In this document: positions 1-64,000 of the stretch, piece after piece
Numbering within the stretch: the first letter of the stretch is position 1
Layout: the number at the start of each line of letters is the position of its first letter
From: Longimicrobiales bacterium
GTDB lineage: Bacteria > Gemmatimonadota > Gemmatimonadetes > Longimicrobiales > Gaopeijiaceae
Reading direction: 5' to 3'
Length of the DNA stretch: 64,000 bases
NCBI GenBank assembly: GCA_965204735.1
Contig: OZ242008.1
Span: 2,816,001 to 2,880,000, forward strand
The notes under the pieces: generated by a model
Seen by the model: only the letters and a program-made list of their open reading frames with translations
Databases searched by the model: none
What the model was told of the DNA's origin: nothing
Made by a program: the position numbers and the translations under genes

Positions 1-405
1 GCCGTCGGAGGGCACGTCGATGCCGCCCCTCTCCTCGACCGACGACTCGACCAGCCAGATCAGCGTCTCGATCGCCTCCAGCTGGCAGAAGAAGAACCGG
101 CGGCTGTCGAATTCCTCGGGGTCGTGCCAGTGCCGGAGCAGGCGGCGGGTGACGGCGGAGACGCCCGGCCAGCCGGCCTCGCGCCACTTGTTGACGCGGG
201 GGCGGATGCGATTGACGAGCGGGATTTCTACGAAGGTGCCGGGGTCGTCGAAGGCGCGGGAGTCTTCGGAGGCGACCAGGTAGCCGGCGGGGCGACGGCC
301 TTCCTTGAGGTCGAAGAGGCGGGAGTTGTGGTCGTAGTGCCAGTAGCGGGTGGGTTCGTCGTACGGCGAGTTGACGATGAGGCGGTCGATGGTGGATTGG
401 GGCAT
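1..405 (-). CDS. res: Type III restriction enzyme Res subunit, N-terminal part (runs off window start)
   Basis: Not in ORF track. Manual translation from ATG at 405: MPQSTIDRLIVNSPYDEPTRYWHYD...RVNKWREAGWPGVSAVTRRLLRHW...FFFCQLEAIETLIWLVE, typical of Res N-termini; co-oriented downstream of mod. Confidence 0.85.
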   Translation of the reverse strand, partial: MPQSTIDRLIVNSPYDEPTRYWHYDHNSRLFDLKEGRRPAGYLVASEDSRAFDDPGTFVEIPLVNRIRPRVNKWREAGWPGVSAVTRRLLRHWHDPEEFDSRRFFFCQLEAIETLIWLVESSVEERGGIDVPSDG

Positions 406-422
406 GTTGGCTACATCACTAT

Positions 423-1457
423 CTATGCCTGGTACGGTTGCCCAGACAGCACGTCGATCAGCGGGCCGTATCGAAATTGGCTACCACGCCATTCGATGAT
501 GGGTGCCATTGCCATTTCTGCGCCTGCGTTTTCCTTCAAGTACTCTGCTAACACATGTAGGCATGATTCGTCGATTGTTGCTCCAAGGTTGTCGTATAAT
601 TGCTTTCCCGATGGCGTAAGTGTGTGTGTTGGGAGATCAATTTTCTTGTCATTGTCAGCCAGTATCGCGATCGCAGTATTATCGTGAGCCATGACAAATG
701 CATGTTTAGCTCCAACCGTGTCTTCGAAACTGAAGCGTTTCCCGACATTGGATCCAGTCATTATGAGACCGTACGAGGCTAGATGAAGGATGGTACCGAA
801 ACTAGGGAAGCCGCTGATCTTGTCTGTGTATCTGTCACCACGGAGGACGAAGTCGCCAGTTACGAATCGCCCAAAATTCGCAAAATCTCTCGCGTCACGC
901 TGACTCATGTTTTTGAGAATAGACAATGTGTGCAATGATGTTCGTCCAGGCGTCTCCACTTCTCCAGATAGTATCCTAGCCCAGATCCACTGCAGCTGCT
1001 CGGACGTTACATCCTGGACATCGGCGAAGAACCGAGCCGTCCAGTCGTGGTCTACTTCGTGATCTCTCACTTCCTTTCCGTCAAGCTCTTCCGCAGCCAT
1101 CGATACGACATTGTATATGTTGCTCTGCCTCTTGCGCTCTTGAAACACGAGACGAGACTTGATTTCGTCTGCGATGATCATTTCTTCGACAACAGGTTGA
1201 CGCGCCTTGTCATGAGCTTCGCCAATCTGCTGAATAGCATTCATATGACCTCTTGCTTTGATGGCTATGGAGCCTGCTTCTGACACGGCCCCAATGCGCC
1301 GGGCATCTGCTTCGCCTGTCGCTTCAATGCGTCTTGTTTCTGCTCTCATATTTGCCGTCAACCTATCAACCACAGGCCCCGCGACCGCACCGATACCACT
1401 AGCGGTAACTTCGATCAACTTCTCTACAGCTGGTATGTTGATGTTGATGTCAGCCAT
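423..1457 (-). CDS. DUF2806-like protein inserted between mod and res
   Basis: Motifs RKRQSNI, VDHDWTARFFADVQDVTSEQLQWIWARILSGEVETPGRTSLHTL; TGATG overlap with mod stop; visibly lower GC than flanks. Confidence 0.7.
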   Translation of the reverse strand: MADININIPAVEKLIEVTASGIGAVAGPVVDRLTANMRAETRRIEATGEADARRIGAVSEAGSIAIKARGHMNAIQQIGEAHDKARQPVVEEMIIADEIKSRLVFQERKRQSNIYNVVSMAAEELDGKEVRDHEVDHDWTARFFADVQDVTSEQLQWIWARILSGEVETPGRTSLHTLSILKNMSQRDARDFANFGRFVTGDFVLRGDRYTDKISGFPSFGTILHLASYGLIMTGSNVGKRFSFEDTVGAKHAFVMAHDNTAIAILADNDKKIDLPTHTLTPSGKQLYDNLGATIDESCLHVLAEYLKENAGAEMAMAPIIEWRGSQFRYGPLIDVLSGQPYQA

Positions 1458-4018
1458 CACTCCAGCTCCACGAGCTTCAGGCTCTCGATGCCGCGGTCGT
1501 CCACGATCTTGACGGCAGCGCGGCCATACTTGCCGGCCTTGAACGGTAGGGAGACCGTGCCCCGATAGGCTTCGATCAAGTCCGGGTCGATCTCGGCCTT
1601 GAGGTTCTTTGCCAGGCGATTCCAGTCGTGGCGGGCGTTGTCAGCCGGGAAGAACACTTGGCGGGGGAAGAGGCTTCGTCCGTCGTAGTCCGGGTCGAGC
1701 ATCCAGACGGCGATCTTGTCGTGACCGCCGGACTCCAGCTCGCCGGTCTTGGTGTTGTAGTAGTCGAAACCGCCGACGGTGACCCGGTATCTGCCGGCGT
1801 GCTGGCCGTTGGCGATGGACTCCACCTCGACGTCCGGCTGGCCGATCATCCAGAAGCTCTCGTTGGCGCGTCGCTTCTTCAGCAGGTCGTTGGTGAGCAG
1901 GTCCGCGTTCATGTGGGCCTTGAGGAACTGGACGCCCGGCCAGCTTGTCTGGTCGATGTCCTTGGCCGCCTCCGGGTCGAACTGGAAGGCCGCGAAAACG
2001 ATGATCGTTGGGCGGGGAACCAAGCTCTGGGCTTCGTCTATGGCGAGCTCGACTTGTCGTTGCTCCAACGGTGCGTGGTCCGGCCCGAACGACACGACCG
2101 TCCGCATCACCTTCGTGGCGGTGCCCTCTCGAACGCTGTCGGCGCCCGAGTCGTCCGGTCGCGTTTCCCCTTCAGCGTGGAGGTATCGGGCTCCGGCCAA
2201 CGGCTCCAACCGGGCGAACGAGATGCGCTGGCCGGCCTTGCCTCGAATTCCGGTCCTGAGCAGCTCGTCGCGCCAGTCGCTCTGGCGAATCGTCTCGCCG
2301 GAGCGGGCCACGGACTCGTCGGCTTCCCACGACGCCTTATTCCTCGGCGCTTCTTCTTCAAGCGGCTTCACCATTGGAGCGGGAACGGCCTCGACGGTGA
2401 ACGGTCCGGTAACGCGGACCTTGACGCGGTCGATCTTCGGCTGGTCGTAGAGAGCGATTCGCTTGGCGGGCTCGCCGTAGGCCAGGGTGCGGGCGGAGAC
2501 CGTGTCCACGGTGCGATAGCGGAAGCCGGAGCCCACGCCTTCGTCGGGATAGGCCAGTTCGTAGTAGTCGAAGTGCGCGGTCATCAGCCGTTGGCGGGCC
2601 ACGGCCACGGCAACTCGGGATGTGTCGCATGTTGCCCAGCGACGGCCCCATTGCTCGGCTACGTAAGCGGTGGTACCGGAGCCGCAGGTGGGGTCGACGA
2701 TCAGGTCGCCGGGGTCGGTGGTCATGAGGATGCAACGCCGAATGGCCGCGGCGTCCGTCTGAACGACATATCGCTTATTTTGCGCTCTCATCGGTGCGGA
2801 CCAGACGTTATTGATACGCCGTCCCGGAACTTCGTCTTCGTATTGCTTCCATCTCAACGATTGACCCTCTTGCGCCTCCAGCCGATTGAGTTCGGACAAG
2901 CGATCTAGGCCAGCCTTCGATACTCGCCATTGGCCAGTGCTACTGCAACGGAAGATGCGGCCGTTCCATTCGTAGGGATCAGAGCGACCAGTCGTTGACA
3001 CTCCCTTGGATTCAAGAGGCATTCGAGCAAAAACTCTGGCATCTTGTGGCAAGTACTCGTCGGGGTTGGAAGTTTCTTCGGCCGTCAGTTTCCGGCACTC
3101 GCCGTTTGGCAGCTCAAGCATCGCATGCCAGCTGAAGAGGCCGATCACCTCAGCTCTCGTAAGTGGTTCGTATAGATGTCGGTACTTCACCTGTTTGCGA
3201 TCCCGTGCATACCATAGCAGATAATCGGCAACTTCTGGTATCGTCAAAGCCGAACTGCCTCCCGTTGTCGCATACGAAATAGTGGCGATCCGGTTTTCTG
3301 CACCGAACAACTCATCCAGGAGAACACCCACCCTATGAACGTTCTCCTTGCCGATCTGCACGAAACAACTGCCGCTGTTGTGCAATAGCCCCTTGGCCAA
3401 TGTCAGTCGGTCGCGCAGATACGTCAGGTAGGAGTGAATCCCAAGCTCCCAGGTATCTCGAAACGCCCGAATCATCTCCGGTTCGCGGGTGAGGTCGCGA
3501 TCCATGTCGCGCACGTCGGACTTGCCCACGAACGGCTGGAAGTTGGACCCGTACCGAATCCCGTAGGGCGGGTCCATGTACACCATCTGCACCTTGCCGC
3601 CCAGACCTTCCTTCTCCAGCAGGCTGTTCATGACCAACAGGCTGTCGCCGGCGACGAGGCGATTGGTCCAGTTGTGTCGGTGGCGGTAGAAGTCAATGGC
3701 TTGCCGGATCGGGGGGTTCTCGGCGGGGTCCTCAAACAGGGAGTTCTGCGAGGCCGGGTCGCCGTTGCGCTTGCGGACCGCCTCCACGATGGTGCGCGGG
3801 TCGATCCGCTCGTGGACGTGGAGCGAGACGGTCGGGACCTCGAACGACGTGTGCTCGGCCTTGCCCGCCCACGAGAGTTCGGGGTCGATGTGGGGGTCGT
3901 GGGCGTAGGTCTTCCTGCCGGCGTCCTTGTCCGTGGCGGGCGTCACCAGGCCGACCGGCGGGTTGTTGGCGCGCTCCTTGTCGCGGTGCGCGTAGCTCTC
4001 AATGTCTTTCTTCGCCAT
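1457..4018 (-). CDS. mod: Type III R-M DNA methyltransferase (Mod, beta-class N6/N4)
   Basis: DPPY catalytic motif (MDPPYGIRYGSNF) precedes SAM-binding DPTCGSGTT, with a lower-GC central TRD; start placed at MAKKDIESY (ORF track extends to 4099). Confidence 0.9.
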   Translation of the reverse strand: MAKKDIESYAHRDKERANNPPVGLVTPATDKDAGRKTYAHDPHIDPELSWAGKAEHTSFEVPTVSLHVHERIDPRTIVEAVRKRNGDPASQNSLFEDPAENPPIRQAIDFYRHRHNWTNRLVAGDSLLVMNSLLEKEGLGGKVQMVYMDPPYGIRYGSNFQPFVGKSDVRDMDRDLTREPEMIRAFRDTWELGIHSYLTYLRDRLTLAKGLLHNSGSCFVQIGKENVHRVGVLLDELFGAENRIATISYATTGGSSALTIPEVADYLLWYARDRKQVKYRHLYEPLTRAEVIGLFSWHAMLELPNGECRKLTAEETSNPDEYLPQDARVFARMPLESKGVSTTGRSDPYEWNGRIFRCSSTGQWRVSKAGLDRLSELNRLEAQEGQSLRWKQYEDEVPGRRINNVWSAPMRAQNKRYVVQTDAAAIRRCILMTTDPGDLIVDPTCGSGTTAYVAEQWGRRWATCDTSRVAVAVARQRLMTAHFDYYELAYPDEGVGSGFRYRTVDTVSARTLAYGEPAKRIALYDQPKIDRVKVRVTGPFTVEAVPAPMVKPLEEEAPRNKASWEADESVARSGETIRQSDWRDELLRTGIRGKAGQRISFARLEPLAGARYLHAEGETRPDDSGADSVREGTATKVMRTVVSFGPDHAPLEQRQVELAIDEAQSLVPRPTIIVFAAFQFDPEAAKDIDQTSWPGVQFLKAHMNADLLTNDLLKKRRANESFWMIGQPDVEVESIANGQHAGRYRVTVGGFDYYNTKTGELESGGHDKIAVWMLDPDYDGRSLFPRQVFFPADNARHDWNRLAKNLKAEIDPDLIEAYRGTVSLPFKAGKYGRAAVKIVDDRGIESLKLVELE

Positions 4019-4162
4019 GCTTGCGCTCGCGCCCCAGGGGCGGGCCGTGTGTCCGATGATCGAGGCGTTCAACTTATTGGGATAGTGGGACTCCCGCAAC
4101 CATTCTGGGCGGCTCCGCTGGCCGCAGCGTGGGCTCGACGGCGAGGTGCGCGGCGTCCAGCG

Positions 4163-4279
4163 CTACCCAAGGAACGTCGTCGCCTACCCAAGAAGTGGGC
4201 CAGACTACCCAAGAAACCACCGGCCACTACCCAAGAAGCTAGCCCAGCTACCCAAGAACTTGCCCCACTACCCAAGAAA
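4163..4279 (+). repeat. Six copies of CTACCCAAG(A/G)A at 20-22 bp spacing
   Basis: Core starts at 4163, 4184, 4205, 4227, 4248, 4268 with variable linkers, in the divergent intergenic region. Confidence 0.85.
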
Positions 4280-4434
4280 TCGCACAGACACCGACCACGA
4301 CCCGGCTACGCTGTACCGTATGTCGGACCCCTTAGCTACCTTGTCCGACACTCCCACGGGCCCGCGGCCCCTCCGCCTTCGCGGTCCCGTTTGCGGGCGA
4401 CCCCGCAGGCGGACGAGGAGCGAGTGCCCGGACC

Positions 4435-7221
4435 GTGAGCGATCAGCTCTTCCACGAGGTCCTGGAAGCCACGGGCTACCTGATCGGCGGCCGACCGGCG
4501 CCCGGCGTGACCCTCGGCGAGGAGGCGACCGCCAATGGGCGTTTCCGCAGCTTCAAGCCGAATGGCAAGTGGCGGGGCGAATCGGCGCTCACGGTCTACT
4601 TCAAGCTGGAGCCCGAGCCGCCTTCCGAGGAGCGCATCGCGACGTGGCGTCGGGAGATATGGAACGAAGGACAGTCGCCCCTGCTTTGGGTGATCTCGCA
4701 GAACAAGATCAACCTCTACAACGGCTTTGCCCGGCCGCGGGACGCCGGAGACGCCAAGGCCAGTCGCCTGCGGACCTTCGCCAAGCTCGCCGGGAAACTT
4801 GAAGAACTCGACCTTGCCGGCAGATTCGCGATGGAGACGGGTCGCTTCTGGGAACACGATGCAGCCAAGAGGGTGCATCGACGAACCAGCGTCAGTCGGC
4901 AGTTGTCGTCGGACTTGGCCAGCCTCGAACGGGACCTGCTCCAAGGCGGCATGGTGCGACTTGACGCCCAAGGGCTGATCGGTCGCTCCATCTTTGTCCA
5001 GTACCTCGTCGACAGAGAGATTGCGACCCCCGAGTTCCTGAACGAGCTTTGCGGTAGGAACGCCCTGTCGGACGTGCTGCGCGACGAGCGGAGCGCCAGG
5101 CGGCTCTTCGACTGGCTCCACAACGTCTTCGATGGCGACATGTTTCCTATCAACGGCCGCCCCGACCGCCCTGAGCATCTGCGTCGCGTGGCCGACTTCC
5201 TGGACGCCGTGGACCCTCGCACAGGCCAGAGGACGCTCTTCCCCTATCAGTTCGACATCATTCCGGTCGAGCTCATCAGCTCCATCTTCGAGCAGTTCGT
5301 TCAGGCCGACCCGACCATTCGGGGCAGCGCCGGCGGGACGAACGCGCACTGCACCAGGTTGTCGCTGGTGTCGCTCGTGCTGGACGAAGTCATGGTGGAG
5401 TGCGTCGGCCACGAGACGGTGCTGGACTTGACGTGCGGCTCCGGCGTCTTTCTCGTCAAAGCGTTCCGGCGGCTGGTGACGCTTCGTGCCGGTGGGAAGC
5501 CTCCAAGTGGCCTAATGATAAGGTACGTGTTGCACGAGCAGGTTTTCGGGCTGGACATCAGCGAGGCCGCGATTAGGGTCGCAGCATTCAGCCTCTACTT
5601 GGCCGCCTTGGACCTCGATCCCAACCCGCAACCCCCCCATGCGCTGGCGTTTTGGCCCCTCATCGGCAAGACGCTGTTCGTGGGCGACGTTTGGACGGAC
5701 CAACACAAGTTGGCCGCCGCTAACCGGGGCGGGAAGTTCGACCTGATCGTGGGCAACCCTCTGTGGAGATCCATGCCGCCCTCGCGGGACGATGATGCAT
5801 CCGGCCCTCGAGGCACCAGCCTGAGATTCGTCAATAAGGCCATGAAGTACGGCTCCGACGACACCCGCCTGGGCCTGGTGCTAGGCGTACATCACTTCTT
5901 CGGACGAGCCGAGACGGCGCAGCGCGCCCTGCAGCAGATCATCGAGAAGCTGGCGCCGCTGACGCTGGTCAACCTGTCGAACCTTTCCGCATGGCTCTTC
6001 CCAAAGGCCAACATGCCCGCGATGATTCTCTTTGCCGGACACCGTAGCGATGTACCGCCCGTGATCAAGGCAGTTCAAGCACCTTGGTCGCCGGCCGGAG
6101 CAAAGAGCCACACCTTCGATCTCGCTCCCAGCGACGTCACCACGCTCCCAATCTGGGACTGGAAGCGGGACCCGCGCTTCCTCAAGGGCGCGGTCGTCGG
6201 TACCCACCGGGACCTGACCCTGGTCGACGACCTGTGGAGGGCACACGGCGAGCTGAAGGACGAACTCCAGAAGATTGGCACGAGATTCCACACAGGACTG
6301 ACGTTCCCACGCGACAAGCACATCTTTTGCGCACCTGTGTTGATCATGAGGGAGATGCTTCTGAGGCAGTACATGCCTCGCATGGTTGTAGCCGTTGCCG
6401 AGGAAGACACAGTGTATTCCAACGCCTACTTCGGCGTCGCATTTCCTCCACAGCACGAGGATGTTGCGCATCTTCTCGCTGGCATACTGAGTTCGTCGTT
6501 GGCCACTTGGTTCCTGCTCATGACGGGATCGACCCTGGGACTGGCCAATCGCCGAGTCATGTCCGCCGATGTCGCCCAGGTGCCAGTGCCCGATCTGGCG
6601 GAGGCCGCGTCCTCGGAAGTTGGCCGGTGCATCGTCGACCGGGCTCGAGAGCTGGGCGGACAGGCCGTGACCAAGGACGAGTGGCGGGCCCTCGACGAGG
6701 AGGTGTTCGAACTCTACAAGCTGCGTCCTTCGGAGCGTATTGTGGTGCGGGACGGCATGTTTCGGGCGACATGGCAGTGGGAGGCTGGCCGGGACGCATC
6801 GGTGGCGCAGGCGTCGATCAAGGACGTGGTGTGCTATGCGAAGGCGTTCGGGTCCGCCATCGACGTCTGGCTTCGAGAGAGGAACCGTCATCGAATGCGT
6901 GCGGAGGTGTTCGACCTGCCGCTTCGCGAACCGTTGCGGGTGGTGCGCTTTGTCGTGGAAGACCAGCCTGGACCATCGGTTGTCGAAGTCGTAAGTCCCG
7001 ATGGGAGCCTGAGGCAGCTGCTGGACCGGATCGGTGAACGTTTGGAGTCCTCGTTGACCAACTATCTCGTGGGTCAGCGTGAAGTTCGGGCTTACGAGTC
7101 GGGGGAAGTGGTGGTCGTGAAGCCCGCCGCCCGGAGACACTGGATGGGGGTGTGCGCCCTCGGGGACGCCGACGAAGTAATCTCCGTCAGCCTGCGAGTT
7201 CCGAAAACTCGTGAGCAGTGA
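4435..7221 (+). CDS. N-6 DNA methylase family (type IIG/Eco57I-like) protein with degenerate catalytic motif
   Basis: IPVELISSIFEQF, LDLTCGSGVFL SAM motif, FGLDIS, and FDLIVGNPLW where NPP(W/Y/F) is expected. Confidence 0.75.
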   Translation: MSDQLFHEVLEATGYLIGGRPAPGVTLGEEATANGRFRSFKPNGKWRGESALTVYFKLEPEPPSEERIATWRREIWNEGQSPLLWVISQNKINLYNGFARPRDAGDAKASRLRTFAKLAGKLEELDLAGRFAMETGRFWEHDAAKRVHRRTSVSRQLSSDLASLERDLLQGGMVRLDAQGLIGRSIFVQYLVDREIATPEFLNELCGRNALSDVLRDERSARRLFDWLHNVFDGDMFPINGRPDRPEHLRRVADFLDAVDPRTGQRTLFPYQFDIIPVELISSIFEQFVQADPTIRGSAGGTNAHCTRLSLVSLVLDEVMVECVGHETVLDLTCGSGVFLVKAFRRLVTLRAGGKPPSGLMIRYVLHEQVFGLDISEAAIRVAAFSLYLAALDLDPNPQPPHALAFWPLIGKTLFVGDVWTDQHKLAAANRGGKFDLIVGNPLWRSMPPSRDDDASGPRGTSLRFVNKAMKYGSDDTRLGLVLGVHHFFGRAETAQRALQQIIEKLAPLTLVNLSNLSAWLFPKANMPAMILFAGHRSDVPPVIKAVQAPWSPAGAKSHTFDLAPSDVTTLPIWDWKRDPRFLKGAVVGTHRDLTLVDDLWRAHGELKDELQKIGTRFHTGLTFPRDKHIFCAPVLIMREMLLRQYMPRMVVAVAEEDTVYSNAYFGVAFPPQHEDVAHLLAGILSSSLATWFLLMTGSTLGLANRRVMSADVAQVPVPDLAEAASSEVGRCIVDRARELGGQAVTKDEWRALDEEVFELYKLRPSERIVVRDGMFRATWQWEAGRDASVAQASIKDVVCYAKAFGSAIDVWLRERNRHRMRAEVFDLPLREPLRVVRFVVEDQPGPSVVEVVSPDGSLRQLLDRIGERLESSLTNYLVGQREVRAYESGEVVVVKPAARRHWMGVCALGDADEVISVSLRVPKTREQ

Positions 7222-7430
7222 TGGTACCAGACCGGGAATTCGCCGAGTCTGCGCACGCCCCCGTAGTGCTCGGCACCGAAAATGTTCGAAGCATCCTCCG
7301 CGTTGTGAAGGGCGGTTGGGTGGTCGCGACGAAGTTTGCGGACGTGACCGCGGGTGCATACGAGACGGTGCTGACGGAGCGACTCCGAGACGGAATGCGG
7401 CTGGTCGTGGACCGAGGGAGAGCTGCCCCG
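7221..7430 (+). pseudogene. Probable truncated partner gene of the N6 methylase
   Basis: TGATG coupling to the methylase stop; ~70 protein-like codons (MVPDREFAES...LTERLRDGMRLVVDRG), then the frame runs antisense into the ATPase gene as Arg/Pro-rich shadow sequence. Confidence 0.5.
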
Positions 7431-7437
7431 GCTCCCC

Positions 7438-8742
7438 TCACCCCGTCTCCCACAGCGCCCGCATCGGGACGGCGCGAAGACCCTCCCCGAAGGACACGCC
7501 CAACTCGCCGTCGTACAGCACGACGCCGCCGGCGAAGCGGGAGCCCAGCGCCGCCCGAAGCTTGCGCAGCCCACGGAAGTCGGCGCGGTTCACGGTCGCG
7601 GCGGCCTTCACTTCGACGCCCGCCACCGCACGCCCGCGCTCGACCACGATGTCCACTTCGGCGCCGTCCTTGTCACGGTAGTGGTGGAACGAGTGGGGTT
7701 CGGGATGACCGCTGGCCATTCGCCGAAGTTCCTGGCAGACGAAGGTCTCGAGGAGCTGCCCCAGCAGCGGGCGCTCGGCGGCAAGGTGGGCGGCATCCGT
7801 GCCAAGCAGCGTGCACGCCAGCCCGGTGTCGCCCAGGTGGAGCTTCGGCGTCTTGACGAGCCGCTTGAGCCTGCTTCCGTGCCAGGGCTGAATCCGGTTC
7901 AGCAGGAATACTCGCTCCAGCAACGTCACGTACTCGCCTATCGTCGCCCTGCCGACGCCGAAGGTGGACGCCAGCTTGGTCGCGTTGAAGAGCTGGGCGG
8001 TGGCGGATGCGGCCACGGACAGCAGCTTCGGCAAGGCGTCCAGGTGGCGGATGCGGGCCAGGTCCCGCACGTCTCGCGCCACGATGGTCTCCACGTAGCT
8101 CCGGTACCATTCGGTGCGCCAGCGGCCCTTGGGGCGCACGAGAGCGGCCGGATACCCGCCGGCGACGATCCGCTCCGCAAGCTCGGCGCCCAGCCTCTCG
8201 GCGACCTGGAAGTCGGGTCCGCCGCCGAAGATGGCGTCGAGGAACCCCACGTTGGGCTGGGTCGGCCCGCTCCGGACGGCTCGGCCTGGAGACGCCGACG
8301 GCCCCGGCTCCGGTCGCCCCAGCTCCGCCTGCGACAGCGGGTGCAGCCGAAGGACATGCATCCGTCCTGCCAGCGAGTCCGAGAGCCTCGGGACCAGCAG
8401 GACGTTGGACGAGCCCGTGAGGATGAAGCGGCCCGGGGTCCGCCGGCGGTCGATTGCAACCTTCAGCGCCGCGAAAAGCCCGGGCACGCGCTGCACTTCG
8501 TCCAGCACGACCCGCTCCGGCAGGTCGGACAGAAAGCCAGCGGGGTCGGCCTCCGCCGTCAGGCGCGCCACGTCGTCGTCAAAGCTCACGTAGGAGTAGC
8601 CCAAGGGACCGCCGACGGACCGTGCCAGGGTCGTCTTGCCGCACTGGCGGGGGCCGTGGACCAGCACAGCGGGCGAGTAGGCCAGCGCGTCGGCGAGCGG
8701 CTGGGCGGCGTGGCGTGGGTAGAGGTCGGTGTGGGGGGTCAT
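7438..8742 (-). CDS. AAA_14 ATPase with DUF4143 C-terminal domain
   Basis: GPRQCGKTT Walker A, VLDEVQ Walker B, ILTGSS, GGYP, KTPKLHLGDTGL, EVDIVVE...VEVK; start placed at MTPHTDLYPR. Confidence 0.9.
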   Translation of the reverse strand: MTPHTDLYPRHAAQPLADALAYSPAVLVHGPRQCGKTTLARSVGGPLGYSYVSFDDDVARLTAEADPAGFLSDLPERVVLDEVQRVPGLFAALKVAIDRRRTPGRFILTGSSNVLLVPRLSDSLAGRMHVLRLHPLSQAELGRPEPGPSASPGRAVRSGPTQPNVGFLDAIFGGGPDFQVAERLGAELAERIVAGGYPAALVRPKGRWRTEWYRSYVETIVARDVRDLARIRHLDALPKLLSVAASATAQLFNATKLASTFGVGRATIGEYVTLLERVFLLNRIQPWHGSRLKRLVKTPKLHLGDTGLACTLLGTDAAHLAAERPLLGQLLETFVCQELRRMASGHPEPHSFHHYRDKDGAEVDIVVERGRAVAGVEVKAAATVNRADFRGLRKLRAALGSRFAGGVVLYDGELGVSFGEGLRAVPMRALWETG

Positions 8743-9029
8743 CGGCTGATCGGCCTGAACCTTGGACACGAGGGGTTCGGGTTGTCCCCGGCGGAACTTC
8801 GGCTGATCGTAAGGTAATACTTCGGCTAATCGTCTGTTTTGGGACGAACTGGTCACGTGGCGGTCGTGTTTGTGGCTTTATGTAGTTGTCTTTGGGAATC
8901 GGCCAATCGTCAGTCGTATATGCGTCGATTCGTCCTGTTTCCGATCGGCCGGGGGACCCAGCCGCTCGACGGCGACCCGCGGTCCGGGCAGCCGCCGACA
9001 GCGGAGAGAGCTTATTACTATTAGCTGGG

Positions 9030-9821
9030 TTAGCTCGCGAGCCGGGCGATCAACTCCGCGACCGTGTCGCATTCGATGATGGCATCCGCCGCCGCGTCCA
9101 GCTCGTCGCGTCCGTCCAGGCCGCCGATCACGCCCGACAACTGCACGACCGCGTCCGCACCGAACTTCTGGGCCACTTGGCGCTCCAAGACAGTCCTGGA
9201 TCCCTCCCGGTGGCCTTCCCGGTGACCTTCCCGGCGGCCCTCGTCCCGCAGCCTTGCCTTCTCTTCTTCGATCTGCGTGTACATGTCTCTTGCCTCCGTC
9301 AAGTTGGTGATCTTCGACAGCTCCTCTTCCGAACAGCCCCAACTCCGCGCCGCGCCCACCGCCCACAGCACGAACGCCTGCGCGATCCCAGCGTGCTCGG
9401 GACCCGGGTACGCCTCCAACACCTCGTCCAGCACGGCCCGGACCTTCTCCGTGCCACCGTCCCGCTCAAGCTCCCTCAACCAAGTCAGGATGCGCCGCTT
9501 CCGCAAGTTTCGCCTGGGCGGCGCGCGCATGTCAAGCACATGATAGGGCAGCCGGGGCGAGAGGTCGCGCAGTTGGGGCAGCGTGGGCGAGATCAAGTCG
9601 GCGATGTCGAGGCGGGCGTCCCACGGGTGGGGGCCGTTGTGGACCACGCAGGCGACGACGGGCGGCAGCCGGTAGTCGGCGTCGGACGGCTTCTCGCGGA
9701 TCAGGTTCTCGTAGACGTCGGTCACGTAGCGGAGGACGCGGGCGGGCATGGAGGGCGAGTTCGTCGTCCCAGTCGCGTGCGAGTAGGCGGCGTGGCGTGG
9801 GTAGAGGTCGGCGTGGGTCAT
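9030..9821 (-). CDS. Truncated Rpn copy D (ATPase-like N-terminal peptide fused in frame to Rpn C-terminal part; no catalytic motif)
   Basis: MTHADLYPRHAA... joined to MPARVLRYV by a 143-bp deletion; internal GGAGG-8nt-ATG at 9284. Confidence 0.6.
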   Translation of the reverse strand: MTHADLYPRHAAYSHATGTTNSPSMPARVLRYVTDVYENLIREKPSDADYRLPPVVACVVHNGPHPWDARLDIADLISPTLPQLRDLSPRLPYHVLDMRAPPRRNLRKRRILTWLRELERDGGTEKVRAVLDEVLEAYPGPEHAGIAQAFVLWAVGAARSWGCSEEELSKITNLTEARDMYTQIEEEKARLRDEGRREGHREGHREGSRTVLERQVAQKFGADAVVQLSGVIGGLDGRDELDAAADAIIECDTVAELIARLAS

Positions 9822-9897
9822 CGGCTGCTCGACTCGACCCTGGACGCGACCCGCAAGCCCGGGGCCGTCCCTGACAGCGGGAGAGATCTTGGCTGGG

Positions 9898-10605
9898 CTA
9901 GCTCGCGAGCCGGGCGATCAACTCCGCGACCGTGTCGCATTCGATGATGGCATCCGCCGCCGCGTCCAGCTCGTCGCGTCCGTCCAGGCCGCCGATCACG
10001 CCCGACAACTGCACGACCGCGTCCGCACCGAACTTCTGGGCCACTAGGCGCTCCAAGACAGTCCTGGATCCCTCCCGGCGGCCCTCCCGGTGACCCTCGT
10101 CCCGCAGCCTTGCCTTCTCTTCTTCGATCTGCGTGTACATGTCTCTTGCCTCCGTCAAGTTGGTGATCTTCGACAGCTCCTCTTCCGAACGGCCCCAACT
10201 CCGCGCCGCGCCCACCGCCCACAGCACGAACGCCTGCGCGATCCCAGCGTGCTCGGGACCCGGGTACGCCTCCAACACCTCGTCCAGCACGGCCCGGACC
10301 TTCTCCGTGCCACCGTCCCGCTCAAGCTCCCTCAACCAAGTCAGGATGCGCCGCTTCCGCAAGTTTCGCCTGGGCGGCGCGCGCATGTCAAGCACATGGT
10401 AAGGCAGCCGGGGCGAGAGGTCGCGCAGCTGGGGCAGCGTGGGCGAGATCAAGTCGGCGATGTCGAGGCGGGCGTCCCACGGGTGGGGGCCGTTGTGGAC
10501 CACGCAGGCGACGACGGGCGGCAGCCGGTAGTCGGCGTCGGACGGCTTCTCGCGGATCAGGTTCTCGTAGACGTCGGTCACGTAGCGGAGGACACGGACG
10601 GGCAT
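9898..10605 (-). CDS. Truncated Rpn copy C (catalytic EFQS segment deleted)
   Basis: Same as intact gene from MP(V)RVLRYV onward except one fewer REGH repeat; internal RBS+ATG at 10140. Confidence 0.6.
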   Translation of the reverse strand: MPVRVLRYVTDVYENLIREKPSDADYRLPPVVACVVHNGPHPWDARLDIADLISPTLPQLRDLSPRLPYHVLDMRAPPRRNLRKRRILTWLRELERDGGTEKVRAVLDEVLEAYPGPEHAGIAQAFVLWAVGAARSWGRSEEELSKITNLTEARDMYTQIEEEKARLRDEGHREGRREGSRTVLERLVAQKFGADAVVQLSGVIGGLDGRDELDAAADAIIECDTVAELIARLAS

Positions 10606-10815
10606 GTCGGCCTGTCGGCGATCGAGCTGGGGGCCGACATGCTCGGGGTTGAGCTTGCGCGCCGACTCCAGGGCGAGTTCGTGGTCCCAGTCGCATGCGA
10701 GTAGGCGGCGTGGCGTGGGTAGAGGTCGGCGTGGGTCATCGGCTGCTCGGCTCGACCCTGGACGCGACCCGCAAGCCCGGGGCCGTCCCCGACAGCGGGA
10801 GAGATCTTGGCTGGG

Positions 10816-11535
10816 CTAGCTCGCGAGCCGGGCGATCAACTCCGCGACCGTGTCGCATTCGATGATGGCATCCGCCGCCGCGTCCAGCTCGTCGCGTCCG
10901 TCCAGGCCGCCGATCACGCCCGACAACTGCACGACCGCGTCCGCACCGAACTTCTGGGCCACTAGGCGCTCCAAGACAGTCCTGGATCCCTCCCGGTGGC
11001 CTTCCCGGTGACCTTCCCGGCGGCCCTCGTCCCGCAGCCTTGCCTTCTCTTCTTCGATCTGCGTGTACATGTCTCTTGCCTCCGTCAAGTTGGTGATCTT
11101 CGACAGCTCCTCTTCCGAACGGCCCCAACTCCGCGCCGCGCCCACCGCCCACAGCACGAACGCCTGCGCGATCCCAGCGTGCTCGGGACCCGGGTACGCC
11201 TCCAACACCTCGTCCAGCACGGCCCGGACCTTCTCCGTGCCACCGTCCCGCTCAAGCTCCCTCAACCAAGTCAGGATGCGCCGCTTCCGCAAGTTTCGCC
11301 TGGGCGGCGCGCGCATGTCAAGCACATGGTAAGGCAGCCGGGGCGAGAGGTCGCGCAGCTGGGGCAGCGTGGGCGAGATCAAGTCGGCGATGTCGAGGCG
11401 GGCGTCCCACGGGTGGGGGCCGTTGTGGACCACGCAGGCGACGACGGGCGGCAGCCGGTAGTCGGCGTCGGACGGCTTCTCGCGGATCAGGTTCTCGTAG
11501 ACGTCGGTCACGTAGCGGAGGACACGGGCGGGCAT
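10816..11535 (-). CDS. Truncated Rpn copy B (catalytic EFQS segment deleted)
   Basis: Same as the C-terminal 239 aa of the intact gene; internal RBS+ATG at 11070. Confidence 0.6.
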   Translation of the reverse strand: MPARVLRYVTDVYENLIREKPSDADYRLPPVVACVVHNGPHPWDARLDIADLISPTLPQLRDLSPRLPYHVLDMRAPPRRNLRKRRILTWLRELERDGGTEKVRAVLDEVLEAYPGPEHAGIAQAFVLWAVGAARSWGRSEEELSKITNLTEARDMYTQIEEEKARLRDEGRREGHREGHREGSRTVLERLVAQKFGADAVVQLSGVIGGLDGRDELDAAADAIIECDTVAELIARLAS

Positions 11536-11745
11536 GTCGGCCTGTCGGCGATCGAGCTGGGGGCCGACATGCTCGGGGTTGAGCTTGCGCGCCGACTCCA
11601 GGGCGAGTTCGTGGTCCCAGTCGCATGCGAGTAGGCGGCGTGGCGTGGGTAGAGGTCGGCGTGGGTCATCGGCTGCTCGGCTCGACCCTGGACGCGACCC
11701 GCAAGCCCGGGGCCGTCCCCGACAGCGGGAGAGATCTTGGCTGGG

Positions 11746-12000
11746 CTAGCTCGCGAGCCGGGCGATCAACTCCGCGACCGTGTCGCATTCGATGATGGCA
11801 TCCGCCGCCGCGTCCAGCTCGTCGCGTCCGTCCAGGCCGCCGATCACGCCCGACAACTGCACGACCGCGTCCGCACCGAACTTCTGGGCCACTAGGCGCT
11901 CCAAGACAGTCCTGGATCCCTCCCGGTGGCCTTCCCGGTGACCTTCCCGGCGGCCCTCGTCCCGCAGCCTTGCCTTCTCTTCTTCGATCTGCGTGTACAT
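11746..12000 (-). CDS. Putative in-frame small C-terminal protein (RpnS-like antitoxin, 84 aa, MYTQIEEEKARL...)
   Basis: GGAGG at 12013-12009 lies 8 nt upstream of the in-frame ATG at 12000, just before the REG repeats, matching the known RpnL/RpnS arrangement. Confidence 0.6.
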   Translation of the reverse strand: MYTQIEEEKARLRDEGRREGHREGHREGSRTVLERLVAQKFGADAVVQLSGVIGGLDGRDELDAAADAIIECDTVAELIARLAS

Positions 12001-12753
12001 GTCTCTTGCCTCCGTCAAGTTGGTGATCTTCGACAGCTCCTCTTCCGAACGGCCCCAACTCCGCGCCGCGCCCACCGCCCACAGCACGAACGCCTGCGCG
12101 ATCCCAGCGTGCTCGGGACCCGGGTACGCCTCCAACACCTCGTCCAGCACGGCCCGGACCTTCTCCGTGCCACCGTCCCGCTCAAGCTCCCTCAACCAAG
12201 TCAGGATGCGCCGCTTCCGCAAGTTTCGCCTGGGCGGCGCGCGCATGTCAAGCACATGGTAAGGCAGCCGGGGCGAGAGGTCGCGCAGCTGGGGCAGCGT
12301 GGGCGAGATCAAGTCGGCGATGTCGAGGCGGGCGTCCCACGGGTGGGGGCCGTTGTGGACCACGCAGGCGACGACGGGCGGCAGCCGGTAGTCGGCGTCG
12401 GACGGCTTCTCGCGGATCAGGTTCTCGTAGACGTCGGTCACGTAGCGGAGGACACGGGCGGGCATGGAGCGGTCGACCCGGGACTGGAACTCGAGGAGCA
12501 GGACCAAGAATCCGGGCCGGTGTCGGAAGTCGACGCGCCAGAGCATGTCGGCCTGTCGGCGATCGAGCTGGGGGCCGACGTGCTCGGGGTTGAGCTTGCG
12601 CGCCGACTCCAGGGCGAGTTCGTCGTCCCAGTCGCATGCGAGGTAGTCTTCAAAGAGTTCGACGATGGTGGGGGCATGGGAGAAGAAGAACTTGTAGACC
12701 TCGTCGTGCTTGCGACGGGGGAGGCAGAGCAGGTCAACGTGGGAGTCGGGCAA
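11746..12753 (-). CDS. rpn: Rpn/YhgA family PD-(D/E)xK nuclease (Transposase_31), intact copy A
   Basis: HDEVYKFFFSH, RRQADMLWRV, LLLEFQSRVDRSMPARVLRY, LPPVVACVVHNG..PW, REG repeats, DUF4351-like tail; AGGAGG 7 nt before TTG at 12753. Confidence 0.88.
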   Translation of the reverse strand: MPDSHVDLLCLPRRKHDEVYKFFFSHAPTIVELFEDYLACDWDDELALESARKLNPEHVGPQLDRRQADMLWRVDFRHRPGFLVLLLEFQSRVDRSMPARVLRYVTDVYENLIREKPSDADYRLPPVVACVVHNGPHPWDARLDIADLISPTLPQLRDLSPRLPYHVLDMRAPPRRNLRKRRILTWLRELERDGGTEKVRAVLDEVLEAYPGPEHAGIAQAFVLWAVGAARSWGRSEEELSKITNLTEARDMYTQIEEEKARLRDEGRREGHREGHREGSRTVLERLVAQKFGADAVVQLSGVIGGLDGRDELDAAADAIIECDTVAELIARLAS

Positions 12754-12906
12754 CGGGAGGCCTCCTGTAGGGCGCGGTGGGGTTGCGGAGGCCCTTGGGG
12801 GGCGCTCCGAGCCCGGGGGAATGGCCGGGCCGGAAGAAGTATGCATCCGGAGAATGGGCGTTTGGATAGCTGGATCGGCCTTTCTTCGCGAACCGATAAG
12901 CCATAT

Positions 12907-12928
12907 CATTGAGTGATTTTACTCAATG
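12907..12928. promoter_or_regulatory. AT-rich palindromic operator candidate CATTGAGT-N6-ACTCAATG
   Basis: Perfect 8-bp inverted arms between divergent rpn and ATPase genes. Confidence 0.55.
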
Positions 12929-12966
12929 GACTTCCCTTGCAACCGAATCTCCACTACCTTCCTGCC

Positions 12967-14208
12967 ATGAACACCTTCGAGAGACGCCACGTCGCGGAAG
13001 TGCTCGACCTGCTGGACATGGGCGAGTCGGCCCCGATCGTGGCCGTCGTCGGCCCCCGGCAGACCGGCAAGACCACGATCGTGCGCCACGCCCTGCGAAC
13101 CCTGCGACGAGGGCGCATCTCCGGCTGGCACATCGCGGTCGACGACCCCGACGCCGACGAACCGGCCCCATGGCCCAGCGGTCGGGGAAGGCGCGACGCG
13201 GAGTGGCTGGTCAGCGTCTGGCGGGCCGCCCGAGAGGAGGCGCGATTGAACGAGCGGGGGTTCGTCCTGGCGCTCGACGAAGTGCAGCACGTGAAGGACT
13301 GGTCGCGAGTGGTGAAGGGACTGTGGGACCGGGACCGGGAGGAGGGCCGTCGGCTGCGCGTGATCGTGCTGGGCTCCGCTCCGTGGGACATGCTCACTGG
13401 AATCGGCGAGAGCCTGGTGGGCCGCTTCATGCCGGTGCACGTCCGGCAGTGGTCGCTGCGGGAGATGGCCGCCTTCGACTACTCCATGGACGACTACCTG
13501 TACTTCGGCGGCTACCCGCGCGCGGCTCGATGGAGGCGGAACTGGGTCGACTGGTGCCGGTACATCGTGGAGTCGATCGTCAAGCCGACGATCGGCAAGG
13601 ACATCCTCTCGCTCACGAGAGTCGACAAGCCTGCCTTGCTGCAACAGCTGATGGAGCTGATTCCCCGCTACTCGGGTCAGATTCTTTCCTACAACAAGAT
13701 GCTCGGCCCGCTGCAGGACGCCGGCAACACGACGACTCTGGCCCACTACCTGGAGCTGCTGGGAAACGCCGGACTGGCAGCGGGGCTGTCCAAGTACCCG
13801 CGCGCAGGCGGACGAGGATCAAGCCCCAAGCTGAACGTCCTCGACCCGGCGATCATGACGGCGATGCTGGGGTACGCTCCCGACGAGGCCAAGGCCGACA
13901 AGACGCTCTGGGGCAGAGTCGTGGAGAGCGCCGTCGGGGCTCATCTTCACAACACGCTTCCGCCAGCGGCGACGCTGCACTACTGGCGGCACGGCAACCG
14001 GGAAGTGGACTTCGTGCTGGCGCGAGGTCCCAGCGTGCTCGGACTCGAAGTGAAGAGCGGTCGGACGCATGGGACATCGAAAGGCCTCCAGGCATTCAAG
14101 GAACGTTTCCCGAAGTCCCGGACGCTGCTTGTCGGAGGCGGCGGGGTGCCCCTCGACGAATTCCTGTGGGAGCCAGCGTCCTACTGGCTGGAAGAGGGAT
14201 GGGTGTGA
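12967..14208 (+). CDS. AAA_14 ATPase with DUF4143 domain
   Basis: GPRQTGKTT, LALDEVQ, VLGSA, FGGYP, SSPKLNVLDP, EVDFVL...LEVKSG; start could be GTG 12913. Confidence 0.9.
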   Translation: MNTFERRHVAEVLDLLDMGESAPIVAVVGPRQTGKTTIVRHALRTLRRGRISGWHIAVDDPDADEPAPWPSGRGRRDAEWLVSVWRAAREEARLNERGFVLALDEVQHVKDWSRVVKGLWDRDREEGRRLRVIVLGSAPWDMLTGIGESLVGRFMPVHVRQWSLREMAAFDYSMDDYLYFGGYPRAARWRRNWVDWCRYIVESIVKPTIGKDILSLTRVDKPALLQQLMELIPRYSGQILSYNKMLGPLQDAGNTTTLAHYLELLGNAGLAAGLSKYPRAGGRGSSPKLNVLDPAIMTAMLGYAPDEAKADKTLWGRVVESAVGAHLHNTLPPAATLHYWRHGNREVDFVLARGPSVLGLEVKSGRTHGTSKGLQAFKERFPKSRTLLVGGGGVPLDEFLWEPASYWLEEGWV

Positions 14209-17200
14209 TCGTTCCGCGCACCGTGACGACGGTCGAGCCAGACGCGAGCCCAGGCCGCCGCTCGAAGCTGTCCGACTTCCGGGACGAACGCTTCTACGTG
14301 CTGCTGGGGAGCCCCGGAGCGGGGAAGACGACCGCTTTCAAGGCGGAGGCGGGGCACGTTGACGACTCCCTCTACCTGACGGCACGCCAGGTGGTTCGCT
14401 CCCACACCCGCCCGAGGTCGGAATGGCGGGAAAAGACCTTGTTCATCGACGGGCTGGACGAGGTGCGGGCGGGGAAACACGACGTGCGCGAGCCTCTCGA
14501 CTGCATCCTCGACTGCCTGGTCCGATTGGACGGCCCTCGCGCCAGGCTCTCCTGCCGTTCGGCGGCGTGGCTGACCACAAGCGACATCGAAGCCATCAGC
14601 TCGGTCCCGGGCTACGAGCGTATGTGGGTGTTGCAGCTTGACCCGCTGACGGCAGGGGATGTGCGGGAGATCCTTGATCATCGCTTGGGGAAGGCCGCCT
14701 ACGGCTTCTTCGAGGTAGCGCACAGCAGAAGGTTGCACGGCCTTCTCGACAACCCGCTGTCGCTCGAGATGCTGGTGAAGGCGATGGGCAAGGGCAACGA
14801 GTGGCCCGAGAGCCGGGTCGAGACCTTTGAGCAGGCGTGCCTCGCACTGGCCACCGAGGTCAACGACGAGCACCGAACTGCTGTCCGCTACGCGACGGTT
14901 CAGGAGAAGGGACCACCCGTTCCGCCCCTCCGAGTCCTCGACGCGGCCAGTCGCATAGCGGCTCTGTACCTGCTCGCGGACAAGGACGGGATCGCGTGGG
15001 ACCGCTCCGACGTAGACGATCCAGACAGCGTGCTGCTGATCAGCGAGACCTCCGACTGCGACCGCCGCTCGACGAGGCAGGCATGGGAATCGGCTCTCTT
15101 TGTGCCGCAACGGTCGATGCGTGGCTGGCCCCACGGGCTGCTGGCGCTGAGCGACGACGAGGAACCTTCGATTCCGCAGCCGCCGCCCGGTGCCCACATC
15201 CCCATGCACGAGCATGTGGCCGCGTACTTGGCCGCCCGCCACTTGGAGAAGGCCGTCGCGGGAACCGCGGTCCTGCCCCGCGTGTTGAGTCTGCTGACGG
15301 CCGGAGGCGGCGTGCCCTCCCCCTTCAGAGGCGTAGCAGCTTGGTTGGCCGCGCTCTGCCCCGACGCCAGGCGGCTTCTGATCGACCTCGATCCGGTGGG
15401 CGTAGTGGCCTACGGCGACATCGGCGTCTTCGACGACGACGAGAAGGCGCACGTACTGGACCGACTTTCCGCGCACGCCGGTCCAAGCTCCAATCCTTGG
15501 ACCCTGCCGTACACCGCGCTGGGCGGCTTGGTGACTCCACGAACCATGAACGACCTGCGGCGCTGCATGAACGGAAACAGCCGCTCCGAGACCGTCCAGC
15601 AAGCCATGGCGCTGCTCCTGCGCGGGGTTGCAGCGGCCCCCTTGCGGTGCGGCGACCAAGTCTCGGGCAAGGAGCTGCTGGCGACGGCGCGAGACTCGAC
15701 GTGGTCCCCGTCGGTGCGCAACGCTGCTCTTGCCACCGCGATCGAGCTTCCCGACAACTCAGAGGAGGTCGCGATGAGGCTGCAGCTTCTGAAGGACATA
15801 AACGCGGGCAAGGTGGACGACCCCGGGGGCGACCTCCGAGCGTACCTGTTCCGCGACCTGTATCCGGGCCAACTTCCGCCGAAGGAGGCGTGGGACTACC
15901 TGCCGATCCCCGTCAATTCGATTATCGGAGCCCAGCTCTCTCAGTCGTCGCCCAGGCACTGTGGCCAGCTGCTCAACTCCCTGCACGCCCGGGTGACTCA
16001 ACTCGACTACATGTGGGACATCTCCCTGGAAGACCTGGCCTGGGAGCTGCTGGAGCGGGCGATCGAAACAGATGGCGGGAGCGTTCAAGTCGAAAAGTTG
16101 TACAACTGGATCGAACTCGCCGCCTTCAACTGGGGAGCCGGCATGTGGAGCCACAGGCCGCCCGACAACGAAATCCATGCGCGGTTTGGCGGCATGGACC
16201 CGGTGCACACGGTCCAACAGTGGCTGGCCAATCATCCAACAGTTCAGAAGGAACTACTCGTCACCTTCCTTCATCGGCATGCACATAAACAAAAGATAGA
16301 CCTTGCCTCCCAGGCGATGGAGTTTCGGCAGACCGTCTTCGGCGCCGGCCAGCCGGACGACTTCCATGAGTGGTGCTTCCAGCGGGCATCGGCGATGTCG
16401 GCGGAGTTCGAGAACCCCGCCCGATGGCTGGTCACATGTGCCGTCGAGCCCCGTCGCCGCTCGAGGTCGGCGGACGAGTGGTTGCCGACTGCGCTTCGGC
16501 GGGTGGACGACGACCCGGTCCTTGTCGATCAGCTCAGGGCACTTGCCGAGCACGATAGGGAGAGGCGACGCAGGGAGATGCAGTACCGCACTCGACGGCC
16601 GAAGAGGAAGGCGACTCTGGCCAGCCATGTCCTGGAGCACCGGGACGCGCTGCTGAAGGGCGCAGGCCCCGAAGAACTTCTTGTCGAGCTTGGCCGGGCC
16701 TACTTCGGCGACTTCGGCGAAGACCCCGTCGACGGCGCGGGCCGGTTGCGCGCCAAGCTGGCATCGGACGACAACGCCATCGACGTTGCGCTGAATGCGC
16801 TCGCGCGCGTGCCCACCGGCGGGGCCGGCCCCGACATCCCAGAGATCATGAAGCTCGACGGCGAGCGACGGTTCGCCGTTTGGGCGCTGCCGTTTCTGGC
16901 AGGCTTGGACGTCATGGCGCGCAGAGGGGCGGATGTTCCCGGGATCCTGGGCGAAGGTCTCGAACGGGCGGCTTGGTGCTACCTTGCCACGCCGCTGAAC
17001 GACCCAGAGATGCCCGGGTGGTTTGCCGATCTGCTGGAGTCGCATGCGGAGATGGTCGCCACGGTCTTTGTGAAGCTCCACCGCAATCGCATCCGATCCA
17101 AGCAAGACGACAGCGCCCTGCTGCCGACGGACGAACGCTACCGTCATGTGGCGCGGCTCGCGCTGCCCGATCTGCTCAAAGCGTTTCCGGCCAAGGGATA

Positions 17201-18422
17201 CGGCACTCAGCTGCTGCTTCTTCGACAGGTACTGGTTGCGGCGATCCTCCATGTGCCCGAGGAGGTGGCGCCGCGTGTTCGGGACAGGATGACCGTTCGC
17301 AAGATGAACGGAGCCCAGCGCATCACTTGGCTGGGCGCGGGCGTCGCAGTCGCGCCCAGCGAATTCGTTTCCGACGCCGTCGCCTTCGTCGAGAAGGGCA
17401 GACCCGCTCGTGGCAAGCACCTGGTGGACGTTCTGCACGCCGTCTGGGAGGCGCAGGAGGCGTACGACGGCGGACCTCTGTTCGACGCCGCCACGGAGCC
17501 CGCGGCCGTCGCCTCGCTTGTGAGCACCCTGGGCCGGAGGCACCGCCCCTTCTGGTCTGGAGTCGAGGGCGGGATTGGAGGATACACTGTGCTGGACAAT
17601 GCCAGCACCTTGGTCGAACACATGATCCTCGGATGCCTTGCCGACAACCCTACTCCCGCTGCTAGCCTTGAGCTGGACCGCCTGTCCAAAGACAGCGGCC
17701 TCAAGGAGTGGCACAACACGCTCAGGGAAGGCCTGGAGCGACAGCTGGAGCTGCGCTACAGCACGGAGCACAGCATTCCGACCGTCGAAGAAGTCGAATA
17801 CGTGCTCCGCGACGGACCGCCCGCAAGCGCCGCCGACCTCACGGCCCTGGTCGTGGACCGGCTGGAGCGCCTGGCAAGGGATATCCGTGATTCGAGCACG
17901 GACGACTGGCAGCAGTACTGGAACGAAGACAAGGGCAGGAAGAACGAGCGGCGCCCGCCGTGGCCGAAGGACGAGAACTCATGCCGAAACGCTCTGCTGT
18001 CGGCCCTCCGCCGGCGTCTGCCGAGCGGCGTGGACGCCCGTCGTGAGGCCAGCTACGCGGAGGAGGCGCGTGCAGACATCCGGGTGTGCTTCGGCTCCCA
18101 TGCGATCCCGATCGAGATCAAGAAGAGCAGCCATCGGGAGCTGTGGAGCGCGATGCGGAAGCAGTTGATGGCAAAGTACACGCGCGATCCCGAATCGGCG
18201 GGACACGGCGTGTACGTGGTCCTCTGGTTTGGCTCGGGCGGCCCCGAGCCGGCCAAGACCCCGCCGACCGGATCGCGCCCCAAGAGCCCCGACGAGCTGG
18301 CGCGCCGCCTGAAGGAAGACCTTTCGGAAGCCGAGCGGCTTCAGATCAAGATCGTCGTGGTCGACGTGAGCCGTCCTGCGACCGTCGTCGCTGGCGGGGG
18401 CCGTTCAGCGCGGCGCCGATGA
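14199..18422 (+). CDS. Large NACHT/STAND NTPase with helical repeats and C-terminal PD-(D/E)xK-like nuclease domain
   Basis: LLGSPGAGKTT Walker A, LFIDGLDE Walker B, RLSCR sensor, NPLSLEML, C-terminal RADIRV...PIEIKK...QL..KY. ORF-track part upstream of 14199 is shadow of the ATPase gene. Confidence 0.8.
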   Translation: MGVIVPRTVTTVEPDASPGRRSKLSDFRDERFYVLLGSPGAGKTTAFKAEAGHVDDSLYLTARQVVRSHTRPRSEWREKTLFIDGLDEVRAGKHDVREPLDCILDCLVRLDGPRARLSCRSAAWLTTSDIEAISSVPGYERMWVLQLDPLTAGDVREILDHRLGKAAYGFFEVAHSRRLHGLLDNPLSLEMLVKAMGKGNEWPESRVETFEQACLALATEVNDEHRTAVRYATVQEKGPPVPPLRVLDAASRIAALYLLADKDGIAWDRSDVDDPDSVLLISETSDCDRRSTRQAWESALFVPQRSMRGWPHGLLALSDDEEPSIPQPPPGAHIPMHEHVAAYLAARHLEKAVAGTAVLPRVLSLLTAGGGVPSPFRGVAAWLAALCPDARRLLIDLDPVGVVAYGDIGVFDDDEKAHVLDRLSAHAGPSSNPWTLPYTALGGLVTPRTMNDLRRCMNGNSRSETVQQAMALLLRGVAAAPLRCGDQVSGKELLATARDSTWSPSVRNAALATAIELPDNSEEVAMRLQLLKDINAGKVDDPGGDLRAYLFRDLYPGQLPPKEAWDYLPIPVNSIIGAQLSQSSPRHCGQLLNSLHARVTQLDYMWDISLEDLAWELLERAIETDGGSVQVEKLYNWIELAAFNWGAGMWSHRPPDNEIHARFGGMDPVHTVQQWLANHPTVQKELLVTFLHRHAHKQKIDLASQAMEFRQTVFGAGQPDDFHEWCFQRASAMSAEFENPARWLVTCAVEPRRRSRSADEWLPTALRRVDDDPVLVDQLRALAEHDRERRRREMQYRTRRPKRKATLASHVLEHRDALLKGAGPEELLVELGRAYFGDFGEDPVDGAGRLRAKLASDDNAIDVALNALARVPTGGAGPDIPEIMKLDGERRFAVWALPFLAGLDVMARRGADVPGILGEGLERAAWCYLATPLNDPEMPGWFADLLESHAEMVATVFVKLHRNRIRSKQDDSALLPTDERYRHVARLALPDLLKAFPAKGYGTQLLLLRQVLVAAILHVPEEVAPRVRDRMTVRKMNGAQRITWLGAGVAVAPSEFVSDAVAFVEKGRPARGKHLVDVLHAVWEAQEAYDGGPLFDAATEPAAVASLVSTLGRRHRPFWSGVEGGIGGYTVLDNASTLVEHMILGCLADNPTPAASLELDRLSKDSGLKEWHNTLREGLERQLELRYSTEHSIPTVEEVEYVLRDGPPASAADLTALVVDRLERLARDIRDSSTDDWQQYWNEDKGRKNERRPPWPKDENSCRNALLSALRRRLPSGVDARREASYAEEARADIRVCFGSHAIPIEIKKSSHRELWSAMRKQLMAKYTRDPESAGHGVYVVLWFGSGGPEPAKTPPTGSRPKSPDELARRLKEDLSEAERLQIKIVVVDVSRPATVVAGGGRSARRR

Positions 18423-19497
18423 AGGTGTAGCGCACGCCGAGCTGGTAGGCGACCAAGAGCACGGCGGTGGCTGCCCCGCAGATCAGCAGGTAGGCCGCGT
18501 GGGGCGCCAACTCCCAATCGGTCGCAAGGATCTGTCCTCCGATGATCAGGGGAAGGTGCCACAGATAAATCCAGTAGGAGGCGTCCGACATGTAGCGTAT
18601 CCAATAGCGCTCGCGTCCCGCGATCCAGTGGAACAACCCCATCATGCCGAAGCTTGCGAGCCAAGCGAACGACACTTGGATCGCGGCCGACGCGATCTGG
18701 AACCAGCCGGCGTCGACGTGCGCGCTCAGCGCGGCGATCTGGTCGGGATATGCAAAAGCCACGCCGGGAACGAACAAGAGGAGCGCGACCGGCAGCACCG
18801 CGGCCCACCACCGGCGCACTGTCGTGCCGCGTTCGTGGAAGACGGCGCCGAAGAGGAAGAACAAGGAGTAGTAGAGGAGCGCGTCGGGGATCGGCAGGAA
18901 TCCCGAGGGGACGTCGACGCCGAAGGTCTCTCTCATGGTGTACTGGGGAACCGCGACCGCCGGGACGAGCAGCCACCAGAGACGGCTCCGGAACCGCGCG
19001 CCCATCCGCACCAAGACCAGGAAGGCTGCCGCCATCGGCAACAGGTACAAGAGAAACCACAGGTGATAGAGGTCCCGCGACCAGGCGGTCGCCCACCCGA
19101 CGAAGCCGGAGTGGCCGTCGGGGTAGAAGAGGGCCACGGTCGGAACCACCGTGAACATGCCCGCGACCAAGGGCACGACGATGCGGTTCAGCCGGTGCAC
19201 GGCCAGCGCGCGCGACCCCCGCCTGCGCCACAGCATGGCCGTGAAGAAGCCACTGAGCATGAAGAAGAGGGGCATCCTGAAGCCGTGAATCAGCAGCAGC
19301 AGGTACGAGTACGGGTTGGCCACCGGCGGCGTGTCGTGGGCGTACGGGTGGAAGACAGGCCAAGCCGGCACGTCGTTGTCGGGCTTCGGGTCGGGCAAGA
19401 GGAACAGGGCGGCGTGGAGGAGGACGCCGAGCATCATGGCGAAGGCCCGCAGGGCGTCCAGATCGTGAAAGCGCTTCGGCCCGGCTCGGTCTACCAT
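18346..19497 (-). CDS. Membrane acyltransferase (Acyl_transf_3 / OpgC-MdoC-like)
   Basis: RFHDLDALRAFAMMLGVLLH, FRMPLFFMLSGFF, YHLWFLLYL, SDASYWIYLWH. Confidence 0.88.
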   Translation of the reverse strand: MVDRAGPKRFHDLDALRAFAMMLGVLLHAALFLLPDPKPDNDVPAWPVFHPYAHDTPPVANPYSYLLLLIHGFRMPLFFMLSGFFTAMLWRRRGSRALAVHRLNRIVVPLVAGMFTVVPTVALFYPDGHSGFVGWATAWSRDLYHLWFLLYLLPMAAAFLVLVRMGARFRSRLWWLLVPAVAVPQYTMRETFGVDVPSGFLPIPDALLYYSLFFLFGAVFHERGTTVRRWWAAVLPVALLLFVPGVAFAYPDQIAALSAHVDAGWFQIASAAIQVSFAWLASFGMMGLFHWIAGRERYWIRYMSDASYWIYLWHLPLIIGGQILATDWELAPHAAYLLICGAATAVLLVAYQLGVRYTFIGAALNGPRQRRRSQDGSRRPRRS

Positions 19498-20663
19498 TGC
19501 GTGGCGCGGTCGGCGTCCAGGGCGTCCGGCAATCTGTAGGGGATGCCCGCTTGCTCGAACAGAGAACGTTCGAGAAGCGTGATGAAGTTTCTGCTGCGTC
19601 GGCGAGCCAGGCCGCCGGGAAGCAAGCGGCTCAGCAAGGCCGCCGAGCGGTGCTGCCACTTCAGCAGGAAGAGAACGCCCGTGGTCCGCAACGGCGGGAA
19701 GCGGAGCTGGTCGGCAAGATCGTCGCCGACGAGCGCGCGGGAGACGCGGTACACGAACTTCGCCATCGCTTGCCGCTTCTTCGGCTCGGTGGCGCCGGTG
19801 ATCAGCGGCGCCGAGTTGATCAGGGCGTTGGCCATGAGAACGGCTTCTTCGTCGGGCTCCGGTTCGCAGCAGAAGCCGATGCGACAGAGCTCGAGCCCCT
19901 CCTCGAAGTCGCGAAAGAGGATCGTCTCGGGCACGCCGAACAGCCACGCCACGTAGCGCCATATCTGCACGAAGCTCTCGCCTTCCTCTTGGCTGATTCG
20001 GGCGCCGACCCGGCGAACCTGCTCCACGAGCAACGACGAGAAGGCCGCGGACGCGAACGCCATGTGGGCGGCGCTGATGGGGGCGCCGTCGCGATCTTCG
20101 TCCCATTCGCCCGGCTGGCGCAGGAGCCGCCGGATCTGCGCGTGCACGAGGCGAATGCGAACGGAGAGCTTCCAGCCGTCGCCGCTCCGCTCCAGTCCGC
20201 CCGGCAGGCAAATCTCGATCAGGTGGCGGTTGTTCTGCTGAAGGCGCCGAACGCCGTACTCGGTGAGCCTGCCGGTCCTGAAGAAGGACTTGCTGATCAA
20301 TGTGGAGAAGCCGCTGACGAGCACGCCCGTGACGTGCACGGCGATGAACAAGTCCGAGTACTGGTGGTACGCGCGCATCCCCGGCACCAAGGCTTGCAGG
20401 TCCACCCACGGCGGCGGCGCCGACACTTTGGCGAAGAACTCCTGCACCGCGGGCGGGGCGGCGGAGAGCACGTCGTCGCGCTGCTCCATTGCTGCGGCGA
20501 TCACCCGGTGCGCCTCTTGCTGGCCGTAGGGAGCGAGGGCCTCCACGGCGGCGTCCGCCAAGGGGTCGTCGACGAACGTGTGGCAGATGTAGTTGTCGGC
20601 CAGACGGCTGTTCAGAACGCGGGCCTTGTCGTATCCGGGCGCGTAGGCCGCAGGTGCGCGCAT
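19491..20663 (-). CDS. ER-bound oxygenase MpaB/DUF2236 family (rubber-oxygenase-like)
   Basis: DDPLADA, PPPWVD, RIRLVHAQIRR, W...DGAPISAAHM, IWRYVAWLFGVPE. Confidence 0.8.
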   Translation of the reverse strand: MRAPAAYAPGYDKARVLNSRLADNYICHTFVDDPLADAAVEALAPYGQQEAHRVIAAAMEQRDDVLSAAPPAVQEFFAKVSAPPPWVDLQALVPGMRAYHQYSDLFIAVHVTGVLVSGFSTLISKSFFRTGRLTEYGVRRLQQNNRHLIEICLPGGLERSGDGWKLSVRIRLVHAQIRRLLRQPGEWDEDRDGAPISAAHMAFASAAFSSLLVEQVRRVGARISQEEGESFVQIWRYVAWLFGVPETILFRDFEEGLELCRIGFCCEPEPDEEAVLMANALINSAPLITGATEPKKRQAMAKFVYRVSRALVGDDLADQLRFPPLRTTGVLFLLKWQHRSAALLSRLLPGGLARRRSRNFITLLERSLFEQAGIPYRLPDALDADRATQW

Positions 20664-20665
20664 TG

Positions 20666-21703
20666 TCACAGCGGATAACCCAGGATCGCCTGCCCGGGAC
20701 GGCAGGCTTGGGCCAGCTCCGCCTGTTCCGCCAGGTCCAGGTCGTCGAACTTGGAAACTGTGGGCCGGGGAATCGCGGACGCCGCGCGCACCCACTCGTC
20801 GTCCTCCAGCTCCGGGGCCACGAAGCGGATCAGGCGGCGCATCTGCGCCTCCGGCTCGGCCTGCACGTCCTCCATCTTCACGTTCAGAAGCGCGTCGGGG
20901 GGCAAGTCCGCCAGCACCCAGCGGCTGCGCTCGACCATCGCGCTCCAAAAGCGGCCGAAGTCGCCGAGCGTCAACTTGCCGTAGGGCAAGCGCTTGGGCG
21001 GGAGGAGCGTGCCGCCGAGCCACTCGATCCAGGGACTGACGCGGTTCCACTGCCGGCTCGTCGCGATCGAGCGCGCGGCGTCGATGCCCACCGACCGGAC
21101 TGCGCGAGTCGTGGCCACCAAGGTGGAGAAGACGTAGTGGTTGCGCATCGAGAGAGCCGTGTCCCGACCGTCCCGGTAGATGTGGACGATGCGGGCGTCC
21201 GGGTAGTCGCGCCTGAGCCGCGACGCCAGCAGCAGAGATGCGCCGGACCGCTCCACCCACACGTCTCGCTCGAACCGTCGGCACAGCCATTCGAAGAGTT
21301 CGCGGAAGTGCCTGCTGGGGCGTCGCCGAGGCCATGTCGGCACAACCTGCGCCAACTCGTCGAAGAGGGCGTCGCACTCGTTCGTGAGGTGAGGCAGCGT
21401 GGTGCACGCCAGCGGAGGGACGTCGGCGCGCGTGTAGCGCGCATCAGGCGAGTCGAAAGGATACAGCACTTCCTTGTAGCCGGCCTGCAGACCCTCGTGC
21501 AGCCACTTCGACTGGCGGCTGAACGCCCGCCAGATGTGCGCACCGCTGCACCGGCGTCGACGGAACGGTCCCTGGCCCACGGTCGTGAAGGTCTCGGACA
21601 AGCTGAGCACGCGCGGGTGAGCGTTCAGGACCTCGGAGAGCATGGTGGAGCCGCATCGTCCCGTGCTCAGCACCAACACGGGAGGCAGGGCGGTTCTGGT
21701 CAT
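20666..21703 (-). CDS. Sulfotransferase family protein
   Basis: STGRCGSTML 5'-PSB loop, ARIVHIYRDGRDTALS 3'-PB motif, VKMEDVQAEP. Confidence 0.85.
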   Translation of the reverse strand: MTRTALPPVLVLSTGRCGSTMLSEVLNAHPRVLSLSETFTTVGQGPFRRRRCSGAHIWRAFSRQSKWLHEGLQAGYKEVLYPFDSPDARYTRADVPPLACTTLPHLTNECDALFDELAQVVPTWPRRRPSRHFRELFEWLCRRFERDVWVERSGASLLLASRLRRDYPDARIVHIYRDGRDTALSMRNHYVFSTLVATTRAVRSVGIDAARSIATSRQWNRVSPWIEWLGGTLLPPKRLPYGKLTLGDFGRFWSAMVERSRWVLADLPPDALLNVKMEDVQAEPEAQMRRLIRFVAPELEDDEWVRAASAIPRPTVSKFDDLDLAEQAELAQACRPGQAILGYPL

Positions 21704-21800
21704 GAAGGACCGGGAGCGTTCTCCAGCGAAATCGGGGGTAGGGGTTGCGATGTGCAAGATCGTCGGCCGTGCACGGTCGCGCAACCCGATCGAGATGCCG

Positions 21801-22505
21801 TCACTCGGATTCGTGGAGGTCCCCGGCCGCCGGCCAGCCTTGGGCGCCCACGAGAGGCACGAAGCGGACGCGGCCCAGCGTCTCCTGCACGAAGACGGCG
21901 CCCGGTCCGCGTCGCACCCGCACCAGGCTCTGCTCCTCGAGGCGCTCGCCCACGGGGGCGACCAGCCGCCCGCGGGGACCCAGCTGGTTGCGCAGGGCCC
22001 TGGGCACCGCCGGCCCGCCTGCCGACACGACCACCGCGTTGTAGGGGGCGTGCTCCGGCCAGCCCTCGGTGCCGTCGCCGTGACGGACCCTCACGTTGTG
22101 CGCGCCCAGAGCCGACAGCCGCTCCCGCGCTTCCGCCGCCAGCGAGGCGTGGCGCTCGACGGTGAACACGTCGCCCGCCAAGCGCCCCAGCACCGCCGCC
22201 GCGTAGCCGCATCCCGTCCCCACCTCCAGCACCCTGTCGTCCTCCGACAACTCCAGGGCCTCGGCCATCCACGCGACCACGTAGGGCTGGGAGACGGTCT
22301 GCCCGTTCGGGATCGGGAGCGGTCCGTCGCCGTAGGCCCAGCGTGCCAACTCCGGCGCGACGAACCGCTCCCGCGGCACGGTTGCCATCGCTTCCAGCAC
22401 TCTCGGGTCCGCCACGCCGCGACGGGCGATCTGGCGACGGACCATCCGCCGACGCTCGGCAGAGTAGTCCGGCGCCGGCGTCGGAGAGCCCGGTCCCGTC
22501 TTCAA
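21801..22505 (-). CDS. pcm: Protein-L-isoaspartate O-methyltransferase
   Basis: VPRERFV, GQTVSQPYVVAWM, VLEVGTGCGYAAAVL, GDGTEGWPEHAPY, VRFVPLVG; start TTG 22505 (overlapping upstream stop) or ATG 22445. Confidence 0.92.
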   Translation of the reverse strand: MKTGPGSPTPAPDYSAERRRMVRRQIARRGVADPRVLEAMATVPRERFVAPELARWAYGDGPLPIPNGQTVSQPYVVAWMAEALELSEDDRVLEVGTGCGYAAAVLGRLAGDVFTVERHASLAAEARERLSALGAHNVRVRHGDGTEGWPEHAPYNAVVVSAGGPAVPRALRNQLGPRGRLVAPVGERLEEQSLVRVRRGPGAVFVQETLGRVRFVPLVGAQGWPAAGDLHESE

Positions 22506-23752
22506 CGATCGCGGCTGGACGCCCCCGGTGCGGCTCCCGCCCGCGTCGGACCGACTTCGGCTTCCGGCGGGGGCTGCCAGAAGTCGATCCCGCCGGACTG
22601 GTGCTCCAGCTCGACCGTCTCGACGACCTCCAGCGTCTCCAGGTCGATCACGTCCAGGGTTCCCCGAACGGAGCCCACCGATTCGTTGGAGACGAAGGCC
22701 CAGCGTCCGTCGGGACTGGCCACGACGCCGTGGGTGACCGGGCGGGACGTTCCGGCCCGCCCCAAGAGCGCCCCGCTTTCCAGATCGTAGACGGCGACCC
22801 CCTGCTCGCCCTTCAAGGTGGCCAGCAGCCGCTTCCCGTCCGCCGTGACCTCCAGGTTGTACGGCGCCTTTCCGGTGGCGAAGCGCCGAGTCACCGCCCA
22901 GCGCTCCACGTCCACTTCCAGCACTTCGTCGAGCTTGTTGCACGCCGCGTAGACGAATCGGTTCGCGCCCGTCCCTTGTCCAGGCTCGGCCCATGTGGGA
23001 CTGCAGACGGCGCCTGGGGAAGCGGCGTCCGGCTCGTGGGCCGCGTGGGCCCGGCTCGGCTCGGCTGCGGGCGCCACGCTGAGCCGTCGGCTGACGCCGA
23101 ACTCCGCCAAGTCGATCTCCACCAGCTCGTCGGAGTGCATGCACACCGAGTAGTGCTTGGCGCCGTCGGCGCTGACCCGGCTGCCGTGGGGCATCAGGCA
23201 GGTCTCCACGCGCGCGACTTCCATCATCTCGGGGGTGTAGACGACGGACACGTCGGACGGGATCATGTCGCCATGAAGGTTGAAGTTGGACACCAGCAGG
23301 AACTCCCCGCCGGGGGTCGCGCCCATCGTCGCCGGGAAGAGGCCCAGACGCGCGCGGGCGACCAGCGTGTCGGGTCCGGCGTGGAACTGCCACACGTAGC
23401 CGTAGGGCGTGCCGTGGGCGATCGTCACGTACCAGAACCTGCCGTCGGGCGAGACCGTGATCCCGTGCGCGCCGTCGTTGTCGCCGGGCATGATCCCCAC
23501 TGGGATCTCCTTCTCGACCACCGCGCCTTGGCCCGGCGTGAAGGCCACCCGACTCACGACGTCGGAGGACTCGTTGGCCACGTAGACGCGGTAGGCGGGC
23601 GACTGGACGCTCGAGCTCTCGGCGGGACGGGAGCGGACGGAGGGCGACTGGTGGACGGCGACGGACGCGTCCAGCCCGACGGCCCCCGGCGACGGCGAAG
23701 AGGTCAGGAGGAGGGCGGCCGCCGAACTCCAGCAGAGCAACCCCCTTCTCAC
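22502..23752 (-). CDS. YncE/YVTN beta-propeller protein, secreted
   Basis: Repeats VYVANES, PHG..VSxDG, APYNLEVTADGK; GTGA overlap with upstream stop. Confidence 0.8.
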   Translation of the reverse strand: MRRGLLCWSSAAALLLTSSPSPGAVGLDASVAVHQSPSVRSRPAESSSVQSPAYRVYVANESSDVVSRVAFTPGQGAVVEKEIPVGIMPGDNDGAHGITVSPDGRFWYVTIAHGTPYGYVWQFHAGPDTLVARARLGLFPATMGATPGGEFLLVSNFNLHGDMIPSDVSVVYTPEMMEVARVETCLMPHGSRVSADGAKHYSVCMHSDELVEIDLAEFGVSRRLSVAPAAEPSRAHAAHEPDAASPGAVCSPTWAEPGQGTGANRFVYAACNKLDEVLEVDVERWAVTRRFATGKAPYNLEVTADGKRLLATLKGEQGVAVYDLESGALLGRAGTSRPVTHGVVASPDGRWAFVSNESVGSVRGTLDVIDLETLEVVETVELEHQSGGIDFWQPPPEAEVGPTRAGAAPGASSRDR

Positions 23753-25998
23753 GAGACGCGCGCCTTGGACTTCGGCTCCAGCCGCAAGACCCAGAGTCCC
23801 GAGTTCAGGTCGGACACGAAGACGAGGCCCTTGAACGGCTGGGGCCCCCACGCCATCGGCGAGTTGGGCACGTGGCCGTCCGGCGTCCCCGTCGGAAACC
23901 ATGCGATCTCGCGGCCTTGGCGGTAGAGGTCGCCGCGAAGCTCCCCGGATACGTCCACGACCCGGAGGCCCGCCTGATAGTAGGCCACGTACATCTTGTC
24001 GTCCTCGATCCACAGGTTGTGGGCGCCCGCTTCGGGCACCTCGTAGCGAGCGACCTCGCGCAGCTTCGCCGGGTCTTCCATGTCCAGCACGTGGACGAAC
24101 CCTCGGGAGCCGTCCCCCGGATGGCCGTTGCGGGAGATGCACTCCTCGCATCCAAAGATCTCGTCGCCCACAAAGAGGTAGCTGCGCCCCTCGGCGTTGG
24201 TGTAGGGGAAGGCGACGTGCGTGTTCCCTTCGGGGTACGCGAAGCTGCTCACCTCCACCGGCTTCGTCGGGGTCCCGCCCCAGCGGCCGTCTCCCACGTC
24301 CAGGACGTACACGCCGTCGTGCCAGTAGGAGACGTAGGCCATGCCGTTCAGGACCCATATGTCGTGCAGGTACTTGCCGGGCGAGTCGATCCCCCAGCGG
24401 CCCACTTCCTTCGGGTCGCGGGGGTCCGCCACGTCGAGCACGTGGACTTCCTTGGTGCCGTTGTGGATTGCGTAGAGGACGGCGCCGTGGAAGAAGACGT
24501 TGTGGACGCCGCCCGTCAGCTCTTTCGTGTAGGTGCTTGCGACTTGGGGATGGGCGGGATCGGCAAGGTCCAGCAGCACGATCCCGTTCTTGCGGTCCGA
24601 GGCCCCCTCCCGCGTGATCGCCGCCACCGTCGCAGCGGCGTTGACCTTTACGTCGTTGACGACTCGAGCGTCCACCTCCACGAAGTCGGTGAGCACCGGG
24701 TTCGAAGGGTTGGTCACGTCCCAGGCGAGCATCCGTTGCCCGCCGGAGTGAGTTCCCGTGTACACGTAGTCGCGTCCGTCGGCGCCCTCGAACGCCCACA
24801 GGTCCGACGTGGGACGATCCGCCACCAGACCTCGGCCTGCGACGACGACTTCGTGCTCGACCTCCCGCTTCACGACCTCCACCAGGGCTTGGCCCGACCC
24901 TCTTCCCGCCGTGGCCGTCACCCGGTAGAGACCGGGCCGCTCCGCCACGAACGCCCCGTCGGGGTAGATCGACGCTCCCATGGCTGTCCGGACCTCGAGG
25001 GACGACACCGAAAACGCCAGCGGCGCGCCTTCGACGGGCCGGCCGTCGGCGGCGCGCGCCACGGCCGCGAAGTGGACCACGTCGCCCGTCCTGGCCCGGG
25101 AGCGTCCTTCCACGTCGACCGAGACCACCGGGTTTTCTTCGACGGTCACGTCCAGCGCGCCCTCGACTCCCTCCGCCGTCGCGGTGATCGTCGCCGTGCC
25201 GGCGCGAACCGCCCGGAGGAAGCCGCGCTCGTCCACGGTGGCCAGCCGGCGCCTGTTGCTGCTCCACGCGACTTCGGCAGATGTGCGCGGGGAACCGTCC
25301 TCGGCGTAGGCCCGCGCCTGGAGCCGCACCATCGTCCCCACGAGCAGGCGAACGCCGGGGCTTTCGATCTCGACCGCGGCCACCGGCGGCCCGGCCACGA
25401 CCACGGGCGCCGTGAAGGTGCGAATCTCCGGCGGTCCGGTGCCGCTGGCCGGAGGGACCCGGATCGCCATGCGGAGCTCGGCTTCGCCCTCGGAGACTCC
25501 CTTCAGGTGACCGTCCGCCAGGACTGCGTGGCGCGACTCCACCGAAGCGAGGATGCGGACCCCGCGCACTGGGGCGTCCATCAAGTCGTAGGCCGTCAGC
25601 TCGACGTCCTCGTCCATCGAGAGCGAGTCGCCCACCTGCATCCGGATCGTCTCGGGCTCAGCGCGGACGTCGGCCACCCGAGCTCCTATGCGCACCGCCG
25701 CCGGGTACTCGCGGGCGGCGGGGGCCGGGGCGGGCAAGGACGCGGCTTCCGCCTGGGCGTCGGCGGTGGCGTCGGGCTGGGCCGCGGCGGCGTCGGGCTG
25801 GGCCGCGGCGTCGGCGTCGGGCTGGGTCGTGGCGTCCGGGCTGGGCGCGCCCTCCGGCTGCTCCTCCGGCTGGGCGGAAGGCTCCGTCTGCGGGGGCGGC
25901 GGGGGCGAGGATCCGATGGTAGCCCGGGATGCGCCACCAGCTCCGCAACCCGCCGCCAGCACGAAGGCTGCGGCGGCTGCAACTGCTGCTCTGATCAT
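23749..25998 (-). CDS. Lipoprotein with Ig-like (Big_2) domains and LVIVD-repeat beta-propeller
   Basis: LAAGC lipobox, Pro/Ala/Gln linker, WSSN..LATVD..G Ig motif, repeated (V/L)LDVxDPxxP motifs. Confidence 0.8.
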   Translation of the reverse strand: MIRAAVAAAAAFVLAAGCGAGGASRATIGSSPPPPPQTEPSAQPEEQPEGAPSPDATTQPDADAAAQPDAAAAQPDATADAQAEAASLPAPAPAAREYPAAVRIGARVADVRAEPETIRMQVGDSLSMDEDVELTAYDLMDAPVRGVRILASVESRHAVLADGHLKGVSEGEAELRMAIRVPPASGTGPPEIRTFTAPVVVAGPPVAAVEIESPGVRLLVGTMVRLQARAYAEDGSPRTSAEVAWSSNRRRLATVDERGFLRAVRAGTATITATAEGVEGALDVTVEENPVVSVDVEGRSRARTGDVVHFAAVARAADGRPVEGAPLAFSVSSLEVRTAMGASIYPDGAFVAERPGLYRVTATAGRGSGQALVEVVKREVEHEVVVAGRGLVADRPTSDLWAFEGADGRDYVYTGTHSGGQRMLAWDVTNPSNPVLTDFVEVDARVVNDVKVNAAATVAAITREGASDRKNGIVLLDLADPAHPQVASTYTKELTGGVHNVFFHGAVLYAIHNGTKEVHVLDVADPRDPKEVGRWGIDSPGKYLHDIWVLNGMAYVSYWHDGVYVLDVGDGRWGGTPTKPVEVSSFAYPEGNTHVAFPYTNAEGRSYLFVGDEIFGCEECISRNGHPGDGSRGFVHVLDMEDPAKLREVARYEVPEAGAHNLWIEDDKMYVAYYQAGLRVVDVSGELRGDLYRQGREIAWFPTGTPDGHVPNSPMAWGPQPFKGLVFVSDLNSGLWVLRLEPKSKARVS

Positions 25999-26085
25999 GC
26001 GGCTTTCTCCGTGTTCGCAGGTTTTCGCCGGCGGGCGACGAACCGGCAGGGTTCCGGCCCGAGCCCGCACGCGAATGTCGTACCC

Positions 26086-26336
26086 GCGACGGGGGGCTGG
26101 GTTCCCGCGGGCCGCTGGGTCCGACCGACGGGGGTCTGGGGTTCCCGCGGGCCGCTGGGGTCCGACCGACAGGGTCCGGGGTTCCCTGCGGGCCGCTGGG
26201 GTCCGGGGTTCCCGCGGGCCGCTGGGGTCCGACCGACGGGGTCCGGGGTTCCCTGCAGGCCGCTGGGGTCCGACCGACGGGGGTCCGGGGTTCCCGCGGG
26301 CCGCTGGAGTCCGACCGACGGGGGGTCCGGGGTTCT
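26086..26336 (+). repeat. ~40-bp GC-rich tandem repeat (GGGGTTCCCGCGGGCCGCTGGGGTCCGACCGACGGGGGTCC), ~6 units
   Basis: GTTC cores at 26101, 26141, 26181, 26208, 26248, 26290, 26332; no unique spacers. Confidence 0.9.
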
Positions 26337-26372
26337 CCACGGTCGTGGCGCAACCTACAGGGCGGGAATAGC

Positions 26373-26702
26373 TTGTCAAACGTGTCGTTGACCGACTTTT
26401 CCGAACAGGTGTACGCCTGCGTCCGGCGCATCCCCAGGGGCCGGATCGTCAACTACGGCGCCGTGGCGGCGCTTGTGGGCAGGCCCCGAGCCGCGCGCGG
26501 CGTGGGATACGCCCTCAGCCACCTGCCGGTCGACACCGACGTTCCCTGGTGGCGAGTCGTGAATCGACGGGGCGCCGTCTCCACGTCGAGCATCGCCGGG
26601 GTCGCCCAGCGGCAGCGGGCGCTTCTGGAACACGAGGGCGTGGCGTTCGACGAGAAGGGAGAGGCCTCTTGGGAGCGTTTCGGGTGGGACCCTTGGGCGT
26701 GA
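26373..26702 (+). CDS. Alkyltransferase-like protein (ATL, MGMT family)
   Basis: IPRGRIVNYGAVA, ARGVG, PWWRVVN (Trp in place of the catalytic Cys of PCHR). Confidence 0.88.
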   Translation: MSNVSLTDFSEQVYACVRRIPRGRIVNYGAVAALVGRPRAARGVGYALSHLPVDTDVPWWRVVNRRGAVSTSSIAGVAQRQRALLEHEGVAFDEKGEASWERFGWDPWA

Positions 26703-28933
26703 CGCGTAGATGGCGGATGGGCGTGACGCGTCGGTGGCGAAGCGCGACGCCTCTCTCGGCGACGGCCCTCGTGGCGGCGCTTTCGGCGGGATGCGGCGGC
26801 GACGCCGGGTTCTGGGACGCGTACGCCGAGATCGTCGCCGAAGAGGACGCCCGAGGACTCCACGGAGTGGCCCGGATCCAAGATCACCTCGGCGCGGCGG
26901 ACCCCGCCGTGCGGGCCGTGGCGGTCCGGGCGCTGGGCCGGCTCGAGGACCCGGGTCGGCTGGACGCGCTGGGGGCGTTCTTGGAGGACCCGGATCCCGG
27001 CGTGCGGGCTGCGGCCGCGGCGGCGACGGCCCAGTCGGTGTTCGGAGCCGATCCGGGAGCGGCGCTGGCGCTGCTCGCGGACCGGGTCGGCGAGGAGTCG
27101 GACGCCGCGGCGCTGGGAGCGCTCGCCGCGAGCCTGGGTCGATTGGGCGTGCGGGGCGACGAGCAGCGTCGGGGAGCGGCCGCCGCGCTGGCCTTCGCGG
27201 CCGAGCGCCTCCTGCCCGATGGAGCGAGCGACCCCGGGCCGGCCGCTTCGGAACGACCGGGCTTGGCCGACTACGAGCTGGCGGGTCGGCTTGGATTGGC
27301 CAGGGGAATCGAGGCGTTCGCGCGAGGCGGACACGGGCTCGGCCGGCAAGCCGGGACGGCGGGCCGTACCCTGGCGGCGGCGGTCCGCCTGCTGGTCGAG
27401 ACCCGCGACCCGATCTTGGAAGAGCGGGCGGCGCGCACGCGCCGGCTGGCCGTCGCGGCCCTGGTTCACGACGAGCGGATGCGTGGAGAGGACGCTCTGC
27501 GCTTCCTCGCGGACCCGGATCCCGGGGTGCGCCGAGTGGTGGTGGCGGGGGCGGGAGCAGCGACGCCCACGCCAGGCGCCGGCGGCGGCGAAGAGGCGGG
27601 CGCGGCCGGCTTCACGGCGGCGATCCGCACCGGTCTGGCCGATCTCCACATGTCGGTTCGAGTGGAAGCGCTGCGGGCCTTCGACCGGCAGCTGCGCAGA
27701 AGCACCGGGTGCGCGCCCCTGCTTCGGGCGTTCGCCGACCCGGCCCCCCATGCGTCGATCGTCGCGATCGCGCTGGCCGCCCGTCCGTGCCCCGACGCCG
27801 ACGCCCAGCGCGAGGCGCTCCGCCGGGTCGTCCAGGAAGTGGAGCGCCCCGGCAGCGACTGGAGGCGCCCCGCAAGGGCGCTTCACTCGCTGGCGACGGT
27901 GGCGCCCGCGGAAGCGGCGCCGTTTCTTCCCCGCTTCTCGAGCCACTGGTCGCCCTTCGCAAGGGCCTGGGCGGCGCGGACCGCAGCGCTGACGGGCGAC
28001 GCGGACGCGCTCCGCGCCTTGGCAAGCGACCCGGACCCCAACGCGCGCACCGCCGCGCTGAACGGGCTCGGCGCCGTCGCCGGGGCGGACGCCCGGGACG
28101 TCTACGCGGCCCAGCTCGACGACGACGACCCCCTCCTCGTGATGACCGCCGTCCGGATGCTGCGAGAGCACGCGCCCGACGCGCTTCCCCTGCCGGAGCT
28201 GCTCGACGCCCTGGCGCGCTTCACCGCCACCGGCCGCGAGACCGCGCGGGACGCGCGCATGGCGCTGCTCGAGGCGGTGGGCGCGGCGGGCGCCTACGAA
28301 CGGGCCGATCTGGTCCCCTACTTGGCGGATTTCGACCCATTGCTGGCGGCTCGCGCCGCCGCCCTGGCCGAGGCGGCGACGGGTCCGACCGCCAACAGAC
28401 CGGAAGCCGGGCAAGCGGACGCCGCGGACGCCTCCGCCGAGCGCATCCGCCCACCATTGACTCCCGCTCCGACGCTCGCCGCGGGCCGGCTCCGCGAGCT
28501 CGAGCGCTCCGTCGTCGTGCTCCGCATGGCGGGGCTGGGCGAGATCGCGATCGCCCTCCTCCCCCGCTCGGCGGCGACCAACGCGGACCGCTTCGCTCGA
28601 CTGGCGGACGCGGGCTACTTCGACGGCCTCGTCTTCCACCGGATCGAGCCCAACTTCGTCGTCCAAGGGGGAAGCCCCCACGCCAACGAGTACGCGGGCG
28701 ACGGCCCCTACAGCCGGGACGAGATCAGCAGCCGGCCCCACTGGCGGGGCGCCGTGGGGCTCTCGACCCGAGGCAGGGACACCGGCGACGCGCAGATCTT
28801 CGTCAACTTGGTCGACAACGTCAGACTGGACTTCAACTACACGATCTTCGGCGAGGTCGTGGAGGGCATGGACGTGGTCGACCAAATGCTGGAGGGCGCG
28901 TTGATCGAAGAGGCGCGGGTGGAGATACGGTGA
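26699..28933 (+). CDS. HEAT-repeat lipoprotein with C-terminal cyclophilin-type PPIase
   Basis: LSAGC lipobox, DPDPxVR HEAT repeats, GYFDGLVFHRIEPNFVVQGG, GRDTGDAQIFVN, YTIFGEVVEGMDVVD. Confidence 0.85.
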   Translation: MTRRWRMGVTRRWRSATPLSATALVAALSAGCGGDAGFWDAYAEIVAEEDARGLHGVARIQDHLGAADPAVRAVAVRALGRLEDPGRLDALGAFLEDPDPGVRAAAAAATAQSVFGADPGAALALLADRVGEESDAAALGALAASLGRLGVRGDEQRRGAAAALAFAAERLLPDGASDPGPAASERPGLADYELAGRLGLARGIEAFARGGHGLGRQAGTAGRTLAAAVRLLVETRDPILEERAARTRRLAVAALVHDERMRGEDALRFLADPDPGVRRVVVAGAGAATPTPGAGGGEEAGAAGFTAAIRTGLADLHMSVRVEALRAFDRQLRRSTGCAPLLRAFADPAPHASIVAIALAARPCPDADAQREALRRVVQEVERPGSDWRRPARALHSLATVAPAEAAPFLPRFSSHWSPFARAWAARTAALTGDADALRALASDPDPNARTAALNGLGAVAGADARDVYAAQLDDDDPLLVMTAVRMLREHAPDALPLPELLDALARFTATGRETARDARMALLEAVGAAGAYERADLVPYLADFDPLLAARAAALAEAATGPTANRPEAGQADAADASAERIRPPLTPAPTLAAGRLRELERSVVVLRMAGLGEIAIALLPRSAATNADRFARLADAGYFDGLVFHRIEPNFVVQGGSPHANEYAGDGPYSRDEISSRPHWRGAVGLSTRGRDTGDAQIFVNLVDNVRLDFNYTIFGEVVEGMDVVDQMLEGALIEEARVEIR

Positions 28934-31900
28934 CCAGAGCGACTCCGCACCGCGCCCTCGATCTCGCCACGCTGGCAGCACTGGCCGCCCTGGCCGCGGC
29001 AGCCTTCGCGGCGACGCCGACGCCGACTTCGGCCGCCCGGACTCCCGGCGGCGCGAACGGCCCGGCAGCCCAGCCCGCCGTGCCGCCCCAAGAGGCCCAA
29101 CCGCCCTTCGACCTGGCCACCCTCTTCGCCCACTTTCCCGGCGGCGGCCATCTCCTGCGGGACGAGAACCGGGACGGCGTCCCCGACCGCCTCGGCGCCG
29201 CCTTCTTGTTGCCCGCCGACCCGACCGCCGCCGAGCAGGCCGCGGCGGCGGAGATCGCGGCCCGACTGGGCTTCGAGACCATGGCGCTCGATCTGCCGCT
29301 CCCTAGAGGCGCACGCGAAGGAAGAATCCGAGTCGTCGTGGGCCGGCGCGCGTTGGGCGACGCCGGGTATTCGCCGGCCGACTTCGCCGTCGACGAGCCC
29401 GCGCCGGGCCAAGGCGCCGTGACCGCCGTGGTCGGCGACGGCGCGCGATGGGTGGTGGTGGCCGGAGGCGACGACGAAGGGCTGCTGCGGGGCGCGCGCC
29501 TGCTCGCGGGTTCGCTGCCCCACGCGGGCACCCTTGCCGGGCCCTCGCTCGAGGAGATCGCCGACGAACTCGGCGAGTGGCTGGCGCCCGACGCGACGGT
29601 GGACGTCGGCGTCGCCTTCTCCCGGGCGTCGGTCGGCGCGGACGGCGCGGTGCGCCTGGGCGGCGCGCTTCGCCACGCTCCGGGCGCCGAAGAAGCCGCC
29701 GACAACGCCTTCGCCCGGCTGCTGGAGCTGGCGGCCGCCCGGGCCGACGGCCCCGCCACCGAGCCCGACTCGCTCGATCTGCGCTTTCGCGACGTGGCTT
29801 CGCTCGCCCTCTCCCACGACGGACAGGAAGCGACGCTCCCCACGTTGGCCGACCCGCCGCCTCCGGGACCCGTCCCCGGCCGGCCCGGCGCCGGGGCCAA
29901 GGACGCCCTCGACCTCTCGAACGTCTTCACCAGCGATGGACTCCTGGGAGGCGCCGACCTCCCCGACCGAATCGACGCGATGCTCGTCCCCGACGCCGAT
30001 TCGGATGCGGCGCTGGAGCTGGCGGCCCGCCTGGGCCTCGAGTCCACCGGCCTGACGGTGCCGCTGACGAAGCTTCCTCGCCAAGTCGAGTCGCCCGCCC
30101 AGGAGCCCGTGCTGGTGCTGATGGGAACCGGGGGGCCAAGCCCAGGCGCCGACGCCCGGGACGATGCCCCCCAATCCGGGACCTCCGCCGCCGACGCCGC
30201 CGTCCATCGGCTGATCGCCCTGCTCGTCGACAGCGGCAGGGTCGCCCTGGACGACGTGCCCCCGGGCCACGGCCTGATCGAACTCGTCCCCGACGCCTTC
30301 GGCGGCAAGCCCAGCCTGGTGGTCACGGGTCCGGACCGCTCCGGCGCTGCCCTGGCCGCGCGGCAGCTGGCCGAAGTCTTTCCCCACGTCCACGAACGCG
30401 ACGAGGGCGCGCCGGTGCTCGACGACGTCGAGTACGAGCTCTGGGCCGCGCTCTCGGGACACTCGCCCGCGGGCCAAGCCGCCATCGGACTCTACAAGCT
30501 CGACCAGATCGCGACCAAGGTCGCGGCCGAGGTGGCGGAAGAGGCCCCGGACGCGCCGTCGGCCGGAGCCGCACCTGCACGCGCCTCGGTCCCGTCCGCT
30601 TCGTCCCGGCCCCTGGCGTCGGCCCACGTCCTCGTGTCCCTGGAGAAGCCGGACGACGGATACGCGGCGCTGGTCCGGGAGAGGGCCGCCGCCCTCGACG
30701 CCGAGCGGCTGGAGGTGACAATAGACGACCGGGACGTGCAGAACGCCTCGCTCGTCTTCGAGGACCGCTTCGAAGTCCCGTCGGAAGTCGACCGCTTTCG
30801 CGCCGTGCTCGAGGACCAGGTTCTTGGTCGGGTCCGCCGAGGCGCGGCGGTCCGCCTGGAGGCGCGGCTGTCGGAGCCGCCCGAAGTGCGTCGCGGGTTG
30901 GAGGACGAGATCCTGCGGCGCTTGGTGGAGGCGGGCGCCGACCCCGAGGCCAGCGAGGTGCAGGTGCTGTCGGCGTTCAAGCAGGGCTTCTCTTGGCTTC
31001 GCGAGTCGGTCGGTCCCCGGCTAGTGGACAAGGAGACGGCCGAGGTCGTGATCGAGTTCCTCAGGAACGAGCCGCCGGAGGAGTGGCCGCAGCAGGCGAT
31101 CCACACGCCCCTCCGCTGGCTTCACGAGGTCTTCCCCATCGACGAGGCGCTGGGCGCCGACCTGGGACTCGACCCGGAGCGGATCCGCTTCGAGATCGTC
31201 GAACCCGACGACCCGACCGCTGCGCCGCCGCCCGTCTACCGCGCCCGCGCCTTCGGGCCCGACGGCCGCCTGCTCCTGGACGAGACCTTCGATCCGGCGT
31301 GGGTGCTCCGCCCCTACTTCGACCGCTTCCGGGACTACGAGCAAGTCCGCGTCACCACCGGCTGGATCACCGCCGTCTCCGGGGCCGACACCCTCGCCCA
31401 CGAGCGCATCGTCACGGACCCCGAGTGGTTCTGGGACCGCTTCCAGTCCCGAACTCTCCCCGCCGTGTACGACCACGTGATGGACCGCCACGACGGGAAC
31501 CCTCGCGCGGGTCGTCAGGACGTCCCCTACTTCGGCGTCCTCGAAGTCGAATTGGAGCTCAGCGAGCCGGACTACCGCCTGGAGATCGACAACGAGATCG
31601 TGTCGCCCATGGACGCGCTCCACGAGGAGGTGTACTTCGGCACGATCGAGTTCTTCCACCAGCTCGGCCGCAACGCCCGGGGGCGGGATCTGACCTATCC
31701 GGGACGGATCGTGCCAATCATGCGCTCCAAGGGAGACGGCGGGCCGGGCAATGGCAGGATCCGCTTCACCGGCTTCGCCACGAGCCGTCCCGCGGTCGTG
31801 GTCCGCTGGCAGACCCGCGACGGTCGGCGGGGCGAGCGGCACCTCGACATTCCGAAGATCGCCATGGAGCGCCCCAGCCTGAGGCGCGCGGTGGTCGCCC

Positions 31901-33429
31901 CTGGATCGTCCGACGACGCTCCGGGACCAAAGGCTCCCGTCCTTTCCAGCCTCGAGCTTCGGGTGCGGGTGGACTCGGAGGCGGACCTGCGGGACTCCCT
32001 CCTCGTGCTGGCCCGGGGCGAGCAGATCGACGCCCGGATGATCTCGGCGGAGCAGGTCGCCGCGACGCTGGCCAACTTGGCGGCCATGCGGGCTGCCGGC
32101 GTCCACGAAGGGGCTCTGGCCTACCAAGGCGTCGGCACGATCGCGGCATGGGCCGAGTGGACGCACGAGCAGGACCCGGAATCCCGCGTCGTCGCCGTGC
32201 TCCCGGCCAACGGGACCCCCCTTCGGCGCCCCCTGTGGACCGACCTGCTCCCCGACGGCTGGAGCTGGGACGGCAGCCGGATCGTGCAGTGGGACACGCC
32301 CATTCCACCGGACGAAGGCCACGAGATGCTGGCGAAGATGAGCCGCGCCTTCGACTACGCCTCCATGTACACGGTGGGCCGCAGCTACCTGGGCGCGACG
32401 ACGTGGGCGATGGACCTGATGGCTCCCGTCGCCGCCACCCACTGGTCCCGGGTCAAGGCCACGACGTTCAAGCCCACCGTCGTCTACTCGGCGCGCCAGC
32501 ACGCCAACGAAGTGTCGTCCACCAGCCACGTCCTCCGCCACGCCGAGCTGCTGCTGACCGACTCGGTTCAGCGCGCCAAGCTGGACAAGGTGAACGTCGT
32601 CGTCCACCCGTTCACCAACCCGGACGGCGCGCAGCTGGCGTACGACCTGTACACGATCACGCCCGACTACATCCTGCACGCCGGCTACCTGGGCGCCCTG
32701 GGCATGGACGTCACGTCGGGCGCGGGAGAGGACTTCCCCGTCTACCCGGAGGCCAACGTCCGCAACCGCCTTTGGGAACGCTGGCTTCCCGACGTCTTCC
32801 TCAACCCCCACGGCTACCCCAGCCATCAGGTCGTGCAGCTCTTCTCCGAGTACACCGGCTTGGTCCGGCGCGGGCGCGTGACCGAGCGCAACTGGGGCTT
32901 CAACAAGGGCTGGTTCATGCCCGGCTTCGGATACTTGGACGATCCCGAGTACCCCAGGCACAAGGACGCGGCGTTCAAGATTCGCGAGTACATCACCGCC
33001 GGGATCAACTCGAACCGGGACGTGTTCGAGATGAACCAGCGCAACTACGCGCGCTACCGGCGTTACGGAGCGGCGTTCGACCCCGACGTCTTCCGCTTGC
33101 CCATGACCGACAGCGTGCTGATCGAGATGCCGCTGAAGGGCTCCAGGGCGGGCGGGAGCGGAGGCCGCGGCTTCAACCCGAAGATCACGATCTGGAGCGG
33201 CATCACCGAGGCCCCCGACGAGACCGCCTACGGCGAGTGGATGCAGCTGGTGGCGAAGGCCGGCCTCTCGTGGGACCAAGCCCTCCTGGACTACCTTTAC
33301 GACGGCAAGCACGCCGTCGAGCGCAGCGGCTCCAAGTTCTTCGGCGGCGTCACCCTCAAGGCGACGCGTCCGAGACCTCCGAAGGAGAGCGACGGCGACG
33401 CGGCGCCCCTGAACGAGGCAAGCCGATGA
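28930..33429 (+). CDS. Large secreted M14 zinc carboxypeptidase-domain protein
   Basis: Signal peptide; C-terminal ARQHANE, NPDG, LNPHG motifs; GTGA coupling. Confidence 0.8.
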
Positions 33430-33788
33430 GCCGAGACAACATCTTCGCCAAGATCGTTCGCGGCGAGCTCCCGGCCGACGTCGTCTACCGCGACGACGTT
33501 GTGACGGCGTTTCGGGACATTGCGCCCCAGGCGCCGGTCCACGTCCTCGTCGTGCCCAACGAGTGGATACCCACTGCGGCGGACGCGACCGACGAAGACG
33601 AGGCCGTGCTGGGACGGATGATCCGAGCGGCGGCGAAGATCGCCGAAGACGAGGGCATCGCCGAGGACGGCTACCGGCTGATGATCAACTGCCGGAACCA
33701 CGGCGGCCAAGAAGTGCCTCACCTTCACCTTCACCTCCTCGGGGGCCGTCCGCTCGGCCCCATGCTGGCTCGGCGAGGCGGATCATGA
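33426..33788 (+). CDS. hinT: Histidine triad nucleotide-binding protein
   Basis: [43 protein letters not shown]. Confidence 0.92.
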
Positions 33789-35338
33789 GAAGAGCACGGC
33801 CCAGCGGGATGGCGCGGGCCGCCGCCGTCTCGATCTTCGCCGCCTCGGCGTCGCTCCTTGCGCCGGGCCGGCCGCTGGCCCCGAACCCGCTCGCCGCCCA
33901 GCAGGGCTTGGCCGGCCTGGACGGCGAGATCGAAGCGATGGTCGCCGAGTGGGGCGTCCCCGGACTCGCGGTCGCCGTCGTGCAGGACGACCAGATCGTC
34001 TACGCCCGCGGCTTCGGCGTGCGCCACGTCGAGGGCGGCGACCCCGTGGACGAGCACACGATCTTCGCGGCGGGCTCCACCTCCAAGGCGTTCACGGCCG
34101 CCGCCATGGCCATGCTGGTGGACGAGGGGAAGGTGTCGTGGGACGATCCGGTGATCGACCACCTCCCCGACTTTCGGCTGAGCGACCCCTACGTCACCCG
34201 GGACCTCCGGGTGCGGGACTTGATGAGCCACAACTCGGGGCTCCTCCGGGGCGACCGCATCTGGTACGCCAGCGGACGCACCCGGGAAGAGGCGCTGCGG
34301 CAGGTCCGCCACCAGCCCATGACCTTCCCGCTCCGCTCCACGTTCCAGTACAACAACACGACGTGGATCGCCGCCGGGGAAGTGATCGAGGCCCTCTCGG
34401 GCACCACCTGGGACGACTTCGTGGCGCGACGCATCTTCGAACCCCTGGGAATGACCCGCAGCGTCACCCTCCTCGGGCCGCTGGCCGAGATGGAGAACGT
34501 CGCCCAGCCCCATGTGCTGGCCCCGGACGGCGAGCTGCGGGCAGTTCCGTACCGCAACATCGACAACGCCGGGCCCGCCGGCTCGATCAACTCCAGCGCC
34601 GCGCAAATGGCCCAGTGGGTCAGGCTGCACCTCGGATCCGCCGGCGCCCACGCCGGGACCCGGCTCGTTTCGGAAGAGGCCCTGCTGGAGACCCGCACCC
34701 CCCAGATGGTCATGCGCAAGACGGAGCCGTGGGCGTCGATCTGGCCCGAGTCCGACTTCCTCAACTACGGCCTGGGCTGGTTCTTGACCGACTACCGGGA
34801 CGTGAAGATGGTCTCCCACGGCGGGAACATCGACGGGATGACCGCCCTGGTGGCGATGATCCCCGAGCGCGACTACGGCTTCGTCCTGCTGGTGAACCTG
34901 AACGGCGCCAACGCCTTCGCCAGCGCCCTGGTCCATCGACTGGTGGACCGGATGGAGGGCGGCGAGCAGCTTCCCTGGAGCGACCGGATGCTGGCCGCGT
35001 GGCGAAAGGCGCGGGAAGAGGCTCGGGCCGCGGCCCAGGCCGTGGAGGACGGTCGGATCGCCGACGCGCCTCCCACCTTGGCGCCCGAGGCCTACGCCGG
35101 CAGCTACGACAACGAGATGTACGGCGAGATCGTCGTCGTCGAGCAGGACGGGGCGCTGCGCGCCCGCTTCGGCGCCGGCTTCGAGGGACCCTTGGAGCAC
35201 TGGCACTACGACACCTTCCGAAGCTCTTGGGGCGGCGGCGCCCGCGAGTTCTTCCGCTTCGAGATCGGCACCGACGGCGCCGTGTCGATCCTCCACGCCG
35301 AGATCGAAGGCAGCGTCGAGTTCGTCCGCCGACGGTGA
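33785..35338 (+). CDS. Serine hydrolase (beta-lactamase class C-like + DUF3471)
   Basis: GSTSK (SxxK), [21 protein letters not shown]. Confidence 0.88.
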
Positions 35339-35390
35339 CGGATCGGCCCTGCACCGACGGGCCGGACGGACGGCAAGCCCGCGGTCGGCC

Positions 35391-36641
35391 TTGAGCGCCG
35401 CCGCTCCCGACGTGGTGGTGGTCGGCGCCGGAATCGTCGGGGCGTCGTGCGCCTACCACCTTGCCTCCCGGGGTCTGGAAGTGACGGTGCTCGAGCGCGA
35501 GCCCGCCCCGGCGCTGGGCTCCACGGGCAGGAGCGCCGCCGGAGTGCGGGTCCAGTTCACCACCCCGGCCAACGTCGCCCTCTCCATGCACTCCCTGCCC
35601 GTCTACCGGGAGTTCCAGGAGCGCCACGGCTTCGACGTCGGCTACCGGGACATCGGCTACCTCCTGCTGGTGCCCGCCGAGCGCTGGGAGCGGCACCTGG
35701 AGTCGGTCGCCCTCCAGCGAAGCATGAACGCCCCGGTGGAAGTCCTGGAGGCTTCGGACGCCCGCCGCTTCGTCCCGATCTCCACCGGAGGCTTGGGCGG
35801 CGCCACCTACGGTCCCTGGGACGGCGTGATCGACCCTCACATGGCGACCCACGCCTGGGTGTCGATGGGCAAGTCCGCCGGGGTGAAGTACCGCTTCGGC
35901 GCCGCGGTCGTCGGCGTCCGGCCCGAGTCCAACGGCCGCGGCTGGCGCGTGGAGGCGACGGAAGCCCGCTCCCACGTCCCGCCCGCTCGCAGCGGCCGCC
36001 CGCCTTCGACCGAAGCGCTCTCCTGCGGCCACATCGTCAACGCGGCGGGCGCGTGGTCCGGCGTGGTGGGACGGATGGCCGGCCTGGAGGTCCCAGTCGG
36101 ACCCAAGCGCGTCCAGATCTTCCTGAGCGCGCCCGTTGCCGACGACCGGGTCTACCCCCTCACCGTCGACTTGGGCACCGGCGTCTACCTGCGGAGCGAG
36201 CGAGACCGAATCCTCTTCGGCCTGGACTCGCACAAGAGCGACTCCCACGAACGCCACGGCGGCTTCACCGAAGGAGTCGACTGGGAGTGGCTCGAGCGCG
36301 TCCTGGTCGCCGGCGTCGAGCGCTACCCGTGGTGGGAAGACCTGGGGGTGGATCGCAGGGGAAGCTGGTGGGGCTACTACGAAGTCACTCCCGACAACAG
36401 TCCCGTCATCGGCGTCAACCCCGGCGCGGAAGCGTGGATCGACGCCTGCGGCTTCTCCGGCCATGGGATCATGCACGCCCCCGCCACCGGCTTGGCGGTC
36501 TCGGAGCTGGTGGCCGAGGGCCGCTCCCGCACGCTGGACATAACCGCGTTCGCTCACGCTAGATTCGGAGCGCGCGCGTCGGTCGGCGACGACGGATCGG
36601 ACCCCGCCGGCGACGCCCTGGTGGAAGCCAACATCTTCTGA
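35391..36641 (+). CDS. FAD-dependent oxidoreductase (DAO / sarcosine oxidase beta-like)
   Basis: VVVVGAGIVG, STGRSAAG, TPDNSPVIG, GFSGHGIMHAP. Confidence 0.88.
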   Translation: MSAAAPDVVVVGAGIVGASCAYHLASRGLEVTVLEREPAPALGSTGRSAAGVRVQFTTPANVALSMHSLPVYREFQERHGFDVGYRDIGYLLLVPAERWERHLESVALQRSMNAPVEVLEASDARRFVPISTGGLGGATYGPWDGVIDPHMATHAWVSMGKSAGVKYRFGAAVVGVRPESNGRGWRVEATEARSHVPPARSGRPPSTEALSCGHIVNAAGAWSGVVGRMAGLEVPVGPKRVQIFLSAPVADDRVYPLTVDLGTGVYLRSERDRILFGLDSHKSDSHERHGGFTEGVDWEWLERVLVAGVERYPWWEDLGVDRRGSWWGYYEVTPDNSPVIGVNPGAEAWIDACGFSGHGIMHAPATGLAVSELVAEGRSRTLDITAFAHARFGARASVGDDGSDPAGDALVEANIF

Positions 36642-36669
36642 CGCCAGCGACGAAAGAACGGAGGAGAGA

Positions 36670-36778
36670 CGCCATGAAGCTCAGGTTCGCCGAAGAAATC
36701 ATGCGTTGTCGGCCCCGGCGGCCGAGTCGGGGTTCGCGGGGGTCGCCATGAAGCTCAGGTTCGCCGAAGAAATCATGC
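36670..36778 (+). repeat. 35-bp perfect direct repeat of the GPP34 gene start, separated by 39 bp
   Basis: CGCCATGAAGCTCAGGTTCGCCGAAGAAATCATGC at 36670-36704 and 36744-36778. Confidence 0.95.
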
Positions 36779-37404
36779 TCCTGCTCCTTCACGACGAGAA
36801 CGGGAAGTTCACGCGCGTGCCGGAGTGGTCGCTCAAGTACGCCCTCTCCGGCGGCGTTCTCATGGACCTGGCGCTGGCCGACCGGATCGACACCGACCTG
36901 GAGGAGCTGATTCTGGTCGACTCGACGCCGACGGGGGACGACCTTCTGGACCCGACCCTGGCCGACATCGCCCAGGCGCACCAGGCCCGAAGCGCCGACT
37001 TCTGGGTCGAGCGGGTCGCCGAGCGGGCCGACGAGATCCGAAAGGCCGCGGTCGAGAGGCTGATCGAGAGGGGGATCATCGAGGTGGAGGAGGACCGCGT
37101 CCTCTGGGTGTTCCGGTCTCGACGCTACCCCGTCGTGGACGGCAAGGCCGAAAGGGAAGTGAAGCTGCGGATCATGGAGGTGCTCTTCAGCGACGTGGTG
37201 CCCGACCCCCGGGACGTGGTGATCATCTGCCTCGCCGACGCCTGCGGGCTCTTCACCGAGCTGCTCTCCAAGCGGGAAGCCCAGCTGGCCCAGCCGCGCA
37301 TCGATCTGGTGCGCAGAATGGACTTGATCGGCCGGGCGGTCACGGCGGCGATCCGAAAGATCGAGGTCGCGCTGGCCCGGGCCGCCCAGCCCTACCTCGG
37401 CTGA
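36748..37404 (+). CDS. GPP34/GOLPH3 (Vps74) family protein
   Basis: MKLRFAEEIMLLLLHDENG, LSGGVLMDLALADRID, PTGDDLLD, LWVFRSRRYP. Confidence 0.85.
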   Translation: MKLRFAEEIMLLLLHDENGKFTRVPEWSLKYALSGGVLMDLALADRIDTDLEELILVDSTPTGDDLLDPTLADIAQAHQARSADFWVERVAERADEIRKAAVERLIERGIIEVEEDRVLWVFRSRRYPVVDGKAEREVKLRIMEVLFSDVVPDPRDVVIICLADACGLFTELLSKREAQLAQPRIDLVRRMDLIGRAVTAAIRKIEVALARAAQPYLG

Positions 37405-37443
37405 GGGAAGCGGGCAGCAGGCTGGGCCAAGCTGGGCGCTGGC

Positions 37444-38700
37444 CTAGCGTTGGCGCCCGGCCTCGGCTTCGTCGTCCGTGCACGTCGCGGGGTGGGCCTG
37501 CAGCCACTCGAGCAGGGCTTCCGCCGCCCACCGGTGGCCTGCCGGGCTCCAGTGGCTGTCGGCAAACCAGCGCACCTCGGCCATGGTGGCGCCCTGGCGA
37601 CGCACGTACTCCGCCAGGTGGAGGGCTGGAATCTCCAGGGCGGCCGCCATCTTGCTCACCCTGATCCAGCTCTGGCGGCGAGTAGTCGCTGCCAGCAAGA
37701 GGATGCGGCTTCCGTCCCGGTCCGCGTAGCTCTTCCACTGCTCCAGGGCGAACGCCGTGTGCTCGAGGCCCGTCGCGATCATGGGCGGCGGGTCGGACTC
37801 GTCCAGCGCCTGGTGCATCGGGACAACGTCCGCCGGCGTCCACTCGGCCAGCAGCGCGCCGTACTGCGGGCGCTGGCTCAGCGCCGCCAGCATGCGCTGA
37901 AAGTCGTCGTTCGGCAACCGGGGCCACATCCTCTTCGACTGCAGAAGCCGCGCGAGCCACAGAGTGTCGTGCACCTTCGTCGCGAAGCGGGCGAACGCCG
38001 ACGGTTCGGACGCCTCAAACAACCTGATCTTGGCGTACAGAGGGTCGGGAGAACGCAACGCGATCGTGCCGTCGAAACGCCTTTGAGCGCTTGCGGTCGG
38101 CATGTGCGCCGGGTCCAGCCCCAAGGGCGGTCGATCGAGTGCGGCCAAGAGCGGCGCGTTGTCCACGAAGTCGTTGTCCACAAAGACCAGCACCACGAGT
38201 CTCGGACGCAGGAACCGGGCGTACTTGTCGTACAACGGGATCTGCGCGACTTGGCCCGAGCCGGACATCGCGAAGGCCGAAGTGGTGATCCCGAGCTCGG
38301 GAAGGTGGTCGGACGCGAGTTCGTCGAGCCGAACTTGAAGCTTTTCGCCAAGGCCCACTTCCTTCGCGTCCACGAAGGAATCGCCGATGATCACCACGCG
38401 GCAACTCGCCTCCCCCCTCCCCCTCTCTGGAAAACTGGGTTCGCGGTCCAGGAAGCCCAGGCTGTTGCTGTACTGGACGGTCCAGTAGTCGTGCAGGTTC
38501 GTATGCCGCACCTCGACGTTGGGCTTGTAGAGAAAGCCCACGCCTGCAACCCATTCGCGCGGCAGGCTCGACTTCATAAAGGCCACGGTCGCGCGCAGGT
38601 ACGCTTCCGCGGCGCCCGCGATCAGCGCTGCGCCCGCTCCCAGCAGGACCACGTTCCAGAGAAGCGTCGAGAGTGCGCGACGAAGAGAATGCGTCAGCAT
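37444..38700 (-). CDS. SGNH/GDSL-hydrolase-like membrane-anchored protein
   Basis: N-terminal TM, NSLGFLD, IIGDSF, VLVFVDND, DSHWSPAGH (DxH). Confidence 0.75.
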   Translation of the reverse strand: MLTHSLRRALSTLLWNVVLLGAGAALIAGAAEAYLRATVAFMKSSLPREWVAGVGFLYKPNVEVRHTNLHDYWTVQYSNSLGFLDREPSFPERGRGEASCRVVIIGDSFVDAKEVGLGEKLQVRLDELASDHLPELGITTSAFAMSGSGQVAQIPLYDKYARFLRPRLVVLVFVDNDFVDNAPLLAALDRPPLGLDPAHMPTASAQRRFDGTIALRSPDPLYAKIRLFEASEPSAFARFATKVHDTLWLARLLQSKRMWPRLPNDDFQRMLAALSQRPQYGALLAEWTPADVVPMHQALDESDPPPMIATGLEHTAFALEQWKSYADRDGSRILLLAATTRRQSWIRVSKMAAALEIPALHLAEYVRRQGATMAEVRWFADSHWSPAGHRWAAEALLEWLQAHPATCTDDEAEAGRQR

Positions 38701-38930
38701 GCCTGCCTGCGTTTGGCCTTGAAGGGAGTGCGTATCGCAACCCAAGCTAGCGCCGGCTGTTCACAGGCGCATTGAGCGAAGAATCGCGGAAGGTCGTTCC
38801 CCAATAATCTCGCATTGCGATGATGGGCAACGCCGGGGGCGCCTCGTCATCGGGGGCCCGAGACCGGCCGGCACCTTGGAGCCCTGCGCCTGGCCCGTAG
38901 CCGGCTGCGGAGCGCCTCCGTCATCGGGGA

Positions 38931-38957
38931 GGGGGGGGGGGGGGGGGGGGGGGGGGG
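38931..38957 (+). repeat. 27-nt poly-G tract
   Basis: Directly visible, inside the second copy of an imperfect direct repeat (38839-38869 vs 38912-38968). Confidence 0.9.
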
Positions 38958-39069
38958 CGAGACCGGCCAGTGCCAGCTTACGTCAACTAGACTTGGTGAA
39001 GTGCCTACTATGATTTACATTGGCTTTCCCTGTTCCACCCCCTTCCTTGCCGGGAAATCGCTCGCGACG

Positions 39070-40239
39070 ATGCCGGACGCTTGCCTGGACAACCGCCTGA
39101 GACGCCTTCGGAAGGGCCGGGGGCTCACGCAGCAGGAGCTGGCGGAGTTGGCGGGCGTGTCCCGCCAGACGGTCGCATCCGTCGAAGCGGGCCGGAGCGT
39201 GCCGTCCACCAGCCTGGGGCTGCAGTTGGCCCACGTCCTGGGGTGCGCGGTGGAGGACGTCTTTCAGCTGGCGGCGCCGGCGGGGATGGGGGTTCGCCTG
39301 GCCCCGGAGCCGCGCGAGGACGGACGGGTCGCCGGGCGCCGCCGCAGCGCCCGGGTCGCCGTGGGACGGGTGGCGGGGCGCTGGGTGGCCCACCGGCTTC
39401 CGTTCACCGGGGCAACCGCCGCGGACGGGATCGTCGCTTCGAGCGCGACCGAGTCCCCGTCGAGCGCCGACAGGCTCGACCCGCGACGCCCGCCCCACCC
39501 GCTCGTGCAGCCGCTGACGTCGCCCCGCAAGATCGAGCGCAACGTCCTGGTGGCCGGGTGCGCTCCCTTGCTGGGGCTCGTCGCGCAGTGGACCGGCCGA
39601 CGCTTTGCGGACGCCCGGGTTCGGTGGCTCCGGGCGGGGAACCGCAGGGCCCTGGAGCTTCTGGCGGCGGGGCTGGTGCATGTCGCCGGGCTGCACGTGC
39701 GCGGCGGCGGCGGGGAAGCGGCCAACCTTCGCGCCGTGCGGCGCGCGCTGCCGCGGCGGCGGCTCCTGGTGGTCAACCTGACCCGTTGGCGACAGGGGAT
39801 CGTCGTCCCGCCGGGCAATCCCCTGGCGATCGCCGGAGCAGGAGATCTCTTTCGGCTCGGCCTGCGCCTGGCCCGCCGGGAAAGGGGATCGGGCGCCCAT
39901 GCGCTGACCCGGCAGCTGAGGGCCGACGCGGGCGCTTGCGGACCGGGCATGGTCGGGCCGTGGGCAGAGGGCCACGAGGAGGTGGCCTGGCTGGTGCGGC
40001 GAGGGTCGGCCGATGCAGGAGTCGCCATCGAGGGCGCGGCGCTGGCGGAGGGGCTGGACTTCGTGCCCGTGGCCGAAGAGCGCTTCGACTTGGTGGTCCC
40101 CGCCGAGCTGGCCTCGAGGCCGCCGGCGTCGCGCCTCGTCGAAGCGCTGGACGACCCGGGACTGCGGGCCGAAGCGGCCGTGCTGCCGGGCTACGACCTC
40201 TCGCTGACCGGCCACGTCGCCACGGTGGAGGCGGCGTGA
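39070..40239 (+). CDS. XRE-HTH + PBP_like molybdate-responsive transcriptional regulator
   Basis: [54 protein letters not shown]; heads the modABC operon. Confidence 0.82.
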
Positions 40240-41120
40240 CCCTGGTTCGGGCGCTTCGTCTCGCATCGATGGCGCCTGCCGCGGCCGCCTGGGGCTGCGG
40301 CGCAGGGACTCCAGACTCCGGCGGCGACCGGCGGGCGTTGACCGTCTTCGCGGCGTCGTCCCTGACGGAGGCGTTTCAAGAGACGGCCCAGCGGTTCGAA
40401 GAACTCCATCCGGGCGTAGAGGTGACGACGGCCTTCGCGGGCAGCCAAGCGCTGCGCCTGCAGATCGAGCACGGCGCCGAAGCGGACGTCTTCGCGTCCG
40501 CGAACATGGACCACGTCCGAGCGCTGGCGGAAGCCGGGCTCGCAGCCGACCCCCGGGTCTTCGCGACGAACGAGCTGGCGGTGGTGGTGCCGCCGGACAA
40601 TCCGGCGCGCATCGAGTCCTTCGGCGACCTGCCCCGGGCCGAGCGGCTGGTTCTGGGCGCCGACGCCGTGCCGGTGGGCGCGTACGCCCGAGAGGTCCTG
40701 GCGCGGGCGACGGTTCTCTACGGCGCGGGGTTCGACGCGGCGGCCCTCGGGCGGGTCGTCTCCCACGAGAGCAGCGCTCGGCTGGCCCGGGCCAAGGTCG
40801 AGCTGGGCGAAGCCGACGCCGCCATCGTGTACCGCAGCGACGCCGTGGCCGCGGGAGCGGCCTGGACCGCCGGGGACGCCCAAGCCGCCGGGGAGTTCCC
40901 CGCCCGATTCGGCTCCGGCGCCAGGGTGCTCGCGATTCCGGCGCCGCCGTCCTTGGGCGTCCGGGCCGAGTACGCGATTGCCGCCGTCGTCGGGGCCGCG
41001 GACCGCCGGGACGTGGAAGCATGGATCGGGTTCGTGCTGTCGCCCGAGGTTCGTGGGGTTCTCGCCCGATGGGGCTTTGCGCCTGGGCGGGCGGCAGAGT
41101 CGCCGGGCACGGCGCATTGA
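40236..41120 (+). CDS. modA: Molybdate ABC transporter substrate-binding protein
   Basis: [53 protein letters not shown]. Confidence 0.9.
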
Positions 41121-41914
41121 GCCGGGGCAGGCTCGGGCCGGGCGCGGCGCTCTTCCCCGGACGCTCGGCGTTCTTGGCCGCGCTTCCAATGCTGTTCCTC
41201 CTGGCCGTCCCCCTGATCGCCTTGGCCGGCGCGTCGTCCCCAACCGATCTGCTGGCGGGAGTACGCCACCCTCTCTTCGGCCCGGCCCTGCGCCTCAGCG
41301 CCCTGACGACGACGGCCAGCGTGGCGGTGGTCGTCGCGACCGGCACGCCCCTGGCGTGGTGGATCGCCACCAGCCCCCGACGACGGGTGCGCTGGGCGGA
41401 ATCGCTCGTGGAGCTGCCGATCGTGATCCCGCCGGCGGTGATCGGGATCGCCCTTCTCGAGACGTTCGGCCGCAACGGCCTCTTCGGGCCGGCGCTGGCG
41501 GCCGCCGGCGTCCGCGTCCCCTTCACGACCGCCGCAGTGGTGCTGGCGCAGGTCGTGGTGTCGGCGCCGTTCTTCGTCCAGGCCGCGGCAGCCGCGTTCC
41601 GGCGCGTGGACCAGGACCTGCTGATCGTCGCCCGCACCTTGGGCCAAGCGCCGTCGGGCGCGTTCCTTCGCGTCGCGGTCCCGCTGGCGGCGCCGGGAGT
41701 CGCGGCCGGGGCGGCGCTTTCATGGGCCCGGGCGATGGGGGAGTTCGGCGCCACCCTCCTCTTCGCGGGAAACCTGCCCGGCACGACCCAGACCATGCCG
41801 CTGGCGATCTACACCGCGCTCGAGTCCGACGCCCGCGCGGCCGTTGCCCTGGCCCTGGCGCTCGCAGCGGCCGGCGCCCTCCTCCTCCTCCCTCTCCGCT
41901 TCGCCGCGCGATGA
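41117..41914 (+). CDS. modB: Molybdate ABC transporter permease
   Basis: [50 protein letters not shown]. Confidence 0.9.
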
Positions 41915-42816
41915 GCGCCTCCGCCAGCCCCATGCGCTGGCAGGTCGCCCTGCAGGTCGACGTCGACGACTTCCAGCTCGTTGCCGAGATGGAGGGAGAC
42001 GAGGCCCCCGTCGTCGTCGCCGGCCCCAACGGCGCCGGCAAGACCACTCTTCTGCACGCCATCTGCGGGGCTCGCCGACCGATGTCCGGAACGATCCGAA
42101 TCGGGGAGCGGACGATCTTCGACTCCGGCGCCGGGATCGACCGGGTGCCCGAGGAGCGGCAAGTGGGCTACCTGCCCCAGGGCTGCGGCCTCTTCCCGCA
42201 CCTGACCGCCGTCGACAACGTGGCGTTCGGTCTCGCAGGCCGGGCCGCTCGACGGGAAGCGGGCCGAAGCCGCCGCGTCGACCGGCGCCGAGCCGCCGTC
42301 GCCCTGATGGAGGAGATGGAGTGCGCCCACCTCGCCGACCGCTTCCCCAAGTCGCTCTCCGGGGGCGAGCGGCAGCGGGTCGCCTTGGCCCGCGCTCTCC
42401 TTCCCGACCCGGAGATGATCCTCCTCGACGAGCCCCTGTCGGCCATGGACGCGCCCGCCCGGCGAAGCTTCCGCCGTCACTTCGCAGCGCACCTTGCCAA
42501 GCGAAGGCGCCCCGCAATCGTTGTGACGCACAGCGCGGAGGACGTGCGCGCCCTCGGCTCGCCGAGGGTCTACATGCTGGAGAAGGGGAGAATCACCCAG
42601 CACGGCCTCGCAGAGGAAGTGGCGACCGCGCCGGCAACCGCCTTCGCGGCTGGGTTCTTCGCCGGTCCGCGGGCGCGCCCGGTCCTCGGCGGCGAGCGCT
42701 CCGGGCCCGTTCCGCCCGCAAGGCCCGTCCACGCCCTCCAGCCCCAGGGCGTCGATCGGACGACGGCCGCTACCGGACCCGCTCGCTCCGGGAGTACAGG
42801 AAGTAGCGGGCGGTGA
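41911..42816 (+). CDS. modC: Molybdate ABC transporter ATP-binding protein
   Basis: [34 protein letters not shown]. Confidence 0.88.
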
Positions 42817-43414
42817 AGGAGAGCACGCCGTCGAAGATCTCCGTCCCCCAGGTGAACTTCCCCACCGGTCGCAACCCCGCTTCGTAGCGCGCGCCGACCG
42901 CTGTCCTGCCGACCTCGAGCTCGGCGCCCATGACCACCCCGGCTTCCCAGGCTCGACGGGTCAAGCTCGCATCGTTGGAGCAATCGGCGCCGTCGATCCT
43001 GCACCTCACGGTCAAGCCCAGGGAAACGCCGGCAAGCAGGTGCGGCCGGACCAGCTCCGACGGGCCGGTGTGCAGCTGGGCCAAGAGCGGGATCTCGACC
43101 GACACCGACTCCATGGTCCTGACGTCGCTGCCGGCAGGTCCCGTGCGGAAGCGCGAACCCTTGGTCGAGAAGTAGAGCTCCGGCCGAAGGGAAAACGTCT
43201 CGGTGACCAGAACGGTCGTCGTCCCGCCCACCATGAAGCCCGTCCGCGCGTCGGCGCCCGAGGAGCCGCTGCCCGTGGCCATCGACCGGTTCAGCCCGGC
43301 CATCACCCCCACCGACAGCTGGGCCGTCGCTCCACTCCCCGCGGCTGCCGCCGAGGCGACGACCAGGAGGCCTGTCGGCAGCGCCTTCCCGAGCACGGCA
43401 ACTCTCCTGGTCAT
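42770..43414 (-). CDS. Outer-membrane beta-barrel (PorT/porin-like) protein
   Basis: Signal peptide, [38 protein letters not shown]. Confidence 0.7.
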
Positions 43415-44394
43415 CCGTCTTGCCGGCTGTCGTACGCGATCATGCACCCGCCGGAATCGAGGGCGAGGGACATCCGGGGCGGGTCGCCCAGGATCGAGAG
43501 CAGCTCGCGTTGCTTCTCCTTGGCGACGAGAAAGAGGTAGAAGCCGCCGCCTCCCGCGCCGAGCAGCTTGCCGCCCCAAGCGCCCGCCTTCTTCCCCATC
43601 TCGTGCATGCGGTCGATCTCGGGGTCGGTGACGCTGTCCGACAGCCTCCGCTTCGTCCGCCAGCTCTCGTCGAGCATTTCGCCGATCAGCCGCACGTCCA
43701 GCCGCTCCGCAGAGAGTGCCCGCTTGGTCTCCACGGCGATTCGGTGAAGCGACTTGAGGCAGGCGAGGTTCGCCCGCCGCCTGGCTGCCTGCTGCGCCAG
43801 CAGCGGCGCGGCCTTGCGTCGGCGCCCGGTGAACACCAGCAAGGCGCTCTCCTCCAGGAGCGTCTGGTTCTCCCGAGACAGCGGCAAAGGTTCGACCCGA
43901 GCCCCCCGGCCGTCGAACTCGATCGCCTTCAGGCCCGGGTACACGACGCCGAACTGGTCCTGCCATCCCGAGGGCATGCGCAGCGTTTCGGTCTCGATGC
44001 TCACGGCTTCCCTGGCAAGGTCCTCCCGTCGGTGCTCCAGGTTCAGCAGGGCGCGCACCGCCCTCACGACGCCCGCCGCCACGGCGCCGCTGGAGCCCAG
44101 CCCCGTGCCCGCGGGCACCTCGCCCACCATCGCCATCTCCACGCCGGAGCGCAGCCCGTAGGACTCCAGGACGGCCCGCACGATCTCATGCTTCAGCTCG
44201 TCGGCGCGACGGACGAACTCGGTCTTGAAGTAGGAGAGCCTCACGCTGTCGTCCAGGCGAGAAGTGAGGCACGTGTAGAAGTACTTCCGTATCGCGACGC
44301 TGACCACCAATCCGTCGTGGTCGCGAAAGTGCGACGGAAAGTCGGTCCCGCCACCGGCCAAGCTGACACGGTAGGGCGTGCGCGTAATGATCAC
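43411..44394 (-). CDS. hddA: GHMP kinase, D-glycero-alpha-D-manno-heptose-7-phosphate kinase-like
   Basis: IITRTPYRVSLAGGGTDFP, VPAGTGLGSSGA, GWQDQ, GGKLLGAGGGGF. Confidence 0.82.
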   Translation of the reverse strand: MIITRTPYRVSLAGGGTDFPSHFRDHDGLVVSVAIRKYFYTCLTSRLDDSVRLSYFKTEFVRRADELKHEIVRAVLESYGLRSGVEMAMVGEVPAGTGLGSSGAVAAGVVRAVRALLNLEHRREDLAREAVSIETETLRMPSGWQDQFGVVYPGLKAIEFDGRGARVEPLPLSRENQTLLEESALLVFTGRRRKAAPLLAQQAARRRANLACLKSLHRIAVETKRALSAERLDVRLIGEMLDESWRTKRRLSDSVTDPEIDRMHEMGKKAGAWGGKLLGAGGGGFYLFLVAKEKQRELLSILGDPPRMSLALDSGGCMIAYDSRQDG

Positions 44395-45044
44395 GTACGC
44401 GATTGGGAGAGCATGTCGATCACCGAGTGGAGCATGGCTTCGTGGGCCAGCTCCGCATGGCCGTAGACCCTGGTGGGCGTGTGGAAGGACAACGTCGCGG
44501 CCAGGCTGTTGAGCCGATTGGTCGGCGAGAACGCGGAGAAGGTCACCAAGCTCATCCCCGTCTCGAGCCCGGCTCGTGCCGCGTCGACCACGTTCTGCGA
44601 CATGCCGGAGCTGGAGATCGCCATCAGCACGTCTCCCTGGCAAGCCGAGACGGCAAGAGGCTTCCTGAACACGCTTTCGTAGCCGAAGTCGTTCGAGACG
44701 CAGGTGATCAGCGAGGCGTCGTTGAAGGTGTGGGACCGAACGCCGCCCGCGTTCAGCAGGTCCTGCGACATGTGGGACGCCACCGCCGCGCTTCCGCCGT
44801 TGCCGATCCAGAAGACGGAGCGGGTCGAGCCGCCCTTGCCGCCGACGGACCAAAGCCGCGCCAGCGCCGCCAGGCCCTGGGCAAGGGGAACGGATTCGCC
44901 CCGGTGCCTGCAGGTCGACCGAACCAGCAGCTCGGCGAGGGCGCCGAGCCACTCCAGCGCGGCGGCGCCGGGCGCGCTGCCGTCGGTCGGGGCTTCGCGC
45001 GTCGCTTCGTCGGGGGGGGCGTCCCTCGCGCCGGCCGTCCTCAC
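44391..45044 (-). CDS. gmhA: SIS-domain phosphoheptose isomerase-like protein
   Basis: IGNGGSAAVASH, TCVSNDFGYESVF, GDVLMAISSSGMSQNV, YGHAELAH. Confidence 0.8.
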   Translation of the reverse strand: MRTAGARDAPPDEATREAPTDGSAPGAAALEWLGALAELLVRSTCRHRGESVPLAQGLAALARLWSVGGKGGSTRSVFWIGNGGSAAVASHMSQDLLNAGGVRSHTFNDASLITCVSNDFGYESVFRKPLAVSACQGDVLMAISSSGMSQNVVDAARAGLETGMSLVTFSAFSPTNRLNSLAATLSFHTPTRVYGHAELAHEAMLHSVIDMLSQSRT

Positions 45045-46477
45045 AACGGCCCGTTCTCCCATGGCCCCCACAGCGCGTAGGTGGCGCTCGGCGTCGTGCC
45101 GCCGATCTGGCGCGAGCCTTGTTGATTGAAGAACAGCACGCGCCCGTCGGGGCTGAAGCAGGAGCCGGCGAACTCGCCCGGCTGCGGACCGTCGCCGGCC
45201 CTCGGCGCCCGCACCAGATTCACGATCCGCCCTTCCTTGTCCAGGCCTCGCACGTACTGGTCGTCGGTGCCGTCCTCGCACATCACCAGCCCGCCCCTGG
45301 GGCTGAGCACGATGTTGTCGGGGCTGTCCAGCACGTCCTTGGAGGGCGACTCGAAGACGAGGGAGAGCTTGCCGGCCTCGTCGGAGTCGGGCCGGTAGTG
45401 GAAGACCTGGCCGGCCCTGGCGTTGCCGCCGTTGGTCGATACGACGTATATGCCTTCGTCGCCCCAGAAAGCGCCTTCGAGCCGCGCAAAGACCGCCGCG
45501 CCCCTCGCCAATCCCTGCTTGAAGACCGCCAGCGAGTCGTGGTCGGCGGCGGCCGGGTCCGGGTCGTCGATCTCCACCCAGTGGACCGGCACGACGGTTC
45601 CCGGCGCCTGGTCGCGGGCGGTCAAGTACCGGGGAGCGCCCGTGACGGCCATCACCTGGAGTCGGCCTCCGGCCGCCAGCCTTCCGGGTTCGTGCGGAAC
45701 GAAGCGGTAGAACCCGGCGCCGGGAAGGTCCTCCCGACCTGGCACGTACCACGCGTCCTCCGTCTCGTAGACGATCCCCGAGTCGGGGTCGACGGCGACC
45801 GCCTCGTGCACGAAGCGTCCCATCGCCTTGAGGGGGACCGGGTCCACCGGCCCTTCGGCGGCAGCCGGCACTTCGAAGACGTAGCCGTGAGGTTGGTCGT
45901 ACCCGTCGTCGCGGCCGGACGTGATCTCTTCGCACGAGAGCCAGCTGCCCCAGGGGGTGGAGCCGCCGGCGCAGTTGACCAGCGTGCCGGCAAGCGACGC
46001 GAACTCGTCCACCAGCTCCACCTCCAGCCCGCCGGGGCCGGCCGAGAGGCGCACTTCCAGGGAAGTGGTGCCGCCGCTGGCCTTGCCGTCGTAGTGGGGC
46101 GAGCCGATGGGCCGCCCCTTGTCGGGGCCGTCCACCATCTCGTGGTTGCGGATCAGGCGGACGTTGCCGTTGGGGAGGGGAAACGCCGCCATGCCGTCAA
46201 AGGCGTTGGGAACGGCCAGGCCGTCCCGGACCGCCGACGGCACGCCGCCGGAGCTGATCCGCGCGCAGCGGAAGCTCTCGGGGATTTCGATCTCCGGGCA
46301 CTCGGGGCTGGGCACGAGTTCGCCGTAGGGCTTGACTTGACGAGTGGGCGGCGAGCCCTTCGGGCGCCGGGCCGCCGCGTCGCAACAGGCGGCCAGCCCG
46401 GCGGCGGACGGGGTAAGGACCGCTCCCCCTCCGGCGGCGGCCAGCGCTTTGAGAAAGGAGCGTCGAACGATCGACAT
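45041..46477 (-). CDS. phoX: Alkaline phosphatase PhoX (DUF839), Tat-exported
   Basis: RRSFLK Tat motif, DGMAAF, LIRNHE, NCAGGSTPWGSWLSCEE, MGRFVHEA, SPDN, CEDG. Confidence 0.9.
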   Translation of the reverse strand: MSIVRRSFLKALAAAGGGAVLTPSAAGLAACCDAAARRPKGSPPTRQVKPYGELVPSPECPEIEIPESFRCARISSGGVPSAVRDGLAVPNAFDGMAAFPLPNGNVRLIRNHEMVDGPDKGRPIGSPHYDGKASGGTTSLEVRLSAGPGGLEVELVDEFASLAGTLVNCAGGSTPWGSWLSCEEITSGRDDGYDQPHGYVFEVPAAAEGPVDPVPLKAMGRFVHEAVAVDPDSGIVYETEDAWYVPGREDLPGAGFYRFVPHEPGRLAAGGRLQVMAVTGAPRYLTARDQAPGTVVPVHWVEIDDPDPAAADHDSLAVFKQGLARGAAVFARLEGAFWGDEGIYVVSTNGGNARAGQVFHYRPDSDEAGKLSLVFESPSKDVLDSPDNIVLSPRGGLVMCEDGTDDQYVRGLDKEGRIVNLVRAPRAGDGPQPGEFAGSCFSPDGRVLFFNQQGSRQIGGTTPSATYALWGPWENGPL

Positions 46478-46702
46478 CGGCTTGGCGCGGAGTCCTGTGG
46501 CTAGGGGGCTCGGTCGTCGTCAAAGGTAACCGCTGAGGCCGCCGCCTGCGCCCTGTGCACGGACGATGGCGCCGTTCAGCGGGGTCGCGACCCGCATCGA
46601 TTTCGCAGGATGTTTTCGCGCGTCTGTTCTCGTCGCTACTTTCTCGTCAACCGTGCTCCTCCTTCACCGGAGAGGGCTTCGCTTCACCAAGAGATCGGCG
46701 CA

Positions 46703-47908
46703 ATGACCAAGAACGCGAACGCAACCGACACGACCGCTCCGAGGGCCACGCTGTGGGAAAGGCGGGAGTTCCTCAAGACGACGGCGGCCGCGGCCGGCGC
46801 GCTGGGCATCGGCGCGGCGTGCACGGCCGGGACGGACTCGCCGCCGGCGCCGCCGTCCCCCCTCTCAATCCTGATCCTGGGCGGCACGGGCTTCATTGGT
46901 CCCCACATGGTCAAGTACGCCATGGCGCGGGGCCACACGCTCACACTCTTCAACCGGGGCAGGACCAACACCCATCTCTTCCCGGACGTGGAGAAGCTGG
47001 TGGGCGACCGGGCGAACGACCTGGCCGCCCTGGAGGGGCGCACCTGGGACGCGGTCATCGACAACTCGGGCTTCATCCCCAGGCATGTGCGCGAGTCGGC
47101 CGCGCTCCTGGCCGACTCGGGGCGCTACGCCTTCGTCTCGACGATCTCCGCCTACAAGGACCTGGCCACGCCCGGGATCACCGAAGAGTACGACGTGGCG
47201 CGGCTGGAAGACCCGGCGCTGGAAGACACGGACGAGTGGGACGGCGCCACCTACGGACCGTTCAAGGCCCTCTGCGAAGAGGCCGTGCAGGAAGTCTTCG
47301 GCGACCGGGCCAACATCGTCCGCCCGGGCTACATCGTGGGACCCCGGGACGGAACCGACCGCTGGACCTACTGGCCGGTCCGGGTGGCCGCCGGAGGCGA
47401 CGTGGCCGTGCCCGGAACTCCCGAAGACCCCGTCCAGTTCATAGACGCCCGAGACTTGGCGCAGTGGATCGTGCGCATGATGGAGGACGGCGTCGGCGGC
47501 GTCTTCAACGGCGTGGGACCGGCCGAGCAGATCGACATGGCGACCATGCTGGAGACGTGCCGAGAAGTCAGCGGCAGCGACGCCGCCTTCCACTGGATGG
47601 AGTTCGAGTTCGTTCGGGAGCAGGGGGCGTTCTTCCCGATCTGGGCGCCCCCCGAGGGCGACTTCGCCGCCGCGCACATGGTGTCCAACGCGGCCGCGGT
47701 GGCCGCGGGCTACGCCAGCCGCCCGGTCGCCGACACGATCCGCGACACCCTGGCTTGGTGGAACGAAGAGGCCCTGGCCGACCGGCCCGACGGCATGCGC
47801 AACGGACTCCGCACGCGGGAGATGGAGAGGGGACCGGCTGCCATGGAGGCGATGCGGGAAGCGGAGCGGGCGCTGCTGGAGGCTTGGACGGCGCGCGACG
47901 CCCAATAG
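46703..47908 (+). CDS. Tat-signal NAD-dependent epimerase/isoflavone-reductase-like SDR
   Basis: RREFLK, ILILGGTGFIG, YGPFK, VRPGYIVGP. Confidence 0.85.
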   Translation: MTKNANATDTTAPRATLWERREFLKTTAAAAGALGIGAACTAGTDSPPAPPSPLSILILGGTGFIGPHMVKYAMARGHTLTLFNRGRTNTHLFPDVEKLVGDRANDLAALEGRTWDAVIDNSGFIPRHVRESAALLADSGRYAFVSTISAYKDLATPGITEEYDVARLEDPALEDTDEWDGATYGPFKALCEEAVQEVFGDRANIVRPGYIVGPRDGTDRWTYWPVRVAAGGDVAVPGTPEDPVQFIDARDLAQWIVRMMEDGVGGVFNGVGPAEQIDMATMLETCREVSGSDAAFHWMEFEFVREQGAFFPIWAPPEGDFAAAHMVSNAAAVAAGYASRPVADTIRDTLAWWNEEALADRPDGMRNGLRTREMERGPAAMEAMREAERALLEAWTARDAQ

Positions 47909-47978
47909 GACCCCAAGCTTTCCCAGGCCGGCGTCCCCTCCGTCGGGCGACAGCGACCCGCCGCCGGGTGACGTCTCC

Positions 47979-48950
47979 TCACGACCCCCGCGGCGGAGGC
48001 GCCCGTCTTCCTCCGGGGCCGGACTCGGCCTTCCACCGGTCGTAGCGCATCCGCAGCGTCTTGACGGGGTTGGCGTTCTCGTCGGGGCGGACGTTCTGGT
48101 CGTTGACGTCGATGTACAGGGAGTACTCGCCGTCGTTGAACGACTCGCCCTCCGGGTCGCCGGGGTCGGCCACGAGGATGTAGGCGACATGAGAGGTCTT
48201 GCCGTCGCAGGCCACGCCCTCGAGCAGCGGGGGAGCTTCGCAGGTGCAGCGGCGGTCGCCGCCCTGGGCGTCGGCGGCCTCCATCGCCGCCATGACCCGG
48301 TCGGCCATTGCGCCGCCCTGGGCCTTGAACGCCGCCACCGCTTGGTGGACCACGTCGTCGGAGGCCAGGATGTTTCCCTGGACCGAGAAGTAGATCCCCG
48401 CCTCCGGCACGCTGTCGGCCACTGCCAGCGAGGCCTGCCCGTTGCGGCTCCCCGAGTGCCCCGCGCATCGGCCCTGCATGTCCACGATCGCGAACTGCCG
48501 CCGCTCGAAGCTGGAGTCCGCCGCCAGCATCTCGACGATCGCCTCGGGCGCCGTCCGCTTCTTCAGTTCGCGGTAGACCAGCTCCTGGTTGGAACGGCTC
48601 CGGTCGACCCCCGCTTGGGCCACCGCCACGCCGACGCCCGGCGCGACGATCGCCTGGATGTCCATGAGGCCCTTGGCCGGGAAGCCGGCGAAGCGCTCTT
48701 GGGCCACGCAAGTGGCAGAGGCGACGATCACCTGGCCGGTCCGCGTGTCCACGGCGATCACCGACCACGTGGCCGAGAGCGACGCCGGAACGGTCAGCAC
48801 GACCAGGCACGCCGCGACGAGGCGACGGACGCAGGCGAAGCGGCGAGTGCGCTCGTGCGCCCTTGAAGCGGCCGGCGAACGTCCTCGACCGCGCGAAGGC
48901 TTCCGGGCCGGCCGGGAGGAGGGTTGCCTGGGGGAGCGGGGACGGGTCAT
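47979..48950 (-). CDS. DUF1028 domain (Ntn-hydrolase-like) protein
   Basis: ATWSVIAVD..TG, GVGVAVAQA, RQFAIVD, VQGNILAS, GGDRRC; start uncertain. Confidence 0.8.
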   Translation of the reverse strand: MTRPRSPRQPSSRPARKPSRGRGRSPAASRAHERTRRFACVRRLVAACLVVLTVPASLSATWSVIAVDTRTGQVIVASATCVAQERFAGFPAKGLMDIQAIVAPGVGVAVAQAGVDRSRSNQELVYRELKKRTAPEAIVEMLAADSSFERRQFAIVDMQGRCAGHSGSRNGQASLAVADSVPEAGIYFSVQGNILASDDVVHQAVAAFKAQGGAMADRVMAAMEAADAQGGDRRCTCEAPPLLEGVACDGKTSHVAYILVADPGDPEGESFNDGEYSLYIDVNDQNVRPDENANPVKTLRMRYDRWKAESGPGGRRAPPPRGS

Positions 48951-49054
48951 CGTAGCCTCCATCGCGTCTCGGAAGAGAGAGTCGGGGTTCGCATGAACGG
49001 GCCCCGGCGGGCGCCAAGCCCCCGGGCACGACGCCAACTTGCAGGAGTCAGCAG

Positions 49055-50566
49055 ATGTCCGACAAGCTCGATCCCGGCGCCGGAACCCCGGTCAGCCGCA
49101 GAACCTTCGTGGAGCGAGGCGCCAAGATCGCCGCCGGCGCCGTTGCGGCGCCCCGGGCGGCGCTGGCAAGCTCCCGTCGCCGACCCCCCTCGGAGAAGCT
49201 GAACGTGGGCATCGTGGGCGTCGGCGGACAGGGAACGGAGAACGCGCTGGAGCTGGGCTCGGAGCACGTCGCCGCGATCTGCGACGTGGACTTCGGCGTG
49301 GTGCACCGGCGGGTCCAGGAGCGGCTCGTCGACTACGACGGCAACCCTTCCGAGAAGGGGCGCCGATGGCGGGAGCAGTTCCTGCAGGCCCGCCAGTACG
49401 TGGACTTCCGCGAGATGCTGGACCAGGAGCGGGAGCTGGACGCCGTGGTGGTCGCAACGCCGGACCACCTGCACGCCCCCGTCGCCAAGGCGGCGATGGA
49501 GGCCGGCAAGCACGTCTACGTCGAGAAGCCCCTGACGTACACGGTTCACGAAGCGCGGGCGCTGGCCCGGCTGGCGGAGGAGACCGGCGTGGTCACCCAG
49601 ATGGGCAACCAGGGCCACTCTGCGGACAGCGCGCGCCTGATCAACGAGTGGGTGCAGGCCGGCGTGATCGGGACGGTCGGCGAGGTCCACGTGTGGACCA
49701 ACCGCCCGATCTGGCCCCAGGGCGTGCTCCGGCCGGGGCCGTGGAAGGAAGGCCTGAACCCGGGCTGGTACCAGCAGTGGCACCAGGGCGCGATCCACGC
49801 GCTGGCGGCCGACGTGATGGACGCGGACTACCCGTTGCCGCACCAGATGCGGTGGGACCTGTACCTGGGTCCGACCACCAGGGACGTGCCCTACCACCCA
49901 GTCTACCACCCGTTCAACTGGCGGGGCTGGGTCGACTTCGGCGCGAGCGCCCTGGGCGACATGGGCGCGCACCTGATCGACCATCCGGTGTGGGCGCTGG
50001 GACTGACCTGCCCCACCCGCGTGGAAGCCACGTCGACGCCCTGGGGCGGCTCGGACGACGAACCCGTCTCCTTCCCCCTGGCCATGCGCGCCCACTTCGA
50101 GTTCCCCGCCCGGGGCGCGGCGCCGCCGGTGGACCTGCACTGGTACGACGGCGGACTCATGCCTCCGCGCCCCGGCGGCCTCCCTTCCCACGTGGAGCTG
50201 GAGCGCGAGGGGGGCGTCATCTTCGTCGGCAGTCGGGGCATCCTGATGCACGAGACCTACGGGCGGAACCCGCAGCTCTTCCCCGCCCACCTGGCGGACG
50301 AGGCCGGCGACGTCGAGAAGCGCTACCCGCGCATCGAGGAGTCGCATCAGATGAACTGGGTCAGGGCGTGCAAGGAGGGGGGCGAGGCGTCGTGCCCCTT
50401 CGACTACGGCGCCCGCCTCACCGAGATCATGCTGCTGGGGATCGTGGCGCTGCGGACGGGCCAGGGCCGCGCGATCGACTACGACGCCGAAGCGATGCGG
50501 GTCGTCAACGCCGACGAGGCCAACCGCTACCTGACCCGGGAGTACCGGGACGGCTGGGCGGTGTAG
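49055..50566 (+). CDS. Gfo/Idh/MocA family oxidoreductase (Tat)
   Basis: [41 protein letters not shown]. Confidence 0.9.
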
Positions 50567-50573
50567 AGGCCGG

Positions 50574-51551
50574 TCAGAGCTCCACCAGCCGCCCGACCCC
50601 TTCGGCCTCGGCCCTGCGGAGCGCCTCCGCCCCGATCGCCACGTCCTGCACGGCGGTCCCGACGGACTTGAAGAACGTCAGCTCCCGGCCCGCGCTCCCT
50701 TCCAGAGCCCGGCCGGCCACGATCTCGCCCAGCTCGGCGTCGATCACGTCGTGGGGAACCGTCCCGTCTCGGATGGGGACCACGATGTCGCCGGCCTCCT
50801 CCAGCGCCGACTCCCGATGCTCCACCACCACCCGGGCGCGCTTCACGACCTCGGGGCCGATCTCCTGCGCATCCGGCCGAAAGCTGCCGCTGCCGCTCAC
50901 ATGGGTTCCGGCCGGGAGGCGGGCGCCGTCGAACACCGGGGTGCGCGACGGAGTGACGGCCACGATCACGTCGGCGCCCTCCACCGCCTCTGCCGGGTCC
51001 GCCACGGCCAGGGCCTCGACGCCCTCCAGCGACGCCGCCAGCCTTCGCGCCGACACGCCTCCCCGCGACACGATCCGCACTTCCTCGATCGGCCGCACCG
51101 CCCGCGCGGCCTCGATCTGGCGGGGCGCCTGGGCGCCGGCGCCGAAGATCGCCAGGACTCGCGACTCGGGGCGGCTCAGCAGCCGCGTCGCGAGCCCCGC
51201 GGCGGCCGCGGTGCGGATCGCCGTGAGCTCGCCGGCCTCCATGACGGCCTTCGGCAGCCCGGTGTCGTCGTCGAGGACCAGCACGACCCCGTTGATCGAC
51301 GGCAACCCCCGCTCCCGGTTGCCGGGGAAGAGCGACGCGACCTTCACGCCGCGCGCGCCGGCGTCTTGCAGGCGGGCAGGCATGAACAAGCTGACGCCGC
51401 CGCCGGAGGCCAGGGCCACGCGCACCGGCATCTCCGCCCGCCGCGCCGAAAGCTGGCCGAAGGCGGTTGCCATGGCGTTGATGGCGTCTTCCATGGGGAC
51501 CAGAGAGACGATGTCGGCGCGAGAGAGGACGCGGAGCGGGCTCGCCGTCAC
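50574..51551 (-). CDS. Ornithine cyclodeaminase / mu-crystallin family protein
   Basis: LTAIRTAAA, IFGAGAQA, FFKSVGTAVQD. Confidence 0.88.
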   Translation of the reverse strand: MTASPLRVLSRADIVSLVPMEDAINAMATAFGQLSARRAEMPVRVALASGGGVSLFMPARLQDAGARGVKVASLFPGNRERGLPSINGVVLVLDDDTGLPKAVMEAGELTAIRTAAAAGLATRLLSRPESRVLAIFGAGAQAPRQIEAARAVRPIEEVRIVSRGGVSARRLAASLEGVEALAVADPAEAVEGADVIVAVTPSRTPVFDGARLPAGTHVSGSGSFRPDAQEIGPEVVKRARVVVEHRESALEEAGDIVVPIRDGTVPHDVIDAELGEIVAGRALEGSAGRELTFFKSVGTAVQDVAIGAEALRRAEAEGVGRLVEL

Positions 51552-52102
51552 GAAGCCTCCAGGTACCGTTCCTCCAGCACCTTCCGGTGGTGCGTCGAGT
51601 GTCCGGCGACGATCCAGGCGACGCCCCTCACGCTGAACTCCACGTCGTTGGCCACGCCCCGGCGGTTCCAGGCGTGGTCCTCCAAGCCGGCGAAGAGCAG
51701 GACGGTGGCCCGGCGCACGGCCCGAAGCTCCTCGGCCAAGCCGGAGAGACCGCGCCGGTCCGCTCCCGACGCGACGGCGTAGTCGTTCTCGTCGAAGGAG
51801 GGGTAGCGGGCTTGGTCGCCCCGAGCGAAAGCCAGCGCCCGGGCCGCGAACATGCGTTCGGCGTCGATCACGTGGCCCACGACCTCGCGCACCGTCCACT
51901 TGCCGGGCGCGTAGCGGTGGCCTTCCCTCTCCGGCGCCACCCGCGCCAGCACGCCGTCCCATGCGGCCATGTCCTCGCCCAGCACGTCCAGGGGCGAGTC
52001 GCCGGCGGCGGCCGCGGCAGCGACATAGGGAGCGTAGAAGCTGGGGCAGTCGCCGGGGCGGGGCGGGCCGGCGTCGGCCGGGCCGGAGCGCGTGGAGGTC
52101 AC
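51548..52102 (-). CDS. DinB family protein
   Basis: RYAPGKWTVREVVGHVIDAER, IVAGHSTHH. Confidence 0.85.
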   Translation of the reverse strand: MTSTRSGPADAGPPRPGDCPSFYAPYVAAAAAAGDSPLDVLGEDMAAWDGVLARVAPEREGHRYAPGKWTVREVVGHVIDAERMFAARALAFARGDQARYPSFDENDYAVASGADRRGLSGLAEELRAVRRATVLLFAGLEDHAWNRRGVANDVEFSVRGVAWIVAGHSTHHRKVLEERYLEAS

Positions 52103-52647
52103 GGATCCAGAAGCGACTCGACGTCGGCCTTCACGTCGTCGGCCGTCGGATGGAAGCGACCCGGCCACTTGCGAGCGATCCTTCCTTCGGCGTCCACCAG
52201 GAAGCTGGCCGGCAGCCCGTTGAGGAAGTACAGGTCCATGATCTCCTGGGAAGGCTGGTGGTACAGGGGGAACGAGACGCCCACCTCGGCGGCGAACTCC
52301 TCGATCAGCGGTCGGTCGGAGCGGCCGTCCACGCTGACGCCCACCACGCGGAAGCCCCGGTCCGAGTACGCGTCGTGAAGTTCCTGAAGCTCCGGCATCT
52401 CCTGGCGGCAGGGCGCGCACCAAGTCGCCCACACGTTGAGCAGGTAGGGGCCGCCGAGGAGGTCCTGGGAGCTGAAGGGCGGGCCGTCGTCGAGGCTCGA
52501 CGCCGTGAACGGCGGCGCCGCGTCGCCGACCTGGGGCGCTCTGATCTCGCCGAGAGCGCACCCCGCAACGGCCAGCGCGACCAAGGCGCCCAGGCGCGTG
52601 GCGGCTCGTCCGGCGGGCCGGCCGAGCCATGCAAGGTTATTCTTCAT
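52099..52647 (-). CDS. TlpA/ResA family thiol-disulfide oxidoreductase (lipoprotein)
   Basis: LLNVWATWCAPCRQEMP, GLPASFLVD, VAGC lipobox. Confidence 0.9.
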   Translation of the reverse strand: MKNNLAWLGRPAGRAATRLGALVALAVAGCALGEIRAPQVGDAAPPFTASSLDDGPPFSSQDLLGGPYLLNVWATWCAPCRQEMPELQELHDAYSDRGFRVVGVSVDGRSDRPLIEEFAAEVGVSFPLYHQPSQEIMDLYFLNGLPASFLVDAEGRIARKWPGRFHPTADDVKADVESLLDP

Positions 52648-52867
52648 CTGCGGGTCATCTTCTTGGCAGGGAGAACAGGCGCAAGCTGCCGCCGAGACGG
52701 GCGCCGGCCAACGCCGACATCCGCGTGGGGTCCACTTCGACTTTCCGCGGCCCAAGCTACCGCCTAGGCGGGACGCCGGCCAACCCTTCGGCGGGCTGAA
52801 GCGGAACCGGGAGCGCGGGTGCCGCGTAGGGGGACGACACTTCGCCATCGGACTTCGGGAGAGCTCC

Positions 52868-53587
52868 ATGGAGTCGACGCAGTTCACGGATCAGGACGCG
52901 GAAGCCGCCGCGCGGAGCGGAGGGGCCAAGGGGAAGCTGCTCTTCCTGGCCGGATTCGCCGTCTACTTCGGCGCGCTGTGGCAGCTGTGGGAGACGCCCG
53001 CGATCTACCCGATGAAGATCTTCGTGGTCATGCTTCACGAGATCAGCCATGGGATCGCCTCCGTCGCGACGGGGGGCACGATCGAGAAGATCGTTCTCGA
53101 CCCGCACCAGGGGGGAGCCTGCTACTGTCCCGGCGGAAGCGCGTTCATCACTCTCTCGGCAGGCTACCTGGGCAGTCTGCTGTGGGGAGTGGCGATGCTG
53201 CGCGCGGCCGGGTCGGCCCGCATTCCCGACCAGCCGGTGGTCTTCCTCATGGGCGCGGCGGTGGCGACGCTGTCGATCCTCTACGTCAGGAGCGGGTTCG
53301 GCCTCCTCTTCGGCCTGGGCTTCGGAGGCGCGCTGATGGCGTCCGCCGGCCTTCTGGGGCCGAAGATCAGCCGGGTCGTCCTCACCGTGCTGGGGCTGAC
53401 CAGCTGCCTCTATGCGATCCTCGACATCAAGAGCGACGTGCTCGACCGACCGCACCTCCGGTCCGACGCCGCCATGCTGGCCGAGATGACGCCCGGGATC
53501 TCGACCACGACATGGGGGATCTTATGGATCACCGTCGCGGTCGTCGTGAGCGGATTGGCGTTCCGACGGGCCTTCCGGGCGGCGTGA
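52868..53587 (+). CDS. Peptidase M50B-like membrane protein
   Basis: HEISH zinc motif, SAGYLG, SDA..LA. Confidence 0.85.
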   Translation: MESTQFTDQDAEAAARSGGAKGKLLFLAGFAVYFGALWQLWETPAIYPMKIFVVMLHEISHGIASVATGGTIEKIVLDPHQGGACYCPGGSAFITLSAGYLGSLLWGVAMLRAAGSARIPDQPVVFLMGAAVATLSILYVRSGFGLLFGLGFGGALMASAGLLGPKISRVVLTVLGLTSCLYAILDIKSDVLDRPHLRSDAAMLAEMTPGISTTTWGILWITVAVVVSGLAFRRAFRAA

Positions 53588-53638
53588 CTTGCCTGCTCGG
53601 CGCCTCGACTTGGCGGGCGGGCGGCGCGAGCTGCTCGC

Positions 53639-53668
53639 TTGACTCCACGCCCGTTCCAACCTTAGCTT
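53639..53668 (+). promoter_or_regulatory. Sigma70-like promoter TTGACT-N18-TAGCTT
   Basis: Near-consensus -35/-10 in a GC-rich intergenic region, upstream of an extended SD and a terminator. Confidence 0.5.
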
Positions 53669-53764
53669 GCAGGACAAGCTGGGGGCGCGGACGCGCTTCC
53701 GGCGGCTTCGAGCAGGACACGGTGTTCCGCCCGATGTCGAACCCACAGAAAAGGAGGTGATCAC

Positions 53765-53827
53765 TTGTCCAGTCCCAGTACCCAGCCCAACCCGGCAAGG
53801 GCAGGCGGTCGCCGCTTCGGCAACTAG
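53765..53827 (+). CDS. Putative 20-aa small protein (MSSPSTQPNPARAGGRRFGN), or part of an ncRNA
   Basis: AAAGGAGGTGATC with AGGAGG 7 nt before TTG; TAG stop; bounded by promoter and terminator. Confidence 0.45.
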   Translation: MSSPSTQPNPARAGGRRFGN

Positions 53828-53887
53828 CCGAATCACGATCGAACGTTCGCGCCGTAAGCGGCCATCGCGCCGGGTTGCGGCCGGTTC

Positions 53888-53938
53888 AACGCCCCCGGAG
53901 GCCAGCAGTGCTTGCGCCTCCGGGGGCGTTTCGTCTTC
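53888..53938 (+). terminator. Intrinsic terminator hairpin (possibly bidirectional)
   Basis: 15-bp perfect stem AACGCCCCCGGAGGC/GCCTCCGGGGGCGTT followed by a T-rich tail, between convergent units. Confidence 0.75.
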
Positions 53939-53983
53939 GGGAGCCGCCCCCCGGCGACCGAAGCGCGAGCGCCGCAGTCCCTC

Positions 53984-54358
53984 CTACTCCGCCTCGAACA
54001 CGGACGCCAGCAGGTCGCCGTTGTAGCCGACCACGATGACCGTGCCCGCCCTCAGCGCCGGCGCCCGGAGCTTGCCGGACCGCCCCAGCACCAACGCCAG
54101 GAGGTGGTCGTCGGGGGGCCGCCCCTCGCCCAAGTCGATCCGCACGGTCTTCCGTCCCTTGGCCACCCGAAGCTCGGTCGCGCCCTCCAGCAGGGCCAGG
54201 ACGGCGTCGCCCTCCACCGGTTCCTTCCCGGCGTGCCGGACGGTCTTGGCCTCGATCCCTTTCTTCGCAAGGAACTCTTGCGTGCGCTTGCAGCTCGTTC
54301 AGCCCGGACGGTGGTACCGCCACTCGAGGCTTCGGCTCGCCTTGGTCGTTCCGCTCAT
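53984..54358 (-). CDS. ArsC-family (thioredoxin-fold) selenoprotein with UxxC motif, 124 aa
   Basis: MSGTTKASRSLEWRYHRPG-TGA-TSCKRTQEFL...LGRSGKLRAPALRAG..VVGYN; in-frame TGA at 54301-54299, followed by a SECIS-like hairpin. Confidence 0.85.
54266..54282 (-). promoter_or_regulatory. Putative bacterial SECIS hairpin
   Basis: CGCAAG-AGTTC-CTTGCG; loop begins after 22 nt downstream of the UGA, with G at loop position 2. Confidence 0.6.
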
Positions 54359-54457
54359 CTCGGCCCTCGCTTCTTGCCGAGGCGCGTCGGGGCGCCTACC
54401 GTCGCAGATGCCCATTCCGCCGCCCACTCGTCACTCGGAGACAAGGTACTCGTTCCG

Positions 54458-55027
54458 ATGAGCCCGACAACCGCTTCCGCTTCTCGTCGCGCCACGCTCC
54501 CGGCCCTTCTCGCCGGCGCCCCCCTCCTTCTTGGCCTGCTGGCGTCGGCGTCGTGCGCCCCTGCCAACGGCGACGGCCCGCCCGCCGACGACGACTCGTC
54601 CTCCGCCGAAGCTGCCGGCGCCTCGGAGGCGACGGTCGGCCAAGCGCCTGCGCGTTCGTACGTCGGTCCCCGTTCCCCTGCCGACGGCGACGGCGTCCTG
54701 CCGTTCAGCGGCGCGGTCTGGGTCGGCAACACCCTCTACCTTTCGGGGCAGCTGGGGCTGGAGAACGGCCGCCCGCCCGAGACCGCCGAGGCAGAAGCAG
54801 TTCGGGTCATGGACAACGTGAAGAACCTGCTGGAGGAGGCCGGCCTGACGATGGACGATCTGGTCGTCGTCCAGGTGTTCGCGTCGGACGTGGGCGACTA
54901 CGCGGCGTTCAACGGCGTCTACCGGACGTACTTCACCAGCGAGTACCCGGCGCGGGCGTTCATCGGCGCGGGAACGCTGCTCTTCGATGCCCGCTTCGAG
55001 GTCCAGGGCATCGCAGCTCGGCGCTAG
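54458..55027 (+). CDS. RidA/YjgF family protein with N-terminal lipoprotein signal
   Basis: LLASASC lipobox; LPFSGAV, LYLSGQLG, FNGVY..YF...PARAFIG, FEVQGIA. Confidence 0.85.
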   Translation: MSPTTASASRRATLPALLAGAPLLLGLLASASCAPANGDGPPADDDSSSAEAAGASEATVGQAPARSYVGPRSPADGDGVLPFSGAVWVGNTLYLSGQLGLENGRPPETAEAEAVRVMDNVKNLLEEAGLTMDDLVVVQVFASDVGDYAAFNGVYRTYFTSEYPARAFIGAGTLLFDARFEVQGIAARR

Positions 55028-56240
55028 CCCAGGATCACTTTCCGGAGCGCCTTCACGCCCTCCACGGCCCGCTCGACGTGGGCGGTCGTGTTGTAGACGT
55101 GAGGGCACAGTCGCACGCCGCCCGTCGCGGCGCCCGCGATCCCGTGCTCCTCGTACAGACGGTTCACCGCCGTGCGGCGGTCCCCCGGCGCGTGGACGAC
55201 GCACACGCCTGCCGACAACCGAGGGGCCGTCGGCGTCACCAGCGTCATGCCAGCCTCCGTCAGTCCTTCCTTGAGCGCAGCAGCCAAGTGGGCAACCCGG
55301 GCGGCGACCGCCGACGGCGCGATGGCCGAATGGAAGCGGGCGGCGGTTCCGACGGCGGCCAGGCAGGCGTCGTCGCGCTGGCCCAGGGACTCGAACTTTC
55401 GGGCGCCGGCAACGTCCGGCTCGACGTCGGCGCCCCACCCCGGCGCCACGGCGGCGGGCCGGAGTACGAGTCGCACCCCGTCTTGCGCAGGCTCACGTCC
55501 AGGGCGCCCCACGTTTGTGCGCCGTCCACGTGGAAGTGGATGCCCCGGCGCCGGGTCTCCGCCGCCAGCTCGCGCACCGGCAGGCGGACTCCGCTGACGT
55601 TGGACACGTGGGTGACCGACAGCACTCGGGTGCGGTCCGACAACGCGGCCAGGAACGGGGCGGCCAGCTCGCCCGGGCCGGACGGCCGCGCCGGAACGGA
55701 CACGCGCCTGACCGAGAAGCCGAAGCGCGCAGCCCGCACGTCCCACGCCACGTTGTTCGTCGGGTGGTTCTGGTCCCAAAGGACGACCTCTTCGCCCGGC
55801 GAGAGGGGAATGCCCGCGGCGACAGTGTTGTTGGCCTCGCTCGTGTTGCGCACCAGCGCGACCTCGTCGGGGTCGACGCCCAGCTGCGCCGCGGCTTGGG
55901 CACGCGACTCCTCCAGCAGCGCACCGAACTTGGCCCGGTTGTTGAACGAGCAGTCCCGGTCGATGTCGCGGGTCAGCTCCTCCACCCTCGCCGCCACTGC
56001 GCGGGGCGACGGGCACAGGTTGGCCGCGTTCATCGGAACCCGCTCCTCCCGAAACGAGAAGCGAGCCCGCACCTGCTCCCAGTAGTACTCGTCGTCTGGG
56101 GCGGCCGGCGCCGAACGCGCCGAAGGAACTCGGCGGCGGCCCGAGTCCGCCCGACGCCCGGCCTGCGAGGCGGAGTGCGGGAGCGCCGCGGCGCCGGCGG
56201 CGATCCCCAAGAGGAACGAGCGGCGGGTGGGATCGGGCAT
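55024..56240 (-). pseudogene. Tat-signal class V PLP aminotransferase, internally deleted and frameshifted
   Basis: TRRSFL, MNAANLCPSP, RNTSEAN, HVDGAQTWG..DSYSG in one frame; C-terminal half (VAPGWG...KFESLGQRDD...VRLCPHVYN) in another; the SxHKW PLP-lysine segment is absent at ~55460. Confidence 0.78.
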
Positions 56241-56288
56241 GACGGCAACTCCTCATCGACGCGAGCGGGAGCCGCGGGAGAACGCGGC

Positions 56289-58147
56289 TGTCGTACCAAT
56301 TTAGAAATGTCCGGTCTTACCAAGATAGAAATGTCCTCTTTCGGGCGATGTTCGGCGGGAGTCGAACTCGTGCCCGGGAGAGGAGCGAATGGAGTTGAGC
56401 TTGAAGGAGCGGGACCGGATCTCGGTGTTGAGGCAGGTGAGCGAAGGCGTGCTGGCGGCGGCCGACGGCGCGGCGCGCTTCGGGGTGACGGAGCGTCACT
56501 TCCGGCGCGTGCGCCGCCGGTTCGAGGCGGCGGGCGACGAGGTGGTCGTGCACGGGCTCCGGGGTCGGAGGTCGAACCGGTCGCTGCCGTCGGAGACGCG
56601 GGAGCAGGTGCTGGTCATGGCCAGGGACCCCGACTACGCCGACTTCGGCGCCACGTTTCTGGCGGAGCATGTCGAGCGGGAGCTGGGCGTGCGCGTCAGC
56701 GCGGAGACGCTGCGGGCATGGCGGAAGGGCGCGGGCTTGTGGCAGCGCAAGCGCAAGCGGGCGAAGCACCGGCGCCGACGTCCGCGTCGCGCCGCGCGGG
56801 GCGAGCTGCTCCAGTGGGACAGCTCGGTTCACGCCTGGCTTGAAGACCGGGGGCCGCCCGACCTCGTGCTGATCGCGCTGCACGACGACGCGACGAGCGG
56901 GTTCATGCACGGTCGCTTCGTCGAGCGCGACACGGGCGCCGCGAATCGGCGAGCGATCGTCGAGTGCCTCGAACGCCACGGACGGCCGAGGGCGGTGTAC
57001 GTGGACCACGCGGGCCACTTCGGGCAGCGCCTCGGCCCGGAGGGCAAGCGGACCCGGACGATCATCGGCACGGCGCTGGAGAAGCTGGGCGTCGAGGTGG
57101 TCCTGGCGAACTCGCCGCAGGCGAAGGGCCGGGTCGAGCGGACGTTCGGCACGGCGCAGGACCGGCTGGTCAAAGAGATGCGCTTGGCGCGAGTCACCAC
57201 GCTCGAGGCGGCGAACCGCTACTTGGAGGAGCGGTGGGTTCCGTTCTGGAACGAACGCTTCACGGTGGCGCCGGCCGATCCCCTCGACGCCCATCGCCCG
57301 CTGCCTCAGGACATCGATCTGGAAGCCCTCTTCGCCGAGACGGACACGCGGGTCGTGGCCCGCGACTTCACCGTGCGCTTCGAGAACCGCTTCTGGCAGG
57401 TCACGGCCCGCGACGCCGAGGCGGCCGGCGTCGCGCCGGGCTCCCCCGTCGTCGTCGAACGGCGTCTCTCGGGCGAGCTGCGCTTCCGGCATCGCGGCTG
57501 CTACCTGACGCCCAAGGCCTTGGGGGCGGTCCGGTCGGCGACGCCCAAGCCGGCGCCGGCGCCCGCGACGGCCAAGCCCAGGCCCAAGCCGCCGAAGCCG
57601 GGAAGGGATCACCCGTGGCGCAAGCACTTCAGCGCCAGCGTGGCCCAGGCCGTGGCCAAGCGGGAACACCGCGCCGCCCACTCCAACGGGACCGGTCCCG
57701 AGCGGTGCAGGACCTCGTCCTGAGCCTGCAGGCGGGGACGGCAGCTCGCACTCCCCTTCCCGCAAAGGTCGGACGCGACCGCAGTGTCGGCATCCGTGCC
57801 TCCGAGGCTTGCCGGCGCTGCGCAGGTCGCTCGGCGCACCACGACCGTCCGAGCTGGCAGGCTCAGTGCGAACTGCGAGCCATCGGGGCAGCAGTGTCCG
57901 GACCCGTCCGCGTTGGCGTCCACCCGGCCAGAGCTTGGCCACGGCGACGACCTCGACTCGCCCGGCCGCCACTGGCCTTGAAGCGCCTGGAACAGGGCGC
58001 CCGGCGCCGTCCAGCCCAGGCTTGCTGGATCCGCGTGTCCTGCGCCCGACACCTGGCCCCCGGCCTCAGGAAGAACCCACCGTCCACACCATCAGGGGGG
58101 ACATTTCTACTTTGGCCAACTACCGGACATTCTACTTTGGCTTGACA
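56289..58147 (+). mobile_element. Complete IS1202-family (ISNCY-type) insertion sequence, 1859 bp, 16-bp target duplication
   Basis: Ends TGTC...GACA, each with two CCAA-N2-TAGAA(A)TGTCC boxes; direct repeat CGCGGGAGAACGCGGC at 56273-56288 and 58148-58163. Confidence 0.92.
56389..57723 (+). CDS. DDE transposase (IS1202/ISNCY)
   Basis: HGLRGRRSNR, GELLQWDSSVHAW, DDATS, VYVDH, ANSPQAKGRVERTFGTAQDRL, DHPWR. Confidence 0.93.
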   Translation: MELSLKERDRISVLRQVSEGVLAAADGAARFGVTERHFRRVRRRFEAAGDEVVVHGLRGRRSNRSLPSETREQVLVMARDPDYADFGATFLAEHVERELGVRVSAETLRAWRKGAGLWQRKRKRAKHRRRRPRRAARGELLQWDSSVHAWLEDRGPPDLVLIALHDDATSGFMHGRFVERDTGAANRRAIVECLERHGRPRAVYVDHAGHFGQRLGPEGKRTRTIIGTALEKLGVEVVLANSPQAKGRVERTFGTAQDRLVKEMRLARVTTLEAANRYLEERWVPFWNERFTVAPADPLDAHRPLPQDIDLEALFAETDTRVVARDFTVRFENRFWQVTARDAEAAGVAPGSPVVVERRLSGELRFRHRGCYLTPKALGAVRSATPKPAPAPATAKPRPKPPKPGRDHPWRKHFSASVAQAVAKREHRAAHSNGTGPERCRTSS

Positions 58148-58356
58148 CGCGGGAGAACGCGGCCCTTCCGTGAGTTTTCCGGCCGGCTTATCTTGCCGAC
58201 GCGCATGGCAGGCCGGCAAGCCGCGGCCCGCAGCCCGACGCGTCTTCGAGAACCGCCAGCCTTTGGCGCCGACCCCTTCGCCCTGGAGCCGACGCCTTTC
58301 GCCCGGAGCCGGTTCCTTTTAGCCCGGACCCGACCCCTTCGCACGGGAGCCCCTCG

Positions 58357-59685
58357 ATGCCGCTCTTCGCCAACCGCATGGGCTTGCTGGGAACCGAGAA
58401 CGCCTTCAAGCTGGGCGACGACATTCAGCGTTGCGTGGACAAGGGGATGGAGGTCGTGCGCTTCAATCTGGGCGCGCCGGACTTTCGTTCCGCACCGCAC
58501 TTGAACTTGGTCGCCAACCAGGCCTTGAACGCTGGCCGGTCCGGCTACTGCGACCCGGCCGGCATCTTGCCGTTCCGCGAAGCGGTCGCGCGCCACGTGC
58601 GGCGGACGCGCGGCATCGACGCCACGCCGGACCGCGTGGTCGCGACCCCCGGCGCCAAGCCTCCGATCGGCTACACCTTCATGACGTACGTAAACCCCGG
58701 CGACGAGGTCGTGTACCCGACGCCGGGGTTCCCCATCTACGAGTCCTGGGCGCGCTTCACGCGGGCGGTTCCGGTCCCCCTTCGCCTGACGGACGACAAG
58801 GAGTTCGCCTTCACCGCCGACGACTTGGCGCCTCTGCTTGGCAAGCGGACCAAGCTGGTGATCTTGTGCTCGCCTTCCAACCCTACGGGCGGCGTGCTCT
58901 CGGAGGACGACCTGGAAGGCATCGCCGCGGTGATCCTCGAGCGTTGCGGGCCGGACGTCCGCGTCTACTCCGACGAAATCTACGAGCAGATCCTCTTCGA
59001 TGGGCTGGCGCATCGGAGCATCGCGTCCCACTTGGACATGGAGACGCGCACGGTGATCGCAAGTGGCCACTCCAAGGGCTTTGCCATGACTGGATGGCGG
59101 CTCGGCTGGGCGTTGCTGCCGACCGCGGACGAGGCGGACCGCTTCAAGCAGATCAACATCAACATCGTGTCGTGCGTGCCTCCCTTCTTGCAGGAGGCGG
59201 GGGCGGCCGCCTACGAGGACCCTGCGTCGGCGCAGGAAGTGGGCAAGATGGTGCGCGCGTTCGAGGAGCGGCGGAACTGGATCGTGCCAGCGCTGAACAG
59301 AGTGCCAGGCGTTCGATGCAACATGCCCAAGGGCGCGTTCTACGTCTTCCCCAACGTCGAGGAGCTGTGCAGGCGACTGGGCGTGGGCGAAGCCGTTGAA
59401 GCGCTGCCTCCGGCCGCCAGGGCTCGCGCGACTCCGGCAGGGATGCTCCAGATGTTCCTCTTGTACAGGTACGGAGTTGCGACGATGGATCGGGCGTCGT
59501 TCGGCGAGATCGGCGCCGAGGGGCAGGAGTTCCTGCGCTTGTCGATCGCCAACAGCATGGACGACATCCGGCGCGGAGTCGCGCGCATCGCCGATGCGGC
59601 GGAGGACGCTGCAGGCTTCGCGGCCTTTGCCGCCAGCGCCGAAGCTCCGTGGAACCGGGGCTCCAGATCTGCGGGGTCGGCGTGA
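58357..59685 (+). CDS. Class I/II PLP-dependent aminotransferase (aspartate aminotransferase-like)
   Basis: TPGAKP, SPSNPTG, SDEIY, SKGFAMTGWRLG, PKGAFYVFPN. Confidence 0.92.
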   Translation: MPLFANRMGLLGTENAFKLGDDIQRCVDKGMEVVRFNLGAPDFRSAPHLNLVANQALNAGRSGYCDPAGILPFREAVARHVRRTRGIDATPDRVVATPGAKPPIGYTFMTYVNPGDEVVYPTPGFPIYESWARFTRAVPVPLRLTDDKEFAFTADDLAPLLGKRTKLVILCSPSNPTGGVLSEDDLEGIAAVILERCGPDVRVYSDEIYEQILFDGLAHRSIASHLDMETRTVIASGHSKGFAMTGWRLGWALLPTADEADRFKQININIVSCVPPFLQEAGAAAYEDPASAQEVGKMVRAFEERRNWIVPALNRVPGVRCNMPKGAFYVFPNVEELCRRLGVGEAVEALPPAARARATPAGMLQMFLLYRYGVATMDRASFGEIGAEGQEFLRLSIANSMDDIRRGVARIADAAEDAAGFAAFAASAEAPWNRGSRSAGSA

Positions 59686-59698
59686 CGCCCGCCGCCGG

Positions 59699-60472
59699 CT
59701 ACTCTCCGCTGATGCTGATCTCGAAGAGCTTGGGCCACAACTTGCCGGTCACGTAGAACATCTTGGTAGACGGGTCGTAGGCGATTCCGTTCAAGACGGC
59801 GCCCGGGTCGGACGGCCGGTCGCTGACCAGCGACAAACCGTGGACATCGAGTCTGCCCGTGACCTCGCCCGTTTGCTTGTCGATGCGCAGGATCCCGTTG
59901 GTCGTGTACTGGTTCGCCCACAGCCCGTCCTCGACGCATTCAAGCTCGTTCAGGTTGTGCACCGAGAAGCCGTCTCGGGTGACTCGAAGCTCTTCCAGTA
60001 CCTCGAAGGTCTCGGGGTGCCGGCGGATCAGAGCGCTCGTGCCGTTGGTCATGTACAGGAACTGTCCGTCGTAGCACAACCCCCAGCCTTCTCCACTGTA
60101 CTCGAAGGTGTTCTCCAAAGAGAAGGTCTCGGCGTCGTACACGAACGCCAAGCCCGCCTTCCACGTGAGCTGCACAAGCTTGTCGCCGACCATGGCGAGC
60201 CCCTCGCCGAAGAGCGTGTCTGCCAGCTCGCGGCTTCGAAGGACCTCGCCAGTGGCGATCTCCACCTCTCGCAGCTCGGACTTGCCCAGGAGTCCCGTGC
60301 TTTCGAAGAAAGACCCGCCGCGAAGCAGCAGTCCTTGCGTGTAGGCGTCCGGGTCGTGGGGCAGCGTCCGGTGCAGCTCGTAGCCGAGTTCCGCAACGGG
60401 GTCGACGTCGACGCAGGCCCCGGCGACCAGGACGGCCAGGATCGACGGCTTGAAGGTCTTGGGTATCGTCAA
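59699..60472 (-). CDS. Glutaminyl-peptide cyclotransferase (plant/bacterial type), lipoprotein
   Basis: PHDPDAYTQGL, ESTG, FGEGL, QLTWK, EGWGL, LNELE, VLNGIAYD, VTGKLW; start uncertain (TTG 60472 or ATG 60526). Confidence 0.9.
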   Translation of the reverse strand: MTIPKTFKPSILAVLVAGACVDVDPVAELGYELHRTLPHDPDAYTQGLLLRGGSFFESTGLLGKSELREVEIATGEVLRSRELADTLFGEGLAMVGDKLVQLTWKAGLAFVYDAETFSLENTFEYSGEGWGLCYDGQFLYMTNGTSALIRRHPETFEVLEELRVTRDGFSVHNLNELECVEDGLWANQYTTNGILRIDKQTGEVTGRLDVHGLSLVSDRPSDPGAVLNGIAYDPSTKMFYVTGKLWPKLFEISISGE

Positions 60473-60695
60473 CTTCGCCAGCCTTTCACGGTATTCGGTT
60501 GCAAGCGGCGGCCGACGCTGAAGCATCGGCCCGACGGAGCCGTCGTCGCCGGGGTCGGCTCCCCGGGCACGCGATCGGAAGCGCGAGCGGGGGCTCGTCG
60601 CGGCCGAGTGGAAAGTACCGGATCCGCCGATCGATTCCAAGGAAGCGGGAGTTGTCAGCTGCCGTTCTCGTCTGTCCGGCATCCGCGGCAGCGGG

Positions 60696-63600
60696 TCACC
60701 TGAACCGCAAGGCGCCCTGCAGGCCCAGTCGGCGGTCCGCGGGCTCGGCGCCGCCCGAGACCTCCTCGCCGAAGAGGTTGAGCGTCGCCGCTTCCAGCAC
60801 CGACAGCCGGACCCCCACGTTCAGCCGACGCCCCGAACCGCCCTCGACCGCCCAGCGCCCGAACGGCGCCATTCGCCCGCCGTCCGCCAGCACGATCGCG
60901 TAGTCCACCTCCATGTGGAGCCGGCTGGCGCTCGCGCGCTCGCTCGCAAGCGGCACGCCCCCCGCCTGCGCCGGCGACAGGGAACCGCCCAGCGGCACGC
61001 CGGGCGCGCCCGCTGCCGCTCCCTCCCGCCAGAGCGTCGCCACGCCGCTCGCCGCATTGCCCCAGCTCGGCTCGAGGGTGAACGACAACCCGCCCGCCTC
61101 GCCACTCGGCCGCAGACGCACCGCGACGCTTGCGCCCCACTCCCGGAACGACGACGCCTGATGCGCCACCAGCGCCCGGCCCCGCGCGTCCACGCTCAGC
61201 CCGATGCCCTCGTGCACGTAGCCGATCCCCGCGCCCGCCTCCGCGCCCGCGCCCGTCTCCGCGTCGCCACCGTCGAAGCGCGCGCCCACCTCCACCTGCG
61301 AAGCAATCGACGACCCGCCCGACAGCCCCCAGCGCCCCACGACCTCGGACGCCACGCGCAACCGGCGCACGTTCGCCACGACGCCCGCCAACCCCTCCGC
61401 CTCGTCGGCATCGGTGCGCACCTCGAAAGCGTCCGCCTTCACGGCCAGCACGCCCGTCAGCCGCTGGCGCACGCCCGCCGCCGTCATCGCCATCCCCATG
61501 CCCGTCTCGTACCGGCGGCGCGTCGCGTCCTCCGACAGCGCCGCCGTCCCCCGGCCCGCACCGACCAGCCCCCACACGCTCAACCCCGCGCGCGGCGACC
61601 ACTGCGCGTACGGGTACAAGCTCGTCAGGCGCGCGTCCACCGTGCCCGTGCCGTTGATCCCGCTCTCGAAGCCGATCAAGCTCGTCGTTCGCGACAGCGC
61701 CAAGCCCACCAGCGGCCCCGCCCCGAACCGGTAGTCGGCGCCCAGGTACGCCGAGCGCACCGTGCCGTCCAGCGCAAGGTCGTCTTCGGGCCGGCCCTCG
61801 AAGCCGCCGGCGCTGGCTCGGCCCCAGAACGTCCACCCGCCGGGCGCCGCCTGCGCGCCGCCGGCGGCGCCTGCGCCCGGCGAGAACCGGAACGACGACC
61901 GCGTGAGCAGCTCGTCGCGCGTCACGGGGTCCATGGCGACCAGCCGACCCCAGCGGGGACGGTCGCCGCGCCCGCCCGTGGCGCCGAGGCCCGAGGCCCG
62001 GCCGCCCGTGGCGCCGAAGCCGCCCTGTCCGCCCAAGCTACCCGTAGTGCCCAAGCCGCCCTGTGCGCCGAAGCTGCCGGCGGCGCCGATCTGGGCCGAT
62101 CGTCCGAAGGCGTCCGCCAGCCCGCGCAGTGCGCCCGCGTCGTGGCCTCCCTTCGCAGCCGCCCGCAGCGCCGACGCGAGGCTGCCCGCTCCGTGCGACG
62201 GCCGCACGCCGAGCAGCCCGGCGGCCTGCCTGGCCAGCTCCTGCAGGTCGCAGCGCTCCGCGGCGCCGACGCACGAAAGCGACCGGCCGCCGACTTGAAG
62301 ATGCGCCGCGCCCATCGCGCCCATTGCAGTGGGATCGTCCGCCGCGCCCAGCCGTCCGCCGATCGCTTCCACCGTCTCCGTGCCCACGCTCCGACCGAAG
62401 GCGGCCAGCGAGCGCTTCAGGATGCGGGCGCGGTCCGCACGCGACGCCTCGACCGTCACCAAGAAGCTCTGCTCGGCTTCCGCCCCCTCGGGGTCGACCG
62501 CCCTCACCGTCACGGTGGACTGGCCCACCGCCGCCGCATGGATCGTCAAGACGCCGCCTTCCTCGTCCACTCGCACCGACCGCGGCGTCGCCGAAGCCGC
62601 GAAGTACCGGAGCTCGTCGCCGTCGGGATCGCGGAAGTGCGCCGACAAGTCGACGACGGCCGGCGGACTCGCCACCTCCATCGTCTTCGGCGCGATCTCC
62701 GACACCACTTCCGGCGCTCGATTCTCCTCCGCCGCGACGTCGCCGGCCGCTCGGCTCCCGTCCACCTTGTGCGCCGCGCTCGTCGGCACCGAGTCGTGCG
62801 TCAGAACGGCCGCCGCCGTGTCGCCCGGCGCCGTGAGCGTGCTGCCGTTCAGCTCCAATGCGTTCGCCGCGATGCTCAGCCCGTCCGCGTCCCGGTCGCC
62901 CGCCTGCACCACGTACGTGAAGCCGTAGCTTGGCCGCGCGCCCGGAGCGCCGAGGTACGTCGCGTGCCGCGTCGAGTCCCCCACCTGCAACGCGATCCGC
63001 GGCCGCCCGCCGACCGTGTCCACCGAAGCACTTCGGTCGAAGTCCACCACCACCACAACTTGCTCGCCGCGCAGGTACGTGTCGCCGCTCGCCGGGGCGT
63101 TCAACCACACCCAGCGCACATGTGGAGCGCCCGTCCGACCGCCGTCCACCTTGAAGGCCGAGTCCGCCGCCACCGGCGCGTGCGACAGGTCCGCCGACAC
63201 CGTGTCGTCCGGCGCCGTGATCGAACCGCCGTTCAGCTCCAATGCGTCGGCCGCGACGCTCAGCCCGTCGGCGTCCCGGTCGCTCGCCTGCACCACGTAC
63301 TTGAACACCTGTCGCGCCGGCGTATTCGTGAACTGATGCGAGTAGGTCGCGTGCCGCGTCGAGTCCCCGATCTCGAGGGCGATCCGCGGCCGGCCTCCCG
63401 TCGTGTCCACGGCAACGGCTCGGTCGAAGTGCACGCTCGCGTAGAGCACTTCGCCCCGCGTGTACGTGCTGTCCCGCGACGGAGGCGGACCGACGGCCAA
63501 CCACTGCACCTTCGCGGCTCTCGCTCGGCTCCCGTCCACCTTGTGCGCCGCGCTCGTCGGCACCGAGTCGTGCGTCAGAACGGCCGCCGCCGTGTCGCCC

Positions 63601-64000
63601 GGCGCCGTGAGCGTGCCGCCGTTCAGCTCCAATGCGTTCGCCGCGATGCTCAGCCCGTCCGCGTCCCGGTCGCCCGCCTGCACCACGTACGTGAAGCCGT
63701 AGCTCGGCCGCGCGCCCGGAGCGCCGAGGTACGTCGCGTGCCGCGTCGAGTCCCCCACCTGCAACGCGATCCGCGGCCGCCCGCCGACCGTGTCCACCGA
63801 AGCGCTTCGGTCGAAGTCCACCACCACCACAACTTGCTCGCCGCGCAGGTACGTGTCGCCGCTCGCCGGGGCGTTCAACCACACCCAGCGCACATGTGGA
63901 GCGCCCGTCCGACCGCCGTCCACCTTGAAGGCCGAGTCCGCCGCCACCGGCGCGTGCGACAGGTCCGCCGACACCGTGTCGTCCGGCGCCGTGATCGAAC
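60696..64000 (-). CDS. Autotransporter-type surface protein with repeated beta-sandwich domains (5' end outside window)
   Basis: C-terminal barrel (WTFWGR, YLGADYRF, SLYPYAQW, EVGARFDGGDAETG, terminal LRFR), NRAPEVV cadherin-like domain, repeated F.YVVQAGDRDADG units. Confidence 0.85.
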   Translation of the reverse strand, partial: SITAPDDTVSADLSHAPVAADSAFKVDGGRTGAPHVRWVWLNAPASGDTYLRGEQVVVVVDFDRSASVDTVGGRPRIALQVGDSTRHATYLGAPGARPSYGFTYVVQAGDRDADGLSIAANALELNGGTLTAPGDTAAAVLTHDSVPTSAAHKVDGSRARAAKVQWLAVGPPPSRDSTYTRGEVLYASVHFDRAVAVDTTGGRPRIALEIGDSTRHATYSHQFTNTPARQVFKYVVQASDRDADGLSVAADALELNGGSITAPDDTVSADLSHAPVAADSAFKVDGGRTGAPHVRWVWLNAPASGDTYLRGEQVVVVVDFDRSASVDTVGGRPRIALQVGDSTRHATYLGAPGARPSYGFTYVVQAGDRDADGLSIAANALELNGSTLTAPGDTAAAVLTHDSVPTSAAHKVDGSRAAGDVAAEENRAPEVVSEIAPKTMEVASPPAVVDLSAHFRDPDGDELRYFAASATPRSVRVDEEGGVLTIHAAAVGQSTVTVRAVDPEGAEAEQSFLVTVEASRADRARILKRSLAAFGRSVGTETVEAIGGRLGAADDPTAMGAMGAAHLQVGGRSLSCVGAAERCDLQELARQAAGLLGVRPSHGAGSLASALRAAAKGGHDAGALRGLADAFGRSAQIGAAGSFGAQGGLGTTGSLGGQGGFGATGGRASGLGATGGRGDRPRWGRLVAMDPVTRDELLTRSSFRFSPGAGAAGGAQAAPGGWTFWGRASAGGFEGRPEDDLALDGTVRSAYLGADYRFGAGPLVGLALSRTTSLIGFESGINGTGTVDARLTSLYPYAQWSPRAGLSVWGLVGAGRGTAALSEDATRRRYETGMGMAMTAAGVRQRLTGVLAVKADAFEVRTDADEAEGLAGVVANVRRLRVASEVVGRWGLSGGSSIASQVEVGARFDGGDAETGAGAEAGAGIGYVHEGIGLSVDARGRALVAHQASSFREWGASVAVRLRPSGEAGGLSFTLEPSWGNAASGVATLWREGAAAGAPGVPLGGSLSPAQAGGVPLASERASASRLHMEVDYAIVLADGGRMAPFGRWAVEGGSGRRLNVGVRLSVLEAATLNLFGEEVSGGAEPADRRLGLQGALRFR
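62749..64000 (-). repeat. Near-identical intragenic duplication, 774-bp period (two ~129-aa related domains per unit)
   Basis: TCCACCTTGTGCGCC at 62761 and 63535; TCCACCTTGAAGG at 63145 and 63919. Confidence 0.9.

What the first reader, a model, noticed from the sequence alone, without database searches (positions are those of the whole stretch)
9030..12770. Rpn nuclease followed by a tandem array of catalytically disarmed copies that all keep an internal antitoxin start
Seen: one intact Rpn/YhgA gene (TTG 12753 to 11746) and three tandem partial copies. Copies B and C carry an exact 81-bp deletion between GCATG microhomologies (12463/12544 in the intact gene), removing LWRVDFRHRPGFLVLLLEFQSRVDRSM. 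Copy D carries a different 143-bp deletion (12468-12610) that removes both RQADM and EFQS. All four keep GGAGG-8nt-ATG (12000, 11070, 10140, 9284) opening an 80-84 aa C-terminal ORF with variable REGH repeat number and an L/Q variant. Known: Rpn proteins have been described as toxic anti-phage nucleases neutralised by an in-frame, separately initiated C-terminal RpnS. Inference: a one-toxin / four-antitoxin module, an expandable antitoxin or decoy array that could tune the trigger threshold or supply variant C-termini by recombination.
Basis: partly seen in the sequence, partly recalled or inferred. Interest (0 to 1): 0.85.

Follow-up and report, generated by a model that had tools for sequence, protein, structure and literature searches.

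The report
Expandable spare-antitoxin array behind Rpn nuclease
A toxic anti-phage nuclease gene in a sponge-associated bacterium is followed by three near-identical broken copies that have lost the cutting site but keep the built-in start of its likely antidote protein; this is an expanded, strain-variable form of an arrangement already described in E. coli.

Summary
One intact rpn gene (A) is followed by three 3'-partial copies. B and C carry an 81-bp core deletion, D an independent 143-bp one, and all keep the SD+ATG of the C-terminal ORF. The array is not an assembly artefact: its junctions occur in contigs from other studies, with depths fitting 2 to 4 units.

Every copy is also cut at codon 38, so it had already lost the start and catalytic D17. 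Each is fused to a diverged copy of the next gene's 5' end. The genome holds 22 intact rpn genes.

The internal start is well supported, and a model places RpnS on RpnL's repeat helix. The junction DNA is old while the rpn bodies are 99-100% identical, and tail alleles swap between copies across strains, which points to recombinational homogenisation.

Most likely these are extra, matched RpnS antitoxin cassettes, the same kind as E. coli rpnE-ypaA (Zhong 2023). Neutral duplication debris remains a strong rival: only 2 of 10 other partial rpn copies in this genome keep RpnS. Expression is untested.

The parts
11746..12753 (-). Copy A: intact rpn (RpnL, 335 aa, TTG start); D17, D69, E88, Q90, R100 correspond by order and spacing to RpnA D11, D63, E82, Q84, R94
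12761..12766 (-). AGGAGG SD site of copy A (duplex energy -10.3)
11746..12013 (-). Internal SD (12013-12009) and ATG 12000: predicted RpnS of A, 84 aa
12462..12547 (-). Segment between GCATG microhomologies; 81 bp of it are missing in B and C (removes E88, Q90)
12468..12610 (-). 143 bp missing in D (removes D69, E88, Q90)
11632..11745 (-). Inter-unit junction 1: shortened, diverged copy of the rpn-ATPase spacer plus the ATPase gene's first codons (ATG 11669)
10816..11631 (-). Copy B: rpn from codon 38, 81-bp core deletion, RpnS ORF 11070-10816 identical to A's
10702..10815 (-). Inter-unit junction 2 (identical to junction 1)
9898..10701 (-). Copy C: as B, RpnS ORF 10140-9898 with one 4-aa repeat fewer (80 aa)
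9784..9897 (-). Inter-unit junction 3; its ATG 9821 is in frame with the rest of D (263-aa nuclease-less ORF)
9030..9783 (-). Copy D: rpn from codon 38, 143-bp core deletion, RpnS ORF 9284-9030 (L286Q)
8743..9029 (-). Full-length original spacer between rpn and the ATPase gene (template of the junction copies)
7438..8742 (-). Downstream AAA_14/DUF4143 ATPase (PADLOC PDC-S01), whose 5' end was co-duplicated
12246..12251 (-). TTGACA inside the gene, kept in all four copies (11321, 10391, 9535): candidate -35 of an internal promoter, unproven; the consensus scan found no promoter

Best explanation
The locus is an intact Rpn nuclease gene followed by three tandem, nuclease-dead partial copies that likely serve as extra sources of its matching small antitoxin (RpnS). 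Shown: the anatomy, loss of the start codon and catalytic residues in B-D, the conserved internal SD+start, the junctions in other strains, and two different core deletions. Inferred history: one microhomology-joined tandem duplication (codon 38 of rpn to the start of the next gene; shared CTCGC) made a copy that was dead from birth. Its now useless core was lost twice independently. Unequal homologous crossing-over has since changed unit number (about 2 to 4) and kept the tails matched to A. Inferred function, by analogy with E. coli: RpnS made from each copy would bind the repeat helix of RpnL (predicted model) and raise the antitoxin-to-toxin ratio, protecting against leak of A and possibly of look-alike paralogues and raising the trigger threshold. 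C, one repeat short, would probably not match A.
For: Internal start: strongest SD of 23 in-frame starts scored in A (-9.5, next -6.4); M in 14 and V in 2 of the 16 closest sequences; 22 of 22 intact rpn genes in the genome have an SD (-8.2 or stronger) plus ATG/GTG before the repeat helix. The tail resembles DUF4351-like and stand-alone 77-85 aa clusters (cosine 0.95). Complex model RpnL+RpnS: score 0.66, best of 3 controls 0.09; the mark was reached by 116 of 157 solved and 2 of 215 mismatched pairs; contacts agree >=90%, partner pLDDT >=83; interface at residues 263-291, the repeat helix (it may reflect likeness to the solved RpnAS dimer). Persistence: truncated-copy junction sequence is in all 7 runs laid (6 studies, one possibly the source) although recA is present. 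Age versus identity: junction DNA matches its template at 38/45 and 45/50 with gaps, less than the template matches the sister species (50/53, 64/68), while the rpn bodies are 99-100% identical. Recurrence: the orthologous locus of sister species G002 has an intact gene plus a partial copy with a different junction, a frameshift upstream and an intact RpnS (L021). G003 has two more such pairs (L040, L043), one trimmed to SD+RpnS a few bases after the upstream stop; pN/pS 0.22, 0.13, 0.54. In G001-G003, 9 of 9 single-break full-length copies are broken upstream of the C-terminal ORF (chance about 0.04-0.06). Defence-island context.
Against: No expression data, and no promoter found for B-D. At 99-100% identity, ORF retention in B-D cannot itself show selection, and the upstream 465 bp stay open too. 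Only 2 of 10 other non-intact rpn copies in this genome keep an intact RpnS, and 2 of 5 downstream partial copies in relatives (L023, L024) have it broken. All 7 runs may descend from a recent common ancestor, so persistence is not independent evidence. The L040 downstream copy is closer to other paralogues (94-95%) than to its upstream gene (90%), so its pN/pS may reflect its donor. A carries its own RpnS, so a need for more is not obvious. Toxicity and phage defence are known only for E. coli Rpn proteins, which are distant (the NCBIfam RpnA model scores far below cut-off).
Confidence: 0.52

Rival explanations
1. Neutral birth-and-death debris. Tandem duplications of rpn genes are frequent here; copies that lose the nuclease are harmless, recombination keeps them identical to A for a while, and any RpnS they make is incidental.
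For: The genome has 22 intact and 13 non-intact rpn copies, including a second array at 3.16-3.17 Mb with decayed tails. 8 of 10 non-intact copies outside this array lack an intact RpnS. The 5' cut already inactivates the gene, so the core deletions need no selection. 12-bp repeats would slip on their own (general knowledge).
Against: The junction is older than the body identity implies, yet a 720-bp direct repeat has not been seen collapsed in any of 7 runs. A precisely trimmed SD+RpnS copy exists in G003. There is a weak deficit of breaks within RpnS (9 of 9 upstream).
Confidence: 0.3
2. Specificity reservoir. The copies are silent donor cassettes or orphan antitoxins whose tails differ in repeat number and sequence; recombination swaps them into A, or their products neutralise paralogous or incoming RpnL alleles of other repeat number. 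D may also make a 263-aa nuclease-less decoy from the borrowed ATPase start.
For: L/Q phase differs between assemblies: here A=L, D=Q; the A-type P0002 has Q and one repeat fewer, and the D-type P0011 has L and a paralogue-like tail. In X5 one contig at double depth carries Q. Downstream copies in L021, L040 and L043 each have one 4-aa block more than the upstream gene. Repeat mismatch abolished neutralisation for E. coli RpnC. Three intact genes at 3.168-3.172 Mb join a distant nuclease (about 35%) to a tail 68-80% like A's.
Against: B is identical to A, so it stores no variant. Allele swaps and repeat slippage are expected by-products of any tandem repeat. In X5 the copies appear identical. 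D's upstream ATG has a weak SD (-2.7; the ATPase's own is -2.5), and frame restoration has a 1-in-3 chance.
Confidence: 0.15
3. Assembly artefact: one or two real copies multiplied or scrambled by the assembler.
For: A and B are identical over 721 bp; no contig laid spans the array.
Against: Copies carry private differences. Both deletion junctions are bridged in another study's contigs, and contig depths in X3 (8.6 shared body, 6.0 spacer, 4.9 B/C junction, 2.0 D junction, 2.1 flank) fit 4:3:2:1:1 (the tool warns that depth is not a copy number).
Confidence: 0.02

Closest known systems
E. coli rpnE-ypaA and rpnC with a downstream second rpnCS copy (Zhong et al. 2023, PMC10327210/PMC10400941)
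   Same: Intact rpn followed by a separate downstream copy of its own C-terminal small-protein region, derived from the upstream gene; internal SD+start; 4-aa repeat variation.
   Different: Here the extra units are 754-816 bp gene remnants (not a trimmed small gene), number three, carry two independent core deletions and a piece of the next gene, and appear to vary in number among strains. The tail is 80-84 aa and DUF4351-like rather than about 49 aa. No function is tested.
Tandem rpn arrays (Parabacteroides sp. Marseille, Zhong et al. Fig. S1B legend)
   Same: Array made by tandem direct duplication rather than transposition.
   Different: The legend describes repeated rpn genes; whether some lack the nuclease core could not be seen (figure not held). 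Here only the first unit is intact.
RpnL/RpnS toxin-antitoxin family (PF04754 with C-terminal DUF4351/PF14261-like tail)
   Same: PD-(D/E)XK residues D17/D69/E88/Q90/R100, internal start, repeat helix predicted as the binding surface, defence-island location.
   Different: Distant subfamily found closely only in this species and one sister species among the genomes searched; toxicity and phage defence untested.
Orphan toxin-tip/immunity modules of Rhs and CDI systems (recalled, no call)
   Same: 5'-truncated copies downstream of a full gene that could recombine into it.
   Different: There the cassettes hold different toxin tips; here they hold near-identical antitoxin tails and no toxin activity.

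Membership tests
Rpn/YhgA (PF04754) RpnL | Transposase_31 domain above the Pfam cut-off | tested here: met
   73.2 bits vs 21, E=2.8e-20. TIGR01784 33 bits, below its cut-off of 52.1.
Rpn/YhgA (PF04754) RpnL | Catalytic D, D, E, Q, R residues (RpnA D11, D63, E82, Q84, R94) in copy A | tested here: met
   D17, D69, E88, Q90, R100 invariant or >=90% conserved in 61 sequences; RpnA numbering, matched by order and spacing, not by direct alignment.
Rpn/YhgA (PF04754) RpnL | The same catalytic set in copies B-D | tested here: not met
   All lack D17; B/C lack E88, Q90; D lacks D69, E88, Q90.
Rpn/YhgA (PF04754) RpnL | PD-(D/E)XK fold | tested here: inconclusive
   Model pLDDT 83.7; the N-terminal domain's best matches are restriction/repair endonucleases but weak: Foldseek E>=0.098, VIA Z 7.3, rmsd 2.8, 101 aligned to 2vld.
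RpnL/RpnS gene-within-gene toxin-antitoxin | Internal in-frame SD + start before the repeat helix | tested here: met
   Sequence level only.
RpnL/RpnS gene-within-gene toxin-antitoxin | Variable 4-aa repeats 8-20 residues after the small protein's start | tested here: met
   REGx repeats from about residue 13-16; number varies among copies and strains.
RpnL/RpnS gene-within-gene toxin-antitoxin | RpnS binds RpnL | tested here: inconclusive
   Model supports but does not show it: 0.66 vs best control 0.09; 116/157 solved and 2/215 mismatched pairs reach the mark.
RpnL/RpnS gene-within-gene toxin-antitoxin | RpnS is expressed, RpnL is toxic without it, and the pair blocks phage | not testable with these tools
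   Needs experiments; no RNA run was listed.
rpn with downstream extra rpnS (rpnE-ypaA type) | Downstream small-protein copy closest to its own upstream gene | tested here: met
   Tails of B, C, D are 99-100% identical to A and at most 92% to any other sequence compared.
rpn with downstream extra rpnS (rpnE-ypaA type) | Downstream copy is translated | not testable with these tools
   SD+ATG intact; no data on transcription.

The most novel reading that the evidence does not exclude
An accordion of antitoxin cassettes: selection keeps nuclease-dead rpn copies behind the active gene, recombination tunes their number (antitoxin dose, hence trigger threshold), and copies one repeat longer or shorter act as orphan antitoxins or donors for other repeat-number specificities among the genome's 22 Rpn toxins. 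The arrangement has arisen several times independently in this sponge-symbiont genus.
Probability: 0.2. Interest if true: 0.65.

Novelty: new variant of a known kind. Interest (0 to 1): 0.38.

Why it matters
How extra rpnS copies arise and what the 4-aa repeat variation is for are open questions named by Zhong et al.. This locus gives a natural series: an identical tail (B), a minus-one-repeat tail (C), a point variant (D), and strains that seem to carry 2 to 4 units, plus independent parallels in two sister species. It captures a probable intermediate between a duplicated gene and a trimmed ypaA-like antitoxin gene, and allows a direct test of dose versus specificity. If the copies are silent, it is an ordinary decaying duplication.

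Tried and rejected
Transposon or IS reading: the junction is a tandem duplication that includes the next gene's start; no terminal inverted repeats among the 25 longest inverted pairs shown (of 29). D as an extension of the B/C deletion: rejected. Promoter/terminator consensus scan: none found, uninformative at 69% GC. No RNA holder listed. No relative found in metagenome contigs (129 pattern hits, 0 confirmed) or viral contigs. PDB sequence search: no hit below E=0.22. PADLOC has no match for A. The C-terminal ORF has no Pfam hit by itself; PF14261 matches 16 other places in the genome but not this array. Three look-ups of earlier findings returned nothing. Cluster membership of P0002/P0011 could not be looked up, so their lying on one contig is inferred only from the equal contig length 570,723. 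Uncovered stretches in low-depth run X14 were not interpreted. Literature searches listed no paper on core-deleted tandem rpn copies; most subscription journals are outside the library.
Full report
1. Observation. The array is as described. Copy A is a 335-aa ORF (TTG 12753, SD AGGAGG) matching PF04754. B, C and D follow on the same strand. B and C miss 81 bp between GCATG repeats at 12462 and 12543; D misses 143 bp (12468-12610). All four have GGAGG-8nt-ATG opening 84, 84, 80 and 84 aa. A and B are identical over 721 bp; A and D differ at 7 of 724. D is not an extension of the B/C deletion: it keeps A's base at 12624 and its junction is explained by a 2-nt microhomology in the intact gene.

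2. Every copy begins at codon 38 of rpn. Upstream lies a 114-bp piece made of the two ends of the rpn-ATPase spacer and the first codons of the downstream AAA_14/DUF4143 gene. By inspection the junction reads as ATPase DNA with a 3-bp and a 24-bp loss, joined to rpn through a shared CTCGC. The unit is therefore a tandem duplication from inside rpn to inside the next gene. In RpnA, D11A, D63A, E82A and Q84K abolished all phenotypes (PMC5350276, passages); the matching residues here are D17, D69, E88 and Q90. The 5' cut removes the start and D17, so the copies were dead before the core deletions. In D the deletion puts the borrowed ATG in frame with the remainder (263 aa), but its SD is weak (-2.7), as is the ATPase's own (-2.5).

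3. Host and context. The closest relatives are Longimicrobiales MAGs and several holders of the DNA are sponge metagenomes. The genome is one 4.14-Mb contig with 22 intact rpn genes and 13 non-intact copies including B-D. The neighbours are two PDC-S01 ATPases, an EruA-like NACHT protein (below cut-off), and type IIG and type III restriction-modification-like genes.

4. Real and polymorphic. Seven of the 23 listed runs (six studies) were laid, all as contigs. X3 bridges both deletion junctions, with depths fitting four units. The 5' junction is joined in X5, X6, X8 and X14 (32-40 letters on the short side); the 143-bp form is in X5, X6 and X8 (26-32 letters) and the 81-bp form in X14 (24 letters, weaker). 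Depths fit two units in X5 (61 A-only, 68 junction, 113 shared) and about three in X8 (24.5, 50.9, 65). The tool warns that depth is not a copy number, X1 may be the source sample, and no contig spans the array.

5. Homogenisation. The junction piece matches its template at 38/45 and 45/50 with gaps, whereas the template matches the sister species at 50/53 and 64/68. The rpn bodies are 99-100% identical to A, which is 88.6% identical to the sister orthologue. An old junction with young-looking bodies indicates repeated recombination among units; recA is present. Allele phase agrees. Here A has L286 and D has Q; the A-type protein P0002 has Q and one repeat fewer, and the D-type P0011 has L. 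In X5 a single double-depth contig differs from our A at 9 of 327 bases, including both of D's amino-acid alleles. This shows exchange, not its purpose.

6. The internal gene. Codon 252 has the strongest SD of 23 in-frame starts scored in A. It is M or V in all 16 closest sequences, and all 22 intact paralogues carry an SD plus ATG/GTG before the repeat helix. The AlphaFold model (pLDDT 83.7) has a long helix 246-273 followed by a helical bundle. A complex model of RpnL with RpnS scored 0.66 against a best control of 0.09 (mark reached by 116 of 157 solved and 2 of 215 mismatched pairs; contacts agree >=90%; partner pLDDT >=83), with the interface on the repeat helix, residues 263-291. This supports binding, does not show it, and may echo the solved RpnAS dimer.

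7. Are the extra tails selected? For: the orthologous locus in G002 (synteny) has its own partial copy with another junction, an upstream frameshift and an intact 88-aa RpnS. G003 has two more pairs, one trimmed to SD+ORF right after the upstream stop. pN/pS against the upstream gene is 0.22 (3 synonymous, 2 non-synonymous), 0.13 (16, 6) and 0.54 (11.5, 16.5), and each downstream copy has one 4-aa block more. Nine of nine single-break full-length copies in G001-G003 break upstream of the C-terminal ORF (about 0.04-0.06 by length; only 52 of 60 and 52 of 57 candidates were scored in G002 and G003). Against: 2 of 5 downstream partial copies in relatives have a broken tail (L023, L024). In G000, searched without bias, only 2 of 10 non-intact copies outside this array keep RpnS. 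The L040 copy is closer to other paralogues than to its neighbour. Regions of G001-G003 were chosen from hits, which favours intact tails, so I give no pooled count. The evidence leans to selection but is not decisive.

8. Mechanism. Most likely (0.52): extra matched antitoxin, with dose changing by unequal crossing-over. Rivals: neutral debris (0.30), specificity reservoir or decoy (0.15), artefact (0.02). Shown: anatomy, residue loss, junctions in other strains, recurrence. Predicted: binding. Inferred: expression, toxicity, dose effect, phage role.

9. Prior knowledge. Zhong et al. (PMC10327210; parts 1-3 of 4 read; supplement passages) report RpnL/RpnS, repeat-dependent specificity, tandem rpn arrays, and second rpnS copies downstream of rpnE and rpnC that arose independently from the upstream gene. 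Koonin's commentary (PMC10400984, whole text) notes the second copy and suggests regulatory flexibility. Figures and Dataset S1 were not seen and may list similar loci. Five searches (listings only for other papers) found no description of core-deleted multi-unit arrays. Verdict: a real, modest variant of a known arrangement and a good natural test case; interest 0.38.

Noticed in passing
G000:C1:3161400-3172600 (outside the window): Second rpn array: one close paralogue, several decayed or chimeric copies, and three intact genes whose nuclease is about 35% identical to A but whose tail is 68-80% identical, with different repeat counts (114, 98, 94 aa tails); suggests tail swapping between subfamilies.
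   Followed up: partly
L043:2052-2318 (G003:C1 near 3252100): RpnS-only gene starting with its own SD a few bases after the stop of an intact rpn, 91% identical to that gene's tail: a ypaA-like end state.
   Followed up: partly
L021, L023, L024 (G002): Three close paralogues are each followed by a remnant of A positions about 166-233 (two then continue into 3' rpn sequence), all lacking EFQS; points to an older core-less downstream copy that spread with the gene.
   Followed up: partly
window 11746-9898 (-): A's TAG stop is in frame with the open frames of B and then C, so stop read-through would give a protein with repeated tails; P0001 (569 aa) from another assembly is such a fusion, by frameshift.
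   Followed up: no
window 11746-12753 (-): Third-codon composition flips from 64% C in the first 167 codons to 60% G in the next 84, near the internal TTGACA.
   Followed up: no
window 1457-18422: Defence island: type III methyltransferase-like gene, type IIG-like gene, two PDC-S01 ATPases pointing away from the array, and an EruA-like NACHT gene (690 bits, cut-off 1000).
   Followed up: partly
G000:C1:279122-281107 (outside the window): Array of 17 tRNA genes in 2 kb on one strand.
   Followed up: no
window 62747-63994: 384-bp tandem repeat, 3.2 copies, 72% matches, probably a repeated domain of a large surface protein.
   Followed up: no
window 26087-26335: Cluster of nested 26-108 bp GC-rich tandem repeats.
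   Followed up: no
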